In this document: one piece after another, positions 1 through 30,950 of the stretch | Position numbering within the stretch: the first letter of the stretch is position 1 | Layout of the letters: the number at the start of each line of letters is the position of its first letter | IMG/VR virus record: IMGVR_UViG_2695420421_000007 | Length of the DNA: 30,950 bases | Source of the DNA: a virus | Lineage: Duplodnaviria; Heunggongvirae; Uroviricota; Caudoviricetes | Strand: one strand, 5' to 3' | Position numbers and translations under genes: made by a program | Notes under the pieces: generated by a model | The model's input: the letters and a program-made list of their open reading frames with translations, nothing else | Database searches by the model: none | What the model was told of the DNA's origin: nothing

Positions 1-44
1 CGGGCTAAGTTCCCTCAAAGTGATCTACTATTCCGCGCAGCTAT

Positions 45-509
45 TTAGATTCGTCTCGCCTGCCAGAAATTTTTCTGCCAATAGACATTATCAAGTGAGG
101 AACGCATCACTCCCTTGCTGGTAGAGGCGTGGATAAATTGGTTGTTGGTATCGTAAATACCTACATGCAAACCATTTTGTCCGGAACCCGTTTTGAAAAA
201 GACCAGGTCACCAGGCAGCAACTCGTCTTTATCAATTTGCGTGCCGATAGAGGCTTGTTCTTTGGTTTCTCGGGGCAGCTGCAAATCGAAACGATCGCGC
301 ATCGTTACAACCACAAATCCCGAACAGTCCACACCGCGCCGCGTCATGCCACCATAACGATACGGCGTGCCATGCCAGCTTTGTAGCTGGTCGTTCAAAC
401 CGGCAATAACGGTAATCGAATCAGAAAGTCTGGCATTTGGCGGCGGTGCTTTATGGTGGCTACACCCGGCCAGAAACAGTGCTGTGATCAAAATAAGGCA
501 GAAACGCAT
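45..509 (-). CDS. nlpC: NlpC/P60-family lipoprotein (154 aa)
   Basis: Translation has an N-terminal lipoprotein signal with LAGC lipobox and a conserved Cys in a DCSGF motif, typical of NlpC/P60 peptidases; synteny next to btuD as in E. coli. Confidence 0.88.
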   Translation of the reverse strand: MRFCLILITALFLAGCSHHKAPPPNARLSDSITVIAGLNDQLQSWHGTPYRYGGMTRRGVDCSGFVVVTMRDRFDLQLPRETKEQASIGTQIDKDELLPGDLVFFKTGSGQNGLHVGIYDTNNQFIHASTSKGVMRSSLDNVYWQKNFWQARRI

Positions 510-586
510 TCCGTACGGTTCCTCTGTTTTTTATTCTTGCATTAATTTAGCGTCGTAATTACCCGATTTTCAAGATACTAATGAAA

Positions 587-1336
587 TCAGATGGTCGAAA
601 TCAGCATTCTGTGACCTTCGATATCCAGACGGCGAAAATTCATCCCATAGGCCTGCGCCAGATTTGGCGGCGTGAGCACCTCTTCTCTGCGTCCACTGGC
701 CAGCATTTTTCCACCTTTTAGCAACCACGCCCGATGCGCATGACGCAATGTGTGGTTGAGATCGTGACTGCTCATCACAATCGCCAGTCCTTGCTGACAC
801 AGAGCGCTCAGAATTTTGTCTAACGCACTTTGTTGCGCAACATCAAGACTGTTCATCGGCTCATCAAGAAGCAGCAATTGGCCTGCGGGATTGGCTTGTG
901 GTGTGATTTGCAGCACCACCGCAGCAAGACGTACGCGTTGCCATTCACCGCCGGAAAGTTGATTGGTGCTACGTCCGAGTTTGTCATCAAGAGCCAGCGC
1001 CCCTGCGACATCATTCAGTAGTTCGGTACGCGTTTTATCGTGCTGATGCAGTGTCAGATAGTGCCAGACCGGCATTGCAAACGGCGGCGTCTGCTGTTGT
1101 GAAAGATAGGCGCGATGCAGCGCGAGTTTTGTTGCGGACCATGCTTCCAGTGGTTGCCCCGCGAACTGAATACTTCCCTTACCGCTGGTCATTCCGGCCA
1201 TTCGTGCCAGTAAGGTACTCTTACCCGCGCCATTCGGCCCCACCAGGTGCAGGATCTCCCCAGCCCGAACCTCGCCAGAAAGTGGCCCCAGGCGGGTAGA
1301 TTCCGCAACATCCTGTAACTGCATCACAATAGACAT
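587..1336 (-). CDS. btuD: Vitamin B12 ABC transporter ATP-binding protein (249 aa)
   Basis: Walker [13 protein letters not shown] signature LSGGE and Walker B LLLDEP in the translation; length and neighbours match btuD. Confidence 0.9.
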
Positions 1337-1887
1337 TATTTTGCCAACGCCAGTTTAATGCTTTCCATCACAATGGGGTCTTCCGGCGTCATATCCGGGG
1401 AAAAACGCTGGATGACCAATCCGTCCCTGCCAACTAAAAATTTCTCAAAATTCCATAAAATATCATCAGGGTACAGCGGTGCACGACCTTTGCTGACCAT
1501 ACGGGCATAGAATCCGCTCTCTTCCGGCGCGACTGCGGTCGGCGCTGCGGCAATCAATTTTTGATACAGCGGATGGCGTCCTTCGCCGTTAACTTCAATC
1601 TTACTGAACATCGGGAACGTCACCCCCCATGTGGTGGTACAGTAAGTTTTAATCTCTTCATCGCTGCCCGGTTCTTGTTCCAGAAACTGGTTGCACGGGA
1701 ATCCCAGCACCACAAAACCTCGATCGGCCCAGGCTTTCTGAATATTCTCCAACTGCTCATATTGCGGCGTTAAGCCACACTTTGAGGCGACATTGACAAT
1801 CAACAGCACATTACCGGCGTACTTCTCCAGCGTGGTCACTTCACCGTCGATATCTTTCACTACGGTCGTCAGAATGGAATCTTGCAT
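1336..1887 (-). CDS. btuE: Glutathione peroxidase-family protein (183 aa)
   Basis: Gpx-family motifs ([21 protein letters not shown]); stop overlaps btuD start; position between btuC and btuD. Confidence 0.9.
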
Positions 1888-1949
1888 CGTTTCTCCTGGG
1901 TGTGGTCAGTAAAAATCTTAGCTTTTAATCATAGACCGTCTTTTTGCGG

Positions 1950-2930
1950 CTAACGTCCTGCTTTTAACAATAACCAGATAAACACCGGCGCACCCAACGT
2001 TGCGGTGACCACGCCAATAGGCAGCTCTGCGGCAGCTAATGCCAGGCGCGCTACAATATCGGCCAGCAGCACTGCGCTCGCCCCTGCCAGCGCGCAGCCG
2101 GGAAGTAATACGCGATGATCGGTTAAACCACACAACCGAAGAATATGTGGGATCACCAGACCAATAAAGCCGATAGCACCCGCCAGCGCCACACTGACGC
2201 CAACCATCCAGCCGGTCGCTGCCACCAGCACATTGCGCCAGAACCACAGGGGTAAACCCAGTTGCCGCGCCGAGATCTCGCCAAGTGCTAACATATTCAT
2301 CGGCCTGGACTGACAACAGATCCACAACAACACGGGGATCAATGCCAGCATCAGCCAGCTTTGCCGCCAGTCTACGCCGCCAAAACCGCCCATCATCCAG
2401 TACATCAGCTGACGTAAATCAACAGAGGTGGAAAAGTAGATAGCCCACGTCATTAGTGCGCTACAGATAATCCCTAATGCAACGCCAGCCAGCAATAACC
2501 GACTGGTCGAAAGATGACGACGGGCGAAACGTAAGAGTATTAAAGTGATGATAAGCGCGCCAGCAATCGCACACAGCCCTAGCGCCCAGTTGGGGAGTTG
2601 CCCTTGCCCAAGCAATACCGCGGCGATAAGCCCCACGCCTGCGCCGTTAGAGACGCCAAGTAGTCCAGGTTCTGCCAGAGGATTTTCAAACAACGCCTGC
2701 ATTACAGCGCCGGATATAGCCAGCGCCGCACCAACCAGCAATACAGCCAGCGTACGTGGCAGGCGAATTTGCCAGACGAACAGTTCGCCACGAGGAGTAA
2801 ACCAGTCACCTGGCGAAATCCATTGTTCACCGGCGCAAAGGCTTAAGAGAAGCGCCAGCAGCATCAAAACTGACAGGCATAATAACCAGCGAATATTTTG
2901 TCGCTGTTGTTGGCGGGCAAGTGTCAGCAT
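1950..2930 (-). CDS. btuC: Vitamin B12 ABC transporter permease (326 aa)
   Basis: Highly hydrophobic multi-pass protein of FecCD/BtuC permease type; length and synteny match btuC. Confidence 0.9.
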
Positions 2931-2986
2931 GGTATCCGTTCTGCTGAAGTGTCATGGCGTTGATTTTACGGTGACTCTTCGACAGT

Positions 2987-3013
2987 GAAAAGAAAAAAGG
3001 CCGCAGAGCGGCC
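2987..3013 (-). terminator. Rho-independent terminator (minus strand) closing the leftward prophage operon before btuC
   Basis: Minus-strand reading gives hairpin GGCCGC-tct-GCGGCC (2999..3013) followed by TTTTTTCTTTTC (2987..2998), downstream of the CDS ending at 3123. Confidence 0.6.
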
Positions 3014-3122
3014 ATAAACACAAACAAAAATCAATAAGTTAGGTAATTATCAAAGACTTACAGACACACAAAAACACAGCCAACCACAACAAATAACAGA
3101 GATGTGGTCAATTTGTGGATCA

Positions 3123-3668
3123 TCAGCCAACAAATTTAGCAACAAATACAGCAACCGCCGCTGTGAAAATGGTTGTGCACACTGGCACAATAATGCCACT
3201 CCAACGCCACTTCGTATTATCATCAACCTTGTCAAACCGCCGATTCATCTCATCCATAATCTTGTCAAAGCGTTTATCCATCGCTTCGGTAAGCTCACCC
3301 TTCAGGCTGTTAATGTCTGATTTGAGCTGCTCTTTCAGGTTAGCTGTATCAGATTTAAGCTCACCTTTCAGATTCGCAATATCGCATTCAAGATCACCTT
3401 TCAGATGTGCTATGTCTGCTTTGAGTTCACCTTTCACCTCACCAACATCGGCTTTAGTTGAGAGGTTTGTAGTGCGTTCAGCAAGCGTCGCAAGGTCGTT
3501 TCTTGTTAGCGATAAATCACCTTCGAGCCGCTCAATTCGCCTTTCAAGTTTATCTGACATTCCGCCTCCACTACTGCCGCCATCGCCACCATGATAAAGC
3601 ACATCACGCTCAGAATGCGACACACTACCTGCTGAATTACCGAAAAGATTTCTTGCTACATTACCCAT
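3123..3668 (-). CDS. Hendecad-repeat coiled-coil protein with C-terminal transmembrane anchor (about 181 aa); function unknown
   Basis: ORF track 3123..3677; preferred start is the ATG at 3668 (AGGA Shine-Dalgarno upstream), overlapping the stop of the upstream gene. Translation has five 11-residue LKGELKxDIxx-type repeats and a hydrophobic C-terminus GIIVPVCTTIFTAAVAVFVAKFV. AT-rich codons. Confidence 0.6.
   Translation of the reverse strand: MGNVARNLFGNSAGSVSHSERDVLYHGGDGGSSGGGMSDKLERRIERLEGDLSLTRNDLATLAERTTNLSTKADVGEVKGELKADIAHLKGDLECDIANLKGELKSDTANLKEQLKSDINSLKGELTEAMDKRFDKIMDEMNRRFDKVDDNTKWRWSGIIVPVCTTIFTAAVAVFVAKFVG
3291..3455. repeat. Five tandem 33-bp units inside the coiled-coil CDS
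   Basis: Units at 3291-3323, 3324-3356, 3357-3389, 3390-3422 and 3423-3455 share the core (a/g)AG(c/a/t)TCACC(c/t)TTCA on the plus strand; they encode the 11-aa repeats. Confidence 0.65.
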
Positions 3669-4161
3669 TATCACCATCCTGCGCTTTGTCTTTCTCCAAC
3701 CACTTCAGCACCGCAGACGTACGATAAAGGCTCAGGTAACCACAATTCAGGCAATGCAGCGTGTAATAAGTTTTGCGCATATCAGGTATGCTCTTAACAT
3801 CACCCAAAAAAGCATAAGATACATAATGCTTTATGTTCTCTTTAATTAACTCACTCTGTTCCTCCAGGGGTAGATTGTTAAAATTTTCTGGTTTCTTATT
3901 TTTATCCCAGCAAAGATCCATACTTTCTGGAACAGATAATCGCGACGATCCACATGAAGGGCAGACACTGGAGACCCCCTTCTCAGACAAGAAACGGAAG
4001 AAGATTTCTGGCGTAATCTCCATCAGCCGCTCTTTATGTTTTTTGACACGACTCATCGACTTCTTATTGATTTCATCAGCTTCTTCTTTGCATTTATCTT
4101 CTATATATTTCGATAGTAAATAGTCATATAACTCTTTTTTTGTAGGTTTTTTTATTTCCAT
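3661..4161 (-). CDS. Cys-cluster (putative zinc-ribbon) protein, 166 aa; function unknown
   Basis: Translation contains CPSCGS and CLNCG cysteine pairs, Lys/Glu-rich and AT-rich. ATG lies 2 nt after the int stop with a GGAGGA Shine-Dalgarno inside the int 3' end. Confidence 0.6.
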   Translation of the reverse strand: MEIKKPTKKELYDYLLSKYIEDKCKEEADEINKKSMSRVKKHKERLMEITPEIFFRFLSEKGVSSVCPSCGSSRLSVPESMDLCWDKNKKPENFNNLPLEEQSELIKENIKHYVSYAFLGDVKSIPDMRKTYYTLHCLNCGYLSLYRTSAVLKWLEKDKAQDGDNG

Positions 4162-4163
4162 AG

Positions 4164-5141
4164 TTACATTCCTCCCAAGGGATTAAACCTCACCGCATCC
4201 TGCAAGTAATCCGGCGCAAGATGGGCATAAATCATCGTTGTCTGAATCTTTGCGTGCCCCAGAATTTTCTGGAGCGTCAGAATATTGCCGCCGTTCATCA
4301 TGAAATGACTGGCGAAGGTGTGGCGCAGCGCATGAACAGCCTGGCCGTCAGGAACATCAGGTGCGACCGTTTTGATGACATCGCGAACCAATGAATAATC
4401 CAGCGTCGGAAACACCAGTTTCCCGCCCCGTTTTTTGATCTTTTCAAACAGGCTTTCAGAAATAGGAACGGTACGGTTTTTGCTGTTCTTCGTTTTTGAA
4501 AAAGTGATTCGACAATGAAGAACACGGCGCTGCTCCAGTGCCGCTACCTCGCCCCATCGCGCCCCGGTCGACAGAAGGATTTCGACGGCCAGCCGTTCAT
4601 CGGGATTTTCAGCCAGTGCATCCAGCAACTGAACACATTCAGACTTACTCAGATATCCCATTTCACGCTCGTTAACCTTCATTCCTTTAAGGCCTTGAAC
4701 GGGGTTATCGTTAAGAAAATGGCCGGATGAGATGAGTGCGGTAAACATCGCGCTTAACGCCCCAATCTCTCGATTTATGGTGCTGGGCTGTATCCCCTGC
4801 TCTATCCTGGACACACGTAGCTCGGTGAGCATCGTTGTATTAAGTTTATGCACGCACGGGTCATCCATTGCCTCACTCAAGCGCAGCAATTTAAGGCGCG
4901 TGTTATGCCCTGACTTCATTAGCTGGCCGTGGTATTTCCACCACAAGTCAATAAGCACTGACAGCGGACGGCGATCAATGGAGTTTCCTTTCCACTCATT
5001 GTTATGCTGTTGCGCCAGCACCCACCGCTCATATAAAACTGCATCCGATTTCGTTTTAAATTTTTTGCGAATGCGTTTGCCTTTACGCCCCTCAGGACGC
5101 ATGTCAAGAAGATACCCTCCCGGAATTGATTTTATGCTCAT
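4164..5141 (-). CDS. int: Tyrosine recombinase / phage integrase (P2 Int-like)
   Basis: C-terminal catalytic region HALRHTFASH ... LGHAKIQTTMIYAHL is the tyrosine recombinase R-H-R-Y signature. ORF extends to 5291, but the Met at 5141 (MSIKSIPGGY) gives a P2 Int-like length of 326 aa. Confidence 0.88.
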   Translation of the reverse strand: MSIKSIPGGYLLDMRPEGRKGKRIRKKFKTKSDAVLYERWVLAQQHNNEWKGNSIDRRPLSVLIDLWWKYHGQLMKSGHNTRLKLLRLSEAMDDPCVHKLNTTMLTELRVSRIEQGIQPSTINREIGALSAMFTALISSGHFLNDNPVQGLKGMKVNEREMGYLSKSECVQLLDALAENPDERLAVEILLSTGARWGEVAALEQRRVLHCRITFSKTKNSKNRTVPISESLFEKIKKRGGKLVFPTLDYSLVRDVIKTVAPDVPDGQAVHALRHTFASHFMMNGGNILTLQKILGHAKIQTTMIYAHLAPDYLQDAVRFNPLGGM

Positions 5142-5190
5142 TCGTGAAGCCCCAGCGTTACAAGACCACCATGCCCCCAGCGTTCCATGA

Positions 5191-5502
5191 TTAGCCGGGC
5201 TGTGTGCCAGTCTTGCGGGATTTTTGAGAAGACGATGTGTTTTCTGGCCCATCAGGGGAGAGAGAAGGACTGATCTGCCCAGCAGCCTCATTTGTTTCGT
5301 TACTCATCAACCACGTAGTGTATTTTTTAAATTCCGGGTGCATTGTGATTTTCAGTAAAACCTCCGTTCCCACACCTCGAATACCAGTCTCGTATTGCTT
5401 AACCGTACCAACCGCAATACCTATTGAATCCGCGAACTTTGCCTGACTAAGCCCCTCAGATTCTCGAATTGCTTTTAGCTTCTTTGATATCTCTATTGAC
5501 AT
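5191..5502 (-). CDS. C: P2 C-type immunity repressor (about 104 aa)
   Basis: From the internal Met (MSIEISKKLKAIRESEGLSQAKFADSIGIAVGTVKQYETG...TTWLMSNE...AGQISP) the translation parallels the P2 C repressor as recalled from memory (HTH, then a FTKYTLWFM-like block). Divergent from the early operon, upstream of int. Confidence 0.78.
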   Translation of the reverse strand: MSIEISKKLKAIRESEGLSQAKFADSIGIAVGTVKQYETGIRGVGTEVLLKITMHPEFKKYTTWLMSNETNEAAGQISPSLSPDGPENTSSSQKSRKTGTQPG

Positions 5503-5597
5503 GGTGTGCACCTGAATACTATATTGGTTATCAGTTGAGTACCACTTGACGCTACAAAGAGCCACAAATAGCACCAGATTGAATAGGTTATCACACC
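5503..5597. promoter_or_regulatory. Immunity switch region: divergent repressor and early promoters with candidate operators
   Basis: 95-bp gap between divergent C and the first early gene. Direct repeats AT(T/A)GGTTATCA at about 5520-5530 and 5580-5590 flank a TTGACG -35-like hexamer (about 5546). Confidence 0.45.
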
Positions 5598-5876
5598 ATG
5601 GCAAAAGTCCTTAACACATACGAACAAGCGGATTTTGAGCGTTTGGCGGCGTTCTACCCATACCGTAATGAACATGGGCTACCGGTACTTGAAGAAAGCC
5701 TAGAGGATTATGCGAAACGCACAAATCAAAGCATTCTCGCTGTAAGAAGGCAGGCTGATAGATCGGTAATTCCCGTTACTCAAGAAGGAAGAAACACAAA
5801 ACGCAAAGTAAATCTCTTCGCAATTTTCCTGAAAACCATCAGAAACGCAGAGAAATACGTGCAGATGACAAAATAA
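5598..5876 (+). CDS. First early-operon gene, positional equivalent of Cox/Apl (92 aa); function inferred from position only
   Basis: Divergent from C immediately across the operator region. Sequence does not obviously match P2 Cox. Confidence 0.5.
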   Translation: MAKVLNTYEQADFERLAAFYPYRNEHGLPVLEESLEDYAKRTNQSILAVRRQADRSVIPVTQEGRNTKRKVNLFAIFLKTIRNAEKYVQMTK

Positions 5877-5890
5877 CGAGGTGTCATTTT

Positions 5891-6229
5891 ATGCTGAAGC
5901 AACGCCGTAATTTTTGTACCGGAACAGAACGCCACGCTAACCGTTTCACTACCAGTGCATCACGCAGCAACATCCGCTACAGCCTGAGTGATACACACGC
6001 AACGCCGGATGGCTACCCAGTAAAACAAATCGGCGAGCACGCCTGGCTGATTGAGAAAGCTGGAATCGTGATCCACAAATGCCCACGCAATCCGTTTACC
6101 GGAAACCGCATTTTTGCACTGAGCTGTGGCGACAATCAGTTCGGGCAGGATTTCACATTATACGAAGCACTTCGCACGGTTGATCGTCTGCTTCGCGGGC
6201 AAAGTTTTATTAAACAGGCTGATTTATAA
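5891..6229 (+). CDS. Hypothetical early phage protein (112 aa)
   Basis: ORF in the early operon with ATG start and GAGG upstream; no recognisable motif. Confidence 0.55.
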   Translation: MLKQRRNFCTGTERHANRFTTSASRSNIRYSLSDTHATPDGYPVKQIGEHAWLIEKAGIVIHKCPRNPFTGNRIFALSCGDNQFGQDFTLYEALRTVDRLLRGQSFIKQADL

Positions 6230-6239
6230 CAGGTGCTTT

Positions 6240-6527
6240 ATGACCAAAGACAATGCACAAGGTGTATTTATCCGTTTTATTGATTTTCGCGGTGAACTGT
6301 TATTACGTGCATCCGCTATTGACGGAGTGACTCCGGCGGGTAAAAACGGAGCCGACGAAGCCACTTACGTTTATCTGAACGGCACGCGACTGCTTGTGGA
6401 ACTTCCGTACCAGACCGTACGAGAAATCATCAGCGAAGATGAAAAGGCACGCCAGGTTAATGGCGATGAACCCTATATCGAAATTATTTGTATGGATTCA
6501 GAAGCTGAAATACAGAAAGCAGATTAA
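6240..6527 (+). CDS. Hypothetical early phage protein (95 aa)
   Basis: In-frame ATG at 6240 within ORF 6126..6527, preceded by AACAGG; upstream part of the ORF overlaps the previous gene so the internal start is preferred. Confidence 0.55.
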   Translation: MTKDNAQGVFIRFIDFRGELLLRASAIDGVTPAGKNGADEATYVYLNGTRLLVELPYQTVREIISEDEKARQVNGDEPYIEIICMDSEAEIQKAD

Positions 6528-6538
6528 AGGGCGTTGTG

Positions 6539-6781
6539 ATGGGCAAAGAATATAAAACTCTCATTAACAAAGCACTTGAGCGTTTTTATTTTCGCTTAAG
6601 TGCATCAGGCGCTCATGCTGAACGTGCGGCCCGTGACTCATTGACCAGAGCAATCCGAAGTCTGTATGACGTGGCTTTTTACGCTGATGATCTGGATGCA
6701 CTTAACGAACTTTCCGAGCTGATCTGTGCCGCAGAATGCGGGGAACATATTGAACCGTATAAGCTGGGAAATATCGCATGA
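6539..6781 (+). CDS. Hypothetical early phage protein (about 80 aa)
   Basis: ORF 6536..6781; ATG at 6539 preceded by AAAGGG. Confidence 0.5.
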   Translation: MGKEYKTLINKALERFYFRLSASGAHAERAARDSLTRAIRSLYDVAFYADDLDALNELSELICAAECGEHIEPYKLGNIA

Positions 6782-6891
6782 GTATATTTATTTCATGGCT
6801 TGTTCTGATTATTTCGGTGGTCTGCGCCATTGGGATTATGCGAATTATTAATTCAGTAAAAAAGATTGAACGCTTTTTCACTGAAGAATAA
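6778..6891 (+). CDS. Small hydrophobic peptide (37 aa), predicted single-pass membrane protein
   Basis: Not in the ORF track (too short). ATG at 6778 overlaps the stop of the upstream gene (ATGA). Translation MSIFISWLVLIISVVCAIGIMRIINSVKKIERFFTEE is hydrophobic then basic. Confidence 0.4.
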   Translation: MSIFISWLVLIISVVCAIGIMRIINSVKKIERFFTEE

Positions 6892-6977
6892 CCGCGCAAA
6901 TAAGACCCTAGGTTAAATAAGAAAATGTGAAAACAATCCGCATTCGCGGAGGTATTCGCACACGCCAAGGAGGCGTA

Positions 6978-7181
6978 ATGGCAATTAAGCATTTTCCTGT
7001 CGTTCGTTTCACCTCCAGAGGACGTGAATACGAAGTTGACGAACGCCTGATTACCACAATCGACAAACACCGTTCAGAAAAGGATGCACATCATATCTAT
7101 CTCACTGACGGCACTTACTTCTGCGCCACCAACGTGGTGCAGGTGAATCTTATCAGACAGGTACAGGAGTCACGCAGATGA
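6978..7181 (+). CDS. Hypothetical early phage protein (67 aa)
   Basis: Internal ATG at 6978 directly preceded by AAGGAGG Shine-Dalgarno; ORF track gives 6927..7181. Confidence 0.5.
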   Translation: MAIKHFPVVRFTSRGREYEVDERLITTIDKHRSEKDAHHIYLTDGTYFCATNVVQVNLIRQVQESRR

Positions 7182-7423
7182 CCATTCTGGACTACATCGC
7201 TGCCAATCCGGGTTGTAGCAGTGGAGAAATCGCCGCAGCACTGAATACACCAACCACAACCATTAATGCGGAGCTACGCCGTCTCTGGCGCAGCGGTTTA
7301 GTCACAAGAAAAGAGCGCAAAACAGGCGGTCGCTTTTCTTATCAGGTAAACCTGATGCCGTTTGGGTGTAGCAACCCACTAACCCAGATGTTCAACCAGC
7401 TACTGAGGGAAATCAGAGCATGA
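7178..7423 (+). CDS. Small putative winged-helix DNA-binding protein (81 aa)
   Basis: Start overlaps the preceding stop (ATGA). Translation pattern SSGEIAAALNTPTTTINAELRRLWRSGLV resembles a wHTH fold (inference from sequence pattern only). Confidence 0.5.
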   Translation: MTILDYIAANPGCSSGEIAAALNTPTTTINAELRRLWRSGLVTRKERKTGGRFSYQVNLMPFGCSNPLTQMFNQLLREIRA

Positions 7424-7564
7424 GCACCTCCAACTGCCGGAAACCACGTCGGGCTTCAGCAGCTCATCCGGCAGCAAAACAAACTCCATTAATTCCTGTT
7501 CCGGGCCTTTCCTGCACCTTGCGGCGGGAGGCCTTCGCACATCTGTAACAAGAGGATTGCCGCA

Positions 7565-7930
7565 ATGATTCTCGCCAACGACTTTCTTGAATACCTGCTC
7601 AACACAGAGCGTGATCTTGCCGCTCGCGTGCGTGATCGTTATGACATGTACCTGAAATCCCTGCCTGTACCGCAGCTCGCTGACGGAAAGATTGTTATTG
7701 ATGGTCGCTACATGATTGACAGCCACGAGGGAAATTACAGGCTTTACCGCATTGAAGGTGGCACCCCGTCCGTTATTGGCATTTACCAGCGCCCATCCTC
7801 TGCAATCGTCGATGTGATTGCCGACAGCATCCGCATCACACATCGCCATGCCGACACAGAAGACACCGTGCTGGAAATTCAGCGGCTGGCTACAGTCTGC
7901 CGCGACACCCTGAATGGCATGACGAAGTAA
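7565..7930 (+). CDS. Hypothetical early phage protein (121 aa)
   Basis: ORF immediately upstream of the replication gene; no recognisable motif. Confidence 0.5.
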   Translation: MILANDFLEYLLNTERDLAARVRDRYDMYLKSLPVPQLADGKIVIDGRYMIDSHEGNYRLYRIEGGTPSVIGIYQRPSSAIVDVIADSIRITHRHADTEDTVLEIQRLATVCRDTLNGMTK

Positions 7931-7936
7931 ATCACT

Positions 7937-10759
7937 ATGACGGCAGAGTACATCAGGGACTGGCAACAACCGCGCCACGCAGTGGGGCGTGAAGGAACGG
8001 GGATCCCCGCTCCTGAATCCGCGCTTTCCTCCTGGCTGGATGCCCACCGGGCAGAGAACGAGCGCCGCCAGGAAATGGCTGATGCGGCGTTCTCCGCCAC
8101 GCCACTGGGCAACCTGATTAATAAAAGCCTGGACGCACAGGAAAAACAGGACAAAACCATCACACTGGCAGGAGACGCCAGAAAACAGGCACGCGGCGCG
8201 GTGGATGAAGCCATGGCCTCGCTGCGCCTGCTGCCGTCCTATCTGCGCGATCCGCTTATTCGCCACCTCTCCTTCCTGCGCAAAAAACAGGAAGCCGATC
8301 GCCGGAAAGGCAAAAAGAGCTGGCAGGCGGAACGCTATGCACGCGGAACCCTGCGCAAAATATTCGAACGTCTGGATCGCACTGACGGACACTGGCTGAC
8401 ACCGGGTTATCGCTCCCTTGCCGGACGTGAACGCCTGGACGATTTGCTTTACCTGCCGCAACTCAACAAACACCAGATACAGACGCTGGCCACCATGACG
8501 GCGGCGATGTTCAGCAGCACCTTCGAAAAACTCTGCGATGGTTTTGGCGCGACTGATGGCGAGCTGACCATGGATGTAACGCTGAAGGCGTATCAGATGC
8601 TGGCCCGCATGGCGTTACACTTACACGCCATGCCTCCGCATTATGACGCACTGACAACAGACAAAGACCGGAGGCACGAACCGGACACAGAACTGCTGCC
8701 GGGCGCAATCCTTCGCCTGACCTGTGCGGAATGGTGGAAACGCAAACTGTGGCTGTTACGTTGCGAGTGGAGAGAAGAACAACTTCGCGCCGCCTGTCTG
8801 GTTTCCAGAAAAACATCGCCCTATCTGAGCCAGGACGCGTTAAGCGAGTTTCGCGCACAGCGCGAGAAAACACGCGATTTCCTGAAAAGTTTCATGCTGG
8901 AAAATGAAGACGGGTTCACGATTGATCTCGAGACGGTGTATTACGCGGGAGTAAGTAACCCGGTTCACCGTAAGGCAGAAATGATGGCCACCATGAAGGG
9001 GCTGGAACTTCTGGCCGAAGCCCGTGGCGACAAAGCGGTGTTTCTGACTGTCACCTGCCCGTCAAAATACCACGCCACAACGGAGAACGGTCATCCGAAT
9101 CCCAAATGGAACGGGGCCACAATGCGCGACTCCAGCGATTACCTGGTTAACACGTTTTTTGCGACGGTCCGCAAAAAACTGAACCGCGACGGCCTGCGCT
9201 GGTATGGCATCCGCACGGCGGAGCCTCACCATGACGGCACCGTGCACTGGCATATGATGGTCTTTGCTCATCCGGAAGAAATCGACACCATTGTGTCCCA
9301 CACCCGCGATATTGCCATTCAGGAAGATCGTCACGAGCTGGGCGATGACATAACTCCGCGCTTTAAGGCGGAGTATGTAGACGGCTCAAAAGGCACGCCA
9401 ACCAGCTACATCGCCACCTACATCGGGAAAAACCTGGACAGCCGCGCCGTGGATGGCATCGACCCGAAAACGGGCAAGCCACGCGTTGACCACGAAACCG
9501 GAAAATCAATGGCCGAGAGCGTGGAACGCGCCATCGGCTGGGCGCGCCTTCACCGGGTCCGCCAGTTCCAGTTCTTTGGCATCCCCTCCCGCCAGGTATG
9601 GCGTGAACTGCGCCGCCTTGCCAGCCAGATGGCACGCAACCCGGAAGGCCCGCAACGGCTGAAGGATGACGCAATGGATGCGGTTCTTGCCGCCGCTGAT
9701 GCCGGATGTTTTGCCACCTACATAGAGAAACAGGGCGGCGTACTTGTTCCACGCAAAGACTACCTGATTCGCACCGCCTACGACCTCGCCGATGAGCTGA
9801 ACGATTACGGCGAACAGAGCGTACAGATTTACGGGATCTGGTCACCACTCATCGGGGAATCCTCCCGTGTGTGCACGCATCCGGATAACTGGAAGCTGGT
9901 AAGACGCAAACCGGAAGCGGAAGACAGCGCCCGCGAAAATGGTTTTGACCTTCAGGGCGGCCCTGCCGCCCCTTGGACTCGTGGCAATAACTGTCCCCGT
10001 GTACAGGAAACGGACAACAACGGGACAGAACAGCCGGAAGAACGGCCAGCACCGTGGCCGCAGCTCCCTGACGGCGTTGATGTGGATGAATGGATGCGCT
10101 CACTGAAACGGCACGAACGCCGGGCGCTGATGCGTTCGCTTCGTGACAAACAGGCAAAAAACAGCAGTGATGAAATGCAGAGCTGGACACAGAGCCGCAA
10201 ACAGCAGCGGCCTTTGCCTGATAACCACGAATTACTCGCTAAAGAATGGCGGGAGTCTGCTGAATCTCTCGGCCTGCATATCGGTGAACAACAGATGCAG
10301 CACCTGTTACGGGGCGGCAGTCTGTACGTTGACGGCAGCATCATTGCACCGCAGGGATTTGAAATTGTACGCAAACCGGATACCCGCCCGGACAGCCGAA
10401 TCACGCAGCTCTGGCAGCGCCTGAGCCGTAATCATGGCGTAAGCAGCACGGAGATCCGCCATAACCCGGTCGCCAGCTATCTGACACAGCTGGGGGCATC
10501 AGACCCTGAAGCCGCCGCACGCCTGGCATCCACACTTCAGCAGGACCAGAACACCATGAAAACACCCGTTACCGTGCTTTCTGACATGCTGCGCGCCATC
10601 CGCGACGCAGAGCACGCACAGAGAATCAGTGAAACCACTGAACGCGCCCGCCGCAAAGCAGACCTGCTGCGGGGTGGCCTGACCAGTGGAAACAAAAAAC
10701 AGACAGAAACGGGACTCACGAATCCCGTAAATGAGCAAAAAACGCGCAGCGATATATGA
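7937..10759 (+). CDS. A: Replication initiation endonuclease, P2 gpA family (940 aa)
   Basis: Large last gene of the early operon; contains an HxH block (HWHMMVF) and a downstream Tyr cluster (YIATYIGKN), read as the metal-binding and catalytic-tyrosine motifs of rolling-circle initiators of P2 A type. The C-terminal roughly 180 aa look like an acidic/basic low-complexity extension. Confidence 0.8.
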   Translation: MTAEYIRDWQQPRHAVGREGTGIPAPESALSSWLDAHRAENERRQEMADAAFSATPLGNLINKSLDAQEKQDKTITLAGDARKQARGAVDEAMASLRLLPSYLRDPLIRHLSFLRKKQEADRRKGKKSWQAERYARGTLRKIFERLDRTDGHWLTPGYRSLAGRERLDDLLYLPQLNKHQIQTLATMTAAMFSSTFEKLCDGFGATDGELTMDVTLKAYQMLARMALHLHAMPPHYDALTTDKDRRHEPDTELLPGAILRLTCAEWWKRKLWLLRCEWREEQLRAACLVSRKTSPYLSQDALSEFRAQREKTRDFLKSFMLENEDGFTIDLETVYYAGVSNPVHRKAEMMATMKGLELLAEARGDKAVFLTVTCPSKYHATTENGHPNPKWNGATMRDSSDYLVNTFFATVRKKLNRDGLRWYGIRTAEPHHDGTVHWHMMVFAHPEEIDTIVSHTRDIAIQEDRHELGDDITPRFKAEYVDGSKGTPTSYIATYIGKNLDSRAVDGIDPKTGKPRVDHETGKSMAESVERAIGWARLHRVRQFQFFGIPSRQVWRELRRLASQMARNPEGPQRLKDDAMDAVLAAADAGCFATYIEKQGGVLVPRKDYLIRTAYDLADELNDYGEQSVQIYGIWSPLIGESSRVCTHPDNWKLVRRKPEAEDSARENGFDLQGGPAAPWTRGNNCPRVQETDNNGTEQPEERPAPWPQLPDGVDVDEWMRSLKRHERRALMRSLRDKQAKNSSDEMQSWTQSRKQQRPLPDNHELLAKEWRESAESLGLHIGEQQMQHLLRGGSLYVDGSIIAPQGFEIVRKPDTRPDSRITQLWQRLSRNHGVSSTEIRHNPVASYLTQLGASDPEAAARLASTLQQDQNTMKTPVTVLSDMLRAIRDAEHAQRISETTERARRKADLLRGGLTSGNKKQTETGLTNPVNEQKTRSDI

Positions 10760-10801
10760 AGCGCGCACAAAACAGGCAAAAACGGGATTTCAGAATCCCG
10801 T
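10709..10801. promoter_or_regulatory. Pair of near-identical 20-bp palindromes (ACGGGAyT-N4-AATCCCGT) about 73 bp apart, spanning the A stop and the parM-like upstream region
   Basis: 10709-10728 ACGGGACTcacgAATCCCGT and 10782-10801 ACGGGATTtcagAATCCCGT, each within the same AAAAACGGGA...GAATCCCGTAAA context. Confidence 0.35.
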
Positions 10802-10835
10802 AAACGATTAATTAATCAACATAAGGAAAAGCGAC

Positions 10836-11795
10836 ATGAAAATTTGTATCGACGACGGCTCCACCAACATCAAGCTGGCATGGACTGAGAACGGCGAACG
10901 CCGCAACGCCATCAGCCCGAACAGCTTCAAGTCGGAATGGTCTGCGCCGTTCGGTGGCATGCAGCCCGCGAACTACATGCTTGATGGCGTGCGCTATGGT
11001 TTTGATCCGGTCAGCGATCGCTTTGTCCAGACAACCGACACGCAATACCAGTACAGCGATGTAAATGTCATTGCCATTCATCACGCGCTGGTCAAATCAG
11101 GCATCACGCCACAGGAGGTGGATGTGGTTGTCACCCTGCCACTGAGCGAGTATTTCGACACAAACGCACAGCCGGACATGGCCAACATCAACCGCAAAAA
11201 AGCGAACGTTATGCGCCCGGTGGAGTACCAGAACGGCGAAGCATTCACTATCCGTAACGTGCGGGTTATGCCTGAATCCATTCCGGCTGGCTTTAAGGCA
11301 CTGGCTGACATGAGTCCGTTTGAATCCCTGCTGATTGTGGATTTGGGCGGAACCACGCTGGATGTGGCAAAGGTTCAGGGGCAACTGGCAGGTATCAGCC
11401 AGGTGTTTTGCGATCCACACGTAGGCGTTTCTCTGATGGCCGATGCCGTACTGTCGGTGATGGCCACTAACGGTATGCGCACCAGTCACCACATCGCCAA
11501 TACCATTATCGAACATCGCCATGATGAAGCCTGGCTGCGCCAGCACATCCACAATGACGCGCATTACGCCAGCCTGATGGCGGTTATTCGTGAAAAGGAA
11601 GAAACACTGAAACAACGCGTGATCCGCGCGCTGGCGGGTTTTTCGGGTTACGGGCGGGTGATGGTTGTCGGTGGAGGGGCGGAGATTGTGGCACCCGCTA
11701 TCCGCGAAGCCTGCGGAGTTAATGCGACTTTCATCGCGGACGGGGTGCCACAGTTTGCTCTGGTTAATGGGCTGTACGCAATGGACAAGGAGTAA
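10836..11795 (+). CDS. ParM/StbA-like actin-family ATPase (319 aa)
   Basis: N-terminus MKICIDDGSTNIKLAW and internal blocks (YQYSDVNVIAIHHAL, VDLGGTTLDVAKV, VPAGFKA) parallel plasmid R1 ParM as recalled from memory; strong Shine-Dalgarno AAGGAAAA upstream. Confidence 0.8.
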   Translation: MKICIDDGSTNIKLAWTENGERRNAISPNSFKSEWSAPFGGMQPANYMLDGVRYGFDPVSDRFVQTTDTQYQYSDVNVIAIHHALVKSGITPQEVDVVVTLPLSEYFDTNAQPDMANINRKKANVMRPVEYQNGEAFTIRNVRVMPESIPAGFKALADMSPFESLLIVDLGGTTLDVAKVQGQLAGISQVFCDPHVGVSLMADAVLSVMATNGMRTSHHIANTIIEHRHDEAWLRQHIHNDAHYASLMAVIREKEETLKQRVIRALAGFSGYGRVMVVGGGAEIVAPAIREACGVNATFIADGVPQFALVNGLYAMDKE

Positions 11796-11799
11796 ACCA

Positions 11800-12111
11800 A
11801 TGACGACACCAACCAGACGGATAAGTTTCTATCTGAAGCCTGCGGCCGTCAAGAACGAAAGCGAAGCATGCGCCTGGCTGGGCAGCCTTACACCAGAAGC
11901 CCGCAAAAGCGGCCAACGCGTGGCTTTTCTGGCCGGGCTGGCACTTCTGAAAATGAATCCAGCAGAGGCTTACCGACTGGCTGCATGGGCTGACGATGAG
12001 GCGTTATCGGTGACACAAACCAGGACAGAACGCCCCGTGCCACAGCCAGTACCAACCGCACAGATAACCAGTCAGATAGCAGGGAATATCCGGGCATTAT
12101 TTCCTGAATGA
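11800..12111 (+). CDS. Hypothetical protein (103 aa) in the ParR-equivalent position
   Basis: ATG at 11800 preceded by AAGGAG that overlaps the parM-like stop. No recognisable motif; assignment is by position only. Confidence 0.5.
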   Translation: MTTPTRRISFYLKPAAVKNESEACAWLGSLTPEARKSGQRVAFLAGLALLKMNPAEAYRLAAWADDEALSVTQTRTERPVPQPVPTAQITSQIAGNIRALFPE

Positions 12112-12171
12112 CGAATTTGACGGCTTTTAATTTTATCGGGGTGCACTGTCGCCCCGCACGAGGAAAACACG

Positions 12172-12696
12172 ATGAAAAAATACGAATACATGCTAATGAA
12201 AGAAGCACTGCGGGCTGGTCTGGCTCCCTGTCCTGTATCCGTAGAAGCTGTTGTTGGGAACACGATTTTCCGAACGCTGCGAAATCGCGTATCCGTGAAG
12301 ATGGTTCACCAACCACCCAAATCTACCAGCATGATCTATCTGCCGCTGCCCGAGGCTATCAAACTTATGCGTTCGCTGAAATTTGCGATTTGGATGCAGA
12401 CACAAATCAACAAAGCGGTGCAAAACACCTTCGTTAAGAGACTAATACCGGAGCTTGCTGCCAGATGTGCAAAATGTACCAGACCCGCACTTCAATTTGA
12501 TCTGTCATTGATTCAACAAGCTACGGAGGCAGAACTGTACCGCCTGTCACCTATCCGTGATGCTCACACGGAAGCATCAGAAATGTTCCGGCTCATGTTT
12601 CAATTTAATTTTGCCGTTCGACGCACACGCGTTCAGGTCAATCGCATGATGCAGGAGCAGGAAGAGTTAACACAGTACAAAGGGGGCAGCCAGTGA
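12172..12696 (+). CDS. Hypothetical protein (174 aa), cos-proximal cargo
   Basis: ATG with GAGGAAAA Shine-Dalgarno; preceded by a small GC hairpin (about 12134-12152). No recognisable domain. Confidence 0.55.
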   Translation: MKKYEYMLMKEALRAGLAPCPVSVEAVVGNTIFRTLRNRVSVKMVHQPPKSTSMIYLPLPEAIKLMRSLKFAIWMQTQINKAVQNTFVKRLIPELAARCAKCTRPALQFDLSLIQQATEAELYRLSPIRDAHTEASEMFRLMFQFNFAVRRTRVQVNRMMQEQEELTQYKGGSQ

Positions 12697-12932
12697 GTAA
12701 TTCAGCACGACTACAGCTTGGTTTTTCACCGCTATCAAAAACCATCGTATTGGCAAAAATGCGTGACTTAGGAGACGGAACAAAACGCCGCGTAGGAAAT
12801 GATCGCGGTCGCGATGTAACCAACGAGGCCGCTCAACTCGTTTGGCATCTAGTCATGGCAGAAGGCGGTGAAATTAATTGGGAGCTGGATGATGGTTCTC
12901 GTATGATTTTGAGGGCCGAGAAGAGTAAATAG
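12693..12932 (+). CDS. Hypothetical protein (79 aa), translationally coupled to the upstream gene
   Basis: GTG start overlapping the upstream TGA (GTGA). Confidence 0.45.
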   Translation: MSNSARLQLGFSPLSKTIVLAKMRDLGDGTKRRVGNDRGRDVTNEAAQLVWHLVMAEGGEINWELDDGSRMILRAEKSK

Positions 12933-12946
12933 CTCAAGGGGGATTA

Positions 12947-13132
12947 ATGCTAAATGATGATGAAGAAGAGCTGCTTATGCAGGAATGGTCGCTCGGTGAT
13001 TATGATAATGGTGAAAATGGGTGCCCGCATTGTGGCCGTTATCGTTTATGTATCTGCCAGAATGGAAAACACAGATGTGAAAAGTGCAATTGGTCTCCGG
13101 AACTTAATGACTACGTGCCGATCGAGTGGTAG
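12947..13132 (+). CDS. Small Cys-rich (putative zinc-ribbon) protein (61 aa)
   Basis: AAGGGGG Shine-Dalgarno then ATG; translation contains CPHCG...CIC...CEKC. The overlapping ORF 12954..13148 is rejected in its favour. Confidence 0.5.
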   Translation: MLNDDEEELLMQEWSLGDYDNGENGCPHCGRYRLCICQNGKHRCEKCNWSPELNDYVPIEW

Positions 13133-13139
13133 AGGTAAG

Positions 13140-13620
13140 TCACACTAGGTGTTTTTTAGTTGATTTTATAAATGCACAATAGTGCACAAATTTGCACAAT
13201 TTTTTTGAACGACTTTTTGCCCTTCCGGCCCGCGTGGCGGCTGGATCCGTCAAGGATCCGTGCATGCACAAAAAAACGCGTTTTTTCTGCGCGCAGGTGA
13301 CGGGGGAACAGCCCGCGTTTCAGGGGGTAAATAGCATTCCCTGAACGATGTCGCAGAGATACAACAGAATGGCTGTATTTCTCACGCTGAGCGTGAAAAA
13401 GACGTGAGGGCTTTTGATTTGATGGGGTGAAAGGTAAGGCCGTCAAAATCGCACTGAGACGGCGAGAATATGCAGTCAACGAGGTGGGATTGCGTAAGAG
13501 TCTGACTGTCGATGATGGCAATCAGCAGGAAAGCGTCGTGAAATTATCTGACTGATACAGGAGCTGGAGAGTCGGGGCATAAATTTTTTATGCCCCGGCG
13601 AAGCAGCAGACAAGCGAAGC
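13140..13620. other. Non-coding cos-proximal region (candidate cos / packaging site) between cargo genes and portal gene
   Basis: About 480 bp without credible ORFs in the position P2 cos occupies next to Q. Contains a triple direct repeat TGCACAA (13172-13200), a tandem GGATCCGT repeat (13242-13260) and the perfect palindrome AAAAAACGCGTTTTTT (13271-13286). Confidence 0.4.
13574..13596 (-). terminator. Perfect hairpin downstream of the portal gene (possible terminator of the leftward P-Q operon)
   Basis: GGGGCATAAA-tttt-TTATGCCCC inverted repeat 28 bp past the Q stop; no clean T-run, so terminator function is uncertain. Confidence 0.35.
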
Positions 13621-13623
13621 GCG

Positions 13624-14670
13624 TCAGGATGTGGGCTGGGTGTCTAACAGTGCGTAAGGGTTAAAGCGGATCACCTCTTCGCCAAGCCAGTCATTGATGT
13701 GCTTCATGGCCTCCATGACGGGCATCAGCTCGTTAATTGCGTAAACCCGCGCGGCCTTCTCCACATCACCAAACGCACTTTTTTCGCCCGGCATCGCCCC
13801 CATCAGTTGCGGCGGAACGCGGTGCGCAGCCAGCACATCATCACGGGATGCCGCCTTAACATTCATGAACTCATCCTTTGCGGTGATCTGCTGGAACGGC
13901 AAAATTTGCACCCCCTCTTTGCCCCCGTTGGGCGCATGAATGAGCACGTTTTTAAACGCACCACCACCACGTGCCCCCTGTAGCGTTTCTTTCAGGGAGT
14001 CCATGCTTTCGCGGTTTACCTGCGCTGCACCGATGTAGATGATGCACCCGGCGTGGGATCCGTTGTCGTAGTACAGTTTTCTGAACATGTCCGCCGAATG
14101 AGAAAGGCTGGCCGAGAGTAATGCGCCAAGATATTCCGGCATGCCGTAGATTTCCTGGTTAATATCCGGATTCATCAGGTGGCACACTTTGCCAGGACGA
14201 AACTGAAACGCATCCTTGCCATCCTGCACATACCACCATGATTCAAGATCGCTTCCGCGTCGCATGTATTTCGCCAGGGCGTGCCGTAATTTAAGCGGTT
14301 CGCCGAGCATATTGCTCCGAAGCTCAAGGAATGCGTTACCGAACACAAACCAGTCCAGCGCCAGCGCCGAGAAATCCTGCCGGGAAAGCAGCGGGTGCGG
14401 AATATAGCAGCCGAGCAATACATTGCGCTTAAAGTAAAGCGCAGACTGATGCCAGGACGTTTGCCGGGCAGCTCTTGCCAGACCGTACCAGTCCACCGGG
14501 GTTTCATACCACCGCCCGTTATCAGCACAGTACATATTGTCCAGCAGGTCATGCCCGGTCAGGCGGTAAGGACCATCAAATGTGAATGCACTGAGCGACG
14601 ATTCTTTCCTGAGCGCATCAGCGAGATCAATGCGTGAACTCATGCGCACTTTTTTATTTTTTCTGCTCAT
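13624..14670 (-). CDS. Q: Capsid portal protein (P2 gpQ-like, 348 aa)
   Basis: Translation parallels P2 Q as recalled from memory (WYE.PV...GLAR, LDWFVFGNAFLE, PDINQEIYGMPEYL, VIRFNPY..LDTQPT); start overlaps the P stop. Confidence 0.88.
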   Translation of the reverse strand: MSRKNKKVRMSSRIDLADALRKESSLSAFTFDGPYRLTGHDLLDNMYCADNGRWYETPVDWYGLARAARQTSWHQSALYFKRNVLLGCYIPHPLLSRQDFSALALDWFVFGNAFLELRSNMLGEPLKLRHALAKYMRRGSDLESWWYVQDGKDAFQFRPGKVCHLMNPDINQEIYGMPEYLGALLSASLSHSADMFRKLYYDNGSHAGCIIYIGAAQVNRESMDSLKETLQGARGGGAFKNVLIHAPNGGKEGVQILPFQQITAKDEFMNVKAASRDDVLAAHRVPPQLMGAMPGEKSAFGDVEKAARVYAINELMPVMEAMKHINDWLGEEVIRFNPYALLDTQPTS

Positions 14671-16421
14671 CAGAACTCCATAACCGTGAAACGCTCGTTT
14701 TCTCCTTCGCCGCCAATCGGTTCGTTAATGACAGCAAGCATGGTTGCCCACGCAAGGTCGCCGTGGCTGATCCCCCTCGCGCGGTCCGTTTCGTAAGTGA
14801 TAAAACCGCCCGGTGTTTTCACCTTACGCACGGCGTTAAAGGCCGCAACCAGCTCGCGTTCGGCGCGATCGTATTCCCACCGCCCGGCACGCATTATTTG
14901 CAGCATTTTCAGTACCAGCGACCGTTTTGATGACAGCGTGAAGGTGTAAGGGATGGCGGCGGGAAAAAACCGTTTCACTATCTGATAGACGGCATCCCCG
15001 TGCCCGCCCGTCGCATCAATGCCGATGTGTTCCACGTTGTAGCGATACGTGAACTCTTCAATAACTCTGGCCTGCTCTTCAAATTCCAGCCCCTGAACGC
15101 GTCGCGTCTCCACCGTTCTGAAACGACCACCAGGAACAGCCGGAGGAACCACCACGGACACAGCGCCGCTGTCGCCGTTACCACTGCTGCCGTTTGCGTC
15201 ATACCCAATCCATACCGGACGATTCCCCATCGGGCGGGGGGCAAAGGGTTTCCAGTCTTTCCAGTCGTCGTATCCGTCAACACCGCAGCCAATCAGGATA
15301 TTCAGGTTAAATGCCGATTCCCCTTCGCGGACAAACTCACACATATAGAGATTGCGGAACTCGTCTTCGGTGTTTTCATCACGAATTTCATCAATATCGG
15401 TGTGTTTCCAGCCGTGATTAACCACATCTTCCAGCGTGACAATTTGCCGCCACGTCCGGTCAGGGCAGATAAGCCCGTTATGCAGCGTTTTCCAGTCCAC
15501 AGAAAAACGCTGGCGTTTATGCGCGGCCTTTTTCTCGTTCCAGCGGTCGCCGTTCCAGTAGGCGTATGCCTCGTGCGTTTCGGTGGATGGCGTGGAGAAG
15601 CAGGTGCGCCGCAGTCCGCTGAGGGTTGCCATAGCGCCAGCCACCTTGCGCAGTTCAGCAAAGCGACTGACCCAGAAAAATTCATCAAAATAAAAATTGC
15701 CCGTGTAAGATTGCGCCGTCGCAGCAGAAGTGCCGAGAAAATGCATCTCTGCGCCGTTGGAGAGGATGATTTTATCGCCCCCTTTCAGCTCCACATCGAC
15801 TTCAGCCGCGGCCTTCTGAATAATGCTTTTAAACTGGAACGCCTGACGACGCGACGCAGACAAAAAAATCTGGTTACGCTGGTAAGGTTGTGCCACATCG
15901 TCACGCAGCGCCATCAGCAGTGCTTCCTGTGCAAAATACCAGGTCGCCCCAATCTGTCGGGATTTCAGGATCATCCTGTTACGTATCCCGGCTTCCCTGC
16001 AAAGCGTCAGGGAGTCAAACCAGCCCCGCTGATGCCACTCCAGCCTGCTGATGATTTTTTCCCGCAGTGCGGCAATCTGTTCCGGCGTGAAATGATTTTT
16101 GAGTTTTTTCGCCCGGCCTTTCTTTCCTGTGGCCGTCGCATCCGGCTGGCCATCATGCAGTTTTTTAAGCTGCCGGGTCAGCAGGTCTATTTCCTTAAAG
16201 TCACCACCTGTTTTATTCTGTTTTTCAGTAAGCTGGATGAGGCGCGCATCGATGGACTGCGTGACACGCTGCACGGGTGGCGTTTCATCCCACTGGTCGC
16301 GTTTTTTCCACGCATAAATCGTGTTCGGGTTTATTCCCATCAGACGTGATATTTCTGCGGGCGGATAACCCTGCCAGTAAAGTTGCCGCGCACGCTGGCG
16401 CACAAAAGCGTCCTGAATCAT
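14670..16421 (-). CDS. P: Terminase large subunit / ATPase (P2 gpP-like, 583 aa)
   Basis: Size and synteny (divergent from O, upstream of Q) match P2 gpP; translation is consistent with a terminase ATPase/nuclease. Confidence 0.88.
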   Translation of the reverse strand: MIQDAFVRQRARQLYWQGYPPAEISRLMGINPNTIYAWKKRDQWDETPPVQRVTQSIDARLIQLTEKQNKTGGDFKEIDLLTRQLKKLHDGQPDATATGKKGRAKKLKNHFTPEQIAALREKIISRLEWHQRGWFDSLTLCREAGIRNRMILKSRQIGATWYFAQEALLMALRDDVAQPYQRNQIFLSASRRQAFQFKSIIQKAAAEVDVELKGGDKIILSNGAEMHFLGTSAATAQSYTGNFYFDEFFWVSRFAELRKVAGAMATLSGLRRTCFSTPSTETHEAYAYWNGDRWNEKKAAHKRQRFSVDWKTLHNGLICPDRTWRQIVTLEDVVNHGWKHTDIDEIRDENTEDEFRNLYMCEFVREGESAFNLNILIGCGVDGYDDWKDWKPFAPRPMGNRPVWIGYDANGSSGNGDSGAVSVVVPPAVPGGRFRTVETRRVQGLEFEEQARVIEEFTYRYNVEHIGIDATGGHGDAVYQIVKRFFPAAIPYTFTLSSKRSLVLKMLQIMRAGRWEYDRAERELVAAFNAVRKVKTPGGFITYETDRARGISHGDLAWATMLAVINEPIGGEGENERFTVMEF

Positions 16422-16575
16422 TGCTCCCCCTGAGTAATTACAGGAAGATTACCCGCGCGCGAAACCGTTCTCCTTAACCCCCTGTTCTGGCCGTTTTCTT
16501 ACAACAAAAGCCCTTTGTATCAGCCTGTTACGCTTTGCCATCATGACTGAAGAACCAGTCAGAGGGGCAAAAACT
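16422..16575. promoter_or_regulatory. Divergent late-promoter region between P and O
   Basis: Intergenic gap between divergent late operons. A partial dyad TGTTCTGGCCGTTTTCTTACAACA is present, but its spacing does not match the TGT-N12-ACA activator site I recall for P2 late promoters. Confidence 0.35.
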
Positions 16576-17412
16576 ATGGCTAATGAAAAAAAGACATCCC
16601 GCAAAAAGTTTCGCGTGGCTGTCTCCGGATCAACTGTTGATGGCCGTGAAATCAGTCCGGTGCATCTGCGTGAAGCCGCCGAGAACTTCAACCCGGATGT
16701 TTACGCTGCCCGCGTGAACGTTGAGCACTATCTCTCGCCATGCCCGTCAAGCGAATTTTCCGCAATGGGCGATGTCACCGCACTGAGTACGGAAGACATT
16801 ACGGAAGGTCCGCTGGCCGGACGTACTGCGCTGTATGCAGAAATCGAACCGACCGAGCGCATGAAGCAGCTTGTCGCGGACGGCAAGAAAATCTATTCCA
16901 GTATCGAACTGCACCCGCAGTTCTCCGTTAACGGGCGCGCCTATCTGGTCGGGCTGGCGATGACCGACACCCCGGCAAGCCTGGGCACTGAGCGCCTGAA
17001 ATTCACGGCACAGCAACGTCAGGCGGTGATGACGTTCAACAGTATCCAGGGTGAAGCACCGCTTATCTCCGAAGCCATCGAGTCTGAAATCATCGAAATG
17101 GCAGAACAACGCCAGGAAGAAGGCACCCAGTGGTTTAACCGCGTAATGGGGATTATTGGTCGTGGCCGCAAAGCGGATGACGCCAGTTTCTCCCGTATTC
17201 AGGAAGCGGTGGAAAGCGTCGCAACGTCACAGGCCGACATTATCGACCGTTTTAATGCGCTGGAAACACGCCATCAGCAGGACAGCCAGAAAATCACTTT
17301 ACTGACCACGGAGCTGACAGCACTGAAGGAAAAACTGCGCACGCAGGACGGCGATCCGCAGAACCGGTTCACCGCAACGGGCGCAGCCTCCGACCAGCTG
17401 GCTGACTTCTGA
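16576..17412 (+). CDS. O: Capsid scaffolding protein (P2 gpO-like)
   Basis: Start taken at the ATG of MANEKKTSRKKFRVAVSGSTVDGREISPVHL, which parallels the P2 O N-terminus as recalled; ORF track begins at 16543. Confidence 0.82.
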   Translation: MANEKKTSRKKFRVAVSGSTVDGREISPVHLREAAENFNPDVYAARVNVEHYLSPCPSSEFSAMGDVTALSTEDITEGPLAGRTALYAEIEPTERMKQLVADGKKIYSSIELHPQFSVNGRAYLVGLAMTDTPASLGTERLKFTAQQRQAVMTFNSIQGEAPLISEAIESEIIEMAEQRQEEGTQWFNRVMGIIGRGRKADDASFSRIQEAVESVATSQADIIDRFNALETRHQQDSQKITLLTTELTALKEKLRTQDGDPQNRFTATGAASDQLADF

Positions 17413-17435
17413 TAAGACAAAGGAGCAAATTTTTT

Positions 17436-18488
17436 ATGAATCTGGTGATGTCAGATATTACCCGCAACAAGCTGGGTTGCTATATGGCGCAGCAGGCGTC
17501 GCTTAACAATATCCCGGTTTCTGCACTGGTATCGCGATTTACCGTGGAACCTGCGGTGCAGCAACGTTTTGAAAACGCCTCAAAGGATAGCACCGAACTT
17601 ACAAAAAAAATTAACGTGATCGGCGTGACCGACCAGAAAGGCGAAAAAATCCTCCTGGACACCACAGGACCGATTGCACGCACAAATACCAGTTATGACG
17701 GAACAAAACGCCGTAACCCGAATAACGTGGTTGATCTGAAAAACCGCAAATACCAGTGCGAACAGGTGAACTACGACACGTTTATTTCGTATCCGCAGCT
17801 TGATGCCTGGTCGGCACACAGCGATTTTCAGTCCCGCATCAGCGCACAGATTGCCCGACAGGTGGCACTTGACCGCATCATGATCGGTTTCAACGGCACA
17901 TCTCACGCGGATGAGTCCAACTTCAGCACCAACAAGCTGCTTCAGGACGTTAACGTGGGGTGGCTGGAGCACATCAGAACCAATGCCAGCGAGCGCGTAA
18001 TGAATGACGTGACGCTGACTTCCCGCAACATGGACAACACCGTGGCGCACGCGGGTAAATACGCGAACCCTGATGCACTGGTACAGGACGCGCGCTCATC
18101 TCTGCTGGATGAATGGCACAAGGAAGCTGACGACCTCGTGGTGATTATGGGGCGCAACCTGTTTAACTCGCTGCGTCTGCCAGTGCTGAACAGCATCAGC
18201 GGCCAGAATCCCAATGCGGAATTACTTGCCGGGCAGCTCATCCTGTCATCGCGCACCATTGGCGGGCTGGGTGTGTTCCTTGCACCGTTCTTCCCGGATG
18301 CAACGATGCTGATCACCTCATTCAACAACCTGTCGATTTACTGGCAGAAAGGTTCAATGCGTCGTCTGATGAAAGACGAACCGGAATACAACCGCATCGC
18401 CACCTACCAGTCCATCAATGACGCTTATGTCGTTGAAGACTATGGCAAGTGCGCGATGGTCACTGGCCTGAAGTTCGCCGACAGCTAA
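17436..18488 (+). CDS. N: Major capsid protein (P2 gpN-like, 350 aa)
   Basis: Blocks FTVEPAVQQ, KYQCEQVNYDTFISY, MIGFNGT, DLVVIMGR, NLSIYW, YVVEDY parallel P2 N as recalled; AAGGAG Shine-Dalgarno. Confidence 0.9.
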   Translation: MNLVMSDITRNKLGCYMAQQASLNNIPVSALVSRFTVEPAVQQRFENASKDSTELTKKINVIGVTDQKGEKILLDTTGPIARTNTSYDGTKRRNPNNVVDLKNRKYQCEQVNYDTFISYPQLDAWSAHSDFQSRISAQIARQVALDRIMIGFNGTSHADESNFSTNKLLQDVNVGWLEHIRTNASERVMNDVTLTSRNMDNTVAHAGKYANPDALVQDARSSLLDEWHKEADDLVVIMGRNLFNSLRLPVLNSISGQNPNAELLAGQLILSSRTIGGLGVFLAPFFPDATMLITSFNNLSIYWQKGSMRRLMKDEPEYNRIATYQSINDAYVVEDYGKCAMVTGLKFADS

Positions 18489-18533
18489 TCAACTCACGGC
18501 GGGCATCATGCCCGCCTGTAACGGAGAGAAAAA

Positions 18534-19334
18534 ATGATTACTCCTGCACAGCAACACTGGCAGAACGTGATGGCACAGCGCGCAGGCCGGGCGAATGAAG
18601 GTGTGGACCACGCCGCGCGTACCGCGCATGAAGAGGTGCTGTATCGTCTGCGTCTGGCACAGGCCCGGCTTAAGGGCGTACAGGCCAGAAGCGCGAAAGC
18701 CGACATCAAAAAAGCGTTGTTGCCGGACTTTTCCGGCTGGATTGAGGGAACGCTGGAGGCTGACGGCGGGCAACAGGACGAAGTGATTGCCACGCTGATG
18801 GTGTGGGCGATTGACTGCGGCGATCTTCCGCTTGCGCTGCGTATTGGTGCGTATGCGGTCCGTCACAACCTCATCATGCCGGATAACTTTGGCCGTACTG
18901 CTGCCACAGTGCTGACCGAAGAAATCTGCAATCCGGTACTGACGCAGGCCGGGACGGATGCCGACGCGGATTTGTCCGTCTTTATCGAACCACTGGACAC
19001 ACTTTGGGAAATTGTCGCCAACCAGGATATGCCGGACGAAGTGCGCGCCAAATTATGCAAGGCGTGCGCCTTTGCCCGCCGTGGCCTGAGCGATGCGGAC
19101 AGCATGGCCTCATCACTGAAGCTGCTGCGCGAAGCGATGCATCTGAACCAGAACGCAGGTGTGAAACGCGAGATTGCAACCCTTTCCCGCGCCCTGAAAA
19201 AAGCCGATTCCGCAGCCGCACCAGAAGACGCCAGCGCACAGCAGGCGCAGGACGAAAGCAGCGAAAGTAAAAAGACAACGCGGAAGCCTGCAACACGAAA
19301 AACCACCGCGACGCAGAAGGCGAAGCGCGGTTAA
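18534..19334 (+). CDS. M: Terminase small subunit / endonuclease (P2 gpM-like, 266 aa)
   Basis: Block ADMPDEVRAKL and QNAGVKREI with a basic C-terminal tail parallel P2 M as recalled. Confidence 0.88.
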   Translation: MITPAQQHWQNVMAQRAGRANEGVDHAARTAHEEVLYRLRLAQARLKGVQARSAKADIKKALLPDFSGWIEGTLEADGGQQDEVIATLMVWAIDCGDLPLALRIGAYAVRHNLIMPDNFGRTAATVLTEEICNPVLTQAGTDADADLSVFIEPLDTLWEIVANQDMPDEVRAKLCKACAFARRGLSDADSMASSLKLLREAMHLNQNAGVKREIATLSRALKKADSAAAPEDASAQQAQDESSESKKTTRKPATRKTTATQKAKRG

Positions 19335-19435
19335 CGACTGACCCCGTCAGCGGGCGGCGTGCGCGGTGTTCCGGTTTGGCTCCGTGACCGTTTACACCGC
19401 GCACCCACCGCCCGATTTTTTCAGGAGTGAACCCC

Positions 19436-19930
19436 ATGAGTATGGTTGCCAGAACTGAACCCGGACCCGCAGAGGACGACATCACCGACACCGAAGATGG
19501 CGATACCCGTATTTCAGCGGGTGCATTCTGGCCGGATATTGTGCTGCGCGAGCTGCGTCTGGCGGTACGACTGCCGGGCCGCGTGACCACCTCCCGCCTG
19601 CTGCATACCGCCACCGGGGCCGTGGCACACGTTACCCGCGAGCTGGAAGCATGGCAGCAGGAACAGCAGGCGGCTGGCCATCAGACGCTGGCCGATGTTC
19701 CGGCACCTGTAATTAACGGAGAAAGCGTCAATCTCTGGCACTGGCGCAATGCTGTTTATACCGCCACACGCGCCCTGATTCTGGAGCGTTACCGCGATGC
19801 GGACACAACGGACAAGGGCGACCGCCGGGCGGACGCACTGGATATACAGACATCGGATTTGTGGCGCGATGTGAGCTGGGCCATCTCTGACATTCTGTGC
19901 CGCCCGCGAATCTTTGCGGAGTTGTGCTGA
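19436..19930 (+). CDS. L: Capsid completion protein (P2 gpL-like)
   Basis: Synteny and size match P2 L; start taken at ATG 19436 after AGGAG (ORF track starts at a GTG at 19427). Confidence 0.8.
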   Translation: MSMVARTEPGPAEDDITDTEDGDTRISAGAFWPDIVLRELRLAVRLPGRVTTSRLLHTATGAVAHVTRELEAWQQEQQAAGHQTLADVPAPVINGESVNLWHWRNAVYTATRALILERYRDADTTDKGDRRADALDIQTSDLWRDVSWAISDILCRPRIFAELC

Positions 19931-20127
19931 TGAAAGTGAAGACACTGGAAGGCGACACCGTGGATTCGCTCTGTTTCCGGTACTACGGCACGACGCAGGG
20001 CGTCACCGAAAAGGTGCTGGATGCCAACCCCGGACTCTGCCGACAGGTATTTCTGGAAGCCGGACAGGAGGTGGAAATGCCGGAGCCGGAGAAGAAAAAA
20101 CAACGAGAGATGATACAGCTATGGTAA
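19930..20127 (+). CDS. X: Tail protein X (P2 gpX-like, 65 aa)
   Basis: Internal start MKVKTLEGDTVDSLCFRYYG...VLDANPGL parallels P2 X as recalled; ATG overlaps the L stop. Confidence 0.8.
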   Translation: MKVKTLEGDTVDSLCFRYYGTTQGVTEKVLDANPGLCRQVFLEAGQEVEMPEPEKKKQREMIQLW

Positions 20128-20423
20128 CAGGTTTTTTTCAGCGGGTGAGTGACTGGATCACCTTCTGGGCATCAGTCACAGCCACCACAATAGGCGTGAT
20201 GACCATCAGTGAAAAAATCGCCCTTGCCGGGTTGTTACTCGGTTCTCTGTCTGCATTACATGCCTGGCGACATCGCCGCCTGATGGAAACCGCCATGCAG
20301 CGTCGCAATGAACTCATCGCCAGTATCCTGGCGCAGTCAGACGCACGGCCACTTCACGACAGTGAGCGTCAGGCTCTGAACATTCTGCGGGATAACGATA
20401 CACATGATAAAGCTGCCCGTTAA
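20121..20423 (+). CDS. Y: Putative holin (gpY-position, 100 aa)
   Basis: Internal ATG overlapping the X stop; two hydrophobic segments in the N-terminal half, charged C-terminus; lies directly upstream of the endolysin. Confidence 0.65.
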   Translation: MVTGFFQRVSDWITFWASVTATTIGVMTISEKIALAGLLLGSLSALHAWRHRRLMETAMQRRNELIASILAQSDARPLHDSERQALNILRDNDTHDKAAR

Positions 20424-20952
20424 ACGTTACGCCGTAGCCGCCATTGTGGCGCTGGGGTTCTCCATTGCCCCTCACAAACTCCGGACCAGCCCGGAAGCGC
20501 AAATCCGCATTGCCACATGGGAGGACTGTCGCGCAACGCCTTACCGGGATATTGCCGGGGTAATGACCGTGGGGTGCGGCTCGACCGGGCATGTGGAAAA
20601 TCGTCTGTACACCGAAACGGAAGTCGCCGGGCGCTGGGTTAATGATATGCAACATGCAGAAAACTGCATAAATCAGAACTTCAGCGGCAACGCCATGCCA
20701 CAGTCCGCGTTTGAGGCAATGACAGATGCCGCCTTTAATCTTGGATGCAGAAATCTTATGTGGTTCAGGGATAAGAACCGTAACTACCACCGCACCACTA
20801 TCTGGAAACATGCACAGGCGCACAACTGGCCTGACATGTGCAACAGACTGACTGACTTCGTGAACAGCGGCGGCGAACGCTCACAGGGACTGGTTAACCG
20901 TCGTACTGATTTTCGTGCATGGTGCTTACGTGACACCGGAGGCCAGTCATGA
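20404..20952 (+). CDS. SAR-type endolysin, T4-lysozyme-like glycoside hydrolase (182 aa)
   Basis: N-terminal weakly hydrophobic signal-anchor-release segment (AVAAIVALGFSIA) followed by a W-E-D-C...T catalytic region resembling phage 21 R21-type lysozymes as recalled; not similar to P2 K. Confidence 0.75.
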   Translation: MIKLPVKRYAVAAIVALGFSIAPHKLRTSPEAQIRIATWEDCRATPYRDIAGVMTVGCGSTGHVENRLYTETEVAGRWVNDMQHAENCINQNFSGNAMPQSAFEAMTDAAFNLGCRNLMWFRDKNRNYHRTTIWKHAQAHNWPDMCNRLTDFVNSGGERSQGLVNRRTDFRAWCLRDTGGQS

Positions 20953-21422
20953 AAGTGCGTTACATCCTGATGATGGCACTGACCGTCCTCACGCTGCTGA
21001 CCATAACACTCTGGCAGACATTCAGACTGGGGCAGGAAGACGGACACAACCGTTATACACAGGCGCAACTGGACGATTACAGCCGGACCCTGAAAGAGGC
21101 CGGCACCATCATCAGCACCGCATCCGGTGTACTGCGTGACGTCATGACAGCGCGCCAGAACCGACAACAGGAAGGGGAAATCCGACGTGAACAGCTACGC
21201 AACGATATCACGACAGATGCATGTGCCCGCGCTGTTCCTGACGCTCGCTTTACTGAGCGGTTGCACCAGCACGCAGAACGCGTCCGCGCCGCCGCCGTCG
21301 TTCCGTTTCATCCCGGAAGGGCTGACCGCCCCCGTACTTCCCCCGCCGTTTCCGGTGACGCCATCATGGGGAAACATCGGGATATGGAGCGACAGCCTCA
21401 TGGACGCACTGGAAACCTGTAA
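20949..21422 (+). CDS. Inner-membrane spanin (LysB/Rz-like, 157 aa)
   Basis: N-terminal transmembrane segment then coiled-coil-like region; next to the endolysin, with an embedded lipoprotein gene in another frame. Confidence 0.65.
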   Translation: MKVRYILMMALTVLTLLTITLWQTFRLGQEDGHNRYTQAQLDDYSRTLKEAGTIISTASGVLRDVMTARQNRQQEGEIRREQLRNDITTDACARAVPDARFTERLHQHAERVRAAAVVPFHPGRADRPRTSPAVSGDAIMGKHRDMERQPHGRTGNL

Positions 21423-21507
21423 CGCCGATAAGCGGGCCATTGAATTACTGGAACAGCGCAGGCTGCAACGACTGAACAACGAGGACAACAACCATGCTGA
21501 AAACTGA
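21217..21507 (+). CDS. Outer-membrane lipoprotein spanin (LysC/Rz1-like)
   Basis: Internal Met gives signal peptide plus lipobox (ALLSGC), Pro-rich mature region; starts inside the LysB-like gene in a different frame and extends beyond it, as in P2 lysC. Confidence 0.6.
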   Translation: MHVPALFLTLALLSGCTSTQNASAPPPSFRFIPEGLTAPVLPPPFPVTPSWGNIGIWSDSLMDALETCNADKRAIELLEQRRLQRLNNEDNNHAEN

Positions 21508-21961
21508 TTCCCTGCGTGAAGCCATGACCCGTTCATGCCGGTGGTGTCATGCCAACCCGGAAAAATTCACCATTTTCGTGGAGAGCGGCAACATTGAAAC
21601 GACCGGAGAAACCCCATCGTTTGTTTACCGCTATCAGATAGTGATGTTTGTCATGGATTACGCCGGAGAGCTGGACGACCTCACGCTGCCGCTGCTGGCG
21701 TGGTTATCCGAAAATCAGCCACAGTTGTTGCTCAATCCGGAGCGTAATCAGGACATCAAATTTTCCGCCGTTATCAATGACGATGACAGCGCCGATCTCC
21801 TGTTTACGCTCCCCCTGCGGGAACGCGTTCGCATCACGCGCAGCAGTCAGGGCACACCGCAGGCAGAACACCTGCCGGAGCCAAAACCCCGCCTGCCCTC
21901 TTCCGAAGGCGACTGGTCGCATGTATTCCAGGATGTGACGTGGGGGGAAAGCGATGGATAA
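21494..21961 (+). CDS. R: Tail completion protein (P2 gpR-like, 155 aa)
   Basis: MLKTDSLR...VPLLAWLSENQP parallels P2 R as recalled; same length. Confidence 0.82.
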   Translation: MLKTDSLREAMTRSCRWCHANPEKFTIFVESGNIETTGETPSFVYRYQIVMFVMDYAGELDDLTLPLLAWLSENQPQLLLNPERNQDIKFSAVINDDDSADLLFTLPLRERVRITRSSQGTPQAEHLPEPKPRLPSSEGDWSHVFQDVTWGESDG

Positions 21962-22589
21962 GGCATTCACCCGCGTGGATGAAACCTTTGAGGCTATCCG
22001 CGACAGCCTGAATCAGCAGGCCATTAATAACATCGCCAGAAAGCTGGCACAGGATTTACGCCGCGCCCAGCAGGCGCGTATCCGGTCACAGAAAGCGCCG
22101 GACGGGACCGCATGGACACCACGCAGACGCCGCGTAACCCGGATACAGGAGCGCATTCGCTTTATCTGGAATAACGAAGCACGCACGCTGAAAAACTGGC
22201 ATCACGACACGGGGAAATACGGGCGAACCATCACCGGGTGGGATGAGGATAAAAACAATATCCGCACGTTTTACCGGGATGACATCGACCGTTTTCTGGA
22301 AATACGCACCCGGCGCATCAACCAGGACAGCACCAGGCGCGTCTCCATGTTCGTAAAACTGCGCACCGCCCGCTACCTGAAAGCCCGTGCAGATGCTTCC
22401 GGTGTGACGGTGGGTTACAGCGGCGTGGCCGCACGTATTGCACGCGTTCATCAGTTCGGTGAGCGCGATCAGGTTGCGCCGGGCATTTTCACCGATTACC
22501 CGGTACGTGAGCTGCTGGGTATCAGCCAGGCAGATGAGCGCCTGATTTATAACACGGTGCTGGGCCGGATTGCGGAGGCTGTACGATGA
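21954..22589 (+). CDS. S: Tail completion / virion morphogenesis protein (gpS-position, 211 aa)
   Basis: Synteny between R and V; overlapping starts and stops on both sides. Confidence 0.7.
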   Translation: MDKAFTRVDETFEAIRDSLNQQAINNIARKLAQDLRRAQQARIRSQKAPDGTAWTPRRRRVTRIQERIRFIWNNEARTLKNWHHDTGKYGRTITGWDEDKNNIRTFYRDDIDRFLEIRTRRINQDSTRRVSMFVKLRTARYLKARADASGVTVGYSGVAARIARVHQFGERDQVAPGIFTDYPVRELLGISQADERLIYNTVLGRIAEAVR

Positions 22590-23167
22590 GCGCAGAACTC
22601 ATGCGACTGCTGAGCAATATCATCCGCACCGGGATCATCTCTGAAGTTGATGAGGAATCCTGGTGCGTGCGCGTTCGCAGCGGCGAACTGGAAACAGGCT
22701 GGCTGCGCTGGAACACCACGCGCGCGGGAGACTTCAACGTGTGGTTTCCGCCATCACCAGGCGAACAGGTGGCAATTGCCTGCATCGGCGGCAACCCGGA
22801 AACCGCCATGATAATCGGCAGCCTGTGGAGTGATGCCATTCCGGCACCCGGCAAAAGCCTGAAAGAAATCGTGGTCAGCGCGCCGGACGGCGCGGTGTTC
22901 CGCTACGACGCGGACGCAGGCGCACTGAGCGCAAGCGGCATGAAAACGGCCACTTTGCAGGCATCCATCAGCGTGACACTGAACACGCCTGTCGTGGAAT
23001 GCACAGACCTTCTGAGAACAGCGACGCTTGACGTCACAAAAGGGGGAACGATGAGCGGCAATATCACGCACAGCGGCGGCGATTTCACCTCAAACGGCAT
23101 CACAGTGCATACGCATAAGCACGGTGGCGTTAAAGGTGGCAGCGATTCGACAGGAGGCCCGCAGTGA
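22586..23167 (+). CDS. V: Baseplate spike/assembly protein V
   Basis: Synteny and gpV-like size; Gly-rich C-terminus. Confidence 0.8.
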   Translation: MSAELMRLLSNIIRTGIISEVDEESWCVRVRSGELETGWLRWNTTRAGDFNVWFPPSPGEQVAIACIGGNPETAMIIGSLWSDAIPAPGKSLKEIVVSAPDGAVFRYDADAGALSASGMKTATLQASISVTLNTPVVECTDLLRTATLDVTKGGTMSGNITHSGGDFTSNGITVHTHKHGGVKGGSDSTGGPQ

Positions 23168-23514
23168 CAACCCGCTACACAGGAATGAACCCGGACGGGA
23201 CGGGAAACCTGAACGATATGGCGCACCTGAAACAGTCAGTCAGGGACATCCTGACCACCCCGCTGGCAAGCCGGGTTATGCGACGGGAATATGGCAGCCT
23301 TGTGCCTGATTTGATTGACGAACCCATGAATAACACCACGCGTCTGCAATGCATGAGTGCTACCGTGATTGCACTGACACGATGGGAACCACGCATTGCC
23401 CTGAACGCCATCGACGTTGTCTGGAAGGCAGGAGGCCACGCCGGGGTGACGCTGTCGGGCACTGTCATGCAGACCATGCAGAATGTTGAATTAACCATCA
23501 CGCTGAGGGAGTAA
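23164..23514 (+). CDS. W: Baseplate wedge protein W (gp25-like, 116 aa)
   Basis: Size and position match P2 W; start overlaps the V stop. Confidence 0.82.
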   Translation: MTTRYTGMNPDGTGNLNDMAHLKQSVRDILTTPLASRVMRREYGSLVPDLIDEPMNNTTRLQCMSATVIALTRWEPRIALNAIDVVWKAGGHAGVTLSGTVMQTMQNVELTITLRE

Positions 23515-23517
23515 ATC

Positions 23518-24414
23518 ATGCCTGCCGTTGACCTTTCCCAGTTACCGGAACCCGCCATCATCGCGGAGCCTGACTTTGAGGCAATTCTGGCTGACACAAA
23601 GGCCATGATGATTGCAGCTTATCCCGCCGAACAGCGTGAAGTCGTCTCCGCCGCACTGGAACTGGAATCGGAACCCCTGAACGTTATCGCTCAAACCATG
23701 TCGTTTCGTGAAATGCTGTTACGCCAGCGGGTCAATGAGGCCGCACGCGCCTGCATGTTGAGCCACAGCGCCGGAACAGACCTGGACAACCTCGCGGGCA
23801 ATATGAACACAAAGCGCCTGGTTATCACTCCGGCAACGGATACCACCGACGTGGTGATGGAGAACGACACCTCGCTGAGACTGCGGGCGCAGCGGGCGTA
23901 TGACGGCCTGAGTGTTGCAGGCCCGTCAGGCGCATACGAGTATTTTGCCCGCAGCGCCAGCGGTCTGGTGCGCGATGCGCGGGCCATCAGTCCGTCTCCG
24001 GCAAATGTGACGGTTTCCATCCTGTCCACTGAGGGCGACGGCACAGCAACGGAGGCGTTGCTTAATACCGTTCGCGCCGTTCTGAATGCAGAGGATACCC
24101 GCCCGGTGGCCGACCGCCTGACCGTACAGAGTGCCAGAATCGTGACATGGCGGCTGAATGCAAAACTGTACTTTTACCCCGGTCCGGAATCCGAACCTAT
24201 TCTGGCTGCGGCTGAATCGTCGTTCAGGAAGTGGCTGGCTGAGCAGGGGCTTATCGGTCAGGACGTGGCGTTGTCCGCCATTGCTGCCGCACTGCATGTG
24301 CACGGTGTGCAACGCGTGGAGATAATCGAACCCACACAGAATATGGCCATCAGCGACATACAGGCGGCGCGCTGTGAGTCATTCACCATCAGCGAAGGTG
24401 GGCGTAATGAGTAA
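23518..24414 (+). CDS. J: Baseplate assembly protein J (298 aa)
   Basis: MPAVDLSQLPEP..., RQRVNEAARA, RPVADRLTVQSA, YFYPGPESEPI, LHVHGVQRVE parallel P2 J as recalled. Confidence 0.88.
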   Translation: MPAVDLSQLPEPAIIAEPDFEAILADTKAMMIAAYPAEQREVVSAALELESEPLNVIAQTMSFREMLLRQRVNEAARACMLSHSAGTDLDNLAGNMNTKRLVITPATDTTDVVMENDTSLRLRAQRAYDGLSVAGPSGAYEYFARSASGLVRDARAISPSPANVTVSILSTEGDGTATEALLNTVRAVLNAEDTRPVADRLTVQSARIVTWRLNAKLYFYPGPESEPILAAAESSFRKWLAEQGLIGQDVALSAIAAALHVHGVQRVEIIEPTQNMAISDIQAARCESFTISEGGRNE

Positions 24415-24937
24415 TTCACTGTTACCACCATCAGCCAGCAATTTCATGCGTTGTGCCGAAGCCGTCGGAACACGCATTACAGACATTCCGGCAGACCTCA
24501 ACACGCTGTGGTCGCCGGACACCTGCCCGGTGCATCTGCTGCCTTATCTCGCCTGGGCGTTTTCCGTTGACCGCTGGGATCGCAACTGGCCGGAAGAGAC
24601 AAAGCGACAGGTGATTCGTGATGCATGGCTGATACACCGACACAAAGGAACCATCAGCGCCCTGCGACGGGCCATTGAGCCGCTGGGATACCTCATTCGC
24701 GTGTCTGAGTGGTGGGAGTTCAACGGCGAACCCGGAACATTCAAGATTGATGTTGGCACGCTGGACAGTGGCGTGACGGAGGAAATGTATCTGGAAATGG
24801 AGCGGTTGATTGCTGATGCCCGCCCGGTCAGCCGCCACATGACAGGGCTGAATATCATTCAGGAGATTCAGGGAGATATTTTCGCGGCAGCAGCAACTTA
24901 CGACGGTGAAGTCATTACCATTTATCCGGACGATTAA
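24407..24937 (+). CDS. I: Baseplate protein I (176 aa)
   Basis: From the internal Met MSNSLLPP...: WSPDTCPVHLLPYLAWAFSVDRWD, MYLEMERLIADARP parallel P2 I as recalled; overlaps the J stop. Confidence 0.88.
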   Translation: MSNSLLPPSASNFMRCAEAVGTRITDIPADLNTLWSPDTCPVHLLPYLAWAFSVDRWDRNWPEETKRQVIRDAWLIHRHKGTISALRRAIEPLGYLIRVSEWWEFNGEPGTFKIDVGTLDSGVTEEMYLEMERLIADARPVSRHMTGLNIIQEIQGDIFAAAATYDGEVITIYPDD

Positions 24938-24939
24938 GC

Positions 24940-26976
24940 ATGAGTACCACAACACGAAAATTTAAAACCATTATCACCGATACGGGTGCAAAAAAATTAG
25001 CGCAGGCAACCGCGCCAGATGGGAAACCTGTCCGCCTGACACATATGGCCGTGGGTGACGGCGGCGGTACTTTACCCACGCCAGACAGTAAGCAGACCCG
25101 TCTTGTGCATGAGGTGTGGCGACATACCGTTAATCGCGTCACCCTGGACGCAACACATCAGAACCACATTATTGCGGAGCTGGTTATTCCTCCTGAAACG
25201 GGCGGATTCTGGATCCGGGAAATTGGTGTGTTTGATGAGCACGGCGATTTGATCGCGGTAGGCAATACTGCCGAAAGTTACAAGCCAACCGTTGCCGAAG
25301 GATCCGGACGTGCACAAACATTTCGCACCATTCTGACCGTATCCAGCACTGCCACTGTGGCGCTTACCGTGGATAACACCATGGTGATGGCCACAGTGAA
25401 TTACGTGGATGACAAACTGAAAGAGCATGAACAGTCACGACGTCACCCGGACGCCTCGCTGACCGCAAAAGGCCTTGTCCAGCTCAGCAACGCCACCAAC
25501 AGCACGTCTGAAACGCTGGCAGCGACACCAAAAGCCGTTAAGGCAGTAATGGATGAAACGAACAAGAAAGCCCCATTAAACAGCCCGGCACTGACCGGAA
25601 CGCCAACAACACCAACTGCGCGACAGGGAACGAATAATACCCAAATCGCAAGCACGGCTTTCGTTATGGCTGCGATTGCCGCACTTGTAGACTCTTCGCC
25701 TGATGCACTGAACACACTGAACGAGCTGGCGGCGGCGCTGGGCAACGACCCGAATTTTGCGACCACCATGACTAACGCGCTTGCGGGTAAGCAACCGAAA
25801 GATGCCACTCTGACGGCGCTGGCGGGGCTTGCTACTGCGGCAGACAGGTTTCCGTATTTTACGGGGAATGATGTCGCCAGCCTGGCAACCCTGACAAAAG
25901 TCGGGCGGGATATTCTTGCGAAATCGACCGTTGCCGCCGTTATCGAATACCTCGGTTTACAGGAAACGGTAAACAAGGCTGGTAACGCCGTGCAAAAAAA
26001 TGGCGATACGTTGTCCGGTGGACTTACTTTTGAAAACGACTCAATCCTTGCCTGGATTCGAAATACTGACTGGGCAAAGATTGGGTTTAAAAATAATTCG
26101 GATGCAGACACCGATTCCTACATGTGGTTTGAAACAGGCAACAACGGCAATGAATATTTCAAATGGAGACACCGCATCATTGGCACCCGGCCTAAAGACC
26201 TGATGAATCTTAAATGGAATGCTTTGTCTGTTCTTGTTGAAGCCCTTTTCAGCAGTGAAGTGAAAATATCGACAGTCAATGCACTGAGGATATTTAATTC
26301 ATCTTTTGGTGCCATTTTTCGTCGTTCTGAAGAATGCCTGCATATCATCCCTACACGAGAGAATGAAGGGGAAAATGGTAATATAGGGCCACTACGCCCC
26401 TTTACGCTTAATCTCAGAACTGGCCGGATAAGCATGGGGCATGGTCTTGATGTTACAGGGGATATATTTGCAAACCGTTTTGCAATTAACAGTAGTACCG
26501 GCATGTGGATTCATATGCGTGACCAGAATGTTATTTTGGGACGTAATGCGGTATCCACTGATGGTGCTCAGGCTTTGCTCCGTCAGGACCATGCCGACCG
26601 CAAATTTATGATTGGCGGTCTGGGAAATAAGCAATTTGGCATCTACATGATTAATAACTCAAGGACAGCCAATGGCACCGATGGTCAGGCGTACATGGAT
26701 AATAACGGGAACTGGCTTTGCGGCTCGCAAGTTATTCCCGGCAACTATGGCAATTTTGATTCCAGATATGTGAAAGATGTTCGACTTGGTTCACAGCAAT
26801 ATTATGGAGTGAACAACTGGCAAACATGGAATTTTCAGTGCCCGTCAGGCTATGTACTGACGGGGATTAACGTACAGGATACCGGAAAAAACTCTGCCGA
26901 TAATATTGCAGGCGTTCATTACAGGCCAGTGCAAAAGTATATAAATGGCACTTGGTATAATGTGGCGAGTATTTAA
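24940..26976 (+). CDS. H: Tail fibre protein H (678 aa)
   Basis: N-terminal and central portions of P2 H type; the central block ([23 protein letters not shown]...) is shared with lambda-type Stf; divergent C-terminal receptor-binding region. Confidence 0.88.
25470..25960. repeat. Direct repeat copy 1 (inside H) of a roughly 490-bp tail-fibre segment
   Basis: Matches 30460..30950 at a constant offset of 4990 bp; about 95 percent identical by eye over the last 380 bp. Confidence 0.8.
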
Positions 26977-26977
26977 T

Positions 26978-27217
26978 ATGATGCACTTAAAGAACATAAA
27001 AGCAGGTAATGCTAAAACAGTGGAGCAGTATGAGTTAACAAAGAAGCACGGAGTCATCTGGCTTTACTCTGAGGACGGAAAAAACTGGTATGAGGAAGTG
27101 AAGAACTTTCAGCCAGACACAATAAAGATTGTTTACGATGCAAATAATATTATTACGCAGTGTGAACACCGTTGGCAAATCGGCATTCGTGGAGGCTGTC
27201 GGTCGGGCGAGCGATGA
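26978..27217 (+). pseudogene. tfa: Tail fibre assembly gene, N-terminal fragment only (truncated tfa)
   Basis: [11 protein letters not shown]...[24 protein letters not shown] matches the N-terminus of E. coli Tfa proteins as recalled; reading frame runs into the J-like fragment and ends without the Tfa C-terminal half. Confidence 0.6.
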
Positions 27218-28268
27218 TGCGGAAGGTTACCTGGATTTTTTCAAAGGAGAGATAGGGAAAACACATCTGGCTCAGGAGCTGTGGACGCAGATTGATAACG
27301 GTCAGCTTGCGCCTGACCTGGCTGAAATCAGGACGTCCATTACGGATGTCAGCAATGAAATCACGCAGACTGTCAATAAGAAACTGAAAGACCAGAGTGC
27401 GGCAATCCAGCAGATACAGAAGGTTCAGGTTGATACAAATAATAATCTGAACAGCATGTGGGCTGTGAAGCTGCAACAGATGAAGGACGGACGCCTTTAT
27501 ATTGCGGGTATCGGTGCCGGTATTGAGAATACGCCAGCAGGAATGCAGAGTCAGGTGCTGCTGGCGGCAGACAGGATTGCGATGATTAATCCTGCGAATG
27601 GCAACACAAAGCCGATGTTTGTTGGTCAGGGCGATCAGATATTCATGAACGACGTGTTCCTGAAACGCCTGACGGCTCCCACCATTACCAGCGGCGGTAA
27701 TCCTCCGGCATTTTCCCTGACACCGGACGGAAAACTGACCGCTAAAAATGCAGATATCAGTGGCAGTGTGAATGCGAACGCCGGGACGCTCAACAATGTC
27801 ACAATTAATGAGAACTGTCAGATTAAGGGGAAACTGTCAGCCAACCAGATTGAAGGCGATATAGTCAAAACAGTGGGTAAGGCTTTTCCGCGGGACTCCC
27901 GGGCACCGGAGCGGTGGCCATCAGGGACCATTACCGTCAGGATTTATGACGATCAGCCTTTTGACAGGCAAATTGTTATTCCGGCGGTGGCATTCAGCGG
28001 CGCTAAACATGAGCGGGAGAATAACGATATTTATTCGTCATGCCGCCTGATAGTACGGAAAAACGGTGCTGAAATTTATAACCGTACCGCGCTGGATAAT
28101 ACGCTGATTTACAGTGGTGTTATTGATATGCCAGCTGGTCGCGGCCACATGACGCTGGAGTTTTCGGTGTCAGCATGGCTGGTGAATAACTGGTATCCCA
28201 CAGCAAGTATCAGCGATTTGCTGGTTGTGGTGATGAAGAAAGCCACCGCAGGCATCAGTATCAGCTGA
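27129..28268 (+). pseudogene. J: C-terminal fragment of a lambda J-like tail tip/host-specificity gene
   Basis: From about 27171 the translation parallels the lambda J C-terminus as recalled ([78 protein letters not shown]); the N-terminal bulk of J (about 1100 aa in lambda) is absent. Confidence 0.75.
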
Positions 28269-28287
28269 ATTTTATAACCCATATACG

Positions 28288-28314
28288 GGCGCCAGAAATG
28301 GCGCCTTTTTTATT
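28288..28314 (+). terminator. Rho-independent terminator downstream of the J-like fragment
   Basis: GGCGCC-agaaat-GGCGCC hairpin followed by TTTTTTATT. Confidence 0.6.
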
Positions 28315-28335
28315 GCAGAAAAGCGAGAGGTAATT

Positions 28336-28935
28336 ATGCGTAAAGTTTGTGCAGCAATTTTGTCCGCAGCCATCTGTCTGTCCGTATCCGGTGCGCCTGC
28401 ATGGGCGTCTGAACATCAGTCCACACTGAGCGCGGGGTATCTTCATGCCCGTACGAACGCTCCCGGCAGCGATAATCTGAACGGGATTAACGTGAAATAC
28501 CGTTATGAGTTTACGGACGCGCTGGGGCTGATTACGTCCTTCAGTTATGCCAATGCTGAGGATGAGCAAAAAACGCACTACAGCGATACCCGCTGGCATG
28601 AAGATTCCGTGCGTAACCGCTGGTTCAGCGTGATGGCGGGGCCGTCTGTACGCGTGAATGAATGGTTCAGCGCGTATGCGATGGTGGGTGTGGCTTACAG
28701 CCGTGTGTCGACTTTCTCCGGGGATTATCTCCGCGTAACTGACAACAAGGGGAAAACGCACGATGTGCTGACCGGAAGTGATGACGGTCGCCACAGCAAC
28801 ACGTCTCTGGCGTGGGGGGCTGGCGTGCAGTTTAACCCGACCGAATCCGTGACCATTGACCTTGCTTATGAAGGTTCCGGTAGTGGTGACTGGCGAACGG
28901 ATGCATTTATTGTTGGTATCGGATACCGTATCTGA
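28336..28935 (+). CDS. lom: Lom outer-membrane protein (Ail/Lom family, 199 aa)
   Basis: Signal peptide then beta-barrel-type alternating pattern with C-terminal ...GIGYRI; lies after J as in lambda. Confidence 0.85.
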   Translation: MRKVCAAILSAAICLSVSGAPAWASEHQSTLSAGYLHARTNAPGSDNLNGINVKYRYEFTDALGLITSFSYANAEDEQKTHYSDTRWHEDSVRNRWFSVMAGPSVRVNEWFSAYAMVGVAYSRVSTFSGDYLRVTDNKGKTHDVLTGSDDGRHSNTSLAWGAGVQFNPTESVTIDLAYEGSGSGDWRTDAFIVGIGYRI

Positions 28936-29040
28936 CAACAGACGCCGATTTATCTTCTGTAAATATTGTTATGATACGCAGGTTCATCCACCTTATGGGG
29001 TGAACTGCGTTTGAGGAAACGTAAAGTTACACTGTCCTGA

Positions 29041-29073
29041 AGCCCGTGGCGTCACTGCTGCGGGCTTTTTTTA
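29041..29073 (+). terminator. Rho-independent terminator-like hairpin between lom and stf
   Basis: AGCCCG-N14-CGGGCT followed by TTTTTTT, about 15 bp upstream of the stf start. Confidence 0.5.
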
Positions 29074-29086
29074 TTGGTGGAAAAGT

Positions 29087-30950
29087 ATGACAGTAAAAAT
29101 TTCTGGCGTGCTTAAAGATGGCACAGGAAAACCAGTACAGAACTGCACCATTGTGCTGAAGGCCAGACGAACCAGCAGCACGATGGTGGTGAACACGGTG
29201 GCCTCTGAAAATCCGGATGAAGCCGGACGTTACAGCATGGATGTTGAGCATGGTCAGTACAGCGTCACCCTGCTGGTTGAAGGTTTTCCGCCTTCACATG
29301 CCGGGACCATTACCGTCTATGAAGGTTCCAGACCAGGTACGCTGAATGATTTTCTCGGTGCCATGACGGAGGATGATGTCCGACCGGAGGCACTGCGCCG
29401 CTTTGAGCAGATGGTGGAAGAGGTGTCACGTAACGCCTCCGCGGTTGCACAGAATACGGCAGCCGCGAAAAAATCAGCCAGCGAGGCGGCAACTCATGCA
29501 ACCGATGCTGCAGCCTCAGCACGTGCCGCCAGCACGTCAGCCGGACAGGCCGCGTCGTCGGCTCAGTCAGCGTCTTCCAGCGCAGGAACGGCATCGACAA
29601 AGGCCCGTGAAGCAGCAAAAAGTGCTGCTGCAGAGTCATCAAAAAGCGCGGCAGCTACCAGCGCCAGTGCCGCGAAAACGTCAGAAACGAATGCCGCAGC
29701 ATCACAAAAATCGGCAGCCACTTCTGCATCCACAGCGACCACGAAGGCGTCAGAAGCTGCCACCTCGGCACGGGGTGCGGCGGCCTCAAAAGAGGCAGCG
29801 AAATCTTCAGAAACGAATGCATCATCAAGTGCCAGTAGTGCAGCTTCCTCGGCAACGGCGGCAGGAAATTCCGCGAAGGCGGCAAAAACGTCCGAGACGA
29901 ACGCTAAGTCTTCTGAAACAGCAGCGGGACAGAGCGCCTCAGCTGCGGCAGGTTCAAAAACAGCGGCTGCATTATCTGCCAGTGCCGCGTCAACAAGTGC
30001 CGGGCAGGCCTCAGCCAGTGCCACCGCCGCCGGAAAATCGGCAGAAAGCGCCGCATCATCCGCTTCAACAGCCACAACGAAGGCTGGCAAAGCCACTGAG
30101 CAAGCCACTGCAGCAGCGAGGTCTGCTTCTGCAGCAAAAACCTCTGAAACAAATGCAAAGACTTCAGCAGACAATGCTGCTTCCTCTAAGGCAGCAGCCG
30201 CATCGTCAGCCAGTTCAGCGGCGTCATCGGCATCATCTGCGTCTGCTTCAAAAGATGAGGCGACCAGACAAGCGTCAGCAGCGAAAGGTAGTGCCACGAC
30301 AGCAACAACGAAAGCATCAGAGGCGGCAGGCAGTGCGACGGCTGCATCTCAGAGCAAAGTTGCTGCTGAATCCGCGGCAACGCGCGCCGAGACAGCAGCA
30401 AAACGGGCAGAGGATATTGCATCCGCCGTGGCGCTGGAGGATGCGAGCACGACGAAAAAGGGGATAGTACAGCTCAGCAGTGCGACCAACAGCACTTCCG
30501 AGTCACTGGCGGCAACGCCAAAAGCGGTTAAGGCGGTAATGGGTGAAACGAACAAGAAAGCGCCCTTAAATAGTCCTGCACTGACCGGAACGCCAACAAC
30601 ACCAACTGCGCGACAGGGAACGAATAATACCCAAATCGCAAGCACGGCTTTCGTTATGGCTGCGATTGCCGCCCTTGTAGATTCGTCACCTGATGCACTG
30701 AACACGCTGAACGAGCTGGCTGCGGCGCTGGGCAACGACCCGAATTTTGCGACCACCATGACTAACGCGCTTGCGGGTAAGCAACCGAAAGATGCCACCC
30801 TGACGGCGCTGGCCGGACTTACTACTGCGGCAGGCAAGTTTCCGTATTTTACGGGGAATGATGTCGCCAGCCTGGCAACCCTGACAAAAGTCGGGCGGGA
30901 TATTCTTGCGAAATCGACCGTTGCTGCCGTTATCGAATACCTCGGTTTAC
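29087..30950 (+). CDS. stf: Side tail fibre protein Stf (lambda-type), 5' partial; continues past the window end
   Basis: ATG at 29087 with GGTGG upstream; N-terminus MTVKISGVLKDGTGKPVQNCTIVLKARR...GFPPSHAGTITVYEGSRPGTLNDFL parallels lambda Stf as recalled, followed by an Ala/Ser/Thr-rich repetitive region and the conserved [20 protein letters not shown] block. No stop before 30950. Confidence 0.85.
   Translation, partial: MTVKISGVLKDGTGKPVQNCTIVLKARRTSSTMVVNTVASENPDEAGRYSMDVEHGQYSVTLLVEGFPPSHAGTITVYEGSRPGTLNDFLGAMTEDDVRPEALRRFEQMVEEVSRNASAVAQNTAAAKKSASEAATHATDAAASARAASTSAGQAASSAQSASSSAGTASTKAREAAKSAAAESSKSAAATSASAAKTSETNAAASQKSAATSASTATTKASEAATSARGAAASKEAAKSSETNASSSASSAASSATAAGNSAKAAKTSETNAKSSETAAGQSASAAAGSKTAAALSASAASTSAGQASASATAAGKSAESAASSASTATTKAGKATEQATAAARSASAAKTSETNAKTSADNAASSKAAAASSASSAASSASSASASKDEATRQASAAKGSATTATTKASEAAGSATAASQSKVAAESAATRAETAAKRAEDIASAVALEDASTTKKGIVQLSSATNSTSESLAATPKAVKAVMGETNKKAPLNSPALTGTPTTPTARQGTNNTQIASTAFVMAAIAALVDSSPDALNTLNELAAALGNDPNFATTMTNALAGKQPKDATLTALAGLTTAAGKFPYFTGNDVASLATLTKVGRDILAKSTVAAVIEYLGL
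30460..30950. repeat. Direct repeat copy 2 (inside stf) of the tail-fibre segment
   Basis: Matches 25470..25960 at a constant offset of 4990 bp; truncated by the window end. Confidence 0.8.

Follow-up and report, generated by a model that had tools for sequence, protein, structure and literature searches.

A P2-family prophage next to btuC with the ihfA terminator as its predicted attachment core

Results

Host and phage genes on either side of the junction

We analyzed a stretch of 30,950 nucleotides from IMG/VR record IMGVR_UViG_2695420421_000007, hereafter called the window. It opens with the host genes nlpC-btuD-btuE-btuC on the minus strand, and the ATG of btuC lies at position 2930. The btuC gene (1950-2930, minus strand), which encodes a vitamin B12 ABC transporter permease, is a 326-aa host open reading frame (ORF); it is collinear with K-12 btuC upon alignment and is annotated as btuC in both K-12 and the E. 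coli O26 strain RM8426. A gap at 2931-3122 separates btuC from the first phage ORF. This ORF, cargo gene 1 (3123-3677, minus strand; stop codon at 3123-3125), specifies a coiled-coil protein with a hydrophobic C-terminus, annotated as DUF1640 and 145 aa long from its RefSeq start. Cargo gene 2 (3661-4161, minus strand) encodes a 166-aa protein that has CxxC zinc-ribbon-like motifs and belongs to phrog_4293. These two genes occupy a slot between int and the P'-arm sites described below (3123-4161), the content of which varies between strains: a single 131-aa hypothetical protein is found there in E2348/69 and O104:H4, and two other hypothetical proteins in M10 and SE11. We did not assign the cargo genes to a defense system: PADLOC returned only weak coiled-coil-type matches, Pfam hits were below the cut-offs, and PHROGs lists them as "unknown function".

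Next to the cargo lies a gene for a P2-family tyrosine integrase (4164-5141, minus strand; 325 aa from MSIKS). Its product contains an arm-binding domain (Pfam Int_N, E = 2e-28) and a catalytic domain (Phage_integrase, E = 6e-20), and is 46% identical to P2 Int over its full length of 325 aa (E = 2e-110). It is followed by a gene for a helix-turn-helix immunity repressor (5191-5502, minus strand) in a P2 C-like position, and, on the plus strand, by a 92-aa ORF (5598-5876) that matches P2 cox in position and size and is a candidate excisionase or switch protein. The similarity of this ORF to P2 Cox is weak (25% identity over 53 aa, pairwise E = 2e-5), and it has no Pfam hit. A strong promoter-like site (5496-5525, 11/12) lies upstream of the cox-position gene. 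The order of int, repressor, divergent promoter-like site, and cox-position gene is that of P2, and the replication module comes next.

Host identity extends into the gap and stops at position 3013

A first-pass annotation, made from the letters of the window alone, had described a btuC block up to 2930, phage ORFs from 3123, and a minus-strand terminator between the two, and our ORF map and terminator scan bear this description out. It had also proposed an alignment with a prophage-free ihfA-btuC region. Alignment with prophage-free K-12 MG1655 gives identity from btuC up to and including 3013 and unrelated sequence starting with 3014, which refines both boundaries. The start of btuC at 2930 stands, but conserved host DNA does not end there, as 100% identity to K-12 runs unbroken to 3013. 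Likewise, 3123 is the end of the first phage ORF, but phage DNA itself begins at 3014. The host side was matched by all 5426 complete E. coli genomes searched, and in the empty-site genomes that we sampled across the ranking of these 5426, homology stopped at query position 83, i.e., window position 3013.

The gap hence has three parts. Positions 2931-2988 (minus strand) are the native upstream region of btuC, 100% identical to K-12, and make up the host B arm of attL. Positions 2989-3013 are the 25-bp att core, AAAGAAAAAAGGCCGCAGAGCGGCC, delimited by the end of K-12 identity and by its repeat at the right prophage end in related lysogens (see below). Positions 3014-3122, absent from K-12, are the phage P' arm of attL. 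The first-pass annotation had placed attL somewhere within this gap, and the core at 2989-3013 gives it an exact position. It had also named ihfA as the K-12 gene directly upstream of btuC, and the K-12 sequence agrees.

The core is duplicated next to ihfA in related lysogens

RM8426 carries a near-identical prophage, with 99.4% identity over window positions 46-12109, and ihfA-pheT-pheS follow the far end of that same prophage. The proposal that the phage inserted between ihfA and btuC is therefore supported by this lysogen. The right junction of RM8426 reads ...TTATTG-AAAGAAAAAAGGCCGCAGAGCGGCC-TTTTTAGTTAGATCAGATTA, the last element containing the ihfA stop codon. What its left and right junctions have in common is exactly 25 bp, with zero additional identity on either side. 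The same 25 bp, again with zero extra identity beyond the edges, is present at the ihfA-side prophage end in SE11. The prophage of RM8426 has a core-to-core length of 35.1 kb, and in both strains the second core copy comes after ogr, at the far end of a P2-like genome of 35-36 kb. Just inside attR, the right end of the RM8426 prophage (positions 10822-13159 of the extracted locus, L003) encodes a PIN-domain protein, Ogr, and a Hok/Gef toxin; ogr and hok are found just inside attR in SE11 as well.

The duplication was seen in RM8426 and SE11; the attR of the source genome lies outside the window, the right end of which falls inside a tail-fiber-type gene. Accordingly, the matching attR that the first-pass annotation had suggested looking for was found near ihfA in these two lysogens but not within the window, where the core at 2989-3013 is single even when up to 3 mismatches are allowed.

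The core has the form of the ihfA terminator

A scan of the gap found one canonical minus-strand intrinsic terminator. Its stem, GGCCGC/GCGGCC (3013-2999), has 6 G-C pairs and a 3-nt loop, and is directly followed on the minus strand by the T-tract TTTTTTCTTT (2998-2989), which includes a run of six T's. The hairpin is present in both the minimum-free-energy and the centroid folds, with a centroid hairpin energy of -11.6 kcal/mol, and its 56-nt context folds with z = -2.8 relative to shuffles. With a G+C-rich hairpin and then a T-tract, 2989-3013 qualifies by sequence and fold as an intrinsic terminator. The stop codon of ihfA in K-12 is located 18 nt past the hairpin, which makes the hairpin the terminator of ihfA. 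Because the core consists of the hairpin and T-tract that are repeated beside ihfA, and because K-12 identity stops at 3013, we conclude that the att core is the ihfA terminator. The terminator noticed by the first-pass annotation is thus real, but rather than being a separate phage feature beside attL, it is at once the att core and the native terminator of ihfA.

The attB site reads AAAAAGGCC-GCAGAGC-GGCCTTTTT, i.e., two 9-bp sequences in perfect inverted repeat with a 7-bp spacer (3003-3009) between them. An inverted repeat around 7 bp is the usual core geometry of tyrosine recombinases, and strand exchange would take place within the hairpin/loop region of attB. As a candidate promoter of btuC, we found a weak sigma-70-like match (2991->2963, 9/12), which does not rise above shuffle expectation.

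What does the terminator mean for btuC? The tight gene spacing suggests that the repressor, int, and cargo genes are co-transcribed, and the repressor gene (5191-5502) is likely the first gene of a leftward operon that ends at the attL terminator. The first-pass annotation had warned that leftward prophage transcription, if not fully terminated, would read into btuC. Read-through of this kind might alter btuCED expression in lysogens. The gene layout is compatible with such read-through: all four of these ORFs are on the minus strand, closely packed, and facing btuC, and our scan found no other strong minus-strand terminator from 5500 to 3013, where the weak hits in total are not above shuffle expectation. 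However, the hairpin with its 6 G-C pairs and six-T run is intact at attL, the same element shields btuC from the pheST-ihfA operon in non-lysogens, and all DNA between the T-tract and the btuC ATG is as in K-12. Since both the terminator and the btuC leader are the same, any leak would replace an existing one and would not create a new connection. We therefore regard altered btuCED expression through read-through as unlikely.

Predicted IHF and integrase sites in the phage arms

The IHF consensus WATCAANNNNTTR has two matches in the entire 30,950-bp window, and both are in the P' arm: AATCAATAAGTTA at 3029-3041 and TATCAAAGACTTA at 3048-3060, each on the plus strand. To judge how well these sites are kept, we compared six aligned attL sequences from different hosts. 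The site at 3029-3041 retains the consensus in five of the six, the exception being strain M10, in which one breaking substitution gives AATCAACAAGTTA. The site at 3048-3060 is retained in all six; it reads TATCAAGAAGTTA in the locus L008 (see below), which still fits the consensus. Further from the core is a pair of P2-type Int arm-binding repeats (3103-3121, plus strand), TGTGGTCA (3103-3110) and TGTGGATC (3114-3121), arranged as TGTGGTCA-N3-TGTGGATC so that they lie 11 bp apart from start to start. The pattern TGTGG-N6-TGTGGA occurs once in the window, at 3103-3119, vs. 0.02 occurrences expected by chance, and the arm sequence GATGTGGTCAATTTGTGGATCA aligns with the Int arm sites annotated in P2, ATGTGGTCAATGTGTGGACG in the P arm and CTGTGGACACTGTGTGGACA in the P' arm. 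In each of the two repeats, the TGTGG core is invariant across 6/6 attL sequences, and all six keep the att core. Immediately after the arm sites, at 3123/3124, all six sequences diverge, and it is here that homology between prophages with different cargo breaks; in two non-E. coli hosts, divergence also occurs immediately to the left of the core. A search of the P' arm (3014-3122) for Cox-box-like repeats gave only trivial 8-nt matches.

To view the phage site as a whole, we reconstructed attP by joining the attR arm of RM8426 to the attL arm of the window. The reconstructed site has a mirror-image P arm, with ATGTGGACACACAGTGGAAC and then AATCAATCAGTTA, the latter ending 3 bp before the core. 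In RM8426 and SE11 alike, the P arm contains ATGTGGACAC(A/T)(C/T)AGTGGAAC together with AATCAATC(A/G)GTTA, which ends 3 bp before the core, and these motifs are kept in SE11 even though the sequence between them has diverged. The locus therefore has the paired direct-repeat arm sites, and the IHF consensus between core and arm sites, by which a P2-type attachment site is recognized at the sequence level. IHF and Int would be expected to bind at these P'-arm sites.

We also considered whether the int-cargo block, from 3014 to ~5500, could be a small element of its own, integrative or satellite, that sits in tandem with a P2-like prophage, in which case the true prophage end would lie further to the right. 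Two non-P2 genes between att and int are unusual for P2 itself, and this slot differs between strains, as such an element might predict. But the window has a single copy of the core, the arm sites are of the P2 type, and int runs directly into a P2-style repressor gene, divergent promoter, cox-position gene, and replication module. In RM8426 and SE11, moreover, the second core sits beyond ogr, at the other end of the full-length P2-like genome, and the int-att slot has been described as a minor cargo hotspot in P2-like phages (bioRxiv 10.64898/2026.02.27.708500). A satellite accordingly has very little chance of being the right explanation. The reading that we prefer, with a probability of about 0.92, is that 2931-3122 is the attL (B-O-P') of a P2-family prophage, the Int of which recombines attP with the ihfA terminator.

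Other joints in the window and the state of this prophage copy

Further to the right, there is an abrupt joint at ~27150-27156, where the 5' part of a P2-like tail-fiber assembly gene (starting at 26979) gives way to a lambdoid J gene, of which the C-terminal ~380 codons are present (27129-28268). The two sides share a microhomology of a few bases at the joint, and a lom gene (28336-28935) and a side-tail-fiber-like gene follow (context 24940-30950). This tfa/J joint was found in 0/5426 complete E. coli genomes. In this assembly, the sheath, tube, tape-measure, D, and ogr genes and attR are not contiguous with attL. If the tfa/J joint does not stem from misassembly, this prophage copy is probably rearranged or defective, and, given the interruption at ~27150, the attR of the source genome may be missing or displaced.

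The first 45 bases of the window (1-47) are not the native sequence downstream of nlpC, where K-12 and RM8426 have the nlpC terminator. They are 90-95% identical to a multicopy chromosomal and plasmid sequence in 1381 E. coli genomes, and in strain 2013C-4830, that sequence is located upstream of a transposase pseudogene of the IS630 family, at a distance of ~60 bp. From the TAG of a CTAG onward, the window is again homologous to the native sequence, CTAG being the target typical of IS630. The window start looks like the end of an insertion sequence that inserted right after the nlpC stop codon.

Another region of note is the accessory segment between the replication genes and the portal gene (10836-13521), which contains ParM-like and Plasmid_stab_B-like partition genes (10836-12111). 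Next come several ORFs, at 12108-12696 (plus strand) and 13156-13521 (minus strand), that had no family match. They differ from RM8426 at 12110-13170.

Distribution of the attachment site

The P' arm was found in 296 of the 5426 complete E. coli genomes (5.5%), once in each, on the chromosome, and at 90-100% identity. Carriers include O26, O103, O111, and O145 strains, some O157:H7 strains, O104:H4, and E2348/69, and in 5/5 genomes that we spot-checked, the P' arm adjoined btuC. Two genomes labeled as other than E. coli, with btuC genes ~78-79% identical to that of E. coli, encode integrases that are 98-99% identical to the one in the window and are again located beside btuC. Outside E. coli, the Int family drops straight from these two genomes at 98-99% to 51% identity or less, with no graded series in between. 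One of the two, L008, which is labeled Salmonella enterica (btuC ~79%), has, beside btuC, an Int 99% identical to that of the window together with the same cargo. Its core (~6160-6190, minus strand of the locus) has TAA in place of AGA in the hairpin loop (GGCCGCTAAGCGGCC). The P' arm of L008 is also substituted at several positions, with the IHF-like and arm sites spared. The loop variant suggests that attP cores track the terminator variants of their hosts.

We then turned to deposited phages and metagenomes. A megablast search with the module at 3014-5700 returned, among deposited phages, just an 81% fragment in one Klebsiella record, and the reconstructed attP had no match in 50,697 phage records, even in distant mode. 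By tblastn, the best Int match among deposited phages was 56%, and none exceeded 57% identity. The core and P' arm together were matched 44 times, in 29 IMG/VR and 15 metagenome contigs, all of them attL with the btuC side upstream; the free attP form, searched for in IMG/VR as the exact P-arm/core/P'-arm pattern, had 0 matches.

These counts bear on whether the junction might be an illegitimate insertion or an assembly artifact. That the window has two other odd joints, the IS-like end at 1-45 and the P2-tfa/lambda-J joint at ~27150, would speak for such an origin. Yet the exact junction of btuC, core, and P' arm is shared by 296 complete genomes and 44 independent viral or metagenomic contigs, and a precise 25-bp duplication flanks the prophage in complete genomes. 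We give an artifactual junction next to no chance, and take the joint at 3013/3014 to be that of a P2-type attL.

Discussion

A host terminator that would be kept on both sides of the prophage

In the mechanism that we propose, a heterobivalent Int of the P2 type, together with IHF, would recombine attP with the ihfA terminator as attB. As the phage brings its own copy of the hairpin and T-tract, both products of recombination would have a minus-strand terminator. The copy at attR would continue to terminate ihfA and the sRNA derived from its 3' UTR (STnc540 in Salmonella), and the copy at attL would end the leftward repressor-int-cargo genes that point at btuC. For btuC nothing changes in this respect: the terminator between it and ihfA in non-lysogens still stands in front of it. 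Integration would thus be conservative because the phage core holds the entire hairpin and T-tract. Terminator efficiency at attL and attR is predicted here from hairpin and T-tract alike. On the plus strand of attR, the hairpin gains a host-derived TTTTT (RM8426 right junction), which could also halt rightward transcription of ogr/hok short of ihfA, where it would be antisense.

The core carried by the phage duplicates exactly the ihfA/STnc540 terminator, the 3' element at which ProQ binds the Salmonella sRNA (PMC6315103). The repressor-int-cargo mRNA would therefore end in the same ProQ-recognized hairpin, and an IHF-dependent phage might in this way have its lysogeny and integration transcript, or the output of the adjacent ihfA/STnc540, coupled to ProQ and IHF physiology. 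If this were true, the choice of target would be functional rather than incidental. We consider such coupling a long shot.

In practice, the prophage boundary is now set to the base, with the core at 2989-3013, and both btuC and its leader belong to the host and not to the phage cargo. "BtuC permease" appears among the phage auxiliary metabolic genes in a 2026 survey of P2-like viruses (PMC13100340). As a common P2-like prophage abuts btuC, this entry may be an artifact of a prophage boundary that was over-extended at the btuC att site. With the att site occupied in ~5.5% of complete E. coli genomes, its position bears on automated prophage surveys in general. That attP holds a copy of a host terminator illustrates conservative integration neatly, but is not new biology.

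Comparison with known systems

The closest known case is PP_SE11-4, a P2-like prophage of SE11 for which the site "between btuC and ihfA" and a 25-nt duplication were reported (Oshima et al. 2008, DNA Res 15:375; PMC2608844, Table 2). Integration between btuC and ihfA in E. coli has hence been in print since 2008, and the gap on the btuC side is an ordinary P2-type attachment site at this already known locus. In SE11, the core starts at 1,928,706, which is the published prophage start, and its second copy comes right after the published end at 1,964,507 (PMC2608844). PP_SE11-4 and the prophage in the window share the site, the P2-like type, the 25-nt duplication, the Int family, and the P' arm. 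They differ in the cargo between the P' arm and int, and PP_SE11-4 is complete at 35.8 kb, whereas the copy in the window is interrupted at ~27150.

Phage P2 itself (AF063097) has the same order of elements: ogr, P-arm Int sites, IHF site, core, P'-arm Int sites, int, repressor gene, and a divergent gene at the cox position. Its arm sites are also nearly the same in sequence, being pairs of TGTGGnCA 11 bp apart. However, the core of P2, AAAAAATAAGCCCGTGTAAGGGAGATT, and its host target are different from those of the window, and the P' arm of P2 overlaps the 3' end of int, where the window has two cargo genes in between. Unlike P2, the btuC-site phage has IHF consensus sites on both sides of the core, and Cox-box repeats were not recognized in its P' arm.

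The host side of the site has a counterpart in STnc540, a ProQ-dependent sRNA of Salmonella that comes from the ihfA 3' UTR, shares the ihfA terminator, and is bound by ProQ in its 3' region (Westermann et al. 2019, PMC6315103). The att core corresponds to the terminator hairpin of the STnc540 locus (Rfam RF02082). Against this model, the empty site of K-12 (positions 6154-6312 of the extracted locus, L002) scores 67.4 bits, with a gathering score of 38, in a match that runs from the 3' end of ihfA through the hairpin to the btuC leader; relative to the Salmonella model, ~44 nt are missing from the E. coli locus. In RM8426, the attR side (L003, 13368-13524) scores 43 bits, above the gathering score, and attL in the window (2931-3054, minus strand), where only the hairpin and the downstream btuC leader are present, scores 22.1 bits, below the threshold. 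No Rfam family reached its gathering score anywhere in the window. Because the gap holds only the terminator and the part downstream of it, we did not file it as an STnc540 gene. As the RF02082 model includes ~60 nt of btuC leader beyond the terminator, the attL-side score falls below the threshold when a prophage occupies this position. Judged by these sequence matches, with 43 bits at attR and 22.1 bits for hairpin plus downstream part at attL, the predicted target of the phage is the ihfA/STnc540 terminator, and the part that makes up the RNA proper is left intact.

Some integrases insert their phage at the 3' end of a gene for a tRNA, tmRNA, or sRNA, which is then restored from a phage-borne copy. 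The btuC-site phage resembles these in that the core duplicates a host 3'-terminal structure and the host gene is left intact. It is unlike those that target the body of a tRNA or tmRNA gene in that the structure used here is the terminator of a protein-coding gene and of a 3'-UTR sRNA.

Follow-up and report, generated by a model that had tools for sequence, protein, structure and literature searches.

Introduction

The rexA and rexB genes of phage lambda encode a cytoplasmic sensor and a membrane effector and are co-transcribed with the phage repressor. In phage P2, int is transcribed together with C from Pc. P2-like prophages also hold cargo genes at several hotspots (old/tin, Z/fun, and the int–att or tail–CI intervals), where the cargo lies between conserved genes and is swapped among close relatives. 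The int–att region is a minor defence hotspot that accounts for 3% of the systems of these prophages (2026 survey, PMC13586616), and a third P2 hotspot has been placed between a tail protein and CI (2024 preprint, 10.1101/2024.10.15.618418).

Tail-anchored coiled-coil proteins are known from two further settings. Hartmann and colleagues described a beta-layer motif where the stalk of DUF1640 membrane proteins begins, and beta-layers are a feature of the trimeric coiled coils in their paper (PMC4786415). The DUF1640/CCDC90-like group includes MCUR1 and CCDC90B in mitochondria. Genes for the Bdr proteins of Borrelia lie on cp32 prophages and linear plasmids. The proteins associate with the inner membrane and are made during infection; according to a 2023 review, their function is yet to be discovered (PMC10016077).

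Here we describe a pair of genes, A and B, that occupies the int–att slot of a P2-like E. coli prophage in a stretch of 30,950 nucleotides (the window; Table 1). Like the P2 hotspot cargo, the pair is flanked by conserved genes and varies from one close relative to another. It is not among the systems named in the P2-hotspot papers, as far as these are searchable, and we found no study of the A–B pair in the literature. The cassette is an undescribed hotspot cargo of temperate phages with an unusual anatomy, and a worthwhile experimental target.

Table 1. Coordinates of the features discussed, in window numbering
Feature	Position	Strand	Basis or remark
Host genes nlpC, btuD, btuE, btuC	1..2930	minus	E. 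coli chromosome
25-bp att core, also the ihfA terminator hairpin; would end the C–int–A–B transcript	2989..3013	minus	Terminator scan; identical 25 bp at attR
Phage-side att arm between B and att core	3014..3122		Common to prophages with different cargo
Gene B, long form, 181 aa	3123..3668	minus	ORF; RefSeq name DUF1640/CCDC90 family; PHROG 9415, unknown function
C-terminal membrane anchor of B, with DDNTKW just before it	3126..3212	minus	AF2 helix 153–180; GRAVY +1.29 for residues 153–181
11-residue (33-nt) repeat array of B, copy number variable among alleles	3288..3452	minus	TRF and listed units
LSTKAD beta-layer motif of B, residues 69–74	3447..3464	minus	Fits [aliphatic]-A-T-K-[polar]-[DE]
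Possible second start of B: GGAGG (3565–3569) and invariant ATG (3558–3560)	3558..3569	minus	Would give a 145-aa B without the N-terminal peptide
Gene A, 166-aa zinc-ribbon protein	3661..4161	minus	ORF; PHROG 4293 (unknown function), E = 8e-23
Tyrosine integrase (int)	4164..5141	minus	Pfam Int_N, E = 1.5e-28; Phage_integrase, E = 1e-19
Immunity repressor of the C type (HTH), opening the lysogenic operon	5191..5499	minus	Pfam HTH_3, E = 1e-9; RefSeq: helix-turn-helix transcriptional regulator

Results and Discussion

Position of A and B behind the integrase

The P2-like prophage sequence of the window begins at position 3014. In related genomes, the prophage site has btuC on one side and ihfA on the other. 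On the minus strand, starting at 5499 and moving to lower coordinates, come the C-type repressor, int, A, B, a 109-nt att arm and a hairpin terminator. A first-pass annotation of the sequence had placed two minus-strand open reading frames between int and the chromosomal junction, and both are present. The int stop codon (TAA, 4164–4166) is separated by 2 nt from the start codon of A (ATG, 4161–4159), and the Shine–Dalgarno sequence of A (GGGAGG, 4176–4171) lies within the last codons of int. B begins with an ATG at 3668, before A has ended, so that the two frames share 8 nt (ATGGGTAA). The spacing, the ribosome-binding site inside int and the A/B overlap are all as the annotation had given them. 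It had also described both genes as much more AT-rich than their surroundings, which is marked only for A (38.5% GC); B has 44–49%, int 49%, the rest of the prophage 54%, and the GC content of the host genes is 52%.

The strong terminator that had been noted after B exists in the form of a hairpin, GGCCGC-TCT-GCGGCC, followed by a T-run (3013..2989), and its sequence occurs only once in the window. It is not a feature of the cargo, however. Homology to prophage-free E. coli extends to 3013 only, and strain RM8426 has a second copy of the 25 bp of 2989–3013 at attR, next to ihfA. The hairpin is therefore the att core and at the same time the terminator of ihfA. A prophage with an unrelated single-gene cargo matches the window up to position 3123.

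Scans of four contexts, the window among them, revealed no sigma-70-like site ahead of A. Between int, A and B of the window there is no room for a promoter or terminator, and none is predicted. Since the cassette abuts int and has no separate promoter-like site, co-transcription of A–B with C–int would be the simplest reading of the arrangement, and expression in the lysogen would rest on read-through from Pc.

A–B is exchangeable cargo

Of 5426 complete E. coli genomes, 299 carry the integrase of the window, and about 281 of these have a prophage that could be classified by the content of the slot between the 3' end of int and the conserved att arm. Behind an int of 96–100% identity, this slot holds one of four contents: the pair of the window (23 genomes), a short A homologue of 132 aa with a nearly identical B (14 genomes), a more diverged A of 110 aa with a B of 145 aa (86 genomes), or an unrelated single gene of 131 aa (158 genomes). 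Any version of A–B is therefore found in 123 of the approximately 281 classifiable prophages, and so in 123 of the 5426 complete genomes. The carriers include E. coli of the STEC serogroups O157, O26, O103 and O145, and versions of the pair also occur in Salmonella and Klebsiella prophages. On account of the four slot contents, it is well supported by sequence comparison that A–B is horizontally exchanged cargo and not a core partner of the integrase. The slot census also answers a point that the annotation had raised against its own proposal, namely that the pair might be a conserved core component of this integrase family; a core gene of the family is rejected.

A B-type gene comes directly after A in each of the 13 loci that we examined. 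The two genes overlap by 8 nt in nine of these loci, the others having a spacing or overlap of 0 or 1 nt. The loci fall into five genomic contexts. The cassette lies between int and att in P2-like prophages of E. coli, Salmonella and Klebsiella, beside ogr in Providencia, between cI and int in a 186-like prophage of Pectobacterium, immediately upstream of the tape measure gene in siphophages of Salmonella and Klebsiella (e.g., SPN3UB gp24/gp25), and between the tail genes and a tailspike with an O-antigen acetyltransferase in Yersinia, where terminators flank it. PHROG annotation of the neighbouring genes in the other contexts returned unknown functions only. These positions in unrelated temperate phages, together with the alternative slot contents, bear out the proposal of a horizontally acquired module, and A–B appears to be a moron, an accessory cassette that is self-contained and translationally coupled and that passes from phage to phage.

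Few homologues of A exist: 56 clusters in a set of 5.8 billion proteins and 91 representatives in a set of 1.84 billion. They are 60–180 aa long, and every homologue with a named organism comes from Enterobacterales. A tblastn search with A gave no match in phage records or in plasmids, and a search of plasmids with B matched only distant coiled-coil proteins. Judged from these searches, the cassette occurs only in temperate phages of Enterobacterales.

The close attachment to int could mean that A–B is an accessory of integration or excision that is coupled to Int, for example a directionality or regulatory factor or a membrane tether of the intasome. The start of A 2 nt past the int stop, with its Shine–Dalgarno sequence inside int, would fit such a role, as would the position of the pair beside int in P2/186-like prophages of E. 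coli, Salmonella, Klebsiella and Pectobacterium. However, the cassette is far from any integrase in the tail regions of siphophages and lies beside ogr in Providencia, in 158 genomes its place behind a near-identical int is taken by an unrelated gene, and a gene in the Cox/Apl position is present separately in the window (5598–5876). We regard a role in integration as very improbable, and an excisionase or Int accessory was rejected as a candidate since the cassette is far from int in several phages.

Protein A has the features of a zinc ribbon

An alignment of 50 homologues of A shows that Cys67, Cys70, Cys137, Cys140, Tyr133 and Trp154 are invariant. The AF2 model of A, which is a confident one (pLDDT 87.8), consists of a 39-residue N-terminal helix, which is found only in the long forms of the protein, and a small alpha/beta domain. 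The cysteines form two CxxC knuckles in the model: Cys67 and Cys70 follow helix 51–60, and Cys137 and Cys140 are located between strands 131–137 and 143–147. Two conserved CxxC knuckles on a small beta structure are the hallmark by which we assign A to the zinc ribbons, with a predicted metal site. Matches of A to Pfam zinc-ribbon families stay below threshold. The earlier description of A as a Zn-ribbon-like protein of 166 aa is in keeping with the four invariant cysteines.

Foldseek searches returned no fold relative of A in the PDB (best E = 0.73) and none in BFVD at E = 0.001 or better, and a profile search found no relative among PDB sequences. Neither Pfam nor these searches (Foldseek against PDB and BFVD, PDB profiles) revealed a recognisable enzymatic or nucleic-acid-binding domain. 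The databases searched contain no relative of A, by sequence or by fold, with a known function.

Protein B is a predicted tail-anchored coiled coil of variable length

B is built from a disordered N-terminal peptide, a Gly/Asp-rich linker, a long coiled coil and a C-terminal membrane helix. In the AF2 model, residues 1–34 are disordered, a helix extends over residues 37–147, and a break at DDNTK separates it from the membrane helix (residues 153–180). Trp154, at the start of this helix, is nearly invariant. Tandem Repeats Finder (TRF) detects a repeat with a period of 33 nt and 3.2 copies at 3332–3436, and the coiled coil contains about five 11-residue units. Together with the predicted C-terminal hydrophobic helix, these units agree with the annotation of B as a tail-anchored coiled coil with five 11-residue repeats.

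The number of repeats differs between alleles. Allele P0149 is the B of the window minus exactly one 11-residue unit and is otherwise identical to it, and allele P0147 has one unit more. B alleles are 148, 159, 170, 181 or 192 aa long, those of the third type 87, 98, 109 or 120 aa, and relatives from Enterobacter and metagenomes reach 217 and 236 aa. Truncated or frameshifted alleles are also present (e.g., P0205, P0251 and P0252).

The RefSeq version of B has 145 aa and starts at an internal ATG (3560). The long frame is open and starts at the end of A in all 13 diverged loci; since it has been kept open in every diverged type, the N-terminal frame is very probably translated. The methionine of the internal start, Met37 at the end of the linker, is invariant in 39 sequences, and GGAGG is found 3–9 nt upstream of the internal ATG in 10 of the 13 loci. 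An invariant methionine behind such a site makes a shorter isoform without the N-terminal peptide possible, in which case both starts would be used.

The cassette is mosaic

Comparison of the loci reveals that parts of the cassette have different histories of exchange. The window and locus L003 share 99% identity in the stalk of B, whereas their A proteins are 29% and their N-terminal peptides 32% identical. The opposite is seen for SPN3UB and phage 29485, with identities of 90% for A, 67% for the peptide and 22% for the stalk. Over 78 locus pairs, which are not independent of each other, the Spearman coefficient is 0.47 for A versus peptide and 0.18 for A versus stalk. From these alignments, the cassette is mosaic, with the breakpoint at the Gly/Asp-rich linker of B, and the N-terminal peptide of B appears to travel with the type of A and not with the stalk. 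Because the identities of A and peptide are correlated, we infer that the peptide may be a docking site for A. The correlation could also simply reflect the adjacency of the two segments on the DNA.

Relatives of B

B falls in the DUF1640/CCDC90-like/Bdr-like group of tail-anchored coiled-coil proteins according to its sequence matches. The Pfam family CCDC90-like (PF07798) matches residues 53–173 of the B of the window with 24.5 bits (E = 2.7e-5), which is below the gathering threshold of 33.5, and several related B alleles carry precomputed PF07798 matches. The annotation had recognised no described family for the pair. This still applies to defence, where no PADLOC model matches beyond coiled-coil noise, but B is no orphan in view of its DUF1640/CCDC90-like and Bdr-like relatives.

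With the DUF1640/CCDC90-like proteins, B shares the tail anchor, here a single predicted C-terminal transmembrane helix (AF2 helix 153–180), and a coiled-coil stalk that opens with the beta-layer motif [aliphatic]-A/S-T-K-x-[DE]. The corresponding sequence is FATKSD in Salmonella and type-3 homologues of B, and Thr71 and Asp74 are nearly invariant. The presence of this motif suggests that B is a trimer, and the weak PDB profile matches of B are to trimeric GCN4-fusion coiled coils. In contrast to DUF1640/CCDC90-like proteins, B has no mitochondrial-type head domain, and it possesses a Gly-rich linker, an N-terminal peptide and an obligate upstream partner gene.

A single-comparison BLASTP alignment of B with a Borrelia Bdr protein gives E = 6e-15 over the repeats and the C-terminal anchor. 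B also shows the variation in repeat copy number that marks the Bdr family. Both proteins have central 11-residue repeats of similar units (LKSDI... in both), and their C-terminal hydrophobic anchors, each preceded by KW, align. Both are prophage-borne, and both give sub-threshold matches to the CCDC90-like Pfam family. The proteins differ in that the KID/KIE tripeptide of the Bdr repeats is replaced by SDI, ADI or CDI in B, and in the host phylum. No zinc-ribbon partner gene was found beside the one bdr locus inspected. The identity of 29–36% lies mostly in repetitive coiled coil, so convergence is possible. If the resemblance holds, it offers a tractable E. coli model for the Borrelia Bdr family.

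These relatives raise the possibility that A–B is a lysogenic-conversion or host-physiology factor, a membrane-tethered scaffold like Bdr or MCUR1/CCDC90B that alters an inner-membrane process of the host (for example stress tolerance, transport, division or virulence) and is not directed at phages. The grouping of B with DUF1640/Bdr-like scaffolds is consistent with such a factor, and so is the fact that Bdr is itself prophage-borne, inner-membrane-associated and made during infection. Furthermore, the cassette adjoins conversion genes (O-antigen acetyltransferase, lipoproteins) and is frequent in STEC lineages. On the other hand, neither A nor B contains a host-pathway domain, the cassette is found only in temperate phages of Enterobacterales and is absent from plasmids, and A and the peptide diversify and are swapped rapidly, which suits a conflict system better than a housekeeping scaffold. 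We consider a purely host-directed role unlikely.

B also resembles XhlA and small holin-like proteins, with which it has in common a short cytoplasmic coiled coil, a D-N-x-K-W sequence and a single C-terminal membrane helix. Weak matches to XhlA (Pfam) and to holin PHROGs fall on the C-terminal part of members of the B family and are below curated thresholds: the B homologue of SPN3UB scores 26.4 bits and that of a Klebsiella phage 19.6 bits against XhlA (PF10779), for which the cut-off is 34.7 bits. The Pfam search of the window B lists no XhlA match. Unlike XhlA, B is always paired with a zinc-ribbon protein, and the A–B cassette lies outside lysis cassettes.

These features would suit an addiction module of toxin–antitoxin type or a factor that helps the phage with its own lysis. 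B would then be a holin- or XhlA-like toxin with A as its inhibitor, and the two isoforms of B might behave like holin and antiholin. The gene order and the overlaps of 1–8 nt are reminiscent of antitoxin–toxin operons, the conserved internal GGAGG–ATG suggests two isoforms, and the XhlA and holin matches point in the same direction, weak as they are. The truncated and frameshifted B alleles (P0205, P0251 and P0252) and the Hok/Gef toxin on the other side of att in RM8426 are further observations that would fit. Nevertheless, A–B is never part of a lysis cassette. The prophage separately encodes a holin, an endolysin and a spanin of its own, A–B is missing from over half of the prophages that otherwise resemble it, and the holin-type matches remain below curated thresholds. 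An addiction or lysis function is, in our judgement, quite unlikely.

A candidate role in phage exclusion

The function that we favour is protection of the lysogen against other phages, by exclusion or by abortive infection. This is a tentative assignment, which we would stop somewhat short of calling probable. We prefer a role in phage conflict because the cassette is located in a defence hotspot, A and the peptide are swapped and diverge quickly, the cassette is confined to temperate phages, and lysogenic-conversion genes are among its neighbours. It should be noted that hotspots hold non-defence cargo too.

In a possible mechanism, the cassette would be made in the lysogen as an appendix of the C–int operon. 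B would be a tail-anchored inner-membrane protein whose cytoplasmic DUF1640/Bdr-type coiled coil, probably trimeric, varies in length in steps of 11 residues. A flexible Gly/Asp-rich linker on top of the stalk would bear the short N-terminal peptide, and this peptide would recruit the zinc-ribbon protein A. The resulting membrane-tethered A–B complex would protect the lysogen from other phages, with A as a sensor or adaptor on the cytoplasmic side of the membrane and B as a scaffold or holin-like effector, leading to exclusion of incoming genomes or abortive infection.

If A–B does exclude phages, it would represent a compact system of about 1 kb without an enzyme domain, in which stalk length is set in 11-residue steps, and the int–att slot of P2-like prophages would be a productive place to find more such systems. 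A bolder proposal is that A–B founds a family, so far undescribed, of two-component anti-phage systems that prophages encode and tether to the membrane. A fast-evolving zinc-ribbon sensor would be leashed flexibly to the tip of a trimeric, tail-anchored stalk of variable length, and the single membrane helix or the second isoform would execute exclusion or abortive infection. This is possible but doubtful; if true, it would provide the first function for bacterial DUF1640/Bdr-type proteins, including the Bdr proteins of Borrelia prophages. Should A–B not exclude phages, the cassette would be an ordinary uncharacterised moron.

Searches with both proteins against PADLOC-DB v2.0.0, a check that the annotation had proposed, gave no significant defence HMM match for A or B outside low-complexity coiled coil. 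The best match of A is DUF3800_VII (E = 0.005). Matches of B to LmuB, LeoBC and ZorA (E = 3.5e-5 or weaker) were rejected as they reflect coiled-coil composition only. Eight homologues and alternative cargo proteins likewise gave nothing significant in PADLOC, with one marginal match to LmuB (E = 0.0075).

A functional analogy is with rexA–rexB of lambda. Both are two-gene prophage modules in the repressor operon that encode one cytoplasmic and one membrane protein. The analogy does not extend to sequence or fold, where no similarity was found, and no Rex family appears in the Pfam, PHROG or PADLOC results. The membrane components also differ in architecture: RexB is a polytopic protein, and B combines one C-terminal helix with a long stalk.

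The att site and its flanking cargo

The 25-bp att core of the phage coincides with the transcription terminator of ihfA, so integration leaves ihfA with a terminator at attR and also gives one to the prophage C-int-cargo operon at attL. In the interval between int and att, the commonest alternative to the gene A-gene B cassette is a single gene for a 131-aa protein, present in 158 genomes. The protein is assigned to PHROG 14142, a family of unknown function, and searches of Pfam and PADLOC returned no match.

In a Pectobacterium 186-like prophage (L019), the A-B cassette lies between cI and int along with genes for one Flk_N-domain and one VasI-domain protein; together they form a multi-gene cargo block within the lysogenic operon. 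On the attR side of the related prophage of E. coli RM8426 (L024), a short gpD-like gene is followed by a gene for a 500-aa PIN-domain protein and then by ogr, and a Hok/Gef toxin is encoded in the stretch from ogr to attR. Accessory genes thus flank attP on both sides.

Coordinates of the features described
Sequence	Position	Feature
Window	2989-3013	att core and ihfA terminator
Window	3288-3452	33-nt repeat array, gene B
Window	3558-3569	GGAGG and internal ATG, gene B
Window	4164-5291	extended int frame (annotated start, 5141)
Window	10836-12111	partition genes
Window	24940-26976	P2-type tail-fibre gene
Window	25543	end of similarity to RM8426 prophage
Window	27129-28935	lambda-type J fragment and Lom
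L016	4271-4666	131-aa cargo protein
L017	2082-2477	131-aa cargo protein
L019	3672-4970	cargo block in the cI-int interval
L024	24796-28159	attR-side genes (gpD-like, PIN-domain, ogr, Hok/Gef)

Repeat array and start sites of gene B and int

Whole units of the gene B repeat array have been gained or lost among otherwise identical alleles (proteins P0142-P0254), so that the predicted stalk differs in length by steps of 11 residues. Gene B also contains a GGAGG motif with an invariant in-frame ATG, which the RefSeq annotation takes as the start; of 13 diverged loci, 10 have kept this feature. Gene B is possibly a dual-start gene.

The int frame remains open for 50 codons upstream of its annotated start, and this extension runs into the 3' end of C. 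Both RefSeq and the positions of the Pfam domains favour the 325-aa form.

Other accessory regions of the prophage

The hotspot between gpA and the portal gene, which is the old/tin position of P2, encodes an actin-like segregation protein of the ParM/StbA type (Pfam E 3e-82) and, adjoining it, a partitioning/stability protein according to RefSeq. This is a plasmid-type partition system within an integrated P2-like prophage; PADLOC gave no match to it.

The similarity to the otherwise alike RM8426 prophage ends within the tail-fibre gene. Immediately after this gene lie a C-terminal receptor-binding fragment of a lambda-type J protein (379 aa, TTG start) and the outer-membrane protein Lom. The region looks like either a point where lambdoid prophage sequence has been joined on or the result of a swapped fibre module.

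Follow-up and report, generated by a model that had tools for sequence, protein, structure and literature searches.

A stretch of viral DNA of 30,950 nucleotides (IMGVR_UViG_2695420421_000007, hereafter the window) carries, close to the end of a P2-like prophage, a short array of tandem 33-bp units. This raises three questions: what the array encodes, whether the number of units differs between strains, and what a change in that number would mean for the product. In an earlier note, made from the bare sequence, the array was read as five repeats encoding a hendecad coiled coil, of which strains would gain or lose units. Our analysis makes it highly probable that the array is the central part of an α-helical stalk in a small, tail-anchored inner-membrane protein, DUF1640/CCDC90-like, encoded by the last gene of the prophage.

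The array is a coding repeat

The five units (Table 1) are diverged, with pairwise DNA identities of 52–70%, yet their periodicity is unambiguous. Compared with itself, the array is 65% identical at a lag of 33, 65% at a lag of 66 and 62% at a lag of 99, versus 17–40% at other multiples of 3; shuffling of its codons gives 30 ± 4% at a lag of 33, and none of 20,000 shuffles reaches the observed 65%. Tandem Repeats Finder reports positions 3332–3436 with a period of 33, 3.2 copies, 75% matches and a score of 105, while an exact-seed repeat search missed the array because its units are too diverged. The translation is TKADVGEVKGE followed by four units of the form LKxDIxxLKGE, in keeping with the 11-residue repeats proposed in the earlier note. 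Two details of that note need adjusting. The five units that it placed at 3291–3455 do exist, but the codon register shifts them by 3 nt; and the core TCACCYTTCA, which it gave to all five, occurs exactly in four (at 3295, 3361, 3394 and 3427, against 0.11 occurrences expected by chance), the remaining unit having the variant core TGCTCTTTCA.

Substitutions between alleles, counted by codon position in the minus frame, are, for example, 4/2/14 and 3/1/12, i.e., mostly at third positions. This identifies the minus strand as the reading frame and therefore indicates a coding repeat under purifying selection rather than a DNA-level element. An antisense open reading frame at 3115..3594 was considered and rejected, as it has no support and its frame is not conserved.

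Table 1. Features of the prophage end, with positions counted from the first letter of the window.
Feature	Position	Strand	Basis or remark
Intrinsic terminator, GGCCGCTCTGCGGCC + TTTTTTCTTT; upstream edge 3013	2989..3013	minus	Strong; 3013–2999 followed by T tract
Two IHF-consensus matches (3029–3041, 3048–3060)	3029..3060	plus	The sole ones in the window; 0.87 expected
Coiled-coil gene, 181-aa product, DUF1640/CCDC90-like, Bdr-like	3123..3668	minus	ORF list, RefSeq, third-position bias, 55 homologues
Predicted C-terminal TM segment I159–A177	3138..3194	minus	Sequence, alignment, AlphaFold2 helix 150–180
Two further 11-residue units of another type (LTEAMDKRFDK / IMDEMNRRFDK), membrane-proximal end of stalk	3228..3293	minus	Alignment, periodicity
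Array of five tandem 33-bp hendecad units, aa 71–125	3294..3458	minus	Repeat statistics; copy number varies
Unit 5, LKSDINSLKGE	3294–3326	minus	Codon register
Unit 4, LKSDTANLKEQ	3327–3359	minus	Codon register
Unit 3, LECDIANLKGE	3360–3392	minus	Codon register
Unit 2, LKADIAHLKGD	3393–3425	minus	Codon register
Unit 1, TKADVGEVKGE	3426–3458	minus	Codon register
Neck, N68-L-S-T-K-A-D74	3447..3467	minus	Invariant columns; published DUF1640 β-layer motif
Predicted pre-neck helix, aa 38–68 (SDKLERRIERLEGDLSLTRNDLATLAERTTN)	3465..3557	minus	AlphaFold2 helix from 37; heptad-like spacing
N-terminal 36 aa, variable, predicted disordered, with Gly-rich linker GGDGGSSGGG at its end	3561..3668	minus	pLDDT < 50 for residues 1–35
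Partner gene, 166 aa, two CxxC pairs (Zn-ribbon-like), phrog_4293	3661..4161	minus	Stop overlaps start of coiled-coil gene
Tyrosine integrase of the prophage	4164..5141	minus	Annotation; directly upstream of the two-gene pair
HTH repressor, P2 C-like position	5191..5502	minus	Head of the presumed C–int–partner–coiled-coil transcription unit

Architecture of the encoded protein

The open frame of the coiled-coil gene runs from 3123 to 3677 on the minus strand. Its start is uncertain: translation most likely begins at the ATG at 3668, for a product of 181 aa, while RefSeq annotates a 100% identical locus with a shorter form (3123..3560, 145 aa), for which PGAP starts at M37, preceded by GGAGG 4 nt upstream.

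The hydrophobicity spectrum of residues 72–147 peaks at 3.69 residues per turn, close to 11/3 (3.67), with virtually zero power at 3.50, and only 5 of 2,000 shuffles match this peak. Judged from this spectrum, the register of the stalk is hendecad, not heptad; the 31 residues before the neck are heptad-like, with a hydrophobic period of ~3.58. The consensus of 57 distinct homologue units is a=L, b=K, c=A/S, d=D, e=I/L, f=A, g=N/S, h=L/V, i=K, j=G and k=E. The core positions a, e and h cover ~66 degrees of the 11/3 wheel and are flanked by Lys (b, i) on one side and Asp/Glu (d, k) on the other, a layout that would be expected for the inter-helix salt bridges of a coiled coil. An AlphaFold2 (AF2) model of the monomer, run with 36 homologues and of modest confidence (mean pLDDT 62.5, pTM 0.25), is by its nature silent on oligomerisation and on any β-layer; it predicts disorder for residues 1–35, an unbroken helix from 37 to 146, a short break and a second helix from 150 to 180. 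The hendecad coiled coil of the earlier note thus agrees with the period, with the a/e/h core and with the model, in which the product of 3123..3668 forms one helix of 110 residues followed by a C-terminal TM helix.

Residues T71, K72 and D74 of the neck are invariant in the 36 homologues, and unit 1 of the array doubles as this neck. At the other end of the stalk, the putative TM segment is uncharged and 19 residues long and lies between a conserved TKWRWSG, in which W154 just before the membrane segment is invariant in the alignment, and the terminal KFVG. Because only these four residues follow the TM segment and no signal peptide was found in the 181-aa product, the protein is predicted to be tail anchored in the inner membrane with its bulk, the stalk, in the cytoplasm.

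A prophage-borne relative of DUF1640/CCDC90 proteins

RefSeq names the identical protein DUF1640 domain-containing/CCDC90 family protein. The window protein itself scores 24.1–24.5 bits against PF07798, below the gathering cut-off of 33.5 bits, and its membership therefore rests on transitive homology, with PF07798 matching 29 of the 36 homologues at E ≤ 0.01 (best E 6.4e-12). The match is confined to profile positions 68–170; the N-terminal head region (1–67) is absent. Searched against the PDB, the homologue profile reached 6h9l at E 1e-4, the matched segment of which consists of ATKEDIEALRK 11-mers in three identical chains; a single-protein phmmer search of the PDB gave nothing significant, and NCBIfam gave nothing above cut-off.

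DUF1640 proteins are integral membrane proteins of prokaryotes and mitochondria, and their stalk starts with a β-layer motif, [aliphatic]-A-T-K-[polar]-[DE] (Hartmann et al., eLife 2016, PMC4786415). In the window protein, this motif reads L69-S70-T71-K72-A73-D74, with S for A as in several relatives, and is preceded by N68 as in Tcar0761. The coiled-coil stalk with a single C-terminal TM helix is likewise present according to the AF2 model and the 11/3 period, whereas the globular head of DUF1640 is absent from the model, its place being taken by the disordered residues 1–35 and a single helix at 37–68. In the internal units, K-x-D is preceded by L rather than T, which makes it probable that they form plain hendecads and not repeated β-layers. 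A profile search of 1.84 billion representatives returned 435 clusters at E ≤ 1e-10; most of the best 150 matches are proteins of 100–250 aa with in-register runs of 0–9 hendecad units. Similarity scores in general are inflated by coiled-coil and repeat sequences. By sequence, the protein thus appears to be a new, prophage-borne member of a large and already catalogued DUF1640/CCDC90-like (Bdr-like) family.

The number of units varies, with one dominant allele

Homologues have 2–7 units, and their lengths differ only by multiples of 11 aa, as the 55 found by protein search illustrate with the series 148/159/170/181/192, 112/123/134/145/156 and 154/176/187. A homologue from Providencia has no hendecad unit at all. 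Individual events can be seen in close relatives. An E. coli locus (L002, GCA_000936475) that shares 99.2% identity with the window along 12.5 kb is identical within the gene save for a clean one-unit, 33-bp deletion between 13-nt direct repeats (ATCTGAAAGGTGA), and at a further locus (L004) unit 3 is duplicated in tandem, 32 of the 33 positions being identical. Two homologues (P0024 and P0032) contain three to four identical units in succession, which points to recent amplification. The membrane-proximal units vary as well: the MDKRFDK-type unit is present in one, two or three copies, one being missing from a subgroup of homologues and an extra one being present in P0031. Gain and loss of units between strains, with the resulting change in stalk length, was the central expectation of the earlier note, and the counts across homologous loci bear it out.

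The array is nevertheless not hypermutable or hypervariable. Five units are the dominant allele (31 of 38 fetched loci), and of the 39 complete E. coli genomes with the gene, at least 35 show no alignment break within the array. Because five units dominate so strongly, the length variation may reflect infrequent, neutral drift instead of a tuning of function. Scans for related loci with a narrower alignment found 30 in IMG/VR and only 2 among genome contigs, the yield of the latter being limited by its dependence on two peptide patterns. Two other readings of the array were considered and dropped: a phase-variable contingency locus, given 33-bp units that are 52–70% identical and always in frame and a single dominating allele; and antigenic variation of a surface protein, given the tail anchor and the lack of a signal peptide.

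Genomic setting and the Zn-ribbon partner

The window begins with E. coli chromosome (nlpC-btuD-btuE-btuC) and continues into the prophage, which is inserted upstream of btuC and is flanked by btuC at one end and by the ihfA side of the chromosome at the other. All 5426 of 5426 complete genomes match the host side up to 3013 and only 37 extend into the prophage, which makes 3013 the host/prophage junction. The IHF-like sites just inside this end are likely to belong to the attL arm. The coiled-coil gene is the last of the prophage and points in the direction of the C-int operon; inward past the repressor lie a divergent early operon, a replication endonuclease, ParM and P2-type head, lysis and tail genes. 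Packing of the four minus-strand genes is tight: 49 bp separate repressor and integrase, 2 bp separate integrase and the 166-aa gene, and the latter overlaps the coiled-coil gene by 8 bp. A search among them for an internal promoter turned up no convincing candidate. Tight packing and the lack of such a promoter make their co-transcription in the lysogen likely, by analogy with the C-int operon of P2. The order C-int-partner-coiled-coil-att recurs in Salmonella and Klebsiella.

The partnership itself is strict. The ATG at 3668 overlaps the stop of the partner gene (ATGGGTAA), and every one of the 40 loci examined has a Zn-ribbon gene that either adjoins the coiled-coil gene at its start or overlaps it there. 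The pair is present in P2-like prophages of E. coli, Salmonella and Klebsiella, and also in Providencia, where it has kept the same 8-nt overlap. The partner comes in two types that are distant homologues (E 3e-11): type A (166 aa, phrog_4293) at 22 loci and type B (~130–137 aa) at 18. Type B is often not called by gene finders. All 22 loci with partner A have a coiled-coil protein of the N-terminal class MGN and all 18 with partner B have the other class, with no mixed locus, while stalk and anchor are ~90% identical across both classes. The N-terminal peptide may therefore bind the partner, or the association may be mere linkage. The AF2 model of the partner has a pLDDT of 82.8, and a fold search with it of the PDB and BFVD gave no significant match.

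Proposed explanation and alternatives

We propose that the protein consists, from N to C terminus, of a disordered stretch of ~36 aa with a Gly linker, a heptad-like helix of ~30 residues, the neck, the hendecad stalk, a Trp and a TM helix. The rod (~110 helical residues, ~16 nm) would extend into the cytoplasm, and it probably forms a parallel homo-oligomer, which would be a trimer by analogy with solved family members described in secondary citations. One 33-bp unit corresponds to 11 residues, exactly three turns of an 11/3 helix, and would change the rod by ~1.6 nm; because a whole unit keeps the hydrophobic seam in place, this would account for the finding that all indels comprise whole units. 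Recombination between the imperfect 33-bp units, or slippage between them during replication, would raise or lower their number. The co-orientation and tight packing of the gene with those for the repressor, the integrase and the Zn-ribbon protein make its expression in the lysogen most likely, as part of a two-gene accessory module.

The periodicity that underlies this proposal would also suit an amphipathic 11/3 helix lying flat on the cytoplasmic face of the membrane, as in apolipoproteins, α-synuclein or perilipin, with unit number setting the area covered. Indeed, Pfam Apolipoprotein A1/A4/E is the top weak match (E 1e-5) and also matches 24 of 36 homologues, the homologue profile matches PDB chains of apolipoprotein A-IV at E 2e-4, and an 11/3 period is common to both structural classes. 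We nevertheless judge this improbable: the apolipoprotein scores fall far below the curated cut-off (26 versus 90 bits), the hydrophobic stripe is confined to a, e and h, Lys lies on one side and Asp/Glu on the other whereas lipid-surface helices are cationic at both interfaces, and the conserved neck is known from trimeric coiled coils, 6h9l having three identical chains. It is scarcely conceivable that the repeats are instead DNA-level elements, such as integrase arm or att-proximal binding sites, with the open reading frame incidental. The array does lie 280–445 bp from the prophage end, near the IHF-like sites, but its units differ mainly at synonymous positions with the peptide motif kept, the allelic substitutions show the third-position bias described above, the peptide unit recurs in hundreds of unrelated genomic contexts, and the att side stays conserved despite unit numbers of anything from 0 to 7.

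The other alternatives concern function. A lysis accessory or holin-like factor of the XhlA type, acting at the end of the lytic cycle, would account for weak matches to the holin phrog_689 (E 0.003), Rz-like spanins and "hemolysin," and for PF10779 (XhlA) matching 3 of 36 homologues and gp26 of Liberibacter phage SC1 (E ~1e-3). However, these scores are all marginal and fall over the coiled-coil/TM region; the gene lies at the att end, in the orientation of repressor and integrase and outside the late genes; and a complete P2-type lysis cassette of its own (holin, endolysin, LysB/LysC-like genes) is present separately in the late region of the prophage, at a distance of ~17 kb. A role in lysis is thus very improbable. 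A lysogen-expressed superinfection-exclusion or anti-phage module formed with the Zn-ribbon partner, in which stalk-length polymorphism and cassette swapping are products of an arms race, fits more of the observations: the position at the prophage end and the lysogenic direction of transcription, the pairing in all 40 loci and in Providencia, the mosaic exchange of partner and N-terminal peptide as one cassette, the recurrent unit amplification (P0024, P0032), and relatives on Liberibacter phages, Borrelia prophage-plasmids and an Aliivibrio conjugative plasmid. Even so, it seems unlikely to us. Known defence-system models match as coiled-coil noise: with PADLOC-DB v2, the two products together gave only matches of ≤ 21 bits to the coiled-coil parts of LmuB, ZorA and LeoBC, apart from a marginal DUF3800 match for the partner. 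Furthermore, no enzymatic or effector domain was found in either protein, the co-variation of partner and N terminus could reflect physical linkage, and the dominance of five units is unlike strong diversifying selection.

The array is an ordinary in-frame coding VNTR in a coiled-coil protein, and its length variation is what would be expected for a catalogued family. A bolder reading, which we consider doubtful, is that the Zn-ribbon gene and the Bdr-like rod form a conserved, translationally coupled lysogen module, in which the rod spaces a partner-bound N-terminal peptide from the inner membrane and which serves superinfection exclusion or another role in phage–host conflict, diversifying through stalk length (0–7 units) and through the partner/N-terminal cassette. 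If this were true, the E. coli pair would be a tractable model for Borrelia Bdr and prokaryotic DUF1640 proteins. Present understanding is unchanged unless a function emerges, and the locus is an entry point to the function of a family, not a new phenomenon. Its value is that a close structural counterpart of Bdr and prokaryotic DUF1640 proteins is available in a genetically tractable E. coli prophage. Its natural alleles are a ready length series (0, 2, 3, 4, 5, 6 and 7 hendecads) in an otherwise constant background, suited to testing whether stalk length matters, and the strict pairing with an unannotated or poorly annotated Zn-ribbon gene offers a first handle on the partners of the protein.

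Comparison with known systems

PF07798 kin include human MCUR1 and CCDC90B, yeast Put6/Put7 and the prokaryotic protein in PDB 6H9L. Like DUF1640 proteins, the window protein has a coiled-coil stalk started by a neck, one C-terminal TM helix and its bulk on the side predicted to correspond to the matrix or cytoplasm, and it shares 11-residue units with 6H9L. Unlike them, it has no globular head but a short disordered peptide and a heptad helix at its N terminus, L rather than T in its internal units, and a prophage location next to a Zn-ribbon gene.

Similar proteins are found on other mobile elements. Gp26 of Liberibacter phages SC1/SC2 and a protein from an Aliivibrio fischeri conjugative plasmid also consist of a neck, a number of hendecads (LKQDIANVRTE), TKW and a TM segment; they differ in their neighbourhood (in SC1, after a P4-type primase), in their shorter N termini and in having no Gly-rich linker. 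XhlA of Bacillus subtilis PBSX (PF10779), a small protein also encoded by a phage, resembles the window protein in combining a coiled coil with a membrane segment at its C terminus, a likeness that comes with weak, marginal matches, but it belongs to a lysis cassette whereas the coiled-coil gene lies at the integrase end. Borrelia VraA and Erp also have in-frame tandem coding repeats, the number of which varies between strains through recombination between units (PMC4370689). These are surface-exposed antigens, whereas the rod is predicted to be cytoplasmic, and immune selection or antigenic variation is therefore an unlikely driver here.

By repeat type, Borrelia Bdr proteins appear to be the closest characterised relatives. 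When 72,556 plasmids were searched with tblastn, 15 of the 17 records found were Borrelia bdr genes (E ~1e-5). A Bdr protein of B. miyamotoi has the unit LKSDIMSVKSD (compared with LKSDINSLKGE here), ends in HKWMFG and a TM segment, and scores 41.1 bits against PF07798, above cut-off. Since an hhalign comparison of our profile with a Bdr protein is limited to the C-terminal 40 columns, the relationship rests on the tblastn matches, the common Pfam family and the common layout. Several differences are apparent. Bdr proteins form large, Borrelia-restricted, plasmid-borne paralogous families, whereas the coiled-coil gene is present in a single copy per genome in a chromosomal E. coli prophage. 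Many Bdr units have the tripeptide core KID/KIE (IPR003900, "KID repeat"; PMC4370689), whereas the units here have K-x-D-I (KADI, KSDI, ECDI) and no KID/KIE. The N-terminal domain of Bdr differs, and in one Borrelia locus there is no obvious ATKxD neck and no Zn-ribbon partner. The likenesses, as judged from secondary citations and from the sequences themselves, extend to the tandem 11-residue units, the K-W-x-x-G and the C-terminal membrane anchor, in proteins encoded on cp32 prophages and linear plasmids. Also common to both are the association with the inner membrane (predicted here), an accessory gene carried by a prophage—bdr genes have been described as prophage "lysogenic conversion" genes (PMC3303823)—and a repeat number that differs between near-identical orthologues. 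bdrT, for example, has ~9 repeats in B31 and ~6 in the 99.4% identical orthologue of N40, a number that is stable in culture (Casjens et al. 2012, PMC3303823).

Translation start and partner gene of the coiled-coil protein

The coiled-coil gene is invariably preceded, directly upstream, by a Zn-ribbon-like gene (phrog_4293) that encodes two CxxC pairs and has neither an assigned function nor a known fold neighbour. Two distantly related types of this partner occur: A, of 166 aa, and B, of ~130-137 aa. Type B is often missing from the annotation, the Salmonella loci being one example. Each partner type goes without exception with its own class of the first 36 residues of the coiled-coil protein (22 versus 18 loci).

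The start codon of the coiled-coil gene, around codon M37 (window 3553-3564, minus strand), can be assigned in two ways. PGAP starts the protein at M37 (3560), which is preceded by a GGAGG, itself encoded by Gly codons; other gene callers choose the ATG at 3668, a start codon that shares nucleotides with the stop of the gene before it (ATGGGTAA). Because two N-terminal classes are conserved in frame across genera, sequence comparison favours the long form from 3668 over the M37 start, although it falls short of proof.

Table. Locations of the partner gene and of the host/prophage junction
Feature	Sequence	Position	Strand	Remark
Zn-ribbon-like partner gene	window	3661-4161	-	
Zn-ribbon-like partner gene	related locus L026	4521-4934		
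Zn-ribbon-like partner gene	related locus L006	5602-5997		
Zn-ribbon-like partner gene	related locus L041	4488-4877		
Zn-ribbon-like partner gene	related locus L045	5001-5501		
Host/prophage junction	window	3013		edge of strong intrinsic terminator, upstream of btuC

Repeat number

A natural zero-unit allele is found in Providencia rettgeri (L045:5494-5817), where a 107-aa homologue has no hendecad units and retains the Gly-rich linker, the heptad helix, a neck-like motif (YAKKEDV) and the TM segment; the 8-nt overlap with its partner gene also persists. The coiled-coil gene has a second in-frame repeat polymorphism, which lies in the Gly-rich linker: in L023:4964-5573 (IMG/VR UViG_2671180603_000011) the linker reads GGDGGDGGDGGDGGSSGGG versus GGDGGSSGGG, with three additional 9-bp GGD units. 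Seven very large proteins of 1235-3006 aa (P0074, P0075, P0089, P0113, P0140, P0191 and P0210), which are without a C-terminal anchor, contain many stretches that match the hendecad unit; P0075 has the most, with 26 units in register. Giant repeat proteins thus make use of this unit as well.

Prophage context

The coiled-coil gene also occurs, ~97% identical, in O157:H7, O145, O103 and O26 STEC genomes, E. coli O157:H7 chromosomes among them. O157 Sakai has a single P2-like prophage, Sp13, which can still be induced although it is defective (PMC2669165); the O157 match may lie in it. In the junction region (2989-3060), the 31-kb window has its only two matches to the IHF consensus, at 3029-3041 and 3048-3060, and these are consistent with a putative attL arm; the window stops short of the prophage's right end, and the junction evidence concerns the left end only. 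Between the replication endonuclease and portal genes (10836-12111, plus strand), this prophage carries ParM-like and plasmid-partitioning genes, an unusual cargo for the place at which P2 has the old/tin accessory genes.

Follow-up and report, generated by a model that had tools for sequence, protein, structure and literature searches.

A candidate parC-like centromere of two GGG-N10-CCC units upstream of parMR in P88-like prophages

Among actin-like machines for DNA segregation, ParMRC is the textbook example, and its centromeres have been studied on few plasmids only. The centromere of plasmid R1, parC, is a repeat array directly upstream of parM, in which two sets of five 11-bp direct iterons flank a 39-bp promoter core (PMC2241845). 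In the srpMRC module of SXT/R391, the centromere srpC, upstream of the motor gene, consists of four short repeats, direct as well as inverted, which are bound by the adaptor, and SrpR has no recognisable similarity to ParR (PMC4489591). The Corynebacterium prophage CGP3 depends on its AlpAC/alpS system to replicate its DNA efficiently once induced (PMC4446434). Here, we describe a repeated site upstream of a parMR module in a prophage and compare it with these systems.

The window, that is, the whole stretch of 30,950 bp that was analysed, is a P88-like (Xuanwuvirus, P2-like) prophage with the gene order gpA, ParM (R1/StbA family) and ParR (pB171 ParR family). Gene A (7937..10759, + strand) encodes the gpA replication endonuclease of 940 aa (Pfam Phage_GPA, 6.6e-131; P88 annotation), parM (10836..11795, + strand) an actin-like segregation ATPase of 319 aa (Pfam StbA_N, PF06406, 2.7e-82; C-terminal domain, PF21523, 1.3e-68) and parR (11800..12111, + strand) a ribbon-helix-helix (RHH) adaptor of 103 aa (PF10784, 2e-23). 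The nucleotide-binding columns of ParM (phosphate-binding and adenosine motifs) are invariant in an alignment with plasmid ParMs. In ParR, the N-terminal strand reads TRRISFYLKP and the C-terminal peptide NIRALFPE; the motif of the latter, N-x-x-x-[LM]-F-[PG], corresponds to plasmid ParR C-termini by alignment only, and the protein aligns without the middle segment present in plasmid ParRs. A profile of 18 ParRs, this one included, matches pB171 ParR (2JD3, E=1e-25); this family profile was required, a PDB search with the single ParR sequence giving no match. Three features of a type II (ParMRC) locus are found here: an actin-like ATPase, a small RHH adaptor encoded directly 3' of parM and a repeated cis site 5' of it. 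The literature searched contained nothing relevant on the ParM of P88/Xuanwuvirus or on a parC described for such phages.

An earlier note, made from the sequence, had drawn attention to two 20-bp palindromes in the same flanking context, about 73 bp apart, which straddle the A stop codon upstream of a parM-like gene, and each of these observations was borne out. The distal unit, or palindrome 1 (ACGGGACTCACGAATCCCGT, 10709..10728; core GGG-N10-CCC at 10711-10726), lies in the 3' end of gene A, overlapped by its last 17 codons and 125 bp upstream of parM, whereas the proximal unit, or palindrome 2 (ACGGGATTTCAGAATCCCGT, 10782..10801; core at 10784-10799), is intergenic, 52 bp before the parM ATG at 10836. 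Each palindrome forms the core of one copy of a 42-nt direct repeat, whose two copies (10693..10734 and 10766..10807, both + strand) are 81% identical and start 73 bp apart; copy 1 consists of an A-rich lead, CAAAAAACAGACAGAAAC, the palindrome and then GTAAATGA. AAAC motifs in the A-rich flank of the repeat are phased at ~10.25-10.5 bp, and the 53-bp spacer between the units (10729..10781) holds the A stop codon (10757-10759) and a CGCGCA-N13-CGCGCA direct repeat. When the whole window was searched on both strands with the pattern ACGGGAYTNNNGAATCCCGT, allowing up to 3 mismatches, four matches were obtained (both strands counted) against 0.13 expected, and at least four occurred in none of 100 shuffles. 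Looking through the rest of the prophage for the motif, as had been suggested together with the palindromes, gave no third site in the 30,950 bp at this threshold; half-sites are not enriched elsewhere in the phage genome, and no other repeat array was found near parMR.

Only a few clades, all of them P2-like prophages of Enterobacterales, were available for comparison: the P88-like clade, two from Hafnia (L089 and L329) and one from Plesiomonas (L330), with ParM identities of 94%, 62% and 63%, respectively, for the latter three. All four have the ParR strand T-R-R-(I/V)-S-F-Y and two GGG-N10-CCC units, spaced 72-73 bp apart and positioned -51 to -59 (proximal) and -124 to -131 (distal) from the parM ATG. 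Such a pair occurred in 0 of 20,000 shuffles of each upstream region (window, L089, L329 and L330) and is absent from ten other loci with other ParR strands. The gene 5' of the units differs from clade to clade; in L329, a 167-aa ORF lies between gpA and parM, yet the distance from the units to parM is unchanged, and in the Plesiomonas prophage the distal unit is inside gene A, as in P88. The spacer sequence has fully diverged between clades, and the two-unit layout and spacing persist. The proposal that the palindromes serve a dimeric protein holds only in part: the GGG-N10-CCC pair is what is kept, whereas only the P88 lineage has the extended dyad symmetry (AC..GT, ATT/AAT), and neither hairpin stability nor the flanking A-run is kept across clades. 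ATTAAT is also conserved in all four, 20-28 bp before the parM ATG. The repeats additionally encode similar peptides, TGLTNPVNE at the tail of A and TGFQNPVND at the tail of a 26-aa ORF, but a function at the peptide level was rejected because the stop codon of gene A in L089 falls in the middle of unit 1, and the reading frame there is another one.

Among 114 related P88-like haplotypes, the core arms are conserved, and the loops and the spacer are polymorphic, the latter varying in sequence at constant length. The arm mismatch in palindrome 1 of the window is due to a minority C at position 10715, where 83 of the 114 haplotypes have a T and hence a perfect 8-bp arm. ParR identity falls to 54% among these haplotypes, with the strand and the C-terminal peptide still kept.

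A different site motif accompanies a different ParR strand. Serratia P2-like phages and IncL/M and IncI-gamma/K plasmids share the strand N-R-K-(I/C)-S-F-Y, and at their loci the region 5' of parM contains [TC]AGAAAAAT repeats, which form an inverted pair in the phages and all point the same way in the plasmids. The inverted pair of the Serratia phages is one of TAGAAAAAT, which is the iteron motif of IncL/M plasmids with the same strand. ACGGGATT is absent from the N-R-K loci and, conversely, [TC]AGAAAAAT is absent from the P88-type clades; ParR strand and site motif thus co-vary. The versions in Serratia prophages (L102, L140-L142) and IncL/M (pOXA-48-type) plasmids resemble the one described here in the position of the site upstream of parM, and that of the phages also in its inverted repeats, ~70 bp across, and in the same starting AAAAACGGGA; they differ in having [TC]AGAAAAAT and N-R-K in place of the present motif and T-R-R.

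Set against R1, the site likewise lies directly 5' of parM, with parR next, and is followed by a ParM and a ParR of the same Pfam families; both loci have an A-rich, helically phased context, a CATAAGGA ribosome-binding region and two repeat blocks set a few tens of bp apart (39 bp in R1; PMC2241845). In contrast to the ten 11-bp direct iterons (2x5) and promoter of R1, there are two inverted GGG/CCC units of 16-20 bp, 73 bp apart, and no tandem 11-bp iteron array of the R1 type is present at the palindrome locus (R1's own array is visible in L121). Also unlike in R1, the distal unit lies in the coding region of a replication gene, no consensus promoter was detected and ParR is shorter (103 aa), the middle segment being the part that is missing. 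The resemblance to srpMRC lies in a type II-like partition module on a normally integrated element, but the ParR studied here is a clear relative of PF10784/pB171 ParR, and there are further differences in the repeats, in how they are spaced and in the element that carries them, here a P2-like phage. AlpAC similarly pairs a prophage actin-like protein with a DNA-binding adaptor, which binds repeats upstream of its own operon; that operon, however, begins with the adaptor gene, its proteins show no sequence relationship to those studied here, and its repeats are short (TTAAnnG) and number 24, against the two units described here. Its role in the replication of induced phage makes a role for ParMR in an integrating phage plausible.

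To judge by sequence, the system is most likely a compact variant of the known ParMR segregation module, and the two units probably serve the ParM and ParR of this phage as the core of a parC-like centromere and operator. Such a function had been among those proposed for the palindromes, and the fixed distance to parM, the 72-73-bp spacing and the motif switch favour it, as does the presence of a ParM/ParR pair of the R1/pB171 family directly downstream; ParR binding itself, the number of ParR dimers per unit, autoregulation and the biological role we infer. In the proposed model, an RHH dimer of ParR would read the GGG and CCC of each 16-bp unit via its N-terminal beta-strand, with Arg7 as the candidate guanine reader. 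The units are seven helical turns apart and so would be on the same face of the helix, with helically phased A-tracts around them, and bound ParR might assemble into one nucleoprotein complex of ~95-120 bp. The C-terminal peptide NIRALFPE would then capture the ends of ParM filaments, and excised or replicating phage circles would be pushed apart or positioned in the manner of plasmid R1. ParR binding probably also represses parMR, since the proximal unit is just upstream of the parM ribosome-binding site; no sigma-70 consensus promoter was detected in 10300-12500, in or near the element, which leaves autoregulation unsupported. Counting against the ParR reading, typical RHH subsite spacings are shorter than the 13-bp distance between the GGG and CCC centres of a unit. 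Two units, or four triplet half-sites, are also few for a centromere next to the ten iterons of R1.

A further-reaching proposal, of which we are doubtful, is that of a minimal type II centromere, in which two GGG-N10-CCC units seven turns apart, lying partly in the coding end of the initiator gene, suffice to let a pared-down ParR of 103 aa link P2-like phage genomes, excised or replicating, to ParM filaments. If true, a centromere of two units at a fixed spacing, served by a minimal ParR, would offer a compact setting in which to ask what the lowest number of adaptor sites for a ParM filament is, and a bacterial actin, besides its known part in plasmid inheritance, would position DNA in the life cycle of an integrating Enterobacterales phage. 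A partition module in an integrating phage could serve replication efficiency, a plasmid-like carrier state or plasmid incompatibility, and the predicted site offers a precise target for deletion and binding work on this role.

Several other readings have to be weighed against a ParR-bound centromere. The units may bind another protein, such as the cis-acting gpA, with an accessory site close to the 3' end of its gene, a phage regulator or a host factor, in which case the phased AAAC motifs and A-tracts, which resemble the A/C-rich iterons of R1, could be the true ParR sites. We think this unlikely: the distal unit is indeed inside gene A in P88 and the Plesiomonas prophage, and the Serratia repeat opens with the same AAAAACGGGA, but the distance to parM is kept even where another ORF parts it from gpA, the site motif changes along with the ParR strand, and the full palindrome occurs nowhere else in the genome, its half-sites not being enriched. 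The suggestion that the palindromes are a replication-origin element finds no support, because homology to the P2 gpA nick-site sequence GCGCCTCGGAGTCCTGTCAATAAC inside gene A places the nick site at ~9955-9995 (GCCGCCCCTTGGACTCGTGGCAATAACTGT), ~740 bp upstream; the palindromes were accordingly rejected as nick site or ori. It is also improbable, to a degree beyond that of another bound protein, that the palindromes act as RNA hairpins, either antisense intrinsic terminators or stabilizing or processing stem-loops in an A-parM mRNA. The earlier note saw no terminator T-run, which holds for the + strand; on the - strand, a T-rich run follows each palindrome, and both look terminator-like, having stems of 8 bp, loops of 4 nt and tails of TTTTTGCC or TTTCTGTC (folds of ~-9 to -10.7 kcal/mol, z-scores -2.1 to -4.0). 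Neither the stability of this - strand hairpin nor its T-run is, however, kept in L329 or L330, where folding of the homologous units yields a mere -1 to -3.2 kcal/mol; those of L330 also have neither internal dyad symmetry nor a preceding A-run. Moreover, all genes from A to the portal gene are on the + strand, the 114 haplotypes contain no double-sided compensatory changes, one-sided changes (C.A in unit 1, G.T in unit 2) misfit a stem on either single strand, and Rfam 15 gave no covariance-model match at E<=1 for 10400-11000 on both strands.

Two last readings seem to us very improbable. In one, the palindromes would pair with each other in single-stranded rolling-circle intermediates, right arm 1 with left arm 2 and the outer arms likewise, for example for lagging-strand initiation. 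The minimum free energy fold of 10685-10840 does pair both palindromes (-33.3 kcal/mol, z-score -4.0), and at 10723-10787 the majority T-A pair is replaced by C-G in L085 and by A-T in L329, with two further candidate compensations. Each such event, however, comes from one lineage, L330 has A.A at this pair and no complementarity past GGG/CCC, the long arms of the Serratia clade show no co-variation and the element follows parM, not gpA or ori. In the other, which we would give just as little weight, the repeat would have no function and be left over from a tandem duplication of 73 bp at the point where parMR cassette and gene A came together. It is a direct duplication, and one natural variant, L206, has only a single unit, having collapsed by recombination between the repeats, a variant that is likewise a counterpoint to the centromere reading; against a relic, layout and spacing outlast complete divergence of the spacer, and the arms are better conserved than loops or spacer.

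L236 was considered as a cassette boundary keeping only unit 2; this was rejected, as it represents an IS66 insertion with an adjacent deletion and therefore carries no weight. ParM as a query yielded 80 viral contigs, which at 99-100% identity are usable for polymorphism analysis only, not for covariation. A scan of viral contigs for CGGGATT-N4-AATCCCG gave 80 P88-like matches, the 40 others being single, unrelated chance matches. More than 240 viral contigs carry this ParM, and P88-like prophages are very common in E. coli.

The two palindromes that the earlier note had described as near-identical and astride the gene A stop, upstream of a parM-like gene, are both present as reported: unit 1 (ACGGGACTCACGAATCCCGT, 10709-10728) and unit 2 (ACGGGATTTCAGAATCCCGT, 10782-10801), read directly from the sequence, form the cores of a 42-nt direct repeat (10693-10734 and 10766-10807; 81% identity, 73-bp spacing). 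The 940-aa gene A ORF (7937-10759) ends between them, its stop lying at 10757-10759 and the start of the next gene at 10836. The search over the rest of the prophage that the note had proposed returned only these two sites for the degenerate pair pattern across the window (0.13 matches expected; observed count reached by 0 of 100 shuffles). Similar peptides happen to be encoded by the two repeats; a peptide-level repeat is, however, ruled out by a Hafnia prophage whose gene A terminates halfway through unit 1 and in a different reading frame, which makes the repeat a feature of the DNA. An imperfect look-alike, ACGGGATT-N7-AATACCGT (28481-28503, within a late-gene coding region), is probably fortuitous, since one exact ACGGGATT is about the chance level in 31 kb. 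The spacer and unit 2 are also covered by a 26-aa ORF (MSKKRAAIYEARTKQAKTGFQNPVND, 10731-10811), in the +1 frame relative to gene A and directly after a CAAAAAAC run. This ORF, probably just a consequence of the repeat, is open in the Hafnia prophage L089 too, and in a natural deletion variant (L206, IMGVR_UViG_2657245439_000011), where one 73-bp repeat unit was lost through recombination between the 42-nt repeats, gene A is joined in frame to the ORF's tail.

Identity of the region to the genomes of Escherichia phage P88 and further Xuanwuvirus members (P2-like Peduoviridae) is 96-99%, and the corresponding P88 genes carry the annotations replication endonuclease, ParM and partition protein. 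Pfam assigns the 940-aa protein to Phage_GPA, the 319-aa parM product (10836-11795) to StbA_N and the ParM C-terminal domain, and the 103-aa parR product (11800-12111) to Plasmid_stab_B (ParR/StbB). Because of these families, and because a profile of 18 ParRs, the window's included, matched the solved pB171 ParR (2JD3) at E=1e-25, the two genes form a complete R1-type ParM/ParR pair, with gene A on one side and the cos/portal end of this P2-like prophage on the other. Plasmid and Serratia-phage ParRs have a middle segment (TT..I...I.S.FP region) after the ribbon-helix-helix domain and ahead of the C-terminal peptide; the window's 103-aa protein has none and is a minimal ParR. Gene A encodes 940 aa here versus 761 aa in P2; the alignment stops near residue 800, and the remaining ~140-aa C-terminal extension has no Pfam match. 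P2 has its annotated nick site within gene A, and a clear homologue of it (GCCGCCCCTTGGACTCGTGGCAATAACTGT; P2: GCCGCGCCTCGGAGTCCTGTCAATAACTGT) occupies the aligned position in gpA, at ~9955-9995, and is probably the prophage's ori. As this homologue is situated ~740 bp upstream of the palindromes, the suggestion of a replication-origin element is not supported.

Protein searches and contig look-ups yielded three further clades of P2-like prophages with a T-R-R-(I/V)-S-F-Y ParR strand, namely Hafnia L089 (ParM 94%), Hafnia L329 (ParM 62%) and Plesiomonas L330 (ParM 63%). All T-R-R clades carry two GGG-N10-CCC units (10711-10726 and 10784-10799 in the window) 72-73 bp apart, the proximal unit lying 51-59 bp before the parM ATG; such a pair occurred in 0 of 20,000 shuffles of each upstream region tested (window, L089, L329, L330) and in none of ten loci whose ParR strand differs. 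The clades have unrelated spacer sequences but retain the spacing, the distal unit falls within the end of gene A in L330 as in the window, and in L329 the unit-to-parM distance is unchanged despite a 167-aa ORF between gpA and parM. Conservation of the palindromes in homologues, a check suggested earlier, extends to the two-unit arrangement but not to the interior symmetry of the units, as the Plesiomonas unit interior is non-palindromic (GGGACAACAAAAACCC). The hairpins predicted for the window have energies of -8.2 and -5.5 kcal/mol, those for L329 and L330 only -1 to -3.2 kcal/mol, and the A-run behind the minus-strand ‘terminator’ look is absent in L330. The conserved entity is therefore a pair of double-stranded sequence motifs with constant spacing and constant distance from parM, and not a hairpin.

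The motif also changes with the adaptor. In Serratia P2-like prophages (L102, L140-L142) the ParR strand reads N-R-K-I-S-F-Y, and upstream of parM lies a 19-bp inverted repeat with the core TAGAAAAAT. This core recurs as a direct iteron in plasmids of the IncL/M (pOXA-48-type) and IncI-gamma/K groups, which encode ParRs with the strand N-R-K-C-S-F-Y. T-R-R clades contain ACGGGATT/GGG-N10-CCC and lack TAGAAAAAT, whereas in N-R-K clades the reverse holds. In the ribbon-helix-helix fold, every other residue of the N-terminal strand points into the major groove, and the Asn/Lys to Thr/Arg change would fall on groove-facing positions. Such a link between adaptor and repeat would be expected if the repeats are ParR sites. 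The Serratia repeat (GGGAACGAWAYAGAAAAAT, ~70-130 bp before parM) surrounds a small GC hairpin, the stem of which varies between relatives (GCCG/CGGC versus AGCC/GGCT).

A transcript hairpin or terminator is disfavoured: hairpin stability and the T-run are lost in relatives, there are no Rfam matches, and the polymorphism pattern is contrary. Among 114 distinct haplotypes of the region, gathered from P88-like contigs, the core arms GGGATT/AATCCC are largely invariant, polymorphism is seen at loop positions 10720, 10791 and 10793 and across much of the spacer, and neither local hairpin shows a double-sided compensatory change. The frequent one-sided changes lead to C.A in unit 1 (29 haplotypes) but to G.T in unit 2 (44 and 19 haplotypes), a combination at odds with a stem that is needed on one given strand. 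As a reading of the element, a long-range stem joining both palindromes seems improbable. It is the minimum-free-energy fold, and its pair 10723-10787, between the right arm of unit 1 and the left arm of unit 2, occurs as T-A, C-G and A-T in three lineages; however, it is broken in Plesiomonas L330, and no co-variation is seen between the arms in Serratia. In the lineages with a changed pair (L085, L329), the local hairpin partners are mismatched. Neutral duplication is unlikely, given an arrangement conserved across diverged spacers.

We consider a centromere/operator, with the units as putative ParR sites, to be the best supported and a reasonably probable reading. The note's proposal of such a site for the ParM module gains from position, association and co-variation with the ParR strand. 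R1 parC spans 159 bp, in which two sets of five 11-bp direct iterons flank a 39-bp promoter core, with about one ParR dimer per iteron (PMC2241845); in the R1 comparison contig (L121) the array consists of A/C-rich 11-mers on the parM strand, and the CATAAGGA ribosome-binding region comes after it. The phage region shares the A-rich character and CATAAGGA, and its AAAC motifs are phased at ~10.25-10.5 bp (observed power reached by 0 and 1 of 2,000 mononucleotide shuffles at these two periods), yet it has no tandem 11-bp array and no consensus promoter was detected in it; the element would thus be parC-like by position, association and co-variation without R1 architecture. That another protein occupies the units and ParR the A-tracts is less probable. 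On sequence grounds, the element looks like a compact, inverted-repeat version of a known kind of element; no published description of this version was found in the searchable literature. In the CGP3 prophage, the actin-like protein and adaptor of AlpAC/alpS support replication of the integrated phage after induction (PMC4446434).

Among P88-like prophages ParM is steady at 98-99% identity, while ParR falls to 54%, with only the N-terminal strand TRRISFYLKP and the C-terminal NIRALFPE constant, a pattern that points to recombination in the helices and linker or to diversifying selection there. ParR is hypervariable (54-100%) in otherwise near-identical prophages (window, L090, L093, L095, L097). 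In L236 (IMGVR_UViG_2874920711_000009), an IS66-family element adjoins unit 2, and unit 1 and the last ~177 gene A codons are deleted. Finally, a 98%-identical ParM and both units occur on a 226-kb contig assigned to ‘Vagococcus sp. WN89Y’ (L100, NZ_JBQPOM010000071.1), which is probably Enterobacterales contamination of that assembly.

Follow-up and report, generated by a model that had tools for sequence, protein, structure and literature searches.

The replication end of P88-like prophages of the P2 family may well carry a complete and functional ParMRC system of the R1 type, acting on extrachromosomal circles of phage DNA. On the stretch of DNA analyzed here (the window, 30,950 nucleotides in length), the system takes the form of a discrete module at positions 10694-12111, made up of two upstream repeats, a gene encoding an actin-like segregation ATPase (parM) and a gene encoding its putative centromere-binding adaptor (parR). 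The molecular identity of this cassette is assigned with high confidence, and the biological role that we propose for it, the separation or positioning of free phage circles, with moderate confidence.

Prophage setting

The window represents a section of enterobacterial chromosome into which a P2-family (P88-type, Xuanwuvirus) E. coli prophage has integrated. The host genes nlpC/P60-btuD-btuE-btuC (45-2930) constitute the enterobacterial flank, and the prophage copy, which adjoins btuC, is integrated and harbors a tyrosine integrase encoded on the minus strand (4164-5291). Together with the portal gene Q (13624-14670) and the terminase gene P (14670-16421), these features bear out an earlier note on this DNA, made from its letters, which had described an integrative P2-like prophage. 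The nearest sequenced phages are Escherichia phage P88, Citrobacter phage phiSM and other Xuanwuvirus members (Peduoviridae), with 94-97.5% DNA identity over the matching parts.

Gene A (7937-10759, plus strand) encodes a replication endonuclease of 940 aa (Pfam Phage_GPA, E 6.6e-131). This rolling-circle endonuclease is the only replication function seen in the phage, with neither a plasmid-type replicon nor a copy-control module in evidence. From gene A through the downstream cargo, all genes lie in the same direction, as far as a terminator-like hairpin at 13182-13205.

The parM and parR genes

Directly after gene A, an open reading frame on the plus strand with an ATG start (10836-11795) encodes a 319-aa protein that, by sequence comparison, is a full-length R1-type ParM, an actin-fold segregation ATPase. 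Residues 1-157 match the Pfam StbA_N family (E 2.7e-82) and residues 159-316 match PF21523, the ParM C-terminal domain (E 1.3e-68), while the protein also matches PHROG 691 'partition protein' (E 3.4e-90) and aligns end to end with the solved structure of R1 ParM (1mwk, E 8.5e-93). Its full-length identity amounts to 47% with R1/R100 ParM and to 52% with the ParM of IncL/M plasmids. Both ParM domains are present and the phosphate-1, catalytic, phosphate-2 and adenosine motifs are intact, with the nucleotide-binding blocks IDDGSTNIKL, MPESIPAG, DLGGTTLD and GGGAE identical in R1 ParM. A match to the ALP_N family (25.7 bits) falls under the 26.3-bit cut-off and lies beneath the far stronger ParM match, so that any resemblance to the Alp family is functional only.

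The distribution of substitutions indicates that ParM is under strong purifying selection. Across 73 unique alleles the pN/pS ratio of parM is 0.06, and heterozygosity at codon positions 1, 2 and 3 is 0.006, 0.005 and 0.054, respectively. All 87 copies examined are intact, with internal stops in none of them. The corresponding pN/pS values are 0.26 for the C-terminal third of gene A and 0.33-0.41 for parR, the latter denoting moderate constraint. These selection data exclude the reading of the cassette as a decaying relic.

The parR gene (11800-12111, plus strand) encodes a putative centromere-binding adaptor of 103 aa. It begins 4 nt past the parM stop codon, with an AAGGAG Shine-Dalgarno sequence within the last parM codons, and judging from this arrangement the two genes are translationally coupled. 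The protein matches PF10784 (Plasmid_stab_B, E 2e-23), as do the ParR proteins of R100/R1 (E 2.6e-30) and of IncL/M plasmids, and it also matches PHROG 2515 'partition protein' (E 2.3e-56). A profile built on its alleles matches the solved ParR of pB171 (2JD3, E 9.6e-4) over residues 9-79. The earlier note had placed a 319-aa and a tightly coupled 103-aa gene here, the latter at the position that ParR takes, and had noted a parallel between the N-terminus and nucleotide-binding blocks of the former and those of R1 ParM. The coordinates of both reading frames hold exactly, the parallel is confirmed by the match to 1mwk and by the identical blocks, and the ParM and ParR/ribbon-helix-helix profile searches proposed there returned the StbA_N, PF21523, PF10784 and 2JD3 matches given above.

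Several ParR alleles, sharing 52-93% identity, were identified among the related loci. Across a set of alleles with 42-88% identity, the N-terminal strand RRISFYLKP, predicted to read DNA, is invariant and the helix QRxAFLAGLAL nearly so, while the linker is hypervariable. The C-terminal motif (A/K/E/D)NI(R/Q)xxFP(E) is kept in all alleles (here ...NIRALFPE), and the C-terminus aligns with the C-termini of R100 and IncL/M ParR. As read from the sequence, the domain plan is that of a ParR adaptor, comprising an N-terminal domain of the ribbon-helix-helix type, a linker and a C-terminal helix. An AlphaFold2 monomer model derived from an 11-sequence alignment reached a mean pLDDT of 55 and showed no N-terminal strand, making it too poor for a fold search; in this model, residues 87-100 are predicted as a helix and have the best local confidence. 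Low confidence in a monomer model is what would be expected of an obligate-dimer fold.

Upstream repeats as a candidate centromere

A repeat search on the region upstream of parM identified two 42-nt direct repeats, at 10693-10734 and 10766-10807, which are 81% identical and lie 73 bp apart. The 31-nt spacer between them (10735-10765) contains the stop codon of gene A (10757-10759) as well as the GC-rich symmetric blocks ACGCGC...GCGCGC. Each repeat harbors an inverted repeat: ACGGGACT-CACG-AATCCCGT in the first (10709-10728) and the perfect 8-4-8 palindrome ACGGGATT-TCAG-AATCCCGT in the second (10782-10801), with ACGGGA(Y)T-N4-AATCCCGT as their shared 8-4-8 form. In the 30,950 bases of the window, the pattern AAACGGGAYTNNNNAATCCCGTAAA occurs at 10707-10731 and 10780-10804 only, and it gave no match in 100 shuffles. 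AAA tracts over 10690-10810 are phased at 10.5 bp, with a score that was reached by 1 of 2000 shuffles. On this sequence evidence, the two palindrome-bearing repeats are likely to represent a candidate parC and ParR operator, of which they would form the left and right halves.

Between the second repeat and parM lies a leader (10808-10835, plus strand) with the ribosome-binding site AAGGAA (10823-10828). This leader is the best-conserved non-coding stretch, with a heterozygosity of 0.026 versus 0.054 at parM third codon positions. Heterozygosity in the repeats (0.037-0.080) is about equal to that of synonymous sites (0.054-0.091) and, given the shallow divergence, repeat conservation speaks neither for nor against a binding site. 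A promoter scan found no sigma-70 consensus promoter between gene A and parM, where manual inspection turned up poor hexamers only. It is possible that a weak or non-sigma-70 promoter provides expression of parMR in the lysogen; nonetheless, since no promoter is recognizable between A and parM, the cassette is most likely transcribed together with A.

Module boundaries and downstream cargo

Comparison of related loci revealed that the repeats, parM and parR form a discrete module (10694-12111). On the right, homology among the 86 related loci compared breaks off at the parR stop codon; on the left, the edge is position 10694, the start of the first repeat, in two independent contexts. What precedes the cassette in E. 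coli SWHEFF_58 is an A gene of 31% identity, then an extra ORF and a 69-nt remnant, with homology starting at 10694. The same starting point is observed in an IMG/VR locus (L041), in which the cassette stands behind a different ORF of 155 aa that reads into the same tail. Conversely, strain ECN24 carries a P88-type A gene followed by a different system, and homology there ends at 10659, ahead of the repeat. The repeat-bearing tail is missing where parMR is missing, and the repeats hence travel with parMR and not with gene A. Within the window, the first repeat of the par module supplies the final 22 codons of gene A, and the resulting tail (...KKQTETGLTNPVNEQKTRSDI, followed by the stop) is common to gene A and the unrelated 155-aa ORF of L041. 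The edges observed in SWHEFF_58, L041 and ECN24 establish repeats-parM-parR as the mobile unit, that is, a parC-parM-parR layout. The capture of a partition cassette, one of two possibilities raised by the earlier note, is in this respect sustained, as a separable type II module between A and the cos/Q end.

Downstream of the module, the window contains variable cargo (12112-13205, plus strand) that comprises a 174-aa ORF, for which no family match was found, a DUF7446 ORF and a 61-aa Zn-ribbon ORF, up to the terminator-like hairpin. The first 400 nt beyond parR sort into 23 unrelated sequence types among 74 loci, whereas parM is attached in 1287 of the 1372 E. coli genomes carrying this gene A 3' end. 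The inner portion of the A-Q interval, occupied by the parMR pair, is constant, and the hypervariable, swappable cargo extends from the parR stop codon to the portal gene Q. The assignment of the cassette to a cos-proximal cargo slot is right as to its location, between A and the cos/Q end, with the qualification that the variable part of the slot begins only at the parR stop. The A-Q interval has been documented as a hotspot for anti-phage systems (PMC9122126), in P2 including old, tin, retrons and others. No PADLOC model matched ParM, ParR or the three downstream ORFs, and the cassette, being constant and unmatched, does not group with these defence systems.

Distribution across chromosomes, plasmids and phages

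The cassette is present in 1308 of 5426 complete E. coli genomes, about a quarter, and its carriers include O157:H7, O145, O104:H4 and ST131 strains. Its 1456 places in these genomes, 1454 of them chromosomal and 2 on plasmids, are always beside a gene annotated as 'replication endonuclease'. Among 50,697 phage records, R1-type ParM was found in P88-like phages and in phage D6 only, and a scan of genome contigs with ParM yielded three loci only, all at least 98% identical, and hence no distant phage relatives on which covariation could be examined. Tblastn searches with ParR against plasmids returned 7 matches, all of them phage copies inside plasmid records, so that no plasmid donor or target can be named.

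Phage-sized circular records are limited to one or two. A circular PLSDB record of 34,461 bp corresponds to a whole P88-like genome with its integrase and an intact attP junction, and a Shigella record of 26.8 kb is partial. The former might just as well be an assembly, from culture, of excised or induced phage DNA. A 900-nt query across its attP junction matched 442 complete E. coli genomes, in none of which the junction was unsplit; the matches listed break near position 431/432 of the query, as expected of integrated copies. An integrase is present in every full copy examined. These prophages hence differ from phage-plasmids of the P1, D6 or N15 type, and the episomal or phage-plasmid phase at which the earlier note had hinted finds almost no support in the genome data as a stable state.

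Discussion

The results presented above describe a par module with R1-type components at the replication end of an integrating phage. For the binding of ParR to the repeats, the co-transcription of the cassette with A and the biological role, we infer the following course of events. ParR dimers would bind the two 42-nt repeats, each with its palindrome, on either side of the gene A stop codon, and these repeats would act as parC and operator. The conserved C-terminal helix of ParR would capture the ends of ATP-ParM filaments, and filament growth between two ParR-parC complexes would push sister DNA circles apart. Most likely transcribed together with A, from the early lytic operon, parMR would be active solely when the phage genome exists as a free circle, either between infection and integration or, following excision, during the production of monomers by A-driven rolling-circle replication. 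Replication in the P2 family yields monomeric double-stranded circles, which are the substrate for packaging. Such circles would be dispersed or positioned and shared out to daughter cells, leading to better replication, packaging or lysogenisation; stable maintenance as a plasmid prophage would form no part of this role. The use of a partition system in a cell about to lyse is not obvious. The more specific proposition that ParMRC has been adopted into the replication module of an integrating P2-family phage, with a minimal two-palindrome centromere overlapping the end of A, expression from the early operon and segregation of rolling-circle monomers, is advanced here tentatively.

The closest relatives of the cassette in layout and sequence are the ParMRC systems (StbA/StbB/parC) of R1/R100 and IncL/M plasmids, with which it shares the order of repeats, parM and parR, identical ParM nucleotide-binding motifs and a ParR of the same family, PF10784; in R100 and IncL/M, the ribosome-binding region CATAAGGA is also similar. 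Those systems reside on plasmids, whereas the phage cassette resides in an integrated P2-family prophage. Plasmid ParR proteins span 116-147 aa, in contrast with the 103 aa and shorter linker of the phage protein, and their N-terminal strand reads RTIAFKLNP where that of the phage reads RRISFYLKP. The parC of R1/R100 consists of ten 11-bp A/C-rich iterons flanking a promoter, while the candidate parC of the phage would comprise two 42-nt repeats with four half-sites. Unlike in R1/R100, no consensus promoter was seen in the candidate parC, and its first repeat is embedded in the coding end of gene A.

Among phages, the same cassette is found in P88, phiSM and CP-933T-type prophages (Xuanwuvirus), with 93-99% DNA identity over the module; these differ in nothing material, with varying downstream cargo and several parR alleles. 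Escherichia phage D6 encodes an R1-type ParM ('StbA type plasmid stability protein') with 48% identity (E 1e-91). D6, however, is a 91-kb P1-like plasmid prophage that needs partition for lysogeny, whereas P88-like phages integrate and do not. The closest functional precedent is AlpA/AlpC of the integrated Corynebacterium glutamicum prophage CGP3, by analogy as an integrated prophage with an actin-like ATPase and a DNA-binding adaptor. AlpA/AlpC are induced early, and the excised circle does not replicate efficiently without them (Donovan et al. 2015, PMC4446434); the adaptor sites lie upstream of their own operon, from which the actin-like ATPase and the adaptor are co-transcribed (PMC4446434). 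The two systems differ in gene order, host phylum and phage type, and the function of AlpAC was shown by experiment, whereas the phage cassette is known from sequence.

The presence of a complete par module under selection could also be explained by a phage-plasmid phase, in which P88-like phages, by virtue of the cassette, would survive as low-copy extrachromosomal plasmids, at least in certain hosts or under certain conditions. This explanation has been suggested previously (Rousset et al. 2022, PMC9122126), and it agrees both with the intact attP junction in the 34,461-bp circular record and with the fact that D6, the sole other phage with an R1-type ParM among the 50,697 records, is a P1-like plasmid prophage. 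We nevertheless regard it as unlikely, given that 1454 of 1456 places in the 5426 complete E. coli genomes are chromosomal, that an unsplit attP is absent from all 442 genomes sharing the att type of the circular record, and that every full copy examined has an integrase, with the rolling-circle A gene as the only replication gene; the circular record itself could equally stem from excision or induction in culture. Less probable still is an action in trans within the lysogen, be it interference with incoming DNA bearing the same centromere, through partition incompatibility or repression, or service as an anti-phage system. The palindromes could serve as operators and anti-phage systems cluster in the A-Q interval (PMC9122126), but the lack of PADLOC matches for ParM, ParR and the downstream ORFs leaves the interference with incoming phage contemplated by the earlier note without support. 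ParR has no tblastn match on genuine plasmids, leaving no evident plasmid target, and no lysogen-type promoter was recognized. Simple titration or repression, moreover, needs no strongly selected ParM ATPase with fully conserved motifs, and the cassette stays constant while its neighbors are swapped, unlike true cargo.

The palindromes, in turn, might be transcript hairpins or antisense terminators that insulate A from leftward transcription, leaving ParMR as an orphan system that acts on the host chromosome or is idle. Both palindromes do score as terminator-like hairpins on the minus strand, with a stem followed by a T-run, and both fold better than shuffles (z -2.7 to -4.1). Their pattern of variation points elsewhere, however, as no compensatory double changes were found in 74 unique sequences, and the one-sided changes are of the C.A type in 37 of 40 cases for the first hairpin and of the G.T type in 43 of 49 for the second. 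These changes favor opposite strands in the two hairpins, and hence no single transcribed strand keeps both. On the basis of the missing compensatory pairs and this opposite-strand bias, a selected RNA structure or terminator was set aside as the less likely reading of the palindromes. The loops are variable and the arms are kept, as would be anticipated for a protein-binding palindrome; the repeats move with parMR rather than with A; and no minus-strand gene lies rightward within the module. An idle ParMR is, furthermore, contradicted by the parM pN/pS of 0.06. Taken as a whole, insulation of A combined with an orphan ParMR strikes us as very improbable, even more so than an action in trans.

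The components of this cassette have been named before, with annotations in more than a thousand genomes. Existing annotation in Xuanwuvirus genomes includes 'plasmid segregation protein ParM' and 'partition protein / plasmid partitioning/stability family protein' (PGAP; 'partition protein' in PHROGs). Rousset et al. (2022) noted a putative partition system in about a quarter of P2-like phages (PMC9122126), and the description of phiSM lists ParM/partition protein as a fitness factor (PMC6456863). In view of the PGAP and PHROGs naming and of the report by Rousset et al. (2022), the identification of a partition cassette is correct but already known; a functional study of the cassette was not found in the literature. 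The present analysis adds the boundaries of the module, a candidate two-palindrome parC overlapping the end of A, selection figures and genome-wide evidence against a stable episome.

Were ParMRC to segregate free phage circles as proposed, the burst size could be higher, or phage DNA could be passed on reliably to both daughters of an infected or induced cell, giving rise to a transient carrier state. The cassette would then be a Gram-negative counterpart of AlpAC in CGP3 rather than a device for plasmid maintenance, and it would offer a compact, naturally minimal parC for mechanistic work. The puzzle that it poses is that of an integrating phage without an obvious need for a plasmid partition system, whose ParM is nonetheless under strong purifying selection and present in about a quarter of complete E. 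coli genomes. Its role, once found, would test the published conjecture of a plasmid life for these phages, and would show whether temperate phages use cytoskeletal motors for their DNA outside the plasmid-prophage lifestyle.

Length and architecture of the A protein

The gene A product of the window (7937-10759; 940 aa) exceeds by far the 768-aa A protein of another P2-like prophage (L089), with which its alignment is limited to residues 96-708, and its C-terminal ~230 residues constitute an extension. Constraint on the distal part of the gene is weak, with a pN/pS of 0.26 across the last 299 codons. At a further related locus (L041), the region corresponding to the A gene of the window encodes an 871-aa A protein and a separate 155-aa Cys-rich ORF.

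The par module in other sequence records

A 226-kb contig of a Gram-positive assembly ('Vagococcus sp. WN89Y', NZ_JBQPOM010000071.1; L007) carries the ParM of the window at 98% identity, most likely as enterobacterial DNA contaminating the Vagococcus assembly. The circular, 34,461-bp record NZ_CP148288.1, deposited as plasmid pZ1323PEC0009-2, is a complete P88-like genome with genes for an integrase, Hok/Gef and a DNA methyltransferase adjoining attP. In the CP-933T-type copy of E. coli O157:H7 F1273 (L002, 4947-5950), a frameshifted IS3 transposase lies directly 3' of parR and is followed by tail genes; this defective prophage has lost by deletion its head genes and the variable cargo between parR and the portal gene Q, but parM and parR are still intact. 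Within the window itself, the palindrome arms ACGGGATT and AATACCGT are paired again at 28481-28503, separated by a 7-nt spacer and distant from the par module, in what is probably an unrelated hairpin.

Cargo genes downstream of parR and a possible second cargo site at the integrase end

The prophage is inserted directly 3' of btuC, within 2930-4164, next to the host nlpC-btuD-btuE-btuC cluster (45-2930). Between btuC and the prophage integrase lie two minus-strand ORFs of low GC content (about 43%; 3123-4161), one encoding a 184-aa coiled-coil protein that weakly matches the coiled-coil segments of LmuB/ZorA models, and the other a 166-aa product with a weak Zn-ribbon match. These two ORFs may represent a second cargo site, located at the integrase end of the prophage.

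Between parR and cos/Q, three cargo ORFs share the same orientation (12172-13132). The 174-aa product had no match in Pfam, NCBIfam, PHROGs or PADLOC, and the remaining two correspond to a 61-aa Zn-ribbon protein (PHROG 24897) and a 79-aa DUF7446 protein (PHROG 1578). The DNA of unrelated lambda-like, Yersinia and Salmonella phages is 80-91% identical to the DUF7446 stretch (about 12678-12923), and from this nucleotide identity we infer that the stretch is a small moron common to several phage families.

What the first reader, a model, noticed from the sequence alone, without database searches (positions are those of the whole stretch)
12172..13132. Three small translationally coupled genes of unknown function at the cos-proximal end
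Seen in sequence: a 174-aa gene, a 79-aa gene starting with GTG overlapping the upstream stop, and a 61-aa Cys-cluster protein, all with good ribosome-binding sites and none matching a family I recognise. Established knowledge: this position corresponds to the P2 tin/old cargo slot. Inference: candidate defence or anti-defence operon distinct from the ParM-like pair.
Basis: partly seen in the sequence, partly recalled or inferred. Interest (0 to 1): 0.65.

Follow-up and report, generated by a model that had tools for sequence, protein, structure and literature searches.

The report
Patchwork small cargo genes in prophage
Three real but uncharacterised small genes sit in the known variable "cargo" slot of a P2-family prophage, but they are three independently shuffled phage accessory genes rather than one defence operon, so the finding is largely ordinary.

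Summary
The three ORFs exist exactly as described: 174 aa, 79 aa with a GTG start overlapping the upstream stop, and a 61-aa Cys-rich protein. All three are under purifying selection. They fill a 1.06-kb low-GC segment (12112-13172) between parMR and the cos/portal region of a P88-like (Xuanwuvirus) P2-family prophage. This is the published gpA-gpQ diversity hotspot.

They are not a co-inherited system. Breakpoint mapping shows three modules of different origin:
- g1 occurs in E. coli P88-like prophages, where an Ead/Ea22-like gene follows it.
- g2 is Pfam DUF7446, common in lambdoid nin/ea regions and phage-plasmids.
- g3 is a zinc-ribbon protein shared, with its cos-proximal DNA, with Salmonella P2-like phages.

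A portable linker (AAAGGAGGCAACCAGTGAG: Shine-Dalgarno plus GTGA overlap) joins unrelated gene pairs. That accounts for the "translational coupling".

No match to PADLOC, NCBIfam, Old, Tin or the Rst 3HP system. AlphaFold models were too poor to use.

The genes run in the same direction as the early replication/partition array, unlike P2 old/tin. My best reading is that they are individually acting early accessory proteins (host takeover, counter-defence or developmental modulation). Function remains untested. Interest is low to moderate.

The parts
12112..13172 (.). Variable cargo segment of the gpA-portal hotspot (46.7% GC against about 55% in the flanking backbone)
   Evidence: blastn breakpoints against P88 and relatives: backbone homology ends at 12112 and resumes at 13171-13173. 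GC content.
12172..12696 (+). g1: 174-aa basic protein (pI 10.0, +12), predicted mostly helical, orphan family
   Evidence: ORF. Only 8 clusters at 90% identity and 3 at 50% identity. dN/dS 0.27-0.50. No family or PDB hit. Module 12105-12700 is shared with E. coli P88-like prophages, where an Ead/Ea22-like gene follows it. Listed as 'hypothetical' in Rousset et al. Table S5A.
12679..12697 (+). Portable junction linker AAAGGGGGCAGCCAGTGAG (consensus AAAGGAGGCAACCAGTGAG): Shine-Dalgarno sequence plus GTGA stop/start overlap
   Evidence: Within 250 kb of fetched loci plus the window, the motif (3 or fewer mismatches) occurs 9 times, always at gene junctions. It joins different gene pairs: g1>Ead, g1>DUF7446, 75aa>DUF7446, 55aa>DUF7446 and DUF7446>EaD, in both P2-like and P22-like genomes.
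12693..12932 (+). g2: 79-aa DUF7446 protein with a GTG start
   Evidence: PF24233 E=1e-16, phrog_1578 E=2e-32. 372 homologous clusters, most about 80% identical across Enterobacteriaceae. dN/dS 0.08-0.16 against L003 and L019. Module 12672/12681-12923 is shared with lambdoid/P22-like phages and phage-plasmids.
12947..13132 (+). g3: 61-aa acidic (pI 4.4) zinc-ribbon-type protein with an acidic N-terminus
   Evidence: phrog_24897 E=3e-46. Invariant W14, L16, G17, Y19, C26, C29, C35, C44 and C47; C37 nearly invariant. Weak zinc-ribbon matches to L37Ae, TFIIB and RpoM. dN/dS about 0.1. Module 12917-13326 is 88% identical to Salmonella P2-like prophage L004 and includes downstream cos-proximal DNA.
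10836..12111 (+). Context: ParM (10836-11795) and ParR/StbB-like (11800-12111) partition pair, part of the conserved P88 backbone
   Evidence: Pfam StbA_N/ParM_N and Plasmid_stab_B. Conserved in all P88-like relatives.
13173..13623 (.). Context: conserved cos-proximal non-coding segment upstream of the portal gene (13624-14670, - strand). It begins with a weak hairpin plus T7 run at 13182-13204.
   Evidence: Homology to P88-like phages resumes here. Terminator-like site 13182-13197; the fold is not better than shuffles.
5496..5525 (+). Context: strong sigma-70-like early promoter (TTGACA-18-TATATT, 11 of 12) heading the co-directional array that ends with g1-g3
   Evidence: Consensus scan. No convincing + strand terminator between it and 13182.

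Best explanation
The region is the variable cargo segment of the gpA-portal (cos-proximal) hotspot of a P88-like, P2-family prophage. It holds three genuine small protein genes that form a recombinational patchwork rather than an evolved system. Each gene circulates independently among temperate phages of Enterobacteriaceae. They were joined at gene boundaries, in part through a portable linker (Shine-Dalgarno plus GTGA stop/start overlap) that both couples translation and provides micro-homology for module exchange.

Shown: the genes are real, the mosaic structure, the linker, the lack of similarity to known defence proteins, and co-orientation with the early array.

Inferred: the three genes are transcribed as the 3' end of the rightward early/replication-partition array, from the early promoter and possibly a ParR-controlled par promoter. 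They then act individually as small non-enzymatic binding proteins during lytic development. g1 is a basic helical protein and a possible nucleic-acid binder. g2 is a DUF7446 protein with predicted mixed strand/helix secondary structure (low-confidence model). g3 is an acidic zinc ribbon and a possible protein or DNA-mimic binder. Their likely roles are modulating host functions, competing elements or host defences (host takeover or counter-defence), not protecting the lysogen as a defence system.
For: Real genes: dN/dS of 0.5 or less, and conserved families.

Hotspot: the backbone is 95-98% identical to P88 relatives on both sides, while the slot content differs (P88: zf-ClpX plus hypotheticals; others: SSB, Ead/Ea22, YafO toxin). 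Literature: PMC9122126.

Independent assortment and breakpoints at gene boundaries. Linker found only at junctions of unrelated gene pairs. Low GC of the slot.

Early-accessory reading:
- g2 homologues sit in lambdoid nin regions (after O/P or DnaB) and ea regions (after erf/abc), i.e. delayed-early lytic operons, and in strings of small early genes of other phage genera.
- Distant g3 homologues lie in similar small-gene strings of other phage types, for example next to a P22-type portal gene or NinG/NinX genes, and beside the DNA polymerase gene of a Lactococcus phage.
- The trio is co-directional with gpA-parMR, with no promoter-like site in the 60-nt gap before g1. This resembles P2 orf91 and differs from the convergent, separately promoted old/tin.
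- No transmembrane segments or enzymatic domains, and extreme charges.
Against: No functional or expression data exist. Promoter and terminator scans are consensus matches only, at or below the number found in shuffled sequence for promoters. A par-operon promoter could keep the genes on in the lysogen, which would be compatible with a defence role.

The hotspot is enriched for defence systems, and many unknown cargo genes there have tested positive (PMC9122126; bioRxiv 10.64898/2026.02.27.708500). Structure models were low confidence (pLDDT 49.8 and 55.0), so no fold-level inference was possible. The exact trio is frequent in Shigella sonnei and E. coli O28ac (640-900 contigs each), so some benefit to the lysogen is not excluded.
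Confidence: 0.5

Rival explanations
1. Lysogen-expressed anti-phage defence or superinfection-exclusion cassette: the three proteins work together, or g1 alone does, to block competing phages, as old/tin do in P2.
For: The location is the gpA-gpQ hotspot, where known defence systems are common and untested cargo often scores positive. Low-GC cargo. The exact trio is common in S. sonnei and E. coli isolates. Neighbouring variants of the slot carry a YafO toxin.
Against: No PADLOC hit. No similarity to Old, Tin, orf91 or Rst 3HP. The genes do not co-occur outside one lineage. Orientation and the lack of their own promoter differ from old/tin. g2 and g3 relatives sit in lytic early operons of other phages. 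The proteins are tiny, with no effector-like domain or transmembrane segment.
Confidence: 0.12
2. Modulators of the lysis-lysogeny or induction decision, like the lambda exo-xis region genes (ea22, ea8.5, orf60a/61/63). These are early-expressed small proteins that tune development rather than fight defences.
For: g1 and g2 are habitually adjacent to Ead/Ea22-like genes, with overlapping stop/start codons. Exo-xis genes are early-expressed small proteins affecting lysogenisation, and include a zinc-binding member (abstracts of PMC7093339, PMC8614690 and PMC3824215).
Against: No sequence similarity of g1-g3 to lambda Ea8.5, Ea22, orf60a, orf61, orf63 or lambdap35. Adjacency to Ead/Ea22 may only reflect the shared linker-mediated shuffling pool.
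Confidence: 0.2
3. Accessory factors for the phage's own DNA transactions at this locus, for example helpers of ParMR partition/replication or of cos recognition and packaging. g3 is the last gene before cos in two P2-like lineages.
For: g3 occupies the same last-before-cos position in Salmonella P2-like phages that have a different gpA, and it shares the downstream cos-proximal DNA. One distant homologue lies just upstream of a putative small terminase. g1 is strongly basic.
Against: P88 and most relatives lack all three genes yet share the same parMR, cos region and packaging genes, so the genes are dispensable for these processes. Other g3 homologues lie next to exonuclease, ParB-like or methyltransferase-like genes, not packaging genes.
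Confidence: 0.1

Closest known systems
P2-like phage gpA-gpQ (cos-proximal) diversity hotspot, Rousset et al. 2022 (PMC9122126)
   Same: Same location between the replication endonuclease and the portal, next to cos. Same behaviour: content swapped among near-identical phages. The 'StbA + Plasmid_stab_B + hypothetical (g1, WP_000759755) + Ead_Ea22' arrangement is listed in their Table S5A.
   Different: The cargo here has no recognised defence domain and was not among the systems they tested. The g1+DUF7446+zinc-ribbon combination was absent from 5,426 complete E. coli genomes. One genome has g2+g3 behind different genes.
P2 old/tin lysogenic-conversion genes and P2 orf91
   Same: Same slot. 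Like orf91, the trio follows the replication gene in the same orientation.
   Different: old/tin are convergent to gene A and have their own mapped mRNA starts near cos. No sequence similarity to Tin or orf91, and no PADLOC model (which would cover Old-type proteins) matched any of the three.
Small accessory genes of lambdoid nin and ea (exo-xis) regions, with modular exchange at conserved gene-boundary sequences (the latter from my own knowledge of lambdoid mosaicism, e.g. the HK620/HK97 comparisons; not checked in a paper here)
   Same: g2 (DUF7446) is a regular resident of these regions, usually overlapping an Ead/Ea22-like gene by 4 nt. The same SD+GTGA linker is found there and in this window.
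   Different: Here the genes sit in a P2-family early operon. No similarity to the characterised lambda exo-xis proteins.
Rst_3HP ('hp + hp + hp'), the three-gene P2-hotspot defence system of Rousset et al.
   Same: Three genes without predicted domains in the same hotspot.
   Different: Its proteins are about 230-370 aa and unrelated (best BLASTP E=1.3).

Membership tests
Cargo of the P2-like gpA-gpQ hotspot | Lies between the replication endonuclease gpA and the portal gpQ, adjacent to cos | tested here: met
   gpA 7937-10759, parMR, g1-g3, then portal 13624-14670 (-) and terminase. Definition from PMC9122126.
Cargo of the P2-like gpA-gpQ hotspot | Content varies among otherwise near-identical phages | tested here: met
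   Flanks are 95-98% identical to P88, L001, L011 and L020, while 12112-13172 is replaced.
P2 Old/Tin-type lysogenic conversion genes | Sequence homology to Old (OLD-family ATPase/nuclease) or Tin | tested here: not met
   No PADLOC or Pfam hit. BLASTP against Tin and orf91 gave E>1.
P2 Old/Tin-type lysogenic conversion genes | Own promoter, transcribed convergently to the early operon, expressed in the lysogen | tested here: inconclusive
   The orientation is the opposite of old/tin, and no promoter-like site precedes g1. Expression cannot be measured with these tools.
Known anti-phage defence systems (PADLOC-DB v2) | Match to any defence protein model | tested here: not met
   0 families for g1, g2, g3, ParM and ParR at E<=1.
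Rst_3HP (hp+hp+hp) | Homology to its three proteins | tested here: not met
   BLASTP best E=1.3. Sequences taken from Table S2A.
Pfam PF24233 DUF7446 (g2) | Score above the gathering threshold over the full domain | tested here: met
   61 bits against cut-off 24.1, profile positions 2-67 of 70. Homologues carry PF24233.
Zinc-ribbon fold (g3) | Two CxxC knuckles conserved across the family | tested here: met
   C26-x2-C29 and C44-x2-C47 are invariant in 20 sequences, with additional C35 and C37. Metal binding itself is not testable here.
Zinc-ribbon fold (g3) | Significant match to a curated zinc-ribbon family or a solved structure | tested here: inconclusive
   Zn_ribbon_IS1595 at 17.1 bits is below the 25.4 cut-off. 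PDB profile hits have E=0.05-0.2 (RpoM, L37Ae, TFIIB).
Ogr/Delta zinc-finger late-gene activators of P2-like phages (considered for g3) | Match to the Pfam Ogr_Delta family | tested here: not met
   The only Pfam hit at E<=1 is Zn_ribbon_IS1595.
Lambda exo-xis region proteins (Ea8.5, Ea22, orf60a/61/63) | Sequence homology | tested here: not met
   BLASTP best E=1.6.
A co-evolving multi-gene system (operon in the functional sense) | Genes co-occur across lineages | tested here: not met
   The trio was found only in the window and its Shigella sonnei twin L014. g1, g2 and g3 are otherwise found separately.

The most novel reading that the evidence does not exclude
One or more of these small proteins is a new counter-defence or host-takeover factor spread among many phage families by linker-mediated module shuffling. 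The leading candidates are DUF7446, which is about 80% conserved across prophages of many Enterobacteriaceae genera and present in several phage genera and phage-plasmids, and the acidic zinc-ribbon g3.
Probability: 0.3. Interest if true: 0.55.

Novelty: new member of a known kind. Interest (0 to 1): 0.27.

Why it matters
If the reading is right, the value is mainly cautionary and cartographic. Sitting in a defence hotspot does not make a gene set a defence system, and apparent operon features (tight spacing, overlapping stop/start) can be by-products of portable junction sequences that shuffle single genes between P2-like and lambdoid phages.

The three proteins are widespread 'hypothetical proteins'. 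The exact alleles occur on hundreds of Shigella sonnei and E. coli contigs, and DUF7446 is found across Enterobacteriaceae. Assigning any of them a function would therefore annotate many genomes. Nothing here points to a new kind of biology.

Tried and rejected
- AlphaFold2 on g1 (6-sequence alignment, pLDDT 49.8) and g2 (23 sequences, all 76-86% identical to g2, pLDDT 55.0). Both are too poor to interpret.
- Profile search of g1 against 1.84 billion representatives found only 3 clusters.
- PDB sequence and profile searches found nothing for g1 and g2, and only weak zinc-ribbon hits for g3.
- NCBIfam and PADLOC found nothing. Rfam found nothing in the whole window.
- Literature searches for DUF7446 and for peptide strings of the three proteins returned 0 papers.
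- The genes preceding DUF7446 in lambdoid phages, including a 174-aa one, were tested for relation to g1 and are unrelated.
- A P2/186-type cos sequence could not be located by pattern; the only match is a chance-level hit inside gpA. I therefore give no cos coordinates.
- The hairpin after g3 is not more stable than shuffled sequence.
- The idea that g3 is packaging-associated was rejected, because its neighbours in other phages are heterogeneous.

Full report
**Context.** The window is a P88-like (Xuanwuvirus, Peduoviridae) P2-family prophage with host flank. Positions 5927-25000 match phage P88 and relatives at 94-96% identity. The left end carries host btuC/E/D-type genes and an NlpC/P60 gene. 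Then follow two cargo ORFs, an integrase (4164-5291, -) and an HTH repressor.

On the + strand, a strong sigma-70-like promoter (5496-5525, 11 of 12 matches) heads a co-directional array:
- small early genes
- replication endonuclease gpA (7937-10759)
- ParM (10836-11795) and a ParR/StbB-like protein (11800-12111)
- the three ORFs of the finding
- a non-coding cos-proximal stretch

The portal (13624-14670) and large terminase (14670-16421) lie on the - strand (same layout annotated in relatives).

**Observation.** Each has a Shine-Dalgarno sequence. g2 starts with a GTG that overlaps the g1 TGA (GTGA). g3 starts 14 nt after the g2 stop.

All three are real genes. dN/dS against homologues is 0.27-0.50 for g1, 0.08-0.31 for g2 and about 0.1 for g3. 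For g2 and g3, the proteins stay conserved while synonymous sites are saturated in distant comparisons. None has a transmembrane-like segment. g1 is very basic (pI 10.0), g3 very acidic (pI 4.4, 6 Cys) and g2 mildly basic (pI 9.4, net charge about +2).

**Family assignment.**
- g1 has no hit in Pfam, PHROGs, PADLOC, NCBIfam or PDB sequences. It has only 8 clusters at 90% identity in 5.8 billion proteins and 3 at 50% identity in 1.84 billion, and no tblastn hit in 50,697 phage records.
- g2 is Pfam DUF7446 (61 bits, cut-off 24.1) and phrog_1578. It has 372 homologous clusters, and the best 120 are 78-96% identical to g2, spanning Escherichia, Salmonella, Enterobacter, Citrobacter, Kluyvera, Hafnia and Lelliottia.
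- g3 is phrog_24897. In a 20-sequence alignment, the C26xxC29 and C44xxC47 knuckles plus C35, W14, L16, G17 and Y19 are invariant, and C37 is nearly so. Profile matches to solved zinc ribbons (RpoM, L37Ae, TFIIB) are weak, with E=0.05-0.2.
- All these families have unknown function. Literature searches for DUF7446 and for peptide strings returned nothing.

**The slot.** blastn breakpoints show that P88-type backbone homology ends at 12112, just after the parR stop, and resumes at 13171-13173. The 1.06 kb between is 46.7% GC, against about 55% for neighbours. Relatives carry other cargo here:
- P88: a ClpX-type zinc-finger protein plus hypotheticals
- E. coli PEC41: g1 plus an Ead/Ea22-like gene
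- CDE6306: zf-ClpX remnant, g1, Ead remnant, a hypothetical and a YafO toxin
- a metagenomic relative: SSB-like, zf-ClpX, g1 homologue, Ead_Ea22 and two more
- E. coli FDAARGOS_943: zf-ClpX, a 75-aa protein, g2 and an unannotated g3

This is the gpA-gpQ hotspot described by Rousset et al. 2022. They note that about a quarter of P2-like phages carry a partition system here (PMC9122126). Their Table S5A lists 'StbA + Plasmid_stab_B + hypothetical (WP_000759755 = g1 family) + Ead_Ea22'.

**Not one system.** The trio was found only in the window and in a Shigella sonnei assembly that is 99.97% identical over the 3-kb region compared. None of 5,426 complete E. coli genomes has a place covering 80% or more of 12100-13200. 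The modules have separate provenance:
- g1 (12105-12700) matches E. coli P88-like prophages.
- g2 (12672/12681-12923) matches lambdoid/P22-like phages and roughly 90-kb plasmids whose match spans the g2 module.
- g3 (12917-13326) is 88% identical to Salmonella P2-like prophages that have a different 834-aa gpA, and the match includes the DNA downstream of g3. There g3 is again the last gene before the portal.

The g2/g3 breakpoint lies in the last codons of g2, which ends 'AEKSK' here. The other homologues aligned are 2-6 residues longer and have variable tails.

In lambdoid prophages, DUF7446 sits in the nin region after O/P or DnaB, or in the ea region after erf/abc. It usually overlaps a following Ead/Ea22-like gene by 4 nt. 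It also occurs in strings of small early genes in Lastavirus, Caminolopintovirus, Bas82 and others. More distant g3 homologues lie in similar strings, next to a putative small terminase, an exonuclease or a ParB-like gene. A Lactococcus phage has the zinc-ribbon half beside its DNA polymerase gene.

**The junction.** The 19-nt sequence AAAGGAGGCAACCAGTGAG occurs 9 times in about 250 kb of fetched loci plus the window (3 or fewer mismatches allowed). Every occurrence is at a gene junction. The gene pairs joined are unrelated: g1>Ead/Ea22, g1>DUF7446, 75-aa>DUF7446, 55-aa>DUF7446 and DUF7446>EaD, in both P2-like and P22-like genomes.

It contains the Shine-Dalgarno sequence and the GTGA stop/start overlap. 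It fixes the C-terminal 'KGG(N/S)Q' of g1 and supplies homology for exchange at gene boundaries. That conserved boundary sequences promote lambdoid mosaicism is established knowledge recalled from memory; I did not verify it in a paper here.

**Defence tests.** PADLOC gave no hit. The only published three-gene, domain-less P2-hotspot defence ('hp+hp+hp') has proteins of about 230-370 aa, unrelated to these. Tin and orf91 are also unrelated.

In P2, tin and old are on the strand opposite gene A, with mapped old-tin mRNA starts near cos. Orf91 follows A in the same direction. The trio resembles orf91 in this respect. No promoter-like site lies in the 60-nt gap before g1; the only hit in 10600-13700 is inside g2. 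No convincing + strand terminator was found between the early promoter and a weak hairpin plus T7 run at 13182-13204. These scans are weak evidence. A ParR-regulated promoter in the gpA-parM spacer, which carries two 42-nt repeats with palindromes, could also drive the genes in lysogens.

**Structures.** AF2 models were of low confidence (g1 pLDDT 49.8, g2 55.0). Fold searches gave nothing interpretable.

**Interpretation.** I am confident of the following: three real small genes, cargo of a known hotspot, a mosaic of independent modules, and no relation to known defence proteins.

I rate the following inference at about 0.5. The genes are expressed with the early lytic/replication-partition genes and act individually as small binding proteins that modulate host, competitor or defence functions.

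Rivals:
- developmental modulators like the lambda exo-xis genes (0.2), although there is no homology
- a lysogen-expressed defence cassette (0.12)
- helpers of partition or packaging (0.1), disfavoured because close relatives lack these genes yet share the same parMR, cos and packaging modules

**Novelty.** The hotspot, the g1 arrangement class and the DUF7446 family are already catalogued. The exact proteins are deposited as hypotheticals on hundreds of contigs. The particular combination and the linker observation are minor additions. Interest is low to moderate.

Noticed in passing
window 10693-10734 and 10766-10807: Two 42-nt direct repeats (81% identical, 73 nt apart), each containing the palindrome ACGGGA-N8-TCCCGT. 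One lies in the last codons of gpA, the other in the gpA-parM spacer just upstream of parM. Candidate parC centromere / ParR operator and par promoter region.
   Followed up: partly
window 3123-3677 (-) and 3661-4161 (-): Two overlapping ORFs between the host flank and the integrase: 184 aa, coiled-coil-like, with only sub-threshold Pfam hits; and 166 aa with a weak Zn_ribbon_13 match. This is the position of the minor integrase-att cargo hotspot mentioned in bioRxiv 10.64898/2026.02.27.708500.
   Followed up: no
window 45-2930 (-): Host flank: NlpC/P60 peptidase, ABC ATPase, glutathione peroxidase and FecCD-type permease (a btuD/btuE/btuC-like arrangement). The prophage left end therefore lies between about 2930 and 3120.
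   Followed up: no
L020 4001-4240 (E. coli FDAARGOS_943, NZ_CP065615.1 21515-21754): A 100% identical copy of the g3 region has no annotated feature in RefSeq, so this conserved 61-aa gene is missed by the annotation pipeline in that genome.
   Followed up: partly
window 13174-13204: Three TGCACAA repeats (spacing 11-12 nt) lie at the very start of the conserved cos-proximal segment. Two of them form a 5-bp hairpin followed by T7. This could be a weak terminator of the early array or a protein-binding site. The fold is not better than shuffled sequence.
   Followed up: partly
L004-L006 about 5402-5812: In Salmonella P2-like prophages, g3 is preceded by a conserved 136-aa ORF that overlaps the end of gpA and has no Pfam or PHROG match.
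   Followed up: partly
plasmid NZ_CP110658.1 118836-119436 (Salmonella enterica, 272 kb): The g1 module, with parR and an Ead/Ea22-like gene, also occurs on a large plasmid record. A P88-like element or its par/cargo block may therefore reside on a plasmid.
   Followed up: no

Follow-up and report, generated by a model that had tools for sequence, protein, structure and literature searches.

The segment between positions 13173 and 13335 of the analysed DNA (30,950 nucleotides in all, the window) is very probably the cos site of a P88-like prophage of the P2 family, built in the same way as the cos sites of phages P2, 186, and P4 (Table 1). As we read it, the site would be composed of three TGCACAA repeats (R1–R3) with a T-tract after them, about 65 bp of spacer sequence that is free to vary, a fourth repeat (R4) followed by an A-tract, and, about 20 bp further on, the sequence GCGCGCA abutting GGTGACGGGGGAACAGCCC at the predicted nick. 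The site is a P2-family cos that has the architecture of the family and differs in its repeat word and end sequence; it is ordinary in kind. A cos or packaging function had been proposed for positions 13140–13620 in a sequence-only reading. That proposal is borne out by the position next to genes Q and P, the conservation of the site, the module shared with P2, 186, and P4, and the presence of the same module in satellites, but the sequence likened there to a cohesive end and the details of the motifs are not. All four motifs of that reading are present, at positions shifted by 1–2 nt; only the TGCACAA triplet is conserved, and the others are lineage-specific.

Table 1 Features of the predicted cos region and of the neighbouring packaging genes in the window
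Feature	Position	Strand	Description
R1–R3, TGCACAA ×3	13173–13199	+	−123, −113, and −103 from the predicted end; proposed terminase recognition sites
T7 tract (AATTTTTTTGA) directly 3' of R3	13200–13206	+	conservation of at least 98% in 111 unique relatives
Semi-conserved TTTTTGCCCTTCCGGCCC block	13214–13231	+	partial conservation in alignments of relatives
Variable spacer	13232–13262	+	contains CGCGTGGCGG (13231–13240) and the GGATCC-N5-GGATCC dyad
R4, TGCACAA (13265–13271) with A-tract	13265–13276	+	31 bp 5' of the predicted cohesive end
Palindrome AAAAAACGCGTTTTTT	13271–13286		conserved A-tract of R4 in the left half; right half lineage-specific
GCGCGCA, left flank of the predicted nick site	13289–13295	+	conserved, including in set B, fetched independently of the core
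Predicted cohesive end (cosN) GGTGACGGGGGAACAGCCC	13296–13314 (±2 nt)	+	predicted from position, conservation, and the bridging prophage
Right flank GCGTTTCAGGGGGTAAATAGC	13315–13335	+	conserved in the E. coli lineage and the NCTC9082 satellite
Non-coding spacer between cos and the Q terminator	13336–13572		includes a 42-codon pseudo-ORF (13427–13555)
Predicted P-Q operon terminator	13573–13597		perfect 11-bp stem, 3-nt loop, A/T-run flanks; 27 nt past the Q stop
Portal gene Q	13624–14670	−	from the ORF map; 47% identical to P2 Q
Large terminase gene P	14670–16421	−	44% identical to P2 P; N-terminal helix-turn-helix (Terminase_5, PF06056)
Small terminase gene M	18534–19334	+	PF05944; 36% identical to P2 M

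The window is a P88-like prophage (genus Xuanwuvirus, P2 family). In BLAST comparisons the region is 92–97.5% identical to P88-like phages of this genus, and it was detected in 1148 of the 5426 complete E. coli genomes. With two exceptions, the BLAST matches to phages start at 13171–13173, where the first TGCACAA begins (13173), and the sequence 5' of this point is a variable gene hotspot among the relatives. An accessory-gene hotspot beside cos is known for P2-like phages (PMC9122126). The site occupies the location typical of the P2 family: it is flanked by the right-end hotspot and, at a distance of about 290 bp, by the 3' end of Q, and adjoins the divergent packaging operons P-Q and O-N-M. 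According to the ORF map, genes O, N, and M are on the plus strand beyond P, and N is 41% identical to its P2 counterpart. The Pfam domains of the terminase are of the P2 type (PF06056, PF03237, PF17289, and PF05944). The portal gene is located 200–1000 bp 3' of the core in 120 of 133 core-bearing loci. The cos site is without annotation in the 18 matching phage records, and the literature searched makes no mention of a cos site for P88.

Upstream of cos are replication gene A, a ParM/ParR pair, and small ORFs. The genes for ParM (PF06406 and PF21523, 10836–11795) and a ParR/StbB-like protein (PF10784, 11665–12111) are placed between gene A and cos. They constitute an actin-type plasmid-partition pair inside an integrated P2-like prophage, and 53 of 99 relatives have the pair upstream of cos. 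An ORF encoding a DUF7446 protein (12693–12932) and a 61-aa zinc-ribbon-like ORF with a CxxC...CxxC pattern (12947–13132) are situated directly 5' of cos and belong to the variable hotspot.

The three TGCACAA copies recognised in the sequence-only reading are located at 13173–13179, 13183–13189, and 13193–13199. Their period is exactly 10 bp, and the triplet is therefore positioned on one helical face. A fourth copy on the same strand, R4, had been overlooked; it is conserved too and follows 72 bp, or about seven helical turns, past the triplet. A phased triple 7-mer occurred in none of 2000 dinucleotide-preserving shuffles of 13140–13620, whereas the number of TGCACAA copies in the 31-kb window is nine, against 8.3 expected. 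It is the clustering and phasing of TGCACAA, rather than the word, that is non-random.

The conservation of the repeats was determined in 110 IMG/VR loci fetched by the core 17-mer alone (set A), in which conservation of the core is built in by construction. R4 is present in 108 of these loci. The strict R1–R3 triplet was found in 92, the others carrying variants of 1–2 nt, mostly in one site. The distance from R1 to the core in the 92 strict-triplet loci is 123 bp in 86, 122 bp in five, and 124 bp in one. The same 17-mer had 120 matches in metagenomes, of which 54 are cos regions and 66 are chance matches devoid of repeats; the latter provide a natural control for the association of the repeats with the core. 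The 54 metagenome cos loci contain R4 in 51 cases (at −31 in 49 and at −30 in two) and the triplet 122–123 bp from the core in 48. The repeats are probably terminase-binding sites. The T7 and A7 tracts, both conserved, flank the variable spacer. The T7 tract 3' of R3 is likely an intrinsic bend or a host-factor site; by eye, it contains at best an imperfect IHF-like match.

In Bryobacteraceae MAGs, each genome contains many phased TGCACAA triplets with a period of 10 bp, often accompanied by a second cluster at a distance of 80–100 bp; such triplets are also found in Bacteroidota, Bacillales, and other groups. A tblastn search found no P2-type packaging genes near the triplets of these unrelated phyla. 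The occurrence of the triplets there implies that the TGCACAA word is not specific to packaging.

The proposed comparison with the cos regions of P2 and 186 revealed TGCAT sites at matching offsets, and 13289–13314 aligns in position with the P2 end. Offsets were counted from the first nucleotide of the 19-nt ends annotated in the GenBank records of P2, 186, and P4. The TGCAT sites are at −123, −111, −101, and −29 in P2, and at −124, −111, −101, and −29 in 186 and P4. If the end starts at 13296, the TGCACAA repeats of the window are at −123, −113, −103, and −31. The P2-family pattern of TGCA(Y) at approximately −123, −112, −102, and −30, a feature that we extracted here from the three records, is thus reproduced in the window. 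The counterpart of R4 in P2, 186, and P4 is TGCATTAAAA at −29. Between P2 and P4, sequence identity is 53% in the repeat block, 17% (about random) in the spacer, and 83% in R4 and the nick flank; the repeats are the only similarity in a stretch that is otherwise at random identity.

The cos sites of P2, 186, and P4 have 19-nt 5' cohesive ends and a conserved core of 55 bp (Ziermann & Calendar 1990, cited in PMC5694545 and PMC9594776). The distal triplet is not annotated in the records of the three phages. The literature covered, of which Ziermann & Calendar 1990 and the P2 review by Christie & Calendar are not part, yielded no description of the distal triplet, which is outside the 55-bp core, or of the 3+1 TGCA array, which is partly outside it. 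Nor did the literature searched contain binding or footprinting results for the P2 TGCAT sites.

The window resembles P2, 186, and P4 in the position of cos at the 3' end of Q beside an accessory-gene hotspot, in the 3+1 TGCA-containing sites with a third-to-fourth spacer that is free to vary, in the A-tract after the proximal site, and in the G-rich cohesive-end block flanked by GCGCGC. The terminases are homologous (gpP with the Terminase_5 helix-turn-helix, gpM with PF05944), and the site is likewise common to satellites. However, the repeats of P2, 186, and P4 are TGCAT(T/G) at spacings of 12–13 and 10 bp, whereas those of the window are TGCACAA at a strict 10 bp. The ends of the three phages, which read GGCG(A/T)GGCGGGGAAAGCA(C/T), are annotated in their records, whereas the window end GGTGACGGGGGAACAGCCC is predicted from sequence alone. 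P2 has a CCGCCCC...GCGGGCG dyad left of the nick, in place of which the window has an A-run and a T-run, and cos is separated from the Q stop by 168 bp in P2 but by about 310 bp in the window.

The block GCGCGCA-GGTGACGGGGGAACAGCCC (13289–13314), which had also been overlooked, is invariant among relatives. In an alignment of the window, P88, the more distant Enterobacter phage phiT5282H, a divergent prophage of E. coli 23CRST028, and the satellite of strain NCTC9082, there are four invariant elements: the triplet with the T-tract, R4 with the A-tract, GCGCGCA, and GGTGACGGGGGAACAGC. The conservation of the core is tested by set B alone, which was fetched by the repeat pattern alone. The genome scan with this pattern returned mostly unrelated phyla; among the matches listed, 14 enterobacterial loci were usable, comprising 10 named genera and two mislabelled or contaminant records. 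The core 17-mer is exact in 10 of the 14 loci, has one mismatch in three, and is more divergent in one.

The canonical 19-nt end is absent from the interval 13140–13620. Its best ungapped match to the P2 19-mer, 13/19, is at 13296–13314; scores of 13–15/19 occur elsewhere in the window, so that 13/19 alone is not significant. For this reason, the assignment of the end rests on position, conservation, and a bridging sequence. In the 23CRST028 prophage, TGCACAA is located at −121, −111, −101, and −29, and position 0 is taken up by GGCGAGGCGGGG, which corresponds to nucleotides 1–12 of the P2 end. Identity to the window is 67% for terL, 67% for the portal, and 51% for terS of this prophage, against 46, 45, and 37% to P2. 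It thus combines membership of the TGCACAA clade with the P2-type GGCGAGGCGGGG, and links the core of the window to the nick site of P2. The offsets of the repeats, the bridging prophage, and the satellites together lead us to predict the cohesive end at 13296–13314 (±2), rather than at 13231–13240, and the predicted end is a diverged variant of the P2-family end. An overhang of 19 nt and 5' polarity are assumed by analogy with P2. The earlier caveat that the exact end is not fixable from sequence alone holds: no virion-end data for the P88-like clade were found in the collections or the literature searched, and the viral, metagenome, and genome scans contained no phage record or contig that ends cleanly at the core. 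The full core strings had no match in a phage or cos context in the literature searched, where an 11-nt fragment appears in four unrelated papers only. One satellite-type MAG contig, contig_64826 (12,723 bp), stops inside the core (...GGTGACGGGGGGACAG), after which come 9 nt that resemble a Nextera adapter (AGATGTGTA); either an assembly artefact or a physical end of the DNA could account for this, and we gave it no weight.

A very unlikely alternative is that the region is a cos site that is cut near 13218 or at CGCGTGGCGG (13231–13240), with 13289–13314 serving as a binding site. A cut near 13218 would agree with the linear record LR595891 (P88_4B11), the sole record that is cut inside the region, which ends with ...GAACGAATTTT and starts with TGCCCTTCC..., corresponding to 13217/13218 of the window. 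That junction, however, is not at a conserved element, and no paper on the record or its linearisation was found. CGCGTGGCGG, which the sequence-only reading had likened to a cohesive end, is present at 13231–13240, shares GCGTGGCGG with the end of 186, and the 19-mer of 186 matches at 11/19 positions from 13231. We rejected it as the end: it is about 65 bp 5' of the conserved core, within the variable spacer, occurs in 29 of the 110 set A relatives only, and is replaced in the satellite. Both candidate cuts would fall in the least conserved part of the module, where the satellite and other genera have unrelated sequence despite retaining the repeats and the core, whereas the ends of P2, 186, and P4, placed relative to their TGCAY sites, correspond to 13296.

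The remaining motifs are in or beside the variable spacer. GGATCCGT, described as a tandem repeat in the sequence-only reading, is present in two copies (13243–13250 and 13254–13261), the starts of which are 11 bp apart, and is hence not strictly tandem. The pair is at the same time a dyad, GGATCC-N5-GGATCC, because GGATCC is self-complementary. An 8-mer direct repeat within 15 nt occurred in 110 of 2000 shuffles of 13140–13620, and the pair, taken alone, is only marginally unusual. The 16-bp sequence AAAAAACGCGTTTTTT is a perfect palindrome as had been stated; a perfect palindrome of at least 16 bp occurred in 19 of 2000 shuffles of the same interval. Neither motif qualifies as a conserved element, the GGATCCGT pair being found in 72 and the palindrome in 37 of the 110 set A relatives. 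The position of the palindrome is occupied by AAAAAACGGTGAGTTTTT in the NCTC9082 satellite and by AAAAAACGAAGCAAATGT in phiT5282H, and the spacers of the satellite, phiT5282H, and 23CRST028 are unrelated in sequence to that of the window. The tendency of the spacer to form hairpins is weak (mean z = −1.2 in related sequences). In our reading, the GGATCCGT pair, the palindrome, and CGCGTGGCGG are lineage-specific filler within or beside the spacer. The pair contains two GATC sequences (13244–13247 and 13255–13258), of which only the second is widely kept. Among 111 unique relatives, at least 90% preserve this Dam site, about 41 bp 5' of the predicted nick, despite the variable spacer. GATC is absent from this position in P2, 186, P4, and the NCTC9082 satellite, and its conservation at about −41 is a difference that sets the clade of the window apart from the three phages.

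Elements that have no portal or terminase genes of their own carry R1–R4 and the core with identical spacing, whereas the sequence of their spacer differs. One of them is located next to hpt in E. coli NCTC9082 and encodes an Icd-like protein, an 889-aa Toprim primase, an integrase, an Ogr/Delta zinc finger, and a 423-aa capsid protein of the P2 family. No portal, terminase, or tail genes were found in this element, and its family has no recognisable Sid or Psu. Between its integrase and ogr genes is an 80% identical copy of 13173–13338, in which R1–R3, R4, and the core are spaced as in the window and the sequence of the spacer differs. Relatives of the element were found in Erwinia, Apirhabdus, and Kluyvera, and in metagenome contigs. 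Satellites must borrow the terminase of a helper and keep only the proposed functional parts, which provides the strongest non-experimental argument for function. The presence of the module in these elements leads us to propose that the terminase of the helper can package them. Members of this satellite family are about 10 kb or more in length, and their 423-aa capsid protein has an N-terminal extension of about 120 aa. The capsid homologue is 35–38% identical to that of the helper, and its gene is situated about 2 kb beyond cos. None of the candidate full-length satellite contigs showed overlapping termini.

It is very unlikely that the TGCACAA repeats are iterons unrelated to packaging, such as a ParM/ParR centromere, the binding site of a hotspot regulator, or a weak R2/R3 terminator. 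The presence of the ParM and ParR/StbB-like genes upstream, together with the fact that partition centromeres are made of phased repeats, is compatible with the first of these. The phased triplets in unrelated phyla that have no P2-type genes are in line with a role other than packaging in general. However, 46 of 99 repeat-bearing cos loci contain no ParM homologue within 4 kb upstream, and the distance between repeats and core is fixed at 122–124 bp irrespective of which genes are upstream, on which grounds we rejected the ParR-centromere idea. A terminator prediction program called a 5-bp hairpin with a T-run at 13182–13206, but this weak call reflects just the palindromes of R2 and R3. Furthermore, the repeats are kept in satellites that have a different replication module, P2, 186, and P4 have TGCAT at the same offsets, and between P2 and P4 the repeats alone stand out from sequence at random identity.

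Most improbable is the alternative that the prophage is defective and its cos a relic that is out of use. Nothing specific speaks for it, beyond the fact that prophages are often defective and that only 31 kb are visible here. By contrast, R1–R4, the tracts, the core, and the spacings all match the consensus of the family, genes Q, P, O, N, and M are all full-length ORFs, and close relatives such as P88 are inducible, P88 being also infectious (PMC5285337). The match of every element to the consensus and the inducibility of P88 make a relic unlikely.

We propose that all four repeats would be bound by the terminase from the same helical face. The subunit that reads the repeats may be the small subunit gpM, or the reading may be performed by the N-terminal helix-turn-helix of gpP. 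The A- and T-tracts would help to bend the spacer, and thus enable the distal triplet and the proximal site to cooperate. A terminase oligomer in contact with both sites across the bent spacer would place the nuclease of gpP on the invariant block, where staggered nicks by gpP would generate the 5' cohesive end predicted at 13296–13314 (±2 nt). The terminase of the helper may package satellites carrying the module in the same manner. Tentatively, and with somewhat less than even confidence, we suggest that the 3+1 phased TGCA array is a general terminase module of the P2 family, and that TGCACAA and the changed end define a separate packaging-specificity group with dedicated capsid-encoding satellites, the matching between helper and satellite being encoded in the repeats.

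The cos of phage lambda is organized as cosQ-cosN-cosB, has repeats R1–R3 for the small terminase gpNu1 and a site for IHF, and produces a 12-nt overhang. The window resembles it in function only, in that a nick site has several short terminase repeats on one side, with bending of the DNA between. However, neither the terminase families nor the sequences are related, and in the window the repeats and the packaging genes are on opposite sides of the nick. The terminase encoded in the window is P2-type, and neither an Nu1/gpA terminase nor an IHF consensus between R sites was found. Variation of the end sequence within the P2 family is already known, for example from Ralstonia phage phiRSA1, the cos of which is 5'-GGTGAGGCGGGGTCCAAC (PMC5694545). 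Like the window, phiRSA1 has a P2-family cos with a cohesive end that starts with GGTGA and G-rich sequence, but it belongs to another clade and infects another host. Its end shows that the end sequence of the P2 family drifts (PMC5694545).

P88-type prophages are very common in E. coli, and prediction of their cos gives the correct genome ends for annotation. In the design of cosmids and transducing particles of the P2/P4 type, the flank that matters would extend from about −123, the distal triplet, to about +40. Longer cos flanks improved transduction in an engineering study, the reason for which was not known (PMC9594776). The cos variant is also a sequence marker for satellites that depend on P88-type helpers, and TGCAT and TGCACAA are a natural specificity pair for studying how terminases of the P2 family read DNA.

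In the rest of the interval, 13336–13620, an Rfam scan of 12900–13700 detected no RNA element, the only match being to a snoRNA below the threshold, and a promoter/terminator scan detected no promoter. Some phage records, including those of P88, list the 42-codon ORF as a CDS. We rejected it as a gene: its variable sites are distributed 22/22/21 over the three codon positions and hence show no bias, and a frameshift or internal stop is present in 5 of 37 distinct translations (7 of 63 unique sequences). An ORF across cos (13264–13344) and a 121-aa minus-strand ORF were considered spurious because they span the conserved non-coding module. Hypothetical CDSs across the core and the spacer between cos and Q, which are very likely spurious, are annotated in KP063541 (P88; 2594–2737 and 2757–2885) and LR595891.1 (205–333). 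The hairpin at the end of this spacer is the counterpart of P2 tQ, which is annotated at the same relative place.

Follow-up and report, generated by a model that had tools for sequence, protein, structure and literature searches.

A probable pinholin and signal-anchor-release endolysin module in the lysis cassette of a P88-like Escherichia coli prophage

The hol-lys-orf25 genes of the Haemophilus phage HP1 (Peduoviridae) have been described experimentally as a cassette of a pinholin and a signal-anchor-release (SAR) endolysin (PMC7312051). HP1 Hol kills cells without lysis, causes no leak of β-galactosidase and is needed for lysis in vivo. In these respects it behaves as a pinholin, an indirect assignment that was made from β-galactosidase retention and viability assays only and was accompanied by the report of an unusual topology (PMC7312051). 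HP1 Lys was shown to lyse E. coli alone, and phage release was sensitive to azide (PMC7312051). The prototype of SAR endolysins activated by disulfide isomerisation is P1 Lyz (PDB 1XJT and 1XJU), which carries C13 in its anchor and a caged C51-C44. P1 uses several unlinked holins. Its Lyz functions together with two holins, LydA and LydC, and also with the pinholin LydD (PMC9025707), so that a SAR endolysin needs no pinholin. Release by a pinholin is the definitive test of a SAR endolysin, and the true-lysozyme triad motif has been defined as E-x8-D/C-x5-T (PMC9239132). The cassette type is known experimentally in HP1 and bioinformatically in P2-like prophages of Klebsiella, among which the ‘KP12’ cassette (PMC9902359) is an example, and the mechanism considered here is not new.

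A related set of genes is present in the stretch of tailed-phage DNA analysed here (30,950 nucleotides, IMG/VR record IMGVR_UViG_2695420421_000007; hereafter the window), a prophage that carries the full complement of P2-type genes. As the first-pass annotation had proposed, positions 20121-21507 hold four tightly overlapping genes, all on the plus strand, between tail genes X and R. The stop codon of gene X (gpX, 19930..20127, plus strand; PF05489 at 7e-21) overlaps the start of a gene for a 100 aa holin (ATGGTAA; 20121..20423; phrog_1350, holin, at 5.9e-21). This is followed by a 182 aa GH24 muramidase endolysin with a predicted N-terminal signal-anchor (20404..20952; PF00959 at 4.5e-23; phrog_7, endolysin), a 157 aa Rz/LysB-like i-spanin (20949..21422; phrog_214 at 1.3e-22) and an Rz1/LysC o-spanin (21217, ATG, or 21187, GTG, to 21507; PF23793, LysC, at 5.5e-12), with gpR (PF06891) at 21494-21961. 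The endolysin and holin genes overlap by 20 nt and the Rz start overlaps the endolysin stop by 4 nt (ATGA). This second overlap leaves no room for lysA, and no ORF lies between lys and Rz. The earlier statement that a holin-position gene and an overlapping spanin pair flank the endolysin, with no lysA, is thus borne out by the ORFs and their family matches. The interval also contains four antisense ORFs and one alternative-frame ORF, none of which has a Pfam match that would point to a hidden antiholin or lysA-like gene, and no internal promoter or terminator exceeding shuffle expectation was found within the cassette.

The gene order, the holin/endolysin overlap and the Rz-like gene that comes next are all shared with HP1, a phage of the same virus family, although the HP1 cassette lies after the tail tube gene rather than between X and R and the HP1 spanins have no detectable similarity to those of the window. 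The X-to-R position and the overlapped LysB/LysC-type spanins are in turn shared with the Y-K-lysA-lysB-lysC genes of P2, but the window cassette has no similarity to Y, K or LysA. We consider it probable that these four genes make up the whole lysis cassette of an E. coli FDAARGOS_943 prophage of the P88-like kind (Xuanwuvirus, Peduoviridae), and that an HP1-type pinholin and SAR-endolysin module has taken the place of the resident canonical holin and soluble M15 peptidase.

The endolysin had been suggested to be of the SAR type rather than a P2 K-type lysozyme. In BLASTP comparisons it is 42% identical to HP1 Lys (4e-36) and 41% identical to P1 Lyz (4e-35; PDB 1XJT at 4e-31, 111.5 bits), whereas P2 K shows no similarity (E=2). 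Identity to R21/RrrD is 25%, with 26.9 bits for 3HDE and 28 bits for 4ZPU. The top Foldseek match of the AF2 model (pLDDT 88.9) is 1XJT, the active form of P1 Lyz (TM 0.85, rmsd 2.0 Å, 172 columns), which shares both the anchor and the packed N-terminal helix and is the best match in sequence as well as in structure. Judged from these alignments, the endolysin belongs by sequence in one family with P1 Lyz and HP1 Lys and is only distantly related to R21. The catalytic region WEDCRATPYRDIAGVMTVGC (20521..20577, plus strand), read from the sequence and aligned to P1 Lyz, contains the triad E40-x8-D49-x5-T55 directly after the anchor. The relevant codons are E40 (20521-23), C42 (20527-29), D49 (20548-50), T55 (20566-68) and C58 (20575-77), the first four residues aligning to E42, C44, C51 and T57 of P1 Lyz. 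A basic and weakly hydrophobic N-terminus followed by a muralytic domain supports the predicted assignment to the SAR class. A cytoplasmic K-type lysozyme was considered and ruled out on the lack of similarity to P2 K; the M15 peptidase of P88 is also unrelated.

The first-pass annotation also proposed that the protein in the position of gpY may act as a pinholin. By hydropathy it is a class II holin with two hydrophobic segments, a weakly hydrophobic TMD1 at about residues 12-30 (nt 20154-20210) and a TMD2 at about residues 33-49 (nt 20217-20267). An invariant S-E-K turn links the two, and a charged C-terminal tail of 50 aa comes after them. The sequence has neither a dual-start motif nor an in-frame upstream start. 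HP1 Hol, too, combines two hydrophobic segments with a charged C-terminal tail and lacks a dual start; the window holin is 22 aa longer at the C-terminus. The two proteins align colinearly over 72 aa (BLASTP 31% identity, E=3e-6; hhalign E=6e-5, probability 65%). A custom profile built from 10 sequences of the holin family scores HP1 Hol at 24.1 bits, EssD at 8.5 and P2 Y at 3.1, with the P88 holin below zero. Against PF16080 (Phage_holin_2_3, the HP1 holin family) the window holin scores 18.8 bits (E=1.6e-3), which is under the 28.8-bit gathering cut-off, while HP1 Hol itself scores 84.6. These comparisons indicate that the holin and HP1 Hol are distantly homologous, and to that extent they support the proposed pinholin role computationally. 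The S21 pinholin family (PF04971) was rejected as a candidate: there was no Pfam match, BLASTP gave no alignment to S21/EssD and hhalign returned a probability of 0.2%. No similarity was found to P1 LydA/B/C/D/E, P2 Y, P2 LysA or the P88 holin, and no NCBIfam model matches the holin or the spanins.

Relatives of the holin number 11 in a word-index protein search and only 20 representatives in an exhaustive profile search, and the family is therefore a small one. In all 68 loci with a holin homologue the next, overlapping gene downstream encodes a member of the SAR-endolysin family, a linkage to be read as that of one cassette lineage and not as 68 independent observations. Two frame-shifted library representatives, P0065 and P0073, likewise run into a SAR-like N-terminus. 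We propose, from the homology to HP1 Hol and the exclusive pairing with SAR endolysins, that the holin is a putative pinholin. The enzyme might instead be paired with a canonical large-hole holin or another non-pinhole holin, as P1 Lyz is when it works with LydA (PMC9025707). Such a pairing would fit the absence of similarity to S21/EssD, the sole structurally dissected pinholin family, and the weakness of the similarity to HP1 Hol, whose own assignment comes from β-galactosidase retention and viability. We nevertheless regard it as unlikely, given that the protein has two short TMDs of which the first is weakly hydrophobic, that it is homologous to HP1 Hol from end to end and in colinear order and that across the 68 loci a soluble endolysin never adjoins the holin. 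The displaced holin, moreover, is of the three-TMD lambda-S type, and it is this type that is paired with a soluble enzyme in P88.

The preferred reading, a pinholin acting with a SAR endolysin, also depends on the N-terminus of the enzyme, MIKLPVKR-YAVAAIVALGFSIAP-HK. Its SAR-like segment (residues 1-23; 20404..20472, plus strand), delimited by hydropathy, composition and conservation, consists of the basic residues K3, K7 and R8 followed by 15 uncharged residues, Y9-P23 (nt 20428-20472). The core is 47% Gly/Ala/Ser/Thr, with a Kyte-Doolittle 15-mer mean of 1.93; no comparable N-terminal segment shows up in the hydropathy of P2 K and P88 Lys, used as soluble controls. The uncharged stretch has 15 residues, against 24 in both P1 Lyz and RrrD/R21 and 20 in HP1 Lys, and the anchors of the SAR endolysins used for comparison (P1 Lyz, HP1 Lys, RrrD and phiT5282H) span 18-24 residues, all of them longer. 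An anchor of this length would be marginal for spanning a bilayer and is much like the h- and c-regions found in a typical Sec signal peptide. Were the segment a normal cleaved signal peptide, the product would be a soluble periplasmic enzyme under some control other than tethering. The 15-residue core, the n-h-c layout and an S-I-A at -3/-1 are all in keeping with this, and HP1 Lys too was scored as a signal peptide by SignalP (PMC7312051). The S-I-A site, the only -3/-1 site and otherwise an ideal signal-peptidase site, is however followed at +1 by P23, which is invariant in the 39 cluster representatives and present in 45 of 46 locus variants. Proline at +1 blocks cleavage by signal peptidase I. 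The N-terminal segment is conserved as much as the catalytic domain, with I14 and L17 at least 90% conserved, and the AF2 model places a helix at residues 11-21 (pLDDT about 93) packed on the enzyme body as in 1XJT. A constitutively active periplasmic muramidase would in addition cause premature lysis. The invariant Pro23 and the strongly conserved hydrophobic core thus favour a retained structural element over a disposable signal peptide, and we consider cleavage to be very unlikely.

The last two genes fit the LysB/LysC-type overlapped class of two-component spanins (PF23793, phrog_214, lipobox). The i-spanin has an N-terminal TMD at residues 5-25 by hydropathy and is 39% identical to the DUF2570 i-spanin of P88 (9e-28). 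The o-spanin is 96 aa long from the ATG at 21217 or 106 aa from the GTG at 21187, and carries a lipobox, LLSG-C16 (Cys codon 21262-21264), ahead of a Pro-rich mature part. Its gene starts inside Rz in another frame and ends 85 nt past it, an overlapped architecture. RefSeq does not annotate the i-spanin and flags LysC as a partial pseudogene, yet its reading frame shows no break: LysC aligns with P88 LysC colinearly and without gaps, 73 of 96 residues being identical, including all of the last 33.

That the lysis module had been exchanged was part of the first-pass annotation, which took P2 as its reference. The exchange can be mapped, and the proper baseline for it is P88, whose backbone is the closest among sequenced phages. 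The window shares with P88 its flanking late genes, the X ... R position of the cassette, the C-terminus of LysC and a homologous i-spanin. The backbone is 95-100% identical to P88 (Xuanwuvirus) as far as about 20060 and once more beyond about 21400. Sliding-window identity, 92-100% before the exchange, drops to 72% over 20040-20123, so the last 15 or so codons of X lie within the exchanged segment. The holin and lys genes have no nucleotide match to P88, against 95-98% identity for the backbone segments; in P88 the resident genes encode a three-TMD lambda-S-type holin (PF05106) and a soluble Peptidase_M15_4 endolysin that, unlike the window enzyme, has no N-terminal hydrophobic segment. A P88-like backbone with other lysis genes indicates that about 1.3 kb, approximately 20080..21400 by sliding-window identity and blastn, was replaced as a unit that reaches from the 3' end of X through the holin, endolysin and Rz genes to about two-thirds of the way into LysC. 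From blastn, the i-spanin was at one stage taken for a chimera of recent origin, joined at about 21168. This was revised when sliding-window comparison showed the region 21157-21400 to be homologous to P88 but diverged (58-85%), with the recent junction near 21400, inside lysC.

The same four genes with the same overlaps are found in other Peduoviridae, such as phiT5282H (Enterobacter, Novemvirus) and Klebsiella P2-like prophages, with endolysins 61-69% and holins 49% identical to those of the window. In these phages the cassette has diverged as far as the backbone and is therefore native there, not imported. The nearest cassettes (L018 and L019) are 74-76% identical in nucleotide sequence and about 80% in amino-acid sequence, and searches of the phage, IMG/VR, GTDB and E. 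coli collections yielded no close donor of the module. The exact allele occurs in only 1 of 5426 complete E. coli genomes, and identical cassettes are present on six IMG/VR contigs. It is hardly credible that the cassette no longer functions and is decaying within a defective prophage, as the rarity of the allele and the RefSeq record (LysC a partial pseudogene, the i-spanin omitted, the holin hypothetical) might suggest, when all four ORFs are intact, LysC is gap-free against P88 LysC, the P2-type gene complement is full and the six contigs carry the identical cassette.

If the cassette is indeed an HP1-type pinholin and SAR-endolysin module, its action may be outlined as follows. From the sequence, all four genes are part of the late X-to-R operon, and overlaps of 4-20 nt couple their translation. 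By homology, the endolysin would be exported by Sec through its N-terminal basic and hydrophobic segment. Because the only good cleavage site has an invariant Pro at +1 the anchor would stay uncleaved, and the enzyme would thus be tethered, inactive, to the inner membrane. The two-TMD holin would accumulate and trigger, forming small depolarising lesions and not micron-scale holes. With the proton-motive force lost, the short and weakly hydrophobic anchor could exit the bilayer and, as the model suggests, the released helix could pack against the catalytic domain in the way seen in active P1 Lyz, allowing the muramidase to degrade peptidoglycan. Activation would be conformational, as in R21, and the LysB/LysC-type spanin pair would then disrupt the outer membrane.

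The enzyme had also been likened to the phage 21 type, a comparison that holds in part. No cysteine is present in residues 1-41, Tyr9 standing where relatives carry Cys, and D49 is found at the position of P1 C51; C42 (P1 C44) is kept and an extra cysteine, C58, replaces P1 Ile60. Where P1 Lyz has anchor C13 and the caged C51-C44, the window enzyme thus has Tyr9, Asp49 and only C42, and it has neither the anchor Cys nor the P1-type Cys-Cys arrangement of HP1 Lys. The lack of an anchor Cys together with Asp in the triad makes activation by disulfide isomerisation as in P1 Lyz impossible, and without the thiol-switch cysteine pair, and with an E-x8-D-x5-T triad, regulation would resemble that of the phage-21 class. 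The cassette shares with R21/RrrD and S21 (EssD) a SAR muramidase with this triad and no anchor cysteine, as well as a two-TMD holin partner. The sequence and fold of the enzyme are of the P1/HP1 type, not the phage 21 type, and the window cassette differs further in that its holin is unrelated to S21/EssD, it has no dual-start antiholin and the Gly-rich anchor of R21 is absent.

The residues concerned covary perfectly among the cluster representatives, 13 of which have Y9/D49/C58 and 25 C9/C49/I58, and each of the 46 locus variants shows one or other of these combinations. The enzymes of phiT5282H and the Klebsiella prophages are of the cysteine (P1-like) subtype, C9/C49/I58, unlike that of the window. 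As the Y9/D49/C58 subclade looks monophyletic, the covariation may record a single event. It is possible, and we put it forward tentatively as less likely to be right than wrong, that in this subclade of P1-Lyz-like SAR enzymes the thiol switch was lost in a single concerted step, in which Tyr replaced the anchor Cys, Asp the triad Cys and Cys Ile58 while C42 stayed, that the orphaned C42 perhaps forms a fixed C42-C58 disulfide and that control is now conformational as in R21. If this is true, enzymes that are 65-69% identical and work with the same holin family would do so by two distinct activation mechanisms, and would offer a natural system for the study of how control modes of SAR endolysins interconvert.

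Several entries in public annotation are corrected by this analysis: members of the holin family are labelled ‘phage tail protein’ or ‘hypothetical’, a call for the i-spanin is missing and LysC is wrongly given as a pseudogene. The cassette is a tidy example of module exchange in a P2-family E. coli prophage, a recent swap with mapped breakpoints, probably from one to the other of the two main strategies by which Gram-negative phages lyse their hosts, canonical holin with soluble endolysin and pinholin with SAR endolysin. With its P88-like backbone, the prophage could allow the timing of lysis and the burst size under these two strategies to be compared in an isogenic setting.

Four plus-strand genes are tightly packed at 20121-21507, between the plus-strand tail gene X (19930-20127; PF05489) upstream and the tail completion gene R (21494-21961; PF06891) downstream. 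The first encodes a holin of 100 amino acids (20121-20423) that matches phrog_1350 ('holin', 5.9e-21) and, weakly, the HP1 holin family PF16080 (18.8 bits against a cut-off of 28.8). It is followed by a 182-residue endolysin (20404-20952; PF00959, Phage_lysozyme, 4.5e-23; phrog_7), by a 157-residue Rz-like i-spanin with a strongly hydrophobic N-terminal TMD (20949-21422; phrog_214, 1.3e-22) and, in a different frame, by a 96-residue o-spanin, LysC (21217-21507; PF23793, 5.5e-12), with the lipobox LLSG-C and a Pro-rich mature region. The overlaps between consecutive genes measure 7, 20 and 4 nt from X to the i-spanin and 14 nt between lysC and R. The gene for the o-spanin starts within Rz and ends 85 nt past it, which is the 'overlapped' architecture of P2 LysB/LysC. 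There is no lysA-like gene in 20121-21507, no promoter-like or terminator-like site was found within the cassette, and its opposite-strand and alternative-frame ORFs gave no family match. The first-pass annotation had described this cassette correctly, in its coordinates as in its overlapping spanins and lack of a lysA-like gene.

The endolysin had been proposed not to be a P2 K-type lysozyme. In agreement with this, BLASTP detected no similarity to P2 K (E=2), and the endolysin's closest solved structures are both forms of P1 Lyz (1XJT, 4e-31; 1XJU, 2.4e-30). R21 (3HDE) and RrrD of DLP12 (4ZPU) reach only ~27-28 bits, and pairwise identity is 42% to HP1 Lys, 41% to P1 Lyz and 25% to RrrD. An AlphaFold2 model built from 39 homologues (mean pLDDT 88.9) contains a helix at residues 11-21 (pLDDT ~93), and Foldseek ranked 1XJT, the active full-length P1 Lyz, first among its matches (TM-score 0.85, rmsd 2.0 A). 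As this alignment extends over 172 columns, it takes in the N-terminal helix, which packs against the body. The protein is very likely to be an exported, anchor-bearing muramidase of the P1/HP1 family.

The N-terminus of the endolysin reads MIKLPVKR-YAVAAIVALGFSIAP-HKLR. After three basic residues come 15 that include no D, E, K, R or H; their Gly/Ala/Ser/Thr content is 47% and the Kyte-Doolittle 15-mer mean is 1.93. The same analysis gave a 15-mer mean of 2.44 and 24 uncharged residues for P1 Lyz, 2.2 and 24 for RrrD, and 20 uncharged residues for HP1 Lys, with no comparable segment in the soluble P2 K and P88 endolysins. Judged by hydropathy, the weakly hydrophobic segment noticed in the first-pass annotation is real and of the predicted SAR (signal-anchor-release) kind, though short. 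Taken alone, it also looks like the h- and c-regions of a signal peptide for Sec export, and the residues S-I-A stand at -3/-1 of a potential cleavage site. However, the +1 residue of that site is a Pro that 39/39 cluster representatives and 45 of the 46 distinct locus variants share, and Pro at +1 is known to prevent cleavage by signal peptidase I. Furthermore, conservation of the hydrophobic core (I14 and L17 at 90% or above) is as strong as that of the catalytic domain, and the core is modelled within the fold. These two observations argue for an anchor that would be retained rather than cleaved.

SAR endolysins are established both with and without a thiol switch. In the scheme attributed to Xu and colleagues in 2005, a C44-C51 disulfide reportedly keeps P1 Lyz inactive, and attack on it by the anchor cysteine C13 activates the enzyme; the titles of the P1 Lyz crystal structures agree with this scheme. 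In the window enzyme C42 (equivalent to C44) is kept, Asp49 occupies the position of C51 and the anchor has no cysteine, so that the protein belongs by descent to the P1 Lyz family yet cannot operate the thiol switch. The earlier assignment to the phage 21 type therefore stands as regards the absence of this switch and the triad E-x8-D-x5-T, but not as regards ancestry, RrrD being distant. Residues 9, 42, 49 and 58 (plus-strand codons 20428-20430, 20527-20529, 20548-20550 and 20575-20577) form a perfect four-column pattern, with only two combinations among 46 distinct endolysins of related loci and 39 independent cluster representatives: the P1-like C9/C42/C49 with I, M or L at 58, as in phiT5282H, and the Y9/C42/D49/C58 of the window. 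That C58 is gained precisely where the partner cysteines are lost suggests a fixed C42-C58 disulfide, which may have replaced the thiol switch. Within the window's subtype, identity to the window enzyme is 69% or more in every member; the subtype therefore looks monophyletic and the covariation may record one event.

The holin has a weakly hydrophobic segment (residues 12-30, 53% Gly/Ala/Ser/Thr) and a hydrophobic one (residues 33-49), separated by an invariant S-E-K turn and followed by RHRR and a 50-residue charged tail. Its gene contains no second in-frame start and hence no lambda- or 21-type antiholin. The protein shows no relationship to P2 Y, the P88 holin, S21/EssD, P2 LysA or the P1 Lyd proteins. 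It shares 31% identity over 72 residues with the HP1 holin (BLASTP E=3e-6; hhalign E=6e-5), and a profile of ten family members, some of them divergent representatives recovered by an exhaustive search, scored HP1 Hol at 24.1 bits, against 8.5 for EssD, 3.1 for P2 Y and below zero for the P88 holin. On these comparisons it is a distant, colinear relative of the HP1 holin. HP1 hol kills E. coli without lysis or release of beta-galactosidase, HP1 Lys alone lyses E. coli, phage release is stopped by the SecA inhibitor azide, and the authors concluded that HP1 uses a pinholin and a SAR endolysin (Adamczyk-Poplawska et al., 2020; PMC7312051). An overview from the Young laboratory states that a pinholin is present in most phages with a SAR endolysin and that release by a pinholin is the definitive test (PMC9239132). 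At 68 of 68 loci with a holin homologue (7 from genomes, 61 from IMG/VR), the next, overlapping gene encodes a homologue of the window endolysin (66-100% identity), although these loci form one cassette lineage and the evidence is weaker than the count implies. To our knowledge a pinholin works only with a self-exported endolysin, and this pairing is therefore a prediction of the pinholin model. By analogy with HP1, the balance favours a pinholin.

The closest phages, P88 and its relatives (Xuanwuvirus, Peduoviridae), match the flanks only. Nucleotide identity to P88 is 92-100% up to ~20070, there is no match in the holin and lys genes, and identity of 58-85% over 21157-21400 indicates that Rz and the LysC N-terminus are homologous yet diverged. 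From ~21400 it is again 92-100%, the final 33 LysC residues being identical. The entire lysis module (~1.3 kb) has therefore been exchanged, starting in the 3' end of X and finishing within lysC. The lambda-S family holin of P88 has three TMDs (PF05106, 1.1e-19) and its Peptidase_M15_4 endolysin lacks a hydrophobic N-terminus, and on sequence grounds a canonical holin and soluble endolysin have given way to an HP1-type system. The earlier suggestion of module exchange is thus upheld by a mapped swap, but its proper baseline is P88, not P2; P88 likewise has no lysA. No near-identical donor of the module was found in the phage, IMG/VR, GTDB and E. coli collections.

The cassette is 100% identical to one on the E. 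coli FDAARGOS_943 chromosome (NZ_CP065615.1), in a complete-looking P2-family prophage adjoining pdxB. The exact allele occurs in one of 5426 complete E. coli genomes, a related cassette (~73% nucleotide identity) in 69 and P88-type lysC DNA in 695. Other carriers include Enterobacter phage phiT5282H, Klebsiella prophages and prophages of Edwardsiella, Citrobacter, Erwinia, Pantoea and Kosakonia; in these, divergence from the window is about the same for the cassette as for the backbone (66-76%), which indicates that the cassette is native to those lineages. At loci from Erwinia tracheiphila (L010) and an IMG/VR contig (L057) the same holin-endolysin pair precedes different spanins (a 171-aa Rz and a nearly embedded 101-aa Rz1), so that spanins also reassort independently of this pair. 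Elsewhere in the prophage, RefSeq annotates plasmid-type segregation genes (ParM and a partition/stability protein, ~10801-12076) and oppositely oriented tail-fibre and tail-fibre-assembly genes beside a 'recombinase family protein' (~27534-29682), the latter group having the look of a Cin/Gin-type invertible segment for host range. RefSeq shows no feature in the roughly 700 bp (~12930-13620) that separate the portal gene from the early-region genes.

In the RefSeq/PGAP annotation the i-spanin ORF (20949-21422) is absent and LysC is an incomplete pseudogene (21217-21387). The 96-aa LysC ORF is colinear with P88 LysC, with no gaps and 73/96 residues identical. The holin family has only 20 representatives in a library of 1.84 billion proteins and no NCBIfam model; NCBI names its members (clusters P0001, P0006 and P0010; E. 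coli matches H78-H83) 'phage tail protein' or 'hypothetical protein'. Two 'holin' representatives (P0065, P0073) are read-through or frame-shifted calls that run on into the SAR endolysin downstream, as far as its N-terminal anchor, incidentally confirming the pairing.

The feature is real, its overall interpretation in the first-pass annotation was correct, and the full model of the cassette is likely to hold. The literature already describes P2-family phages that combine a small class II holin and overlapped spanins with a SAR endolysin resembling P1 Lyz: the HP1 cassette has been studied experimentally (PMC7312051), and a Klebsiella P2-like cassette has been described by modelling (PMC9902359). 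Three points go slightly past this record: the systematic mis-annotation of holin and spanins, the coordinated Y9/D49/C58 versus C9/C49/I58 substitution, and, on a P88 backbone, the recent replacement of one lysis strategy by another, with its limits mapped.

Follow-up and report, generated by a model that had tools for sequence, protein, structure and literature searches.

The two near-identical blocks carried by the tail-fibre genes H and stf very probably belong to two separate Shigella sonnei prophages, their apparent spacing being a product of assembly and the block that they share ending in an invertase crossover site. The window, that is, the whole stretch of 30,950 nucleotides analysed here, is the public record CXFA01000045.1 (30,950 bp; assembly GCA_001257695.1); record bases 19087-30950 are identical to it except at 27155, where the record has N and the window shows A. 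With high confidence, the window represents a draft scaffold made by joining two contigs, 1..27154 and 27156..30950, across this single N. Copy 1 would lie in the H gene of a P2/P88-like prophage integrated next to btuC, and copy 2 in stf of a lambdoid prophage, which is found near trpA in complete genomes. The features of the window are the following.

1..45, no strand: end of an IS630-family element, start of contig 1, a typical short-read break point
24940..26976, + strand: gene H, coding for the 678-aa tail fibre of the P2/P88-like prophage
25467..25960, + strand: repeat copy 1, H residues ~176-340, end of the constant (shaft) part, with PF03406 (fibre repeat) spanning H residues 173-213
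25940..25965, + strand: gix-like invertase crossover site of 26 bp, TTATCGAATACCTCGGTTTACAGGAA, within the H reading frame at the end of the block
26978..27154, + strand: tail-fibre assembly gene tfa (P2 G), its first 59 codons only, end of contig 1
27155, no strand: scaffold gap, N in CXFA01000045.1 and A in the window, a base that fits neither parent sequence
27156..28268, + strand: 3' end (last ~370 codons) of the lambdoid tail-tip gene J, start of contig 2
28336..28935, + strand: lom, gene for an Ail/Lom outer-membrane protein
29087..30950, + strand: 5' part of stf (621 codons), with the PF08400 N-terminal domain, then Ala/Ser-rich repeats, then the shared block
30457..30950, + strand: repeat copy 2, residues ~457-621 of Stf, the lambdoid side tail fibre, cut off at the contig end
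30930..30950, + strand: stf copy of this crossover site, limited to its first 21 bp and ending at the last base common to two inversion isomers

To define the repeat, a repeat search and a base-by-base comparison were used. The original prediction had described a direct repeat of roughly 490 bp at a constant offset of 4990 bp, about 95% identical (about 14 mismatches) over its last 380 bp, and had proposed an exact pairwise alignment extended past 30950. Alignment within the window confirmed the repeat: 25467-25960 in H and 30457-30950 in stf aligned ungapped at offset 4990, a value that is a property of the scaffold and not of one sequenced molecule, with 457 of 494 positions identical (92.5%). 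The estimate for the last 380 bp was close, since 364/380 positions were identical (95.8%, 16 mismatches). Identity was 81.6% over the opening 114 bp, and upstream of 25467 the match dropped to ~25-35%, which is the random level. The longest perfect runs measured 95, 87, and 77 nt, and the similarity is well beyond chance. The stf copy is truncated at the contig end (30950); in complete relatives, the homology continues for another 31 bp, up to what corresponds to H position 25991, so that the block measures ~525 bp in total. Both copies lie in the reading frame of their own gene and encode the same residue at 157 of 164 codons, most of the differences being held by third codon positions.

The two genes are of different types. 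H is of the P2 gpH type, with PF12571 (tail-collar fibre domain, N-terminal) at residues 6-152 (E = 3.8e-56), and sits after the baseplate genes J and I, in the gene order of P88. The stf gene is of the lambda Stf type, with PF08400 (prophage tail-fibre domain, N-terminal) at residues 1-134 (E = 2e-69), and the J-lom-stf order of the window is also seen in the related loci L010-L019. The part corresponding to contig 1 (1..27154) carries nlpC-btu genes and the P2/P88-like prophage. Window positions 6000-27154 match phage P88 (genus Xuanwuvirus, P2-like, Peduoviridae) in gene order at ~96% identity, with 78% of the 6000-30950 query covered, including H, tfa, and the ParM-type partition genes, whereas the receptor-binding tip of H differs from that of P88. 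A PADLOC scan of the prophage cargo ORFs gave weak coiled-coil matches only. Since contig 1 ends at tfa codon 59, the prophage is cut off at this codon; in the related locus L004, tfa runs on to 175 aa.

In complete genomes, each half of the window corresponds to a separate prophage, at 99.97-100% identity. Positions 1-20759 are 100.000% identical to CP180280.1, and 14940-27154 are 100.000% identical to CP026836.1, where an intact tfa is followed by an invertible segment, a 195-aa invertase, and the P2 tail genes. Positions 27156-30950 correspond, at 99.92-99.97% identity, to a lambdoid locus found in S. sonnei genomes, 53G (HE616528.1) among them, in which the remainder of J and a complete series of lambdoid tail genes lie upstream of the matched part. 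In the complete S. sonnei genome CP044151.1, both copies are present base for base as in the window, with the same 37 differences and on the same strand, ~516 kb apart. Given the N join and this distance, the 4990-bp spacing, the fusion of tfa to a J fragment, and the predicted 5-kb deletion are very probably artefacts. The window's two ends are themselves assembly break points, one at the IS630-family end and the other at an inversion branch point. Like the window's source, which has one N between non-overlapping contigs, the scaffold L014 (CXDS01000012.1, with a similar CX-prefix accession) has single-N joins, which lead to positions within the same J gene; unlike CXFA01000045.1, the window showed A for N, masking the gap. 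The case calls for caution: one ambiguous base shown as A concealed the gap and gave rise to an apparent single locus, two fusion ORFs, and the prediction of a 5-kb deletion, all of them very probably spurious.

We then looked for the tfa'/J' junction elsewhere. It was found in 0/5426 complete E. coli genomes, in none of the GTDB representative genomes, and in no metagenome contig. An exact look-up of three candidate fusion ORFs across the junction gave no match, probably because the N of the record gives X in the product. When the 79-aa tfa-J fusion ORF was used in a homologue search, no protein covered its tail, and tfa codon 59/60 appeared as a recurrent break or misjoin point. With the J fragment as query, partial J products were retrieved in the thousands, and these did not inform on the exact breakpoint.

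A real adjacency would mean that the tfa of a truncated P2-like prophage had been fused to the interior of a lambdoid J by illegitimate recombination, with genuine direct repeats at a distance of 5 kb as the result; RecA could then recombine them into an H-stf (myovirus-siphovirus) hybrid fibre gene. The scaffolder did join the contigs, which is usually a sign of some read-pair links, and S. sonnei genomes are IS-rich and prone to rearrangement. Against this, the junction base is N, so that no read sequence crosses 27155, the join shows no microhomology, and both breakpoints (tfa codon 59/60 and J) are usual places for short-read assemblies to break. The junction was also absent from every other assembly searched, that is, complete E. 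coli genomes, GTDB representatives, and metagenomes, as well as from proteins, while complete genomes with identical flanks keep both prophages intact ~516 kb apart, and the locus order of CP044151.1 would need a deletion of >4 Mb to give it. We therefore consider a real adjacency very unlikely and infer that the join at 27155 is spurious and not a genuine junction interrupted by a small gap. The uninterrupted sequenced DNA that a local direct repeat needs between its copies is broken by the N at 27155. The RecA-mediated deletion of the tfa-J-fragment-lom segment proposed originally is not supported, as the copies are not shown to lie in one locus and the halves on either side of the single-N gap match separate prophages.

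Several origins of the junction were also considered. IS-mediated deletion was rejected, there being no IS sequence at the join, as was an invertase acting at a pseudo-site, the junction being unlike the crossover site. No identical second tfa copy that could have caused an assembly break was found among the fetched loci. A 516-kb tandem duplication was dropped after the N at 27155 was found, and all the mechanisms for a real junction fell for this reason. Scaffolders normally need read-pair links to join contigs such as those ending in tfa and J, which leaves a small probability for a real structural variant of this one isolate, with a short unsequenced gap.

Recent gene conversion between the H and stf copies within the genome, put forward originally as occurring within one locus, is an extremely improbable source of their high identity: although the three long perfect runs and an identity climbing from 82% to 96% along the block form the mosaic expected from past recombination, the same 37 differences stand base for base in CP044151.1, where the copies are ~516 kb apart, meaning no change in this lineage, outside sequences are closer to single copies (Citrobacter phage Shae_phiSM to the H copy at 94.7%, and P88 H to the stf copy at 94.6%) than the window copies are to each other (92.5%), and the differences are mostly synonymous, as expected from old divergence under purifying selection.

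Two separate prophages with a common type of fibre joint thus remain the preferred reading, and the end of the block bears on how such a joint may work. The reverse-complement core of the crossover site at 25940-25965 matches the native gix core, as quoted in PMC5175349, at 18/20 positions, and window positions 25933-25991 are an 88% match to the sequence annotated as 'G-segment boundary' in phage Mu. In stf, the loci L010 and L013 are inversion isomers, diverging immediately after ...GGTTTAC; contigs of independent assemblies stop at the site, L031 and L033 at the same base as the stf of the window, and L030 has 11 N there. The second, inverted site, which in this type of cassette delimits the alternative tips and their chaperone genes, would lie beyond the scaffold gap and the contig end; it is present in L009, L010, and L013, and in L004 and L007 it is interrupted by an IS3-family element. 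Cassettes of the Gin/Cin/Pin/Hin type are expected to have a serine invertase gene (Resolvase and HTH_7 domains) alongside, and a 195-aa invertase adjoins the P2-like cassette in L004-L009. In the S. sonnei lambdoid cassette, the neighbouring invertase gene is a 60-aa stump only, and another invertase probably acts in trans on this segment. The inversion mechanism is read from these related loci, the window itself being without an invertase gene and a second site. Short-read assemblies of S. sonnei repeatedly break at the crossover site, which suggests that inversion may have been active in the sequenced cultures.

The ~525-bp block encodes the final ~165 residues of the constant shaft of the fibre and ends in the in-frame gix-like site. 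A serine invertase of the Gin/Cin/Pin family may flip the DNA downstream of this site, so that alternative receptor-binding tips and their chaperones would be fused to the same shaft. The original proposal overlooked the crossover site in which the block ends, where tips would be swapped by site-specific inversion and not by RecA. Such a system is known from the G segment of Mu (gix and Gin), with its relatives, the C segment of P1 (Cin) and the P segment of e14 (Pin) (PMC5175349; PMC4272514). As in the Mu G segment, the 26-bp site marks the transition from the constant to the variable part of a fibre gene, and isomers are seen in relatives; unlike in Mu, the invertase gene and the second site fall outside the window.

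Finally, we compared the block with that of other phages. It matched P2-like phages at 91-95%, lambdoid side tail fibres at 69-79%, and the P1 'constant segment Sc of gene S' at 70%. Its spread over unrelated phage groups fits horizontal exchange of fibre modules. The original reading of the two genes as a P2-type H and a lambda-type stf with a homologous block is supported, the N-termini being PF12571 and PF08400. The P2 tail-fibre genes H and G are reportedly homologous to Mu S/U, P1 S/U, and lambda stf/tfa. As in that system, a P2-type H and a lambdoid stf have an internal block in common, whereas identity is higher here (92.5% at the DNA level), because H and stf carry the same subtype of invertible cassette; classical P2 itself is not known to have an invertible segment. 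The shared shaft-to-tip block is already known and belongs to textbook phage genetics, being common to P2-like, lambdoid, P1, and Mu phages, and it may be conserved across these unrelated phages as a joint for exchangeable tips.

We observed that positions 25467-25960 in H and 30457-30950 in stf match without gaps at an offset of 4990, with 457 of 494 bases identical in a base comparison (92.5%), so that a repeat does lie where the original prediction had put one. Identity reaches 95.8% over the last 380 bp (364/380, 16 mismatches), close to the 95 percent estimated for that part, and is 81.6% over the first 114 bp; left of 25467 the two sequences agree only at the random level. Each copy keeps the reading frame of its gene, third codon positions make up the majority of the 37 differences, and the residue is the same in 157 of 164 codons. 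The gene names H and stf were also right, because the H N-terminus carries a P2-type domain (PF12571) and that of Stf a lambdoid one (PF08400). The features are:

45-2930, nlpC, btuD, btuE and btuC
~3100-27154, P2-like prophage of the P88/Xuanwuvirus type
24940-26976, H (678 aa), containing the first copy
from 26978, tail-fibre assembly gene tfa, 5' part
27156-28268, lambdoid tail-tip gene J, last ~370 codons
28336-28935, lom
from 29087, lambda-type side tail fibre gene stf, 5' part, containing the second copy, frame open at the window end

The P2-like prophage holds genes for integrase, replication, ParM-type partition, portal, terminase, capsid, lysis and baseplate, then H and the start of tfa. 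Its partition genes (ParM/StbA-type and Plasmid_stab_B, 10836-12111) are also found in phage P88. Small cargo ORFs lie at the prophage ends, 3123-4161 and 12172-12696 (a DUF1640-like one of 184 aa, and others of 166 and 174 aa), and gave weak coiled-coil matches only in a PADLOC scan. The stf shaft contains an Ala/Ser-rich 33-nt repeat family (29462-30163; five copies, with 67-82% identity to the reference copy), which produces spurious long alternative-frame ORFs at 29373-30467 (+) and 29563-30297 (-); several public records (L012, L017, L030, L032) annotate the latter as a gene of 244 aa.

In both genes, the shared block codes for the end of the constant fibre shaft. It terminates in TTATCGAATACCTCGGTTTACAGGAA, a gix-like invertase crossover site lying in frame, at 25940-25965 and again at 30930-30950, where the contig end cuts it; the reverse-complement core of this site agrees at 18 of 20 bases with the native gix core CTGTAAACCGAGGTTTTGGA (as quoted in PMC5175349). 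In phage Mu, the annotated 'G-segment boundary' matches the final 59 nt of the block at 88%, and this layout of shaft and crossover site is the classical one of the Mu G, P1 C and e14 P segments. The block is found in P2-like phages (91-95%), in the lambdoid side tail fibres of 4W (78.7%) and Gifsy-2 (68.6%), and in the P1 'constant segment, Sc, of gene S' (69.6%). Haggard-Ljungquist et al. reportedly described it in 1992 as common to P2 H and lambda stf. Module sharing between fibre genes, as originally proposed, is correct and already known; what was concluded from it for one locus is not supported. A stretch of ~89 nt within the block (25678-25766), encoding a motif of 11 protein letters, also occurs in 241 mycobacteriophage records (minor tail proteins) at 76-81% identity.

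Past 27155, the sequence shifts from P2-like to lambdoid genes: the tfa frame is no longer tfa past codon 59, and J starts mid-gene. CP026836.1 matches window 14940-27154 at 100.000% identity, and its tfa extends to 175 aa, with an invertible segment, a 195-aa invertase and the P2 tail genes behind it; 1-20759 is 100.000% identical to CP180280.1, and 27156-30950 is 99.92-99.97% identical to a Shigella sonnei lambdoid prophage locus near trpA, including that of strain 53G (HE616528.1). Base 27155 agrees with neither parent sequence, and no microhomology was found at the join. The public record CXFA01000045.1 (NCBI, assembly GCA_001257695.1), which carries the partial Stf product and has the window's exact length of 30,950, equals the window over its bases 19087-30950 at all positions except 27155, where an 'N' in the record stands against an 'A' in the window. 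Therefore, the window is a scaffold in which contigs 1..27154 and 27156..30950 are joined across a one-base placeholder. Real adjacency of tfa and J in this one isolate is highly improbable; the junction occurs in 0 of 5426 complete E. coli genomes, in no GTDB representative genome and in no metagenome contig. The other window ends fit the two-contig scaffold: the window starts 45 nt within an IS630-family element and stops at the last base common to both inversion isomers of the stf segment, where contigs of two independent assemblies also stop and a third has an N run. The ORFs crossing 27155, 26978-27217 (79 aa) and 27129-28268 (379 aa), are artefacts.

Other public short-read assemblies break or are misjoined within two bases of the tfa break point, and the draft scaffold CXDS01000012.1 (L014) shows single-N joins of like kind that lead inside the same lambdoid J. 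Codon 59/60 of tfa (27148-27156, ...AATAATATTATT(GT)) is a recurrent place of such breaks or misjoins (P0004, P0007, P0010), and two 1.1-kb contigs (L028, L029; ~960-970) loop from it back to just past the crossover site. In L014 (5732-5740, 9066, 15266), the J-lom' of a different phage is joined to this J via a single N. S. sonnei drafts with the CX prefix are credited to Holt et al. 2012 (PMC5447701), and we infer that CXFA01000045.1 and CXDS01000012.1 belong to that set. The IS630-family end at 1-45, beside nlpC, marks the contig start; the element is present in L022, L024 and L025 and absent from E. coli O26 and from L020, L021 and L023.

A serine invertase flips fibre-tip DNA in e14 and P2-like prophages (PMC4272514). 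Here, such an enzyme would flip the DNA 3' of the crossover site, joining alternative receptor-binding tips and their chaperones to one constant shaft. The genomes L010 and L013 of S. sonnei represent inversion isomers whose sequences part exactly past ...GGTTTAC. We infer that the site was active in the sequenced isolate; the contig break at this branch point suggests a mixed population. Since the lambdoid locus retains a 60-aa invertase stump (L010 15591-15773) and the gene adjoining the P2-like cassette in relatives is full-length (195 aa; L004 15423-16010), the lambdoid segment may be flipped in trans by the enzyme of the P2-like prophage. Despite the stump, both isomers exist, and contigs of short-read assemblies end at the site. 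In some relatives, an IS3-family element (L004 14137-15293; L007 15404-16559) interrupts the right-hand crossover site of the P2-like segment and probably locks H in one orientation, which agrees with contig 1 running unbroken across the H site (25940-25965).

The complete genome CP044151.1 holds both copies, each base-for-base identical to its window counterpart; they lie on one strand, separated by ~516 kb. Because they keep the same 37 mutual differences, the sequences give no sign of recent homogenisation. Moreover, phages from other hosts come closer to each copy than the 92.5% between the two: the H copy is 94.7% identical to Shae_phiSM, and the stf copy 94.6% identical to P88 H. These values and the unchanged differences speak against recent gene conversion, as originally suggested, and the 'N' at 27155 and the ~516 kb against placement in one locus. 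No sequenced molecule establishes the 4990-bp spacing or a 'tfa-J-fragment-lom' interval, and the proposed 5-kb RecA deletion is left without a substrate, its spacing resting on the scaffold gap. One locus, recent conversion and a 5-kb deletion substrate were what made the finding interesting, and all rest on the gap hidden in the window; recombination between the true copies would instead remove or duplicate roughly half a megabase.
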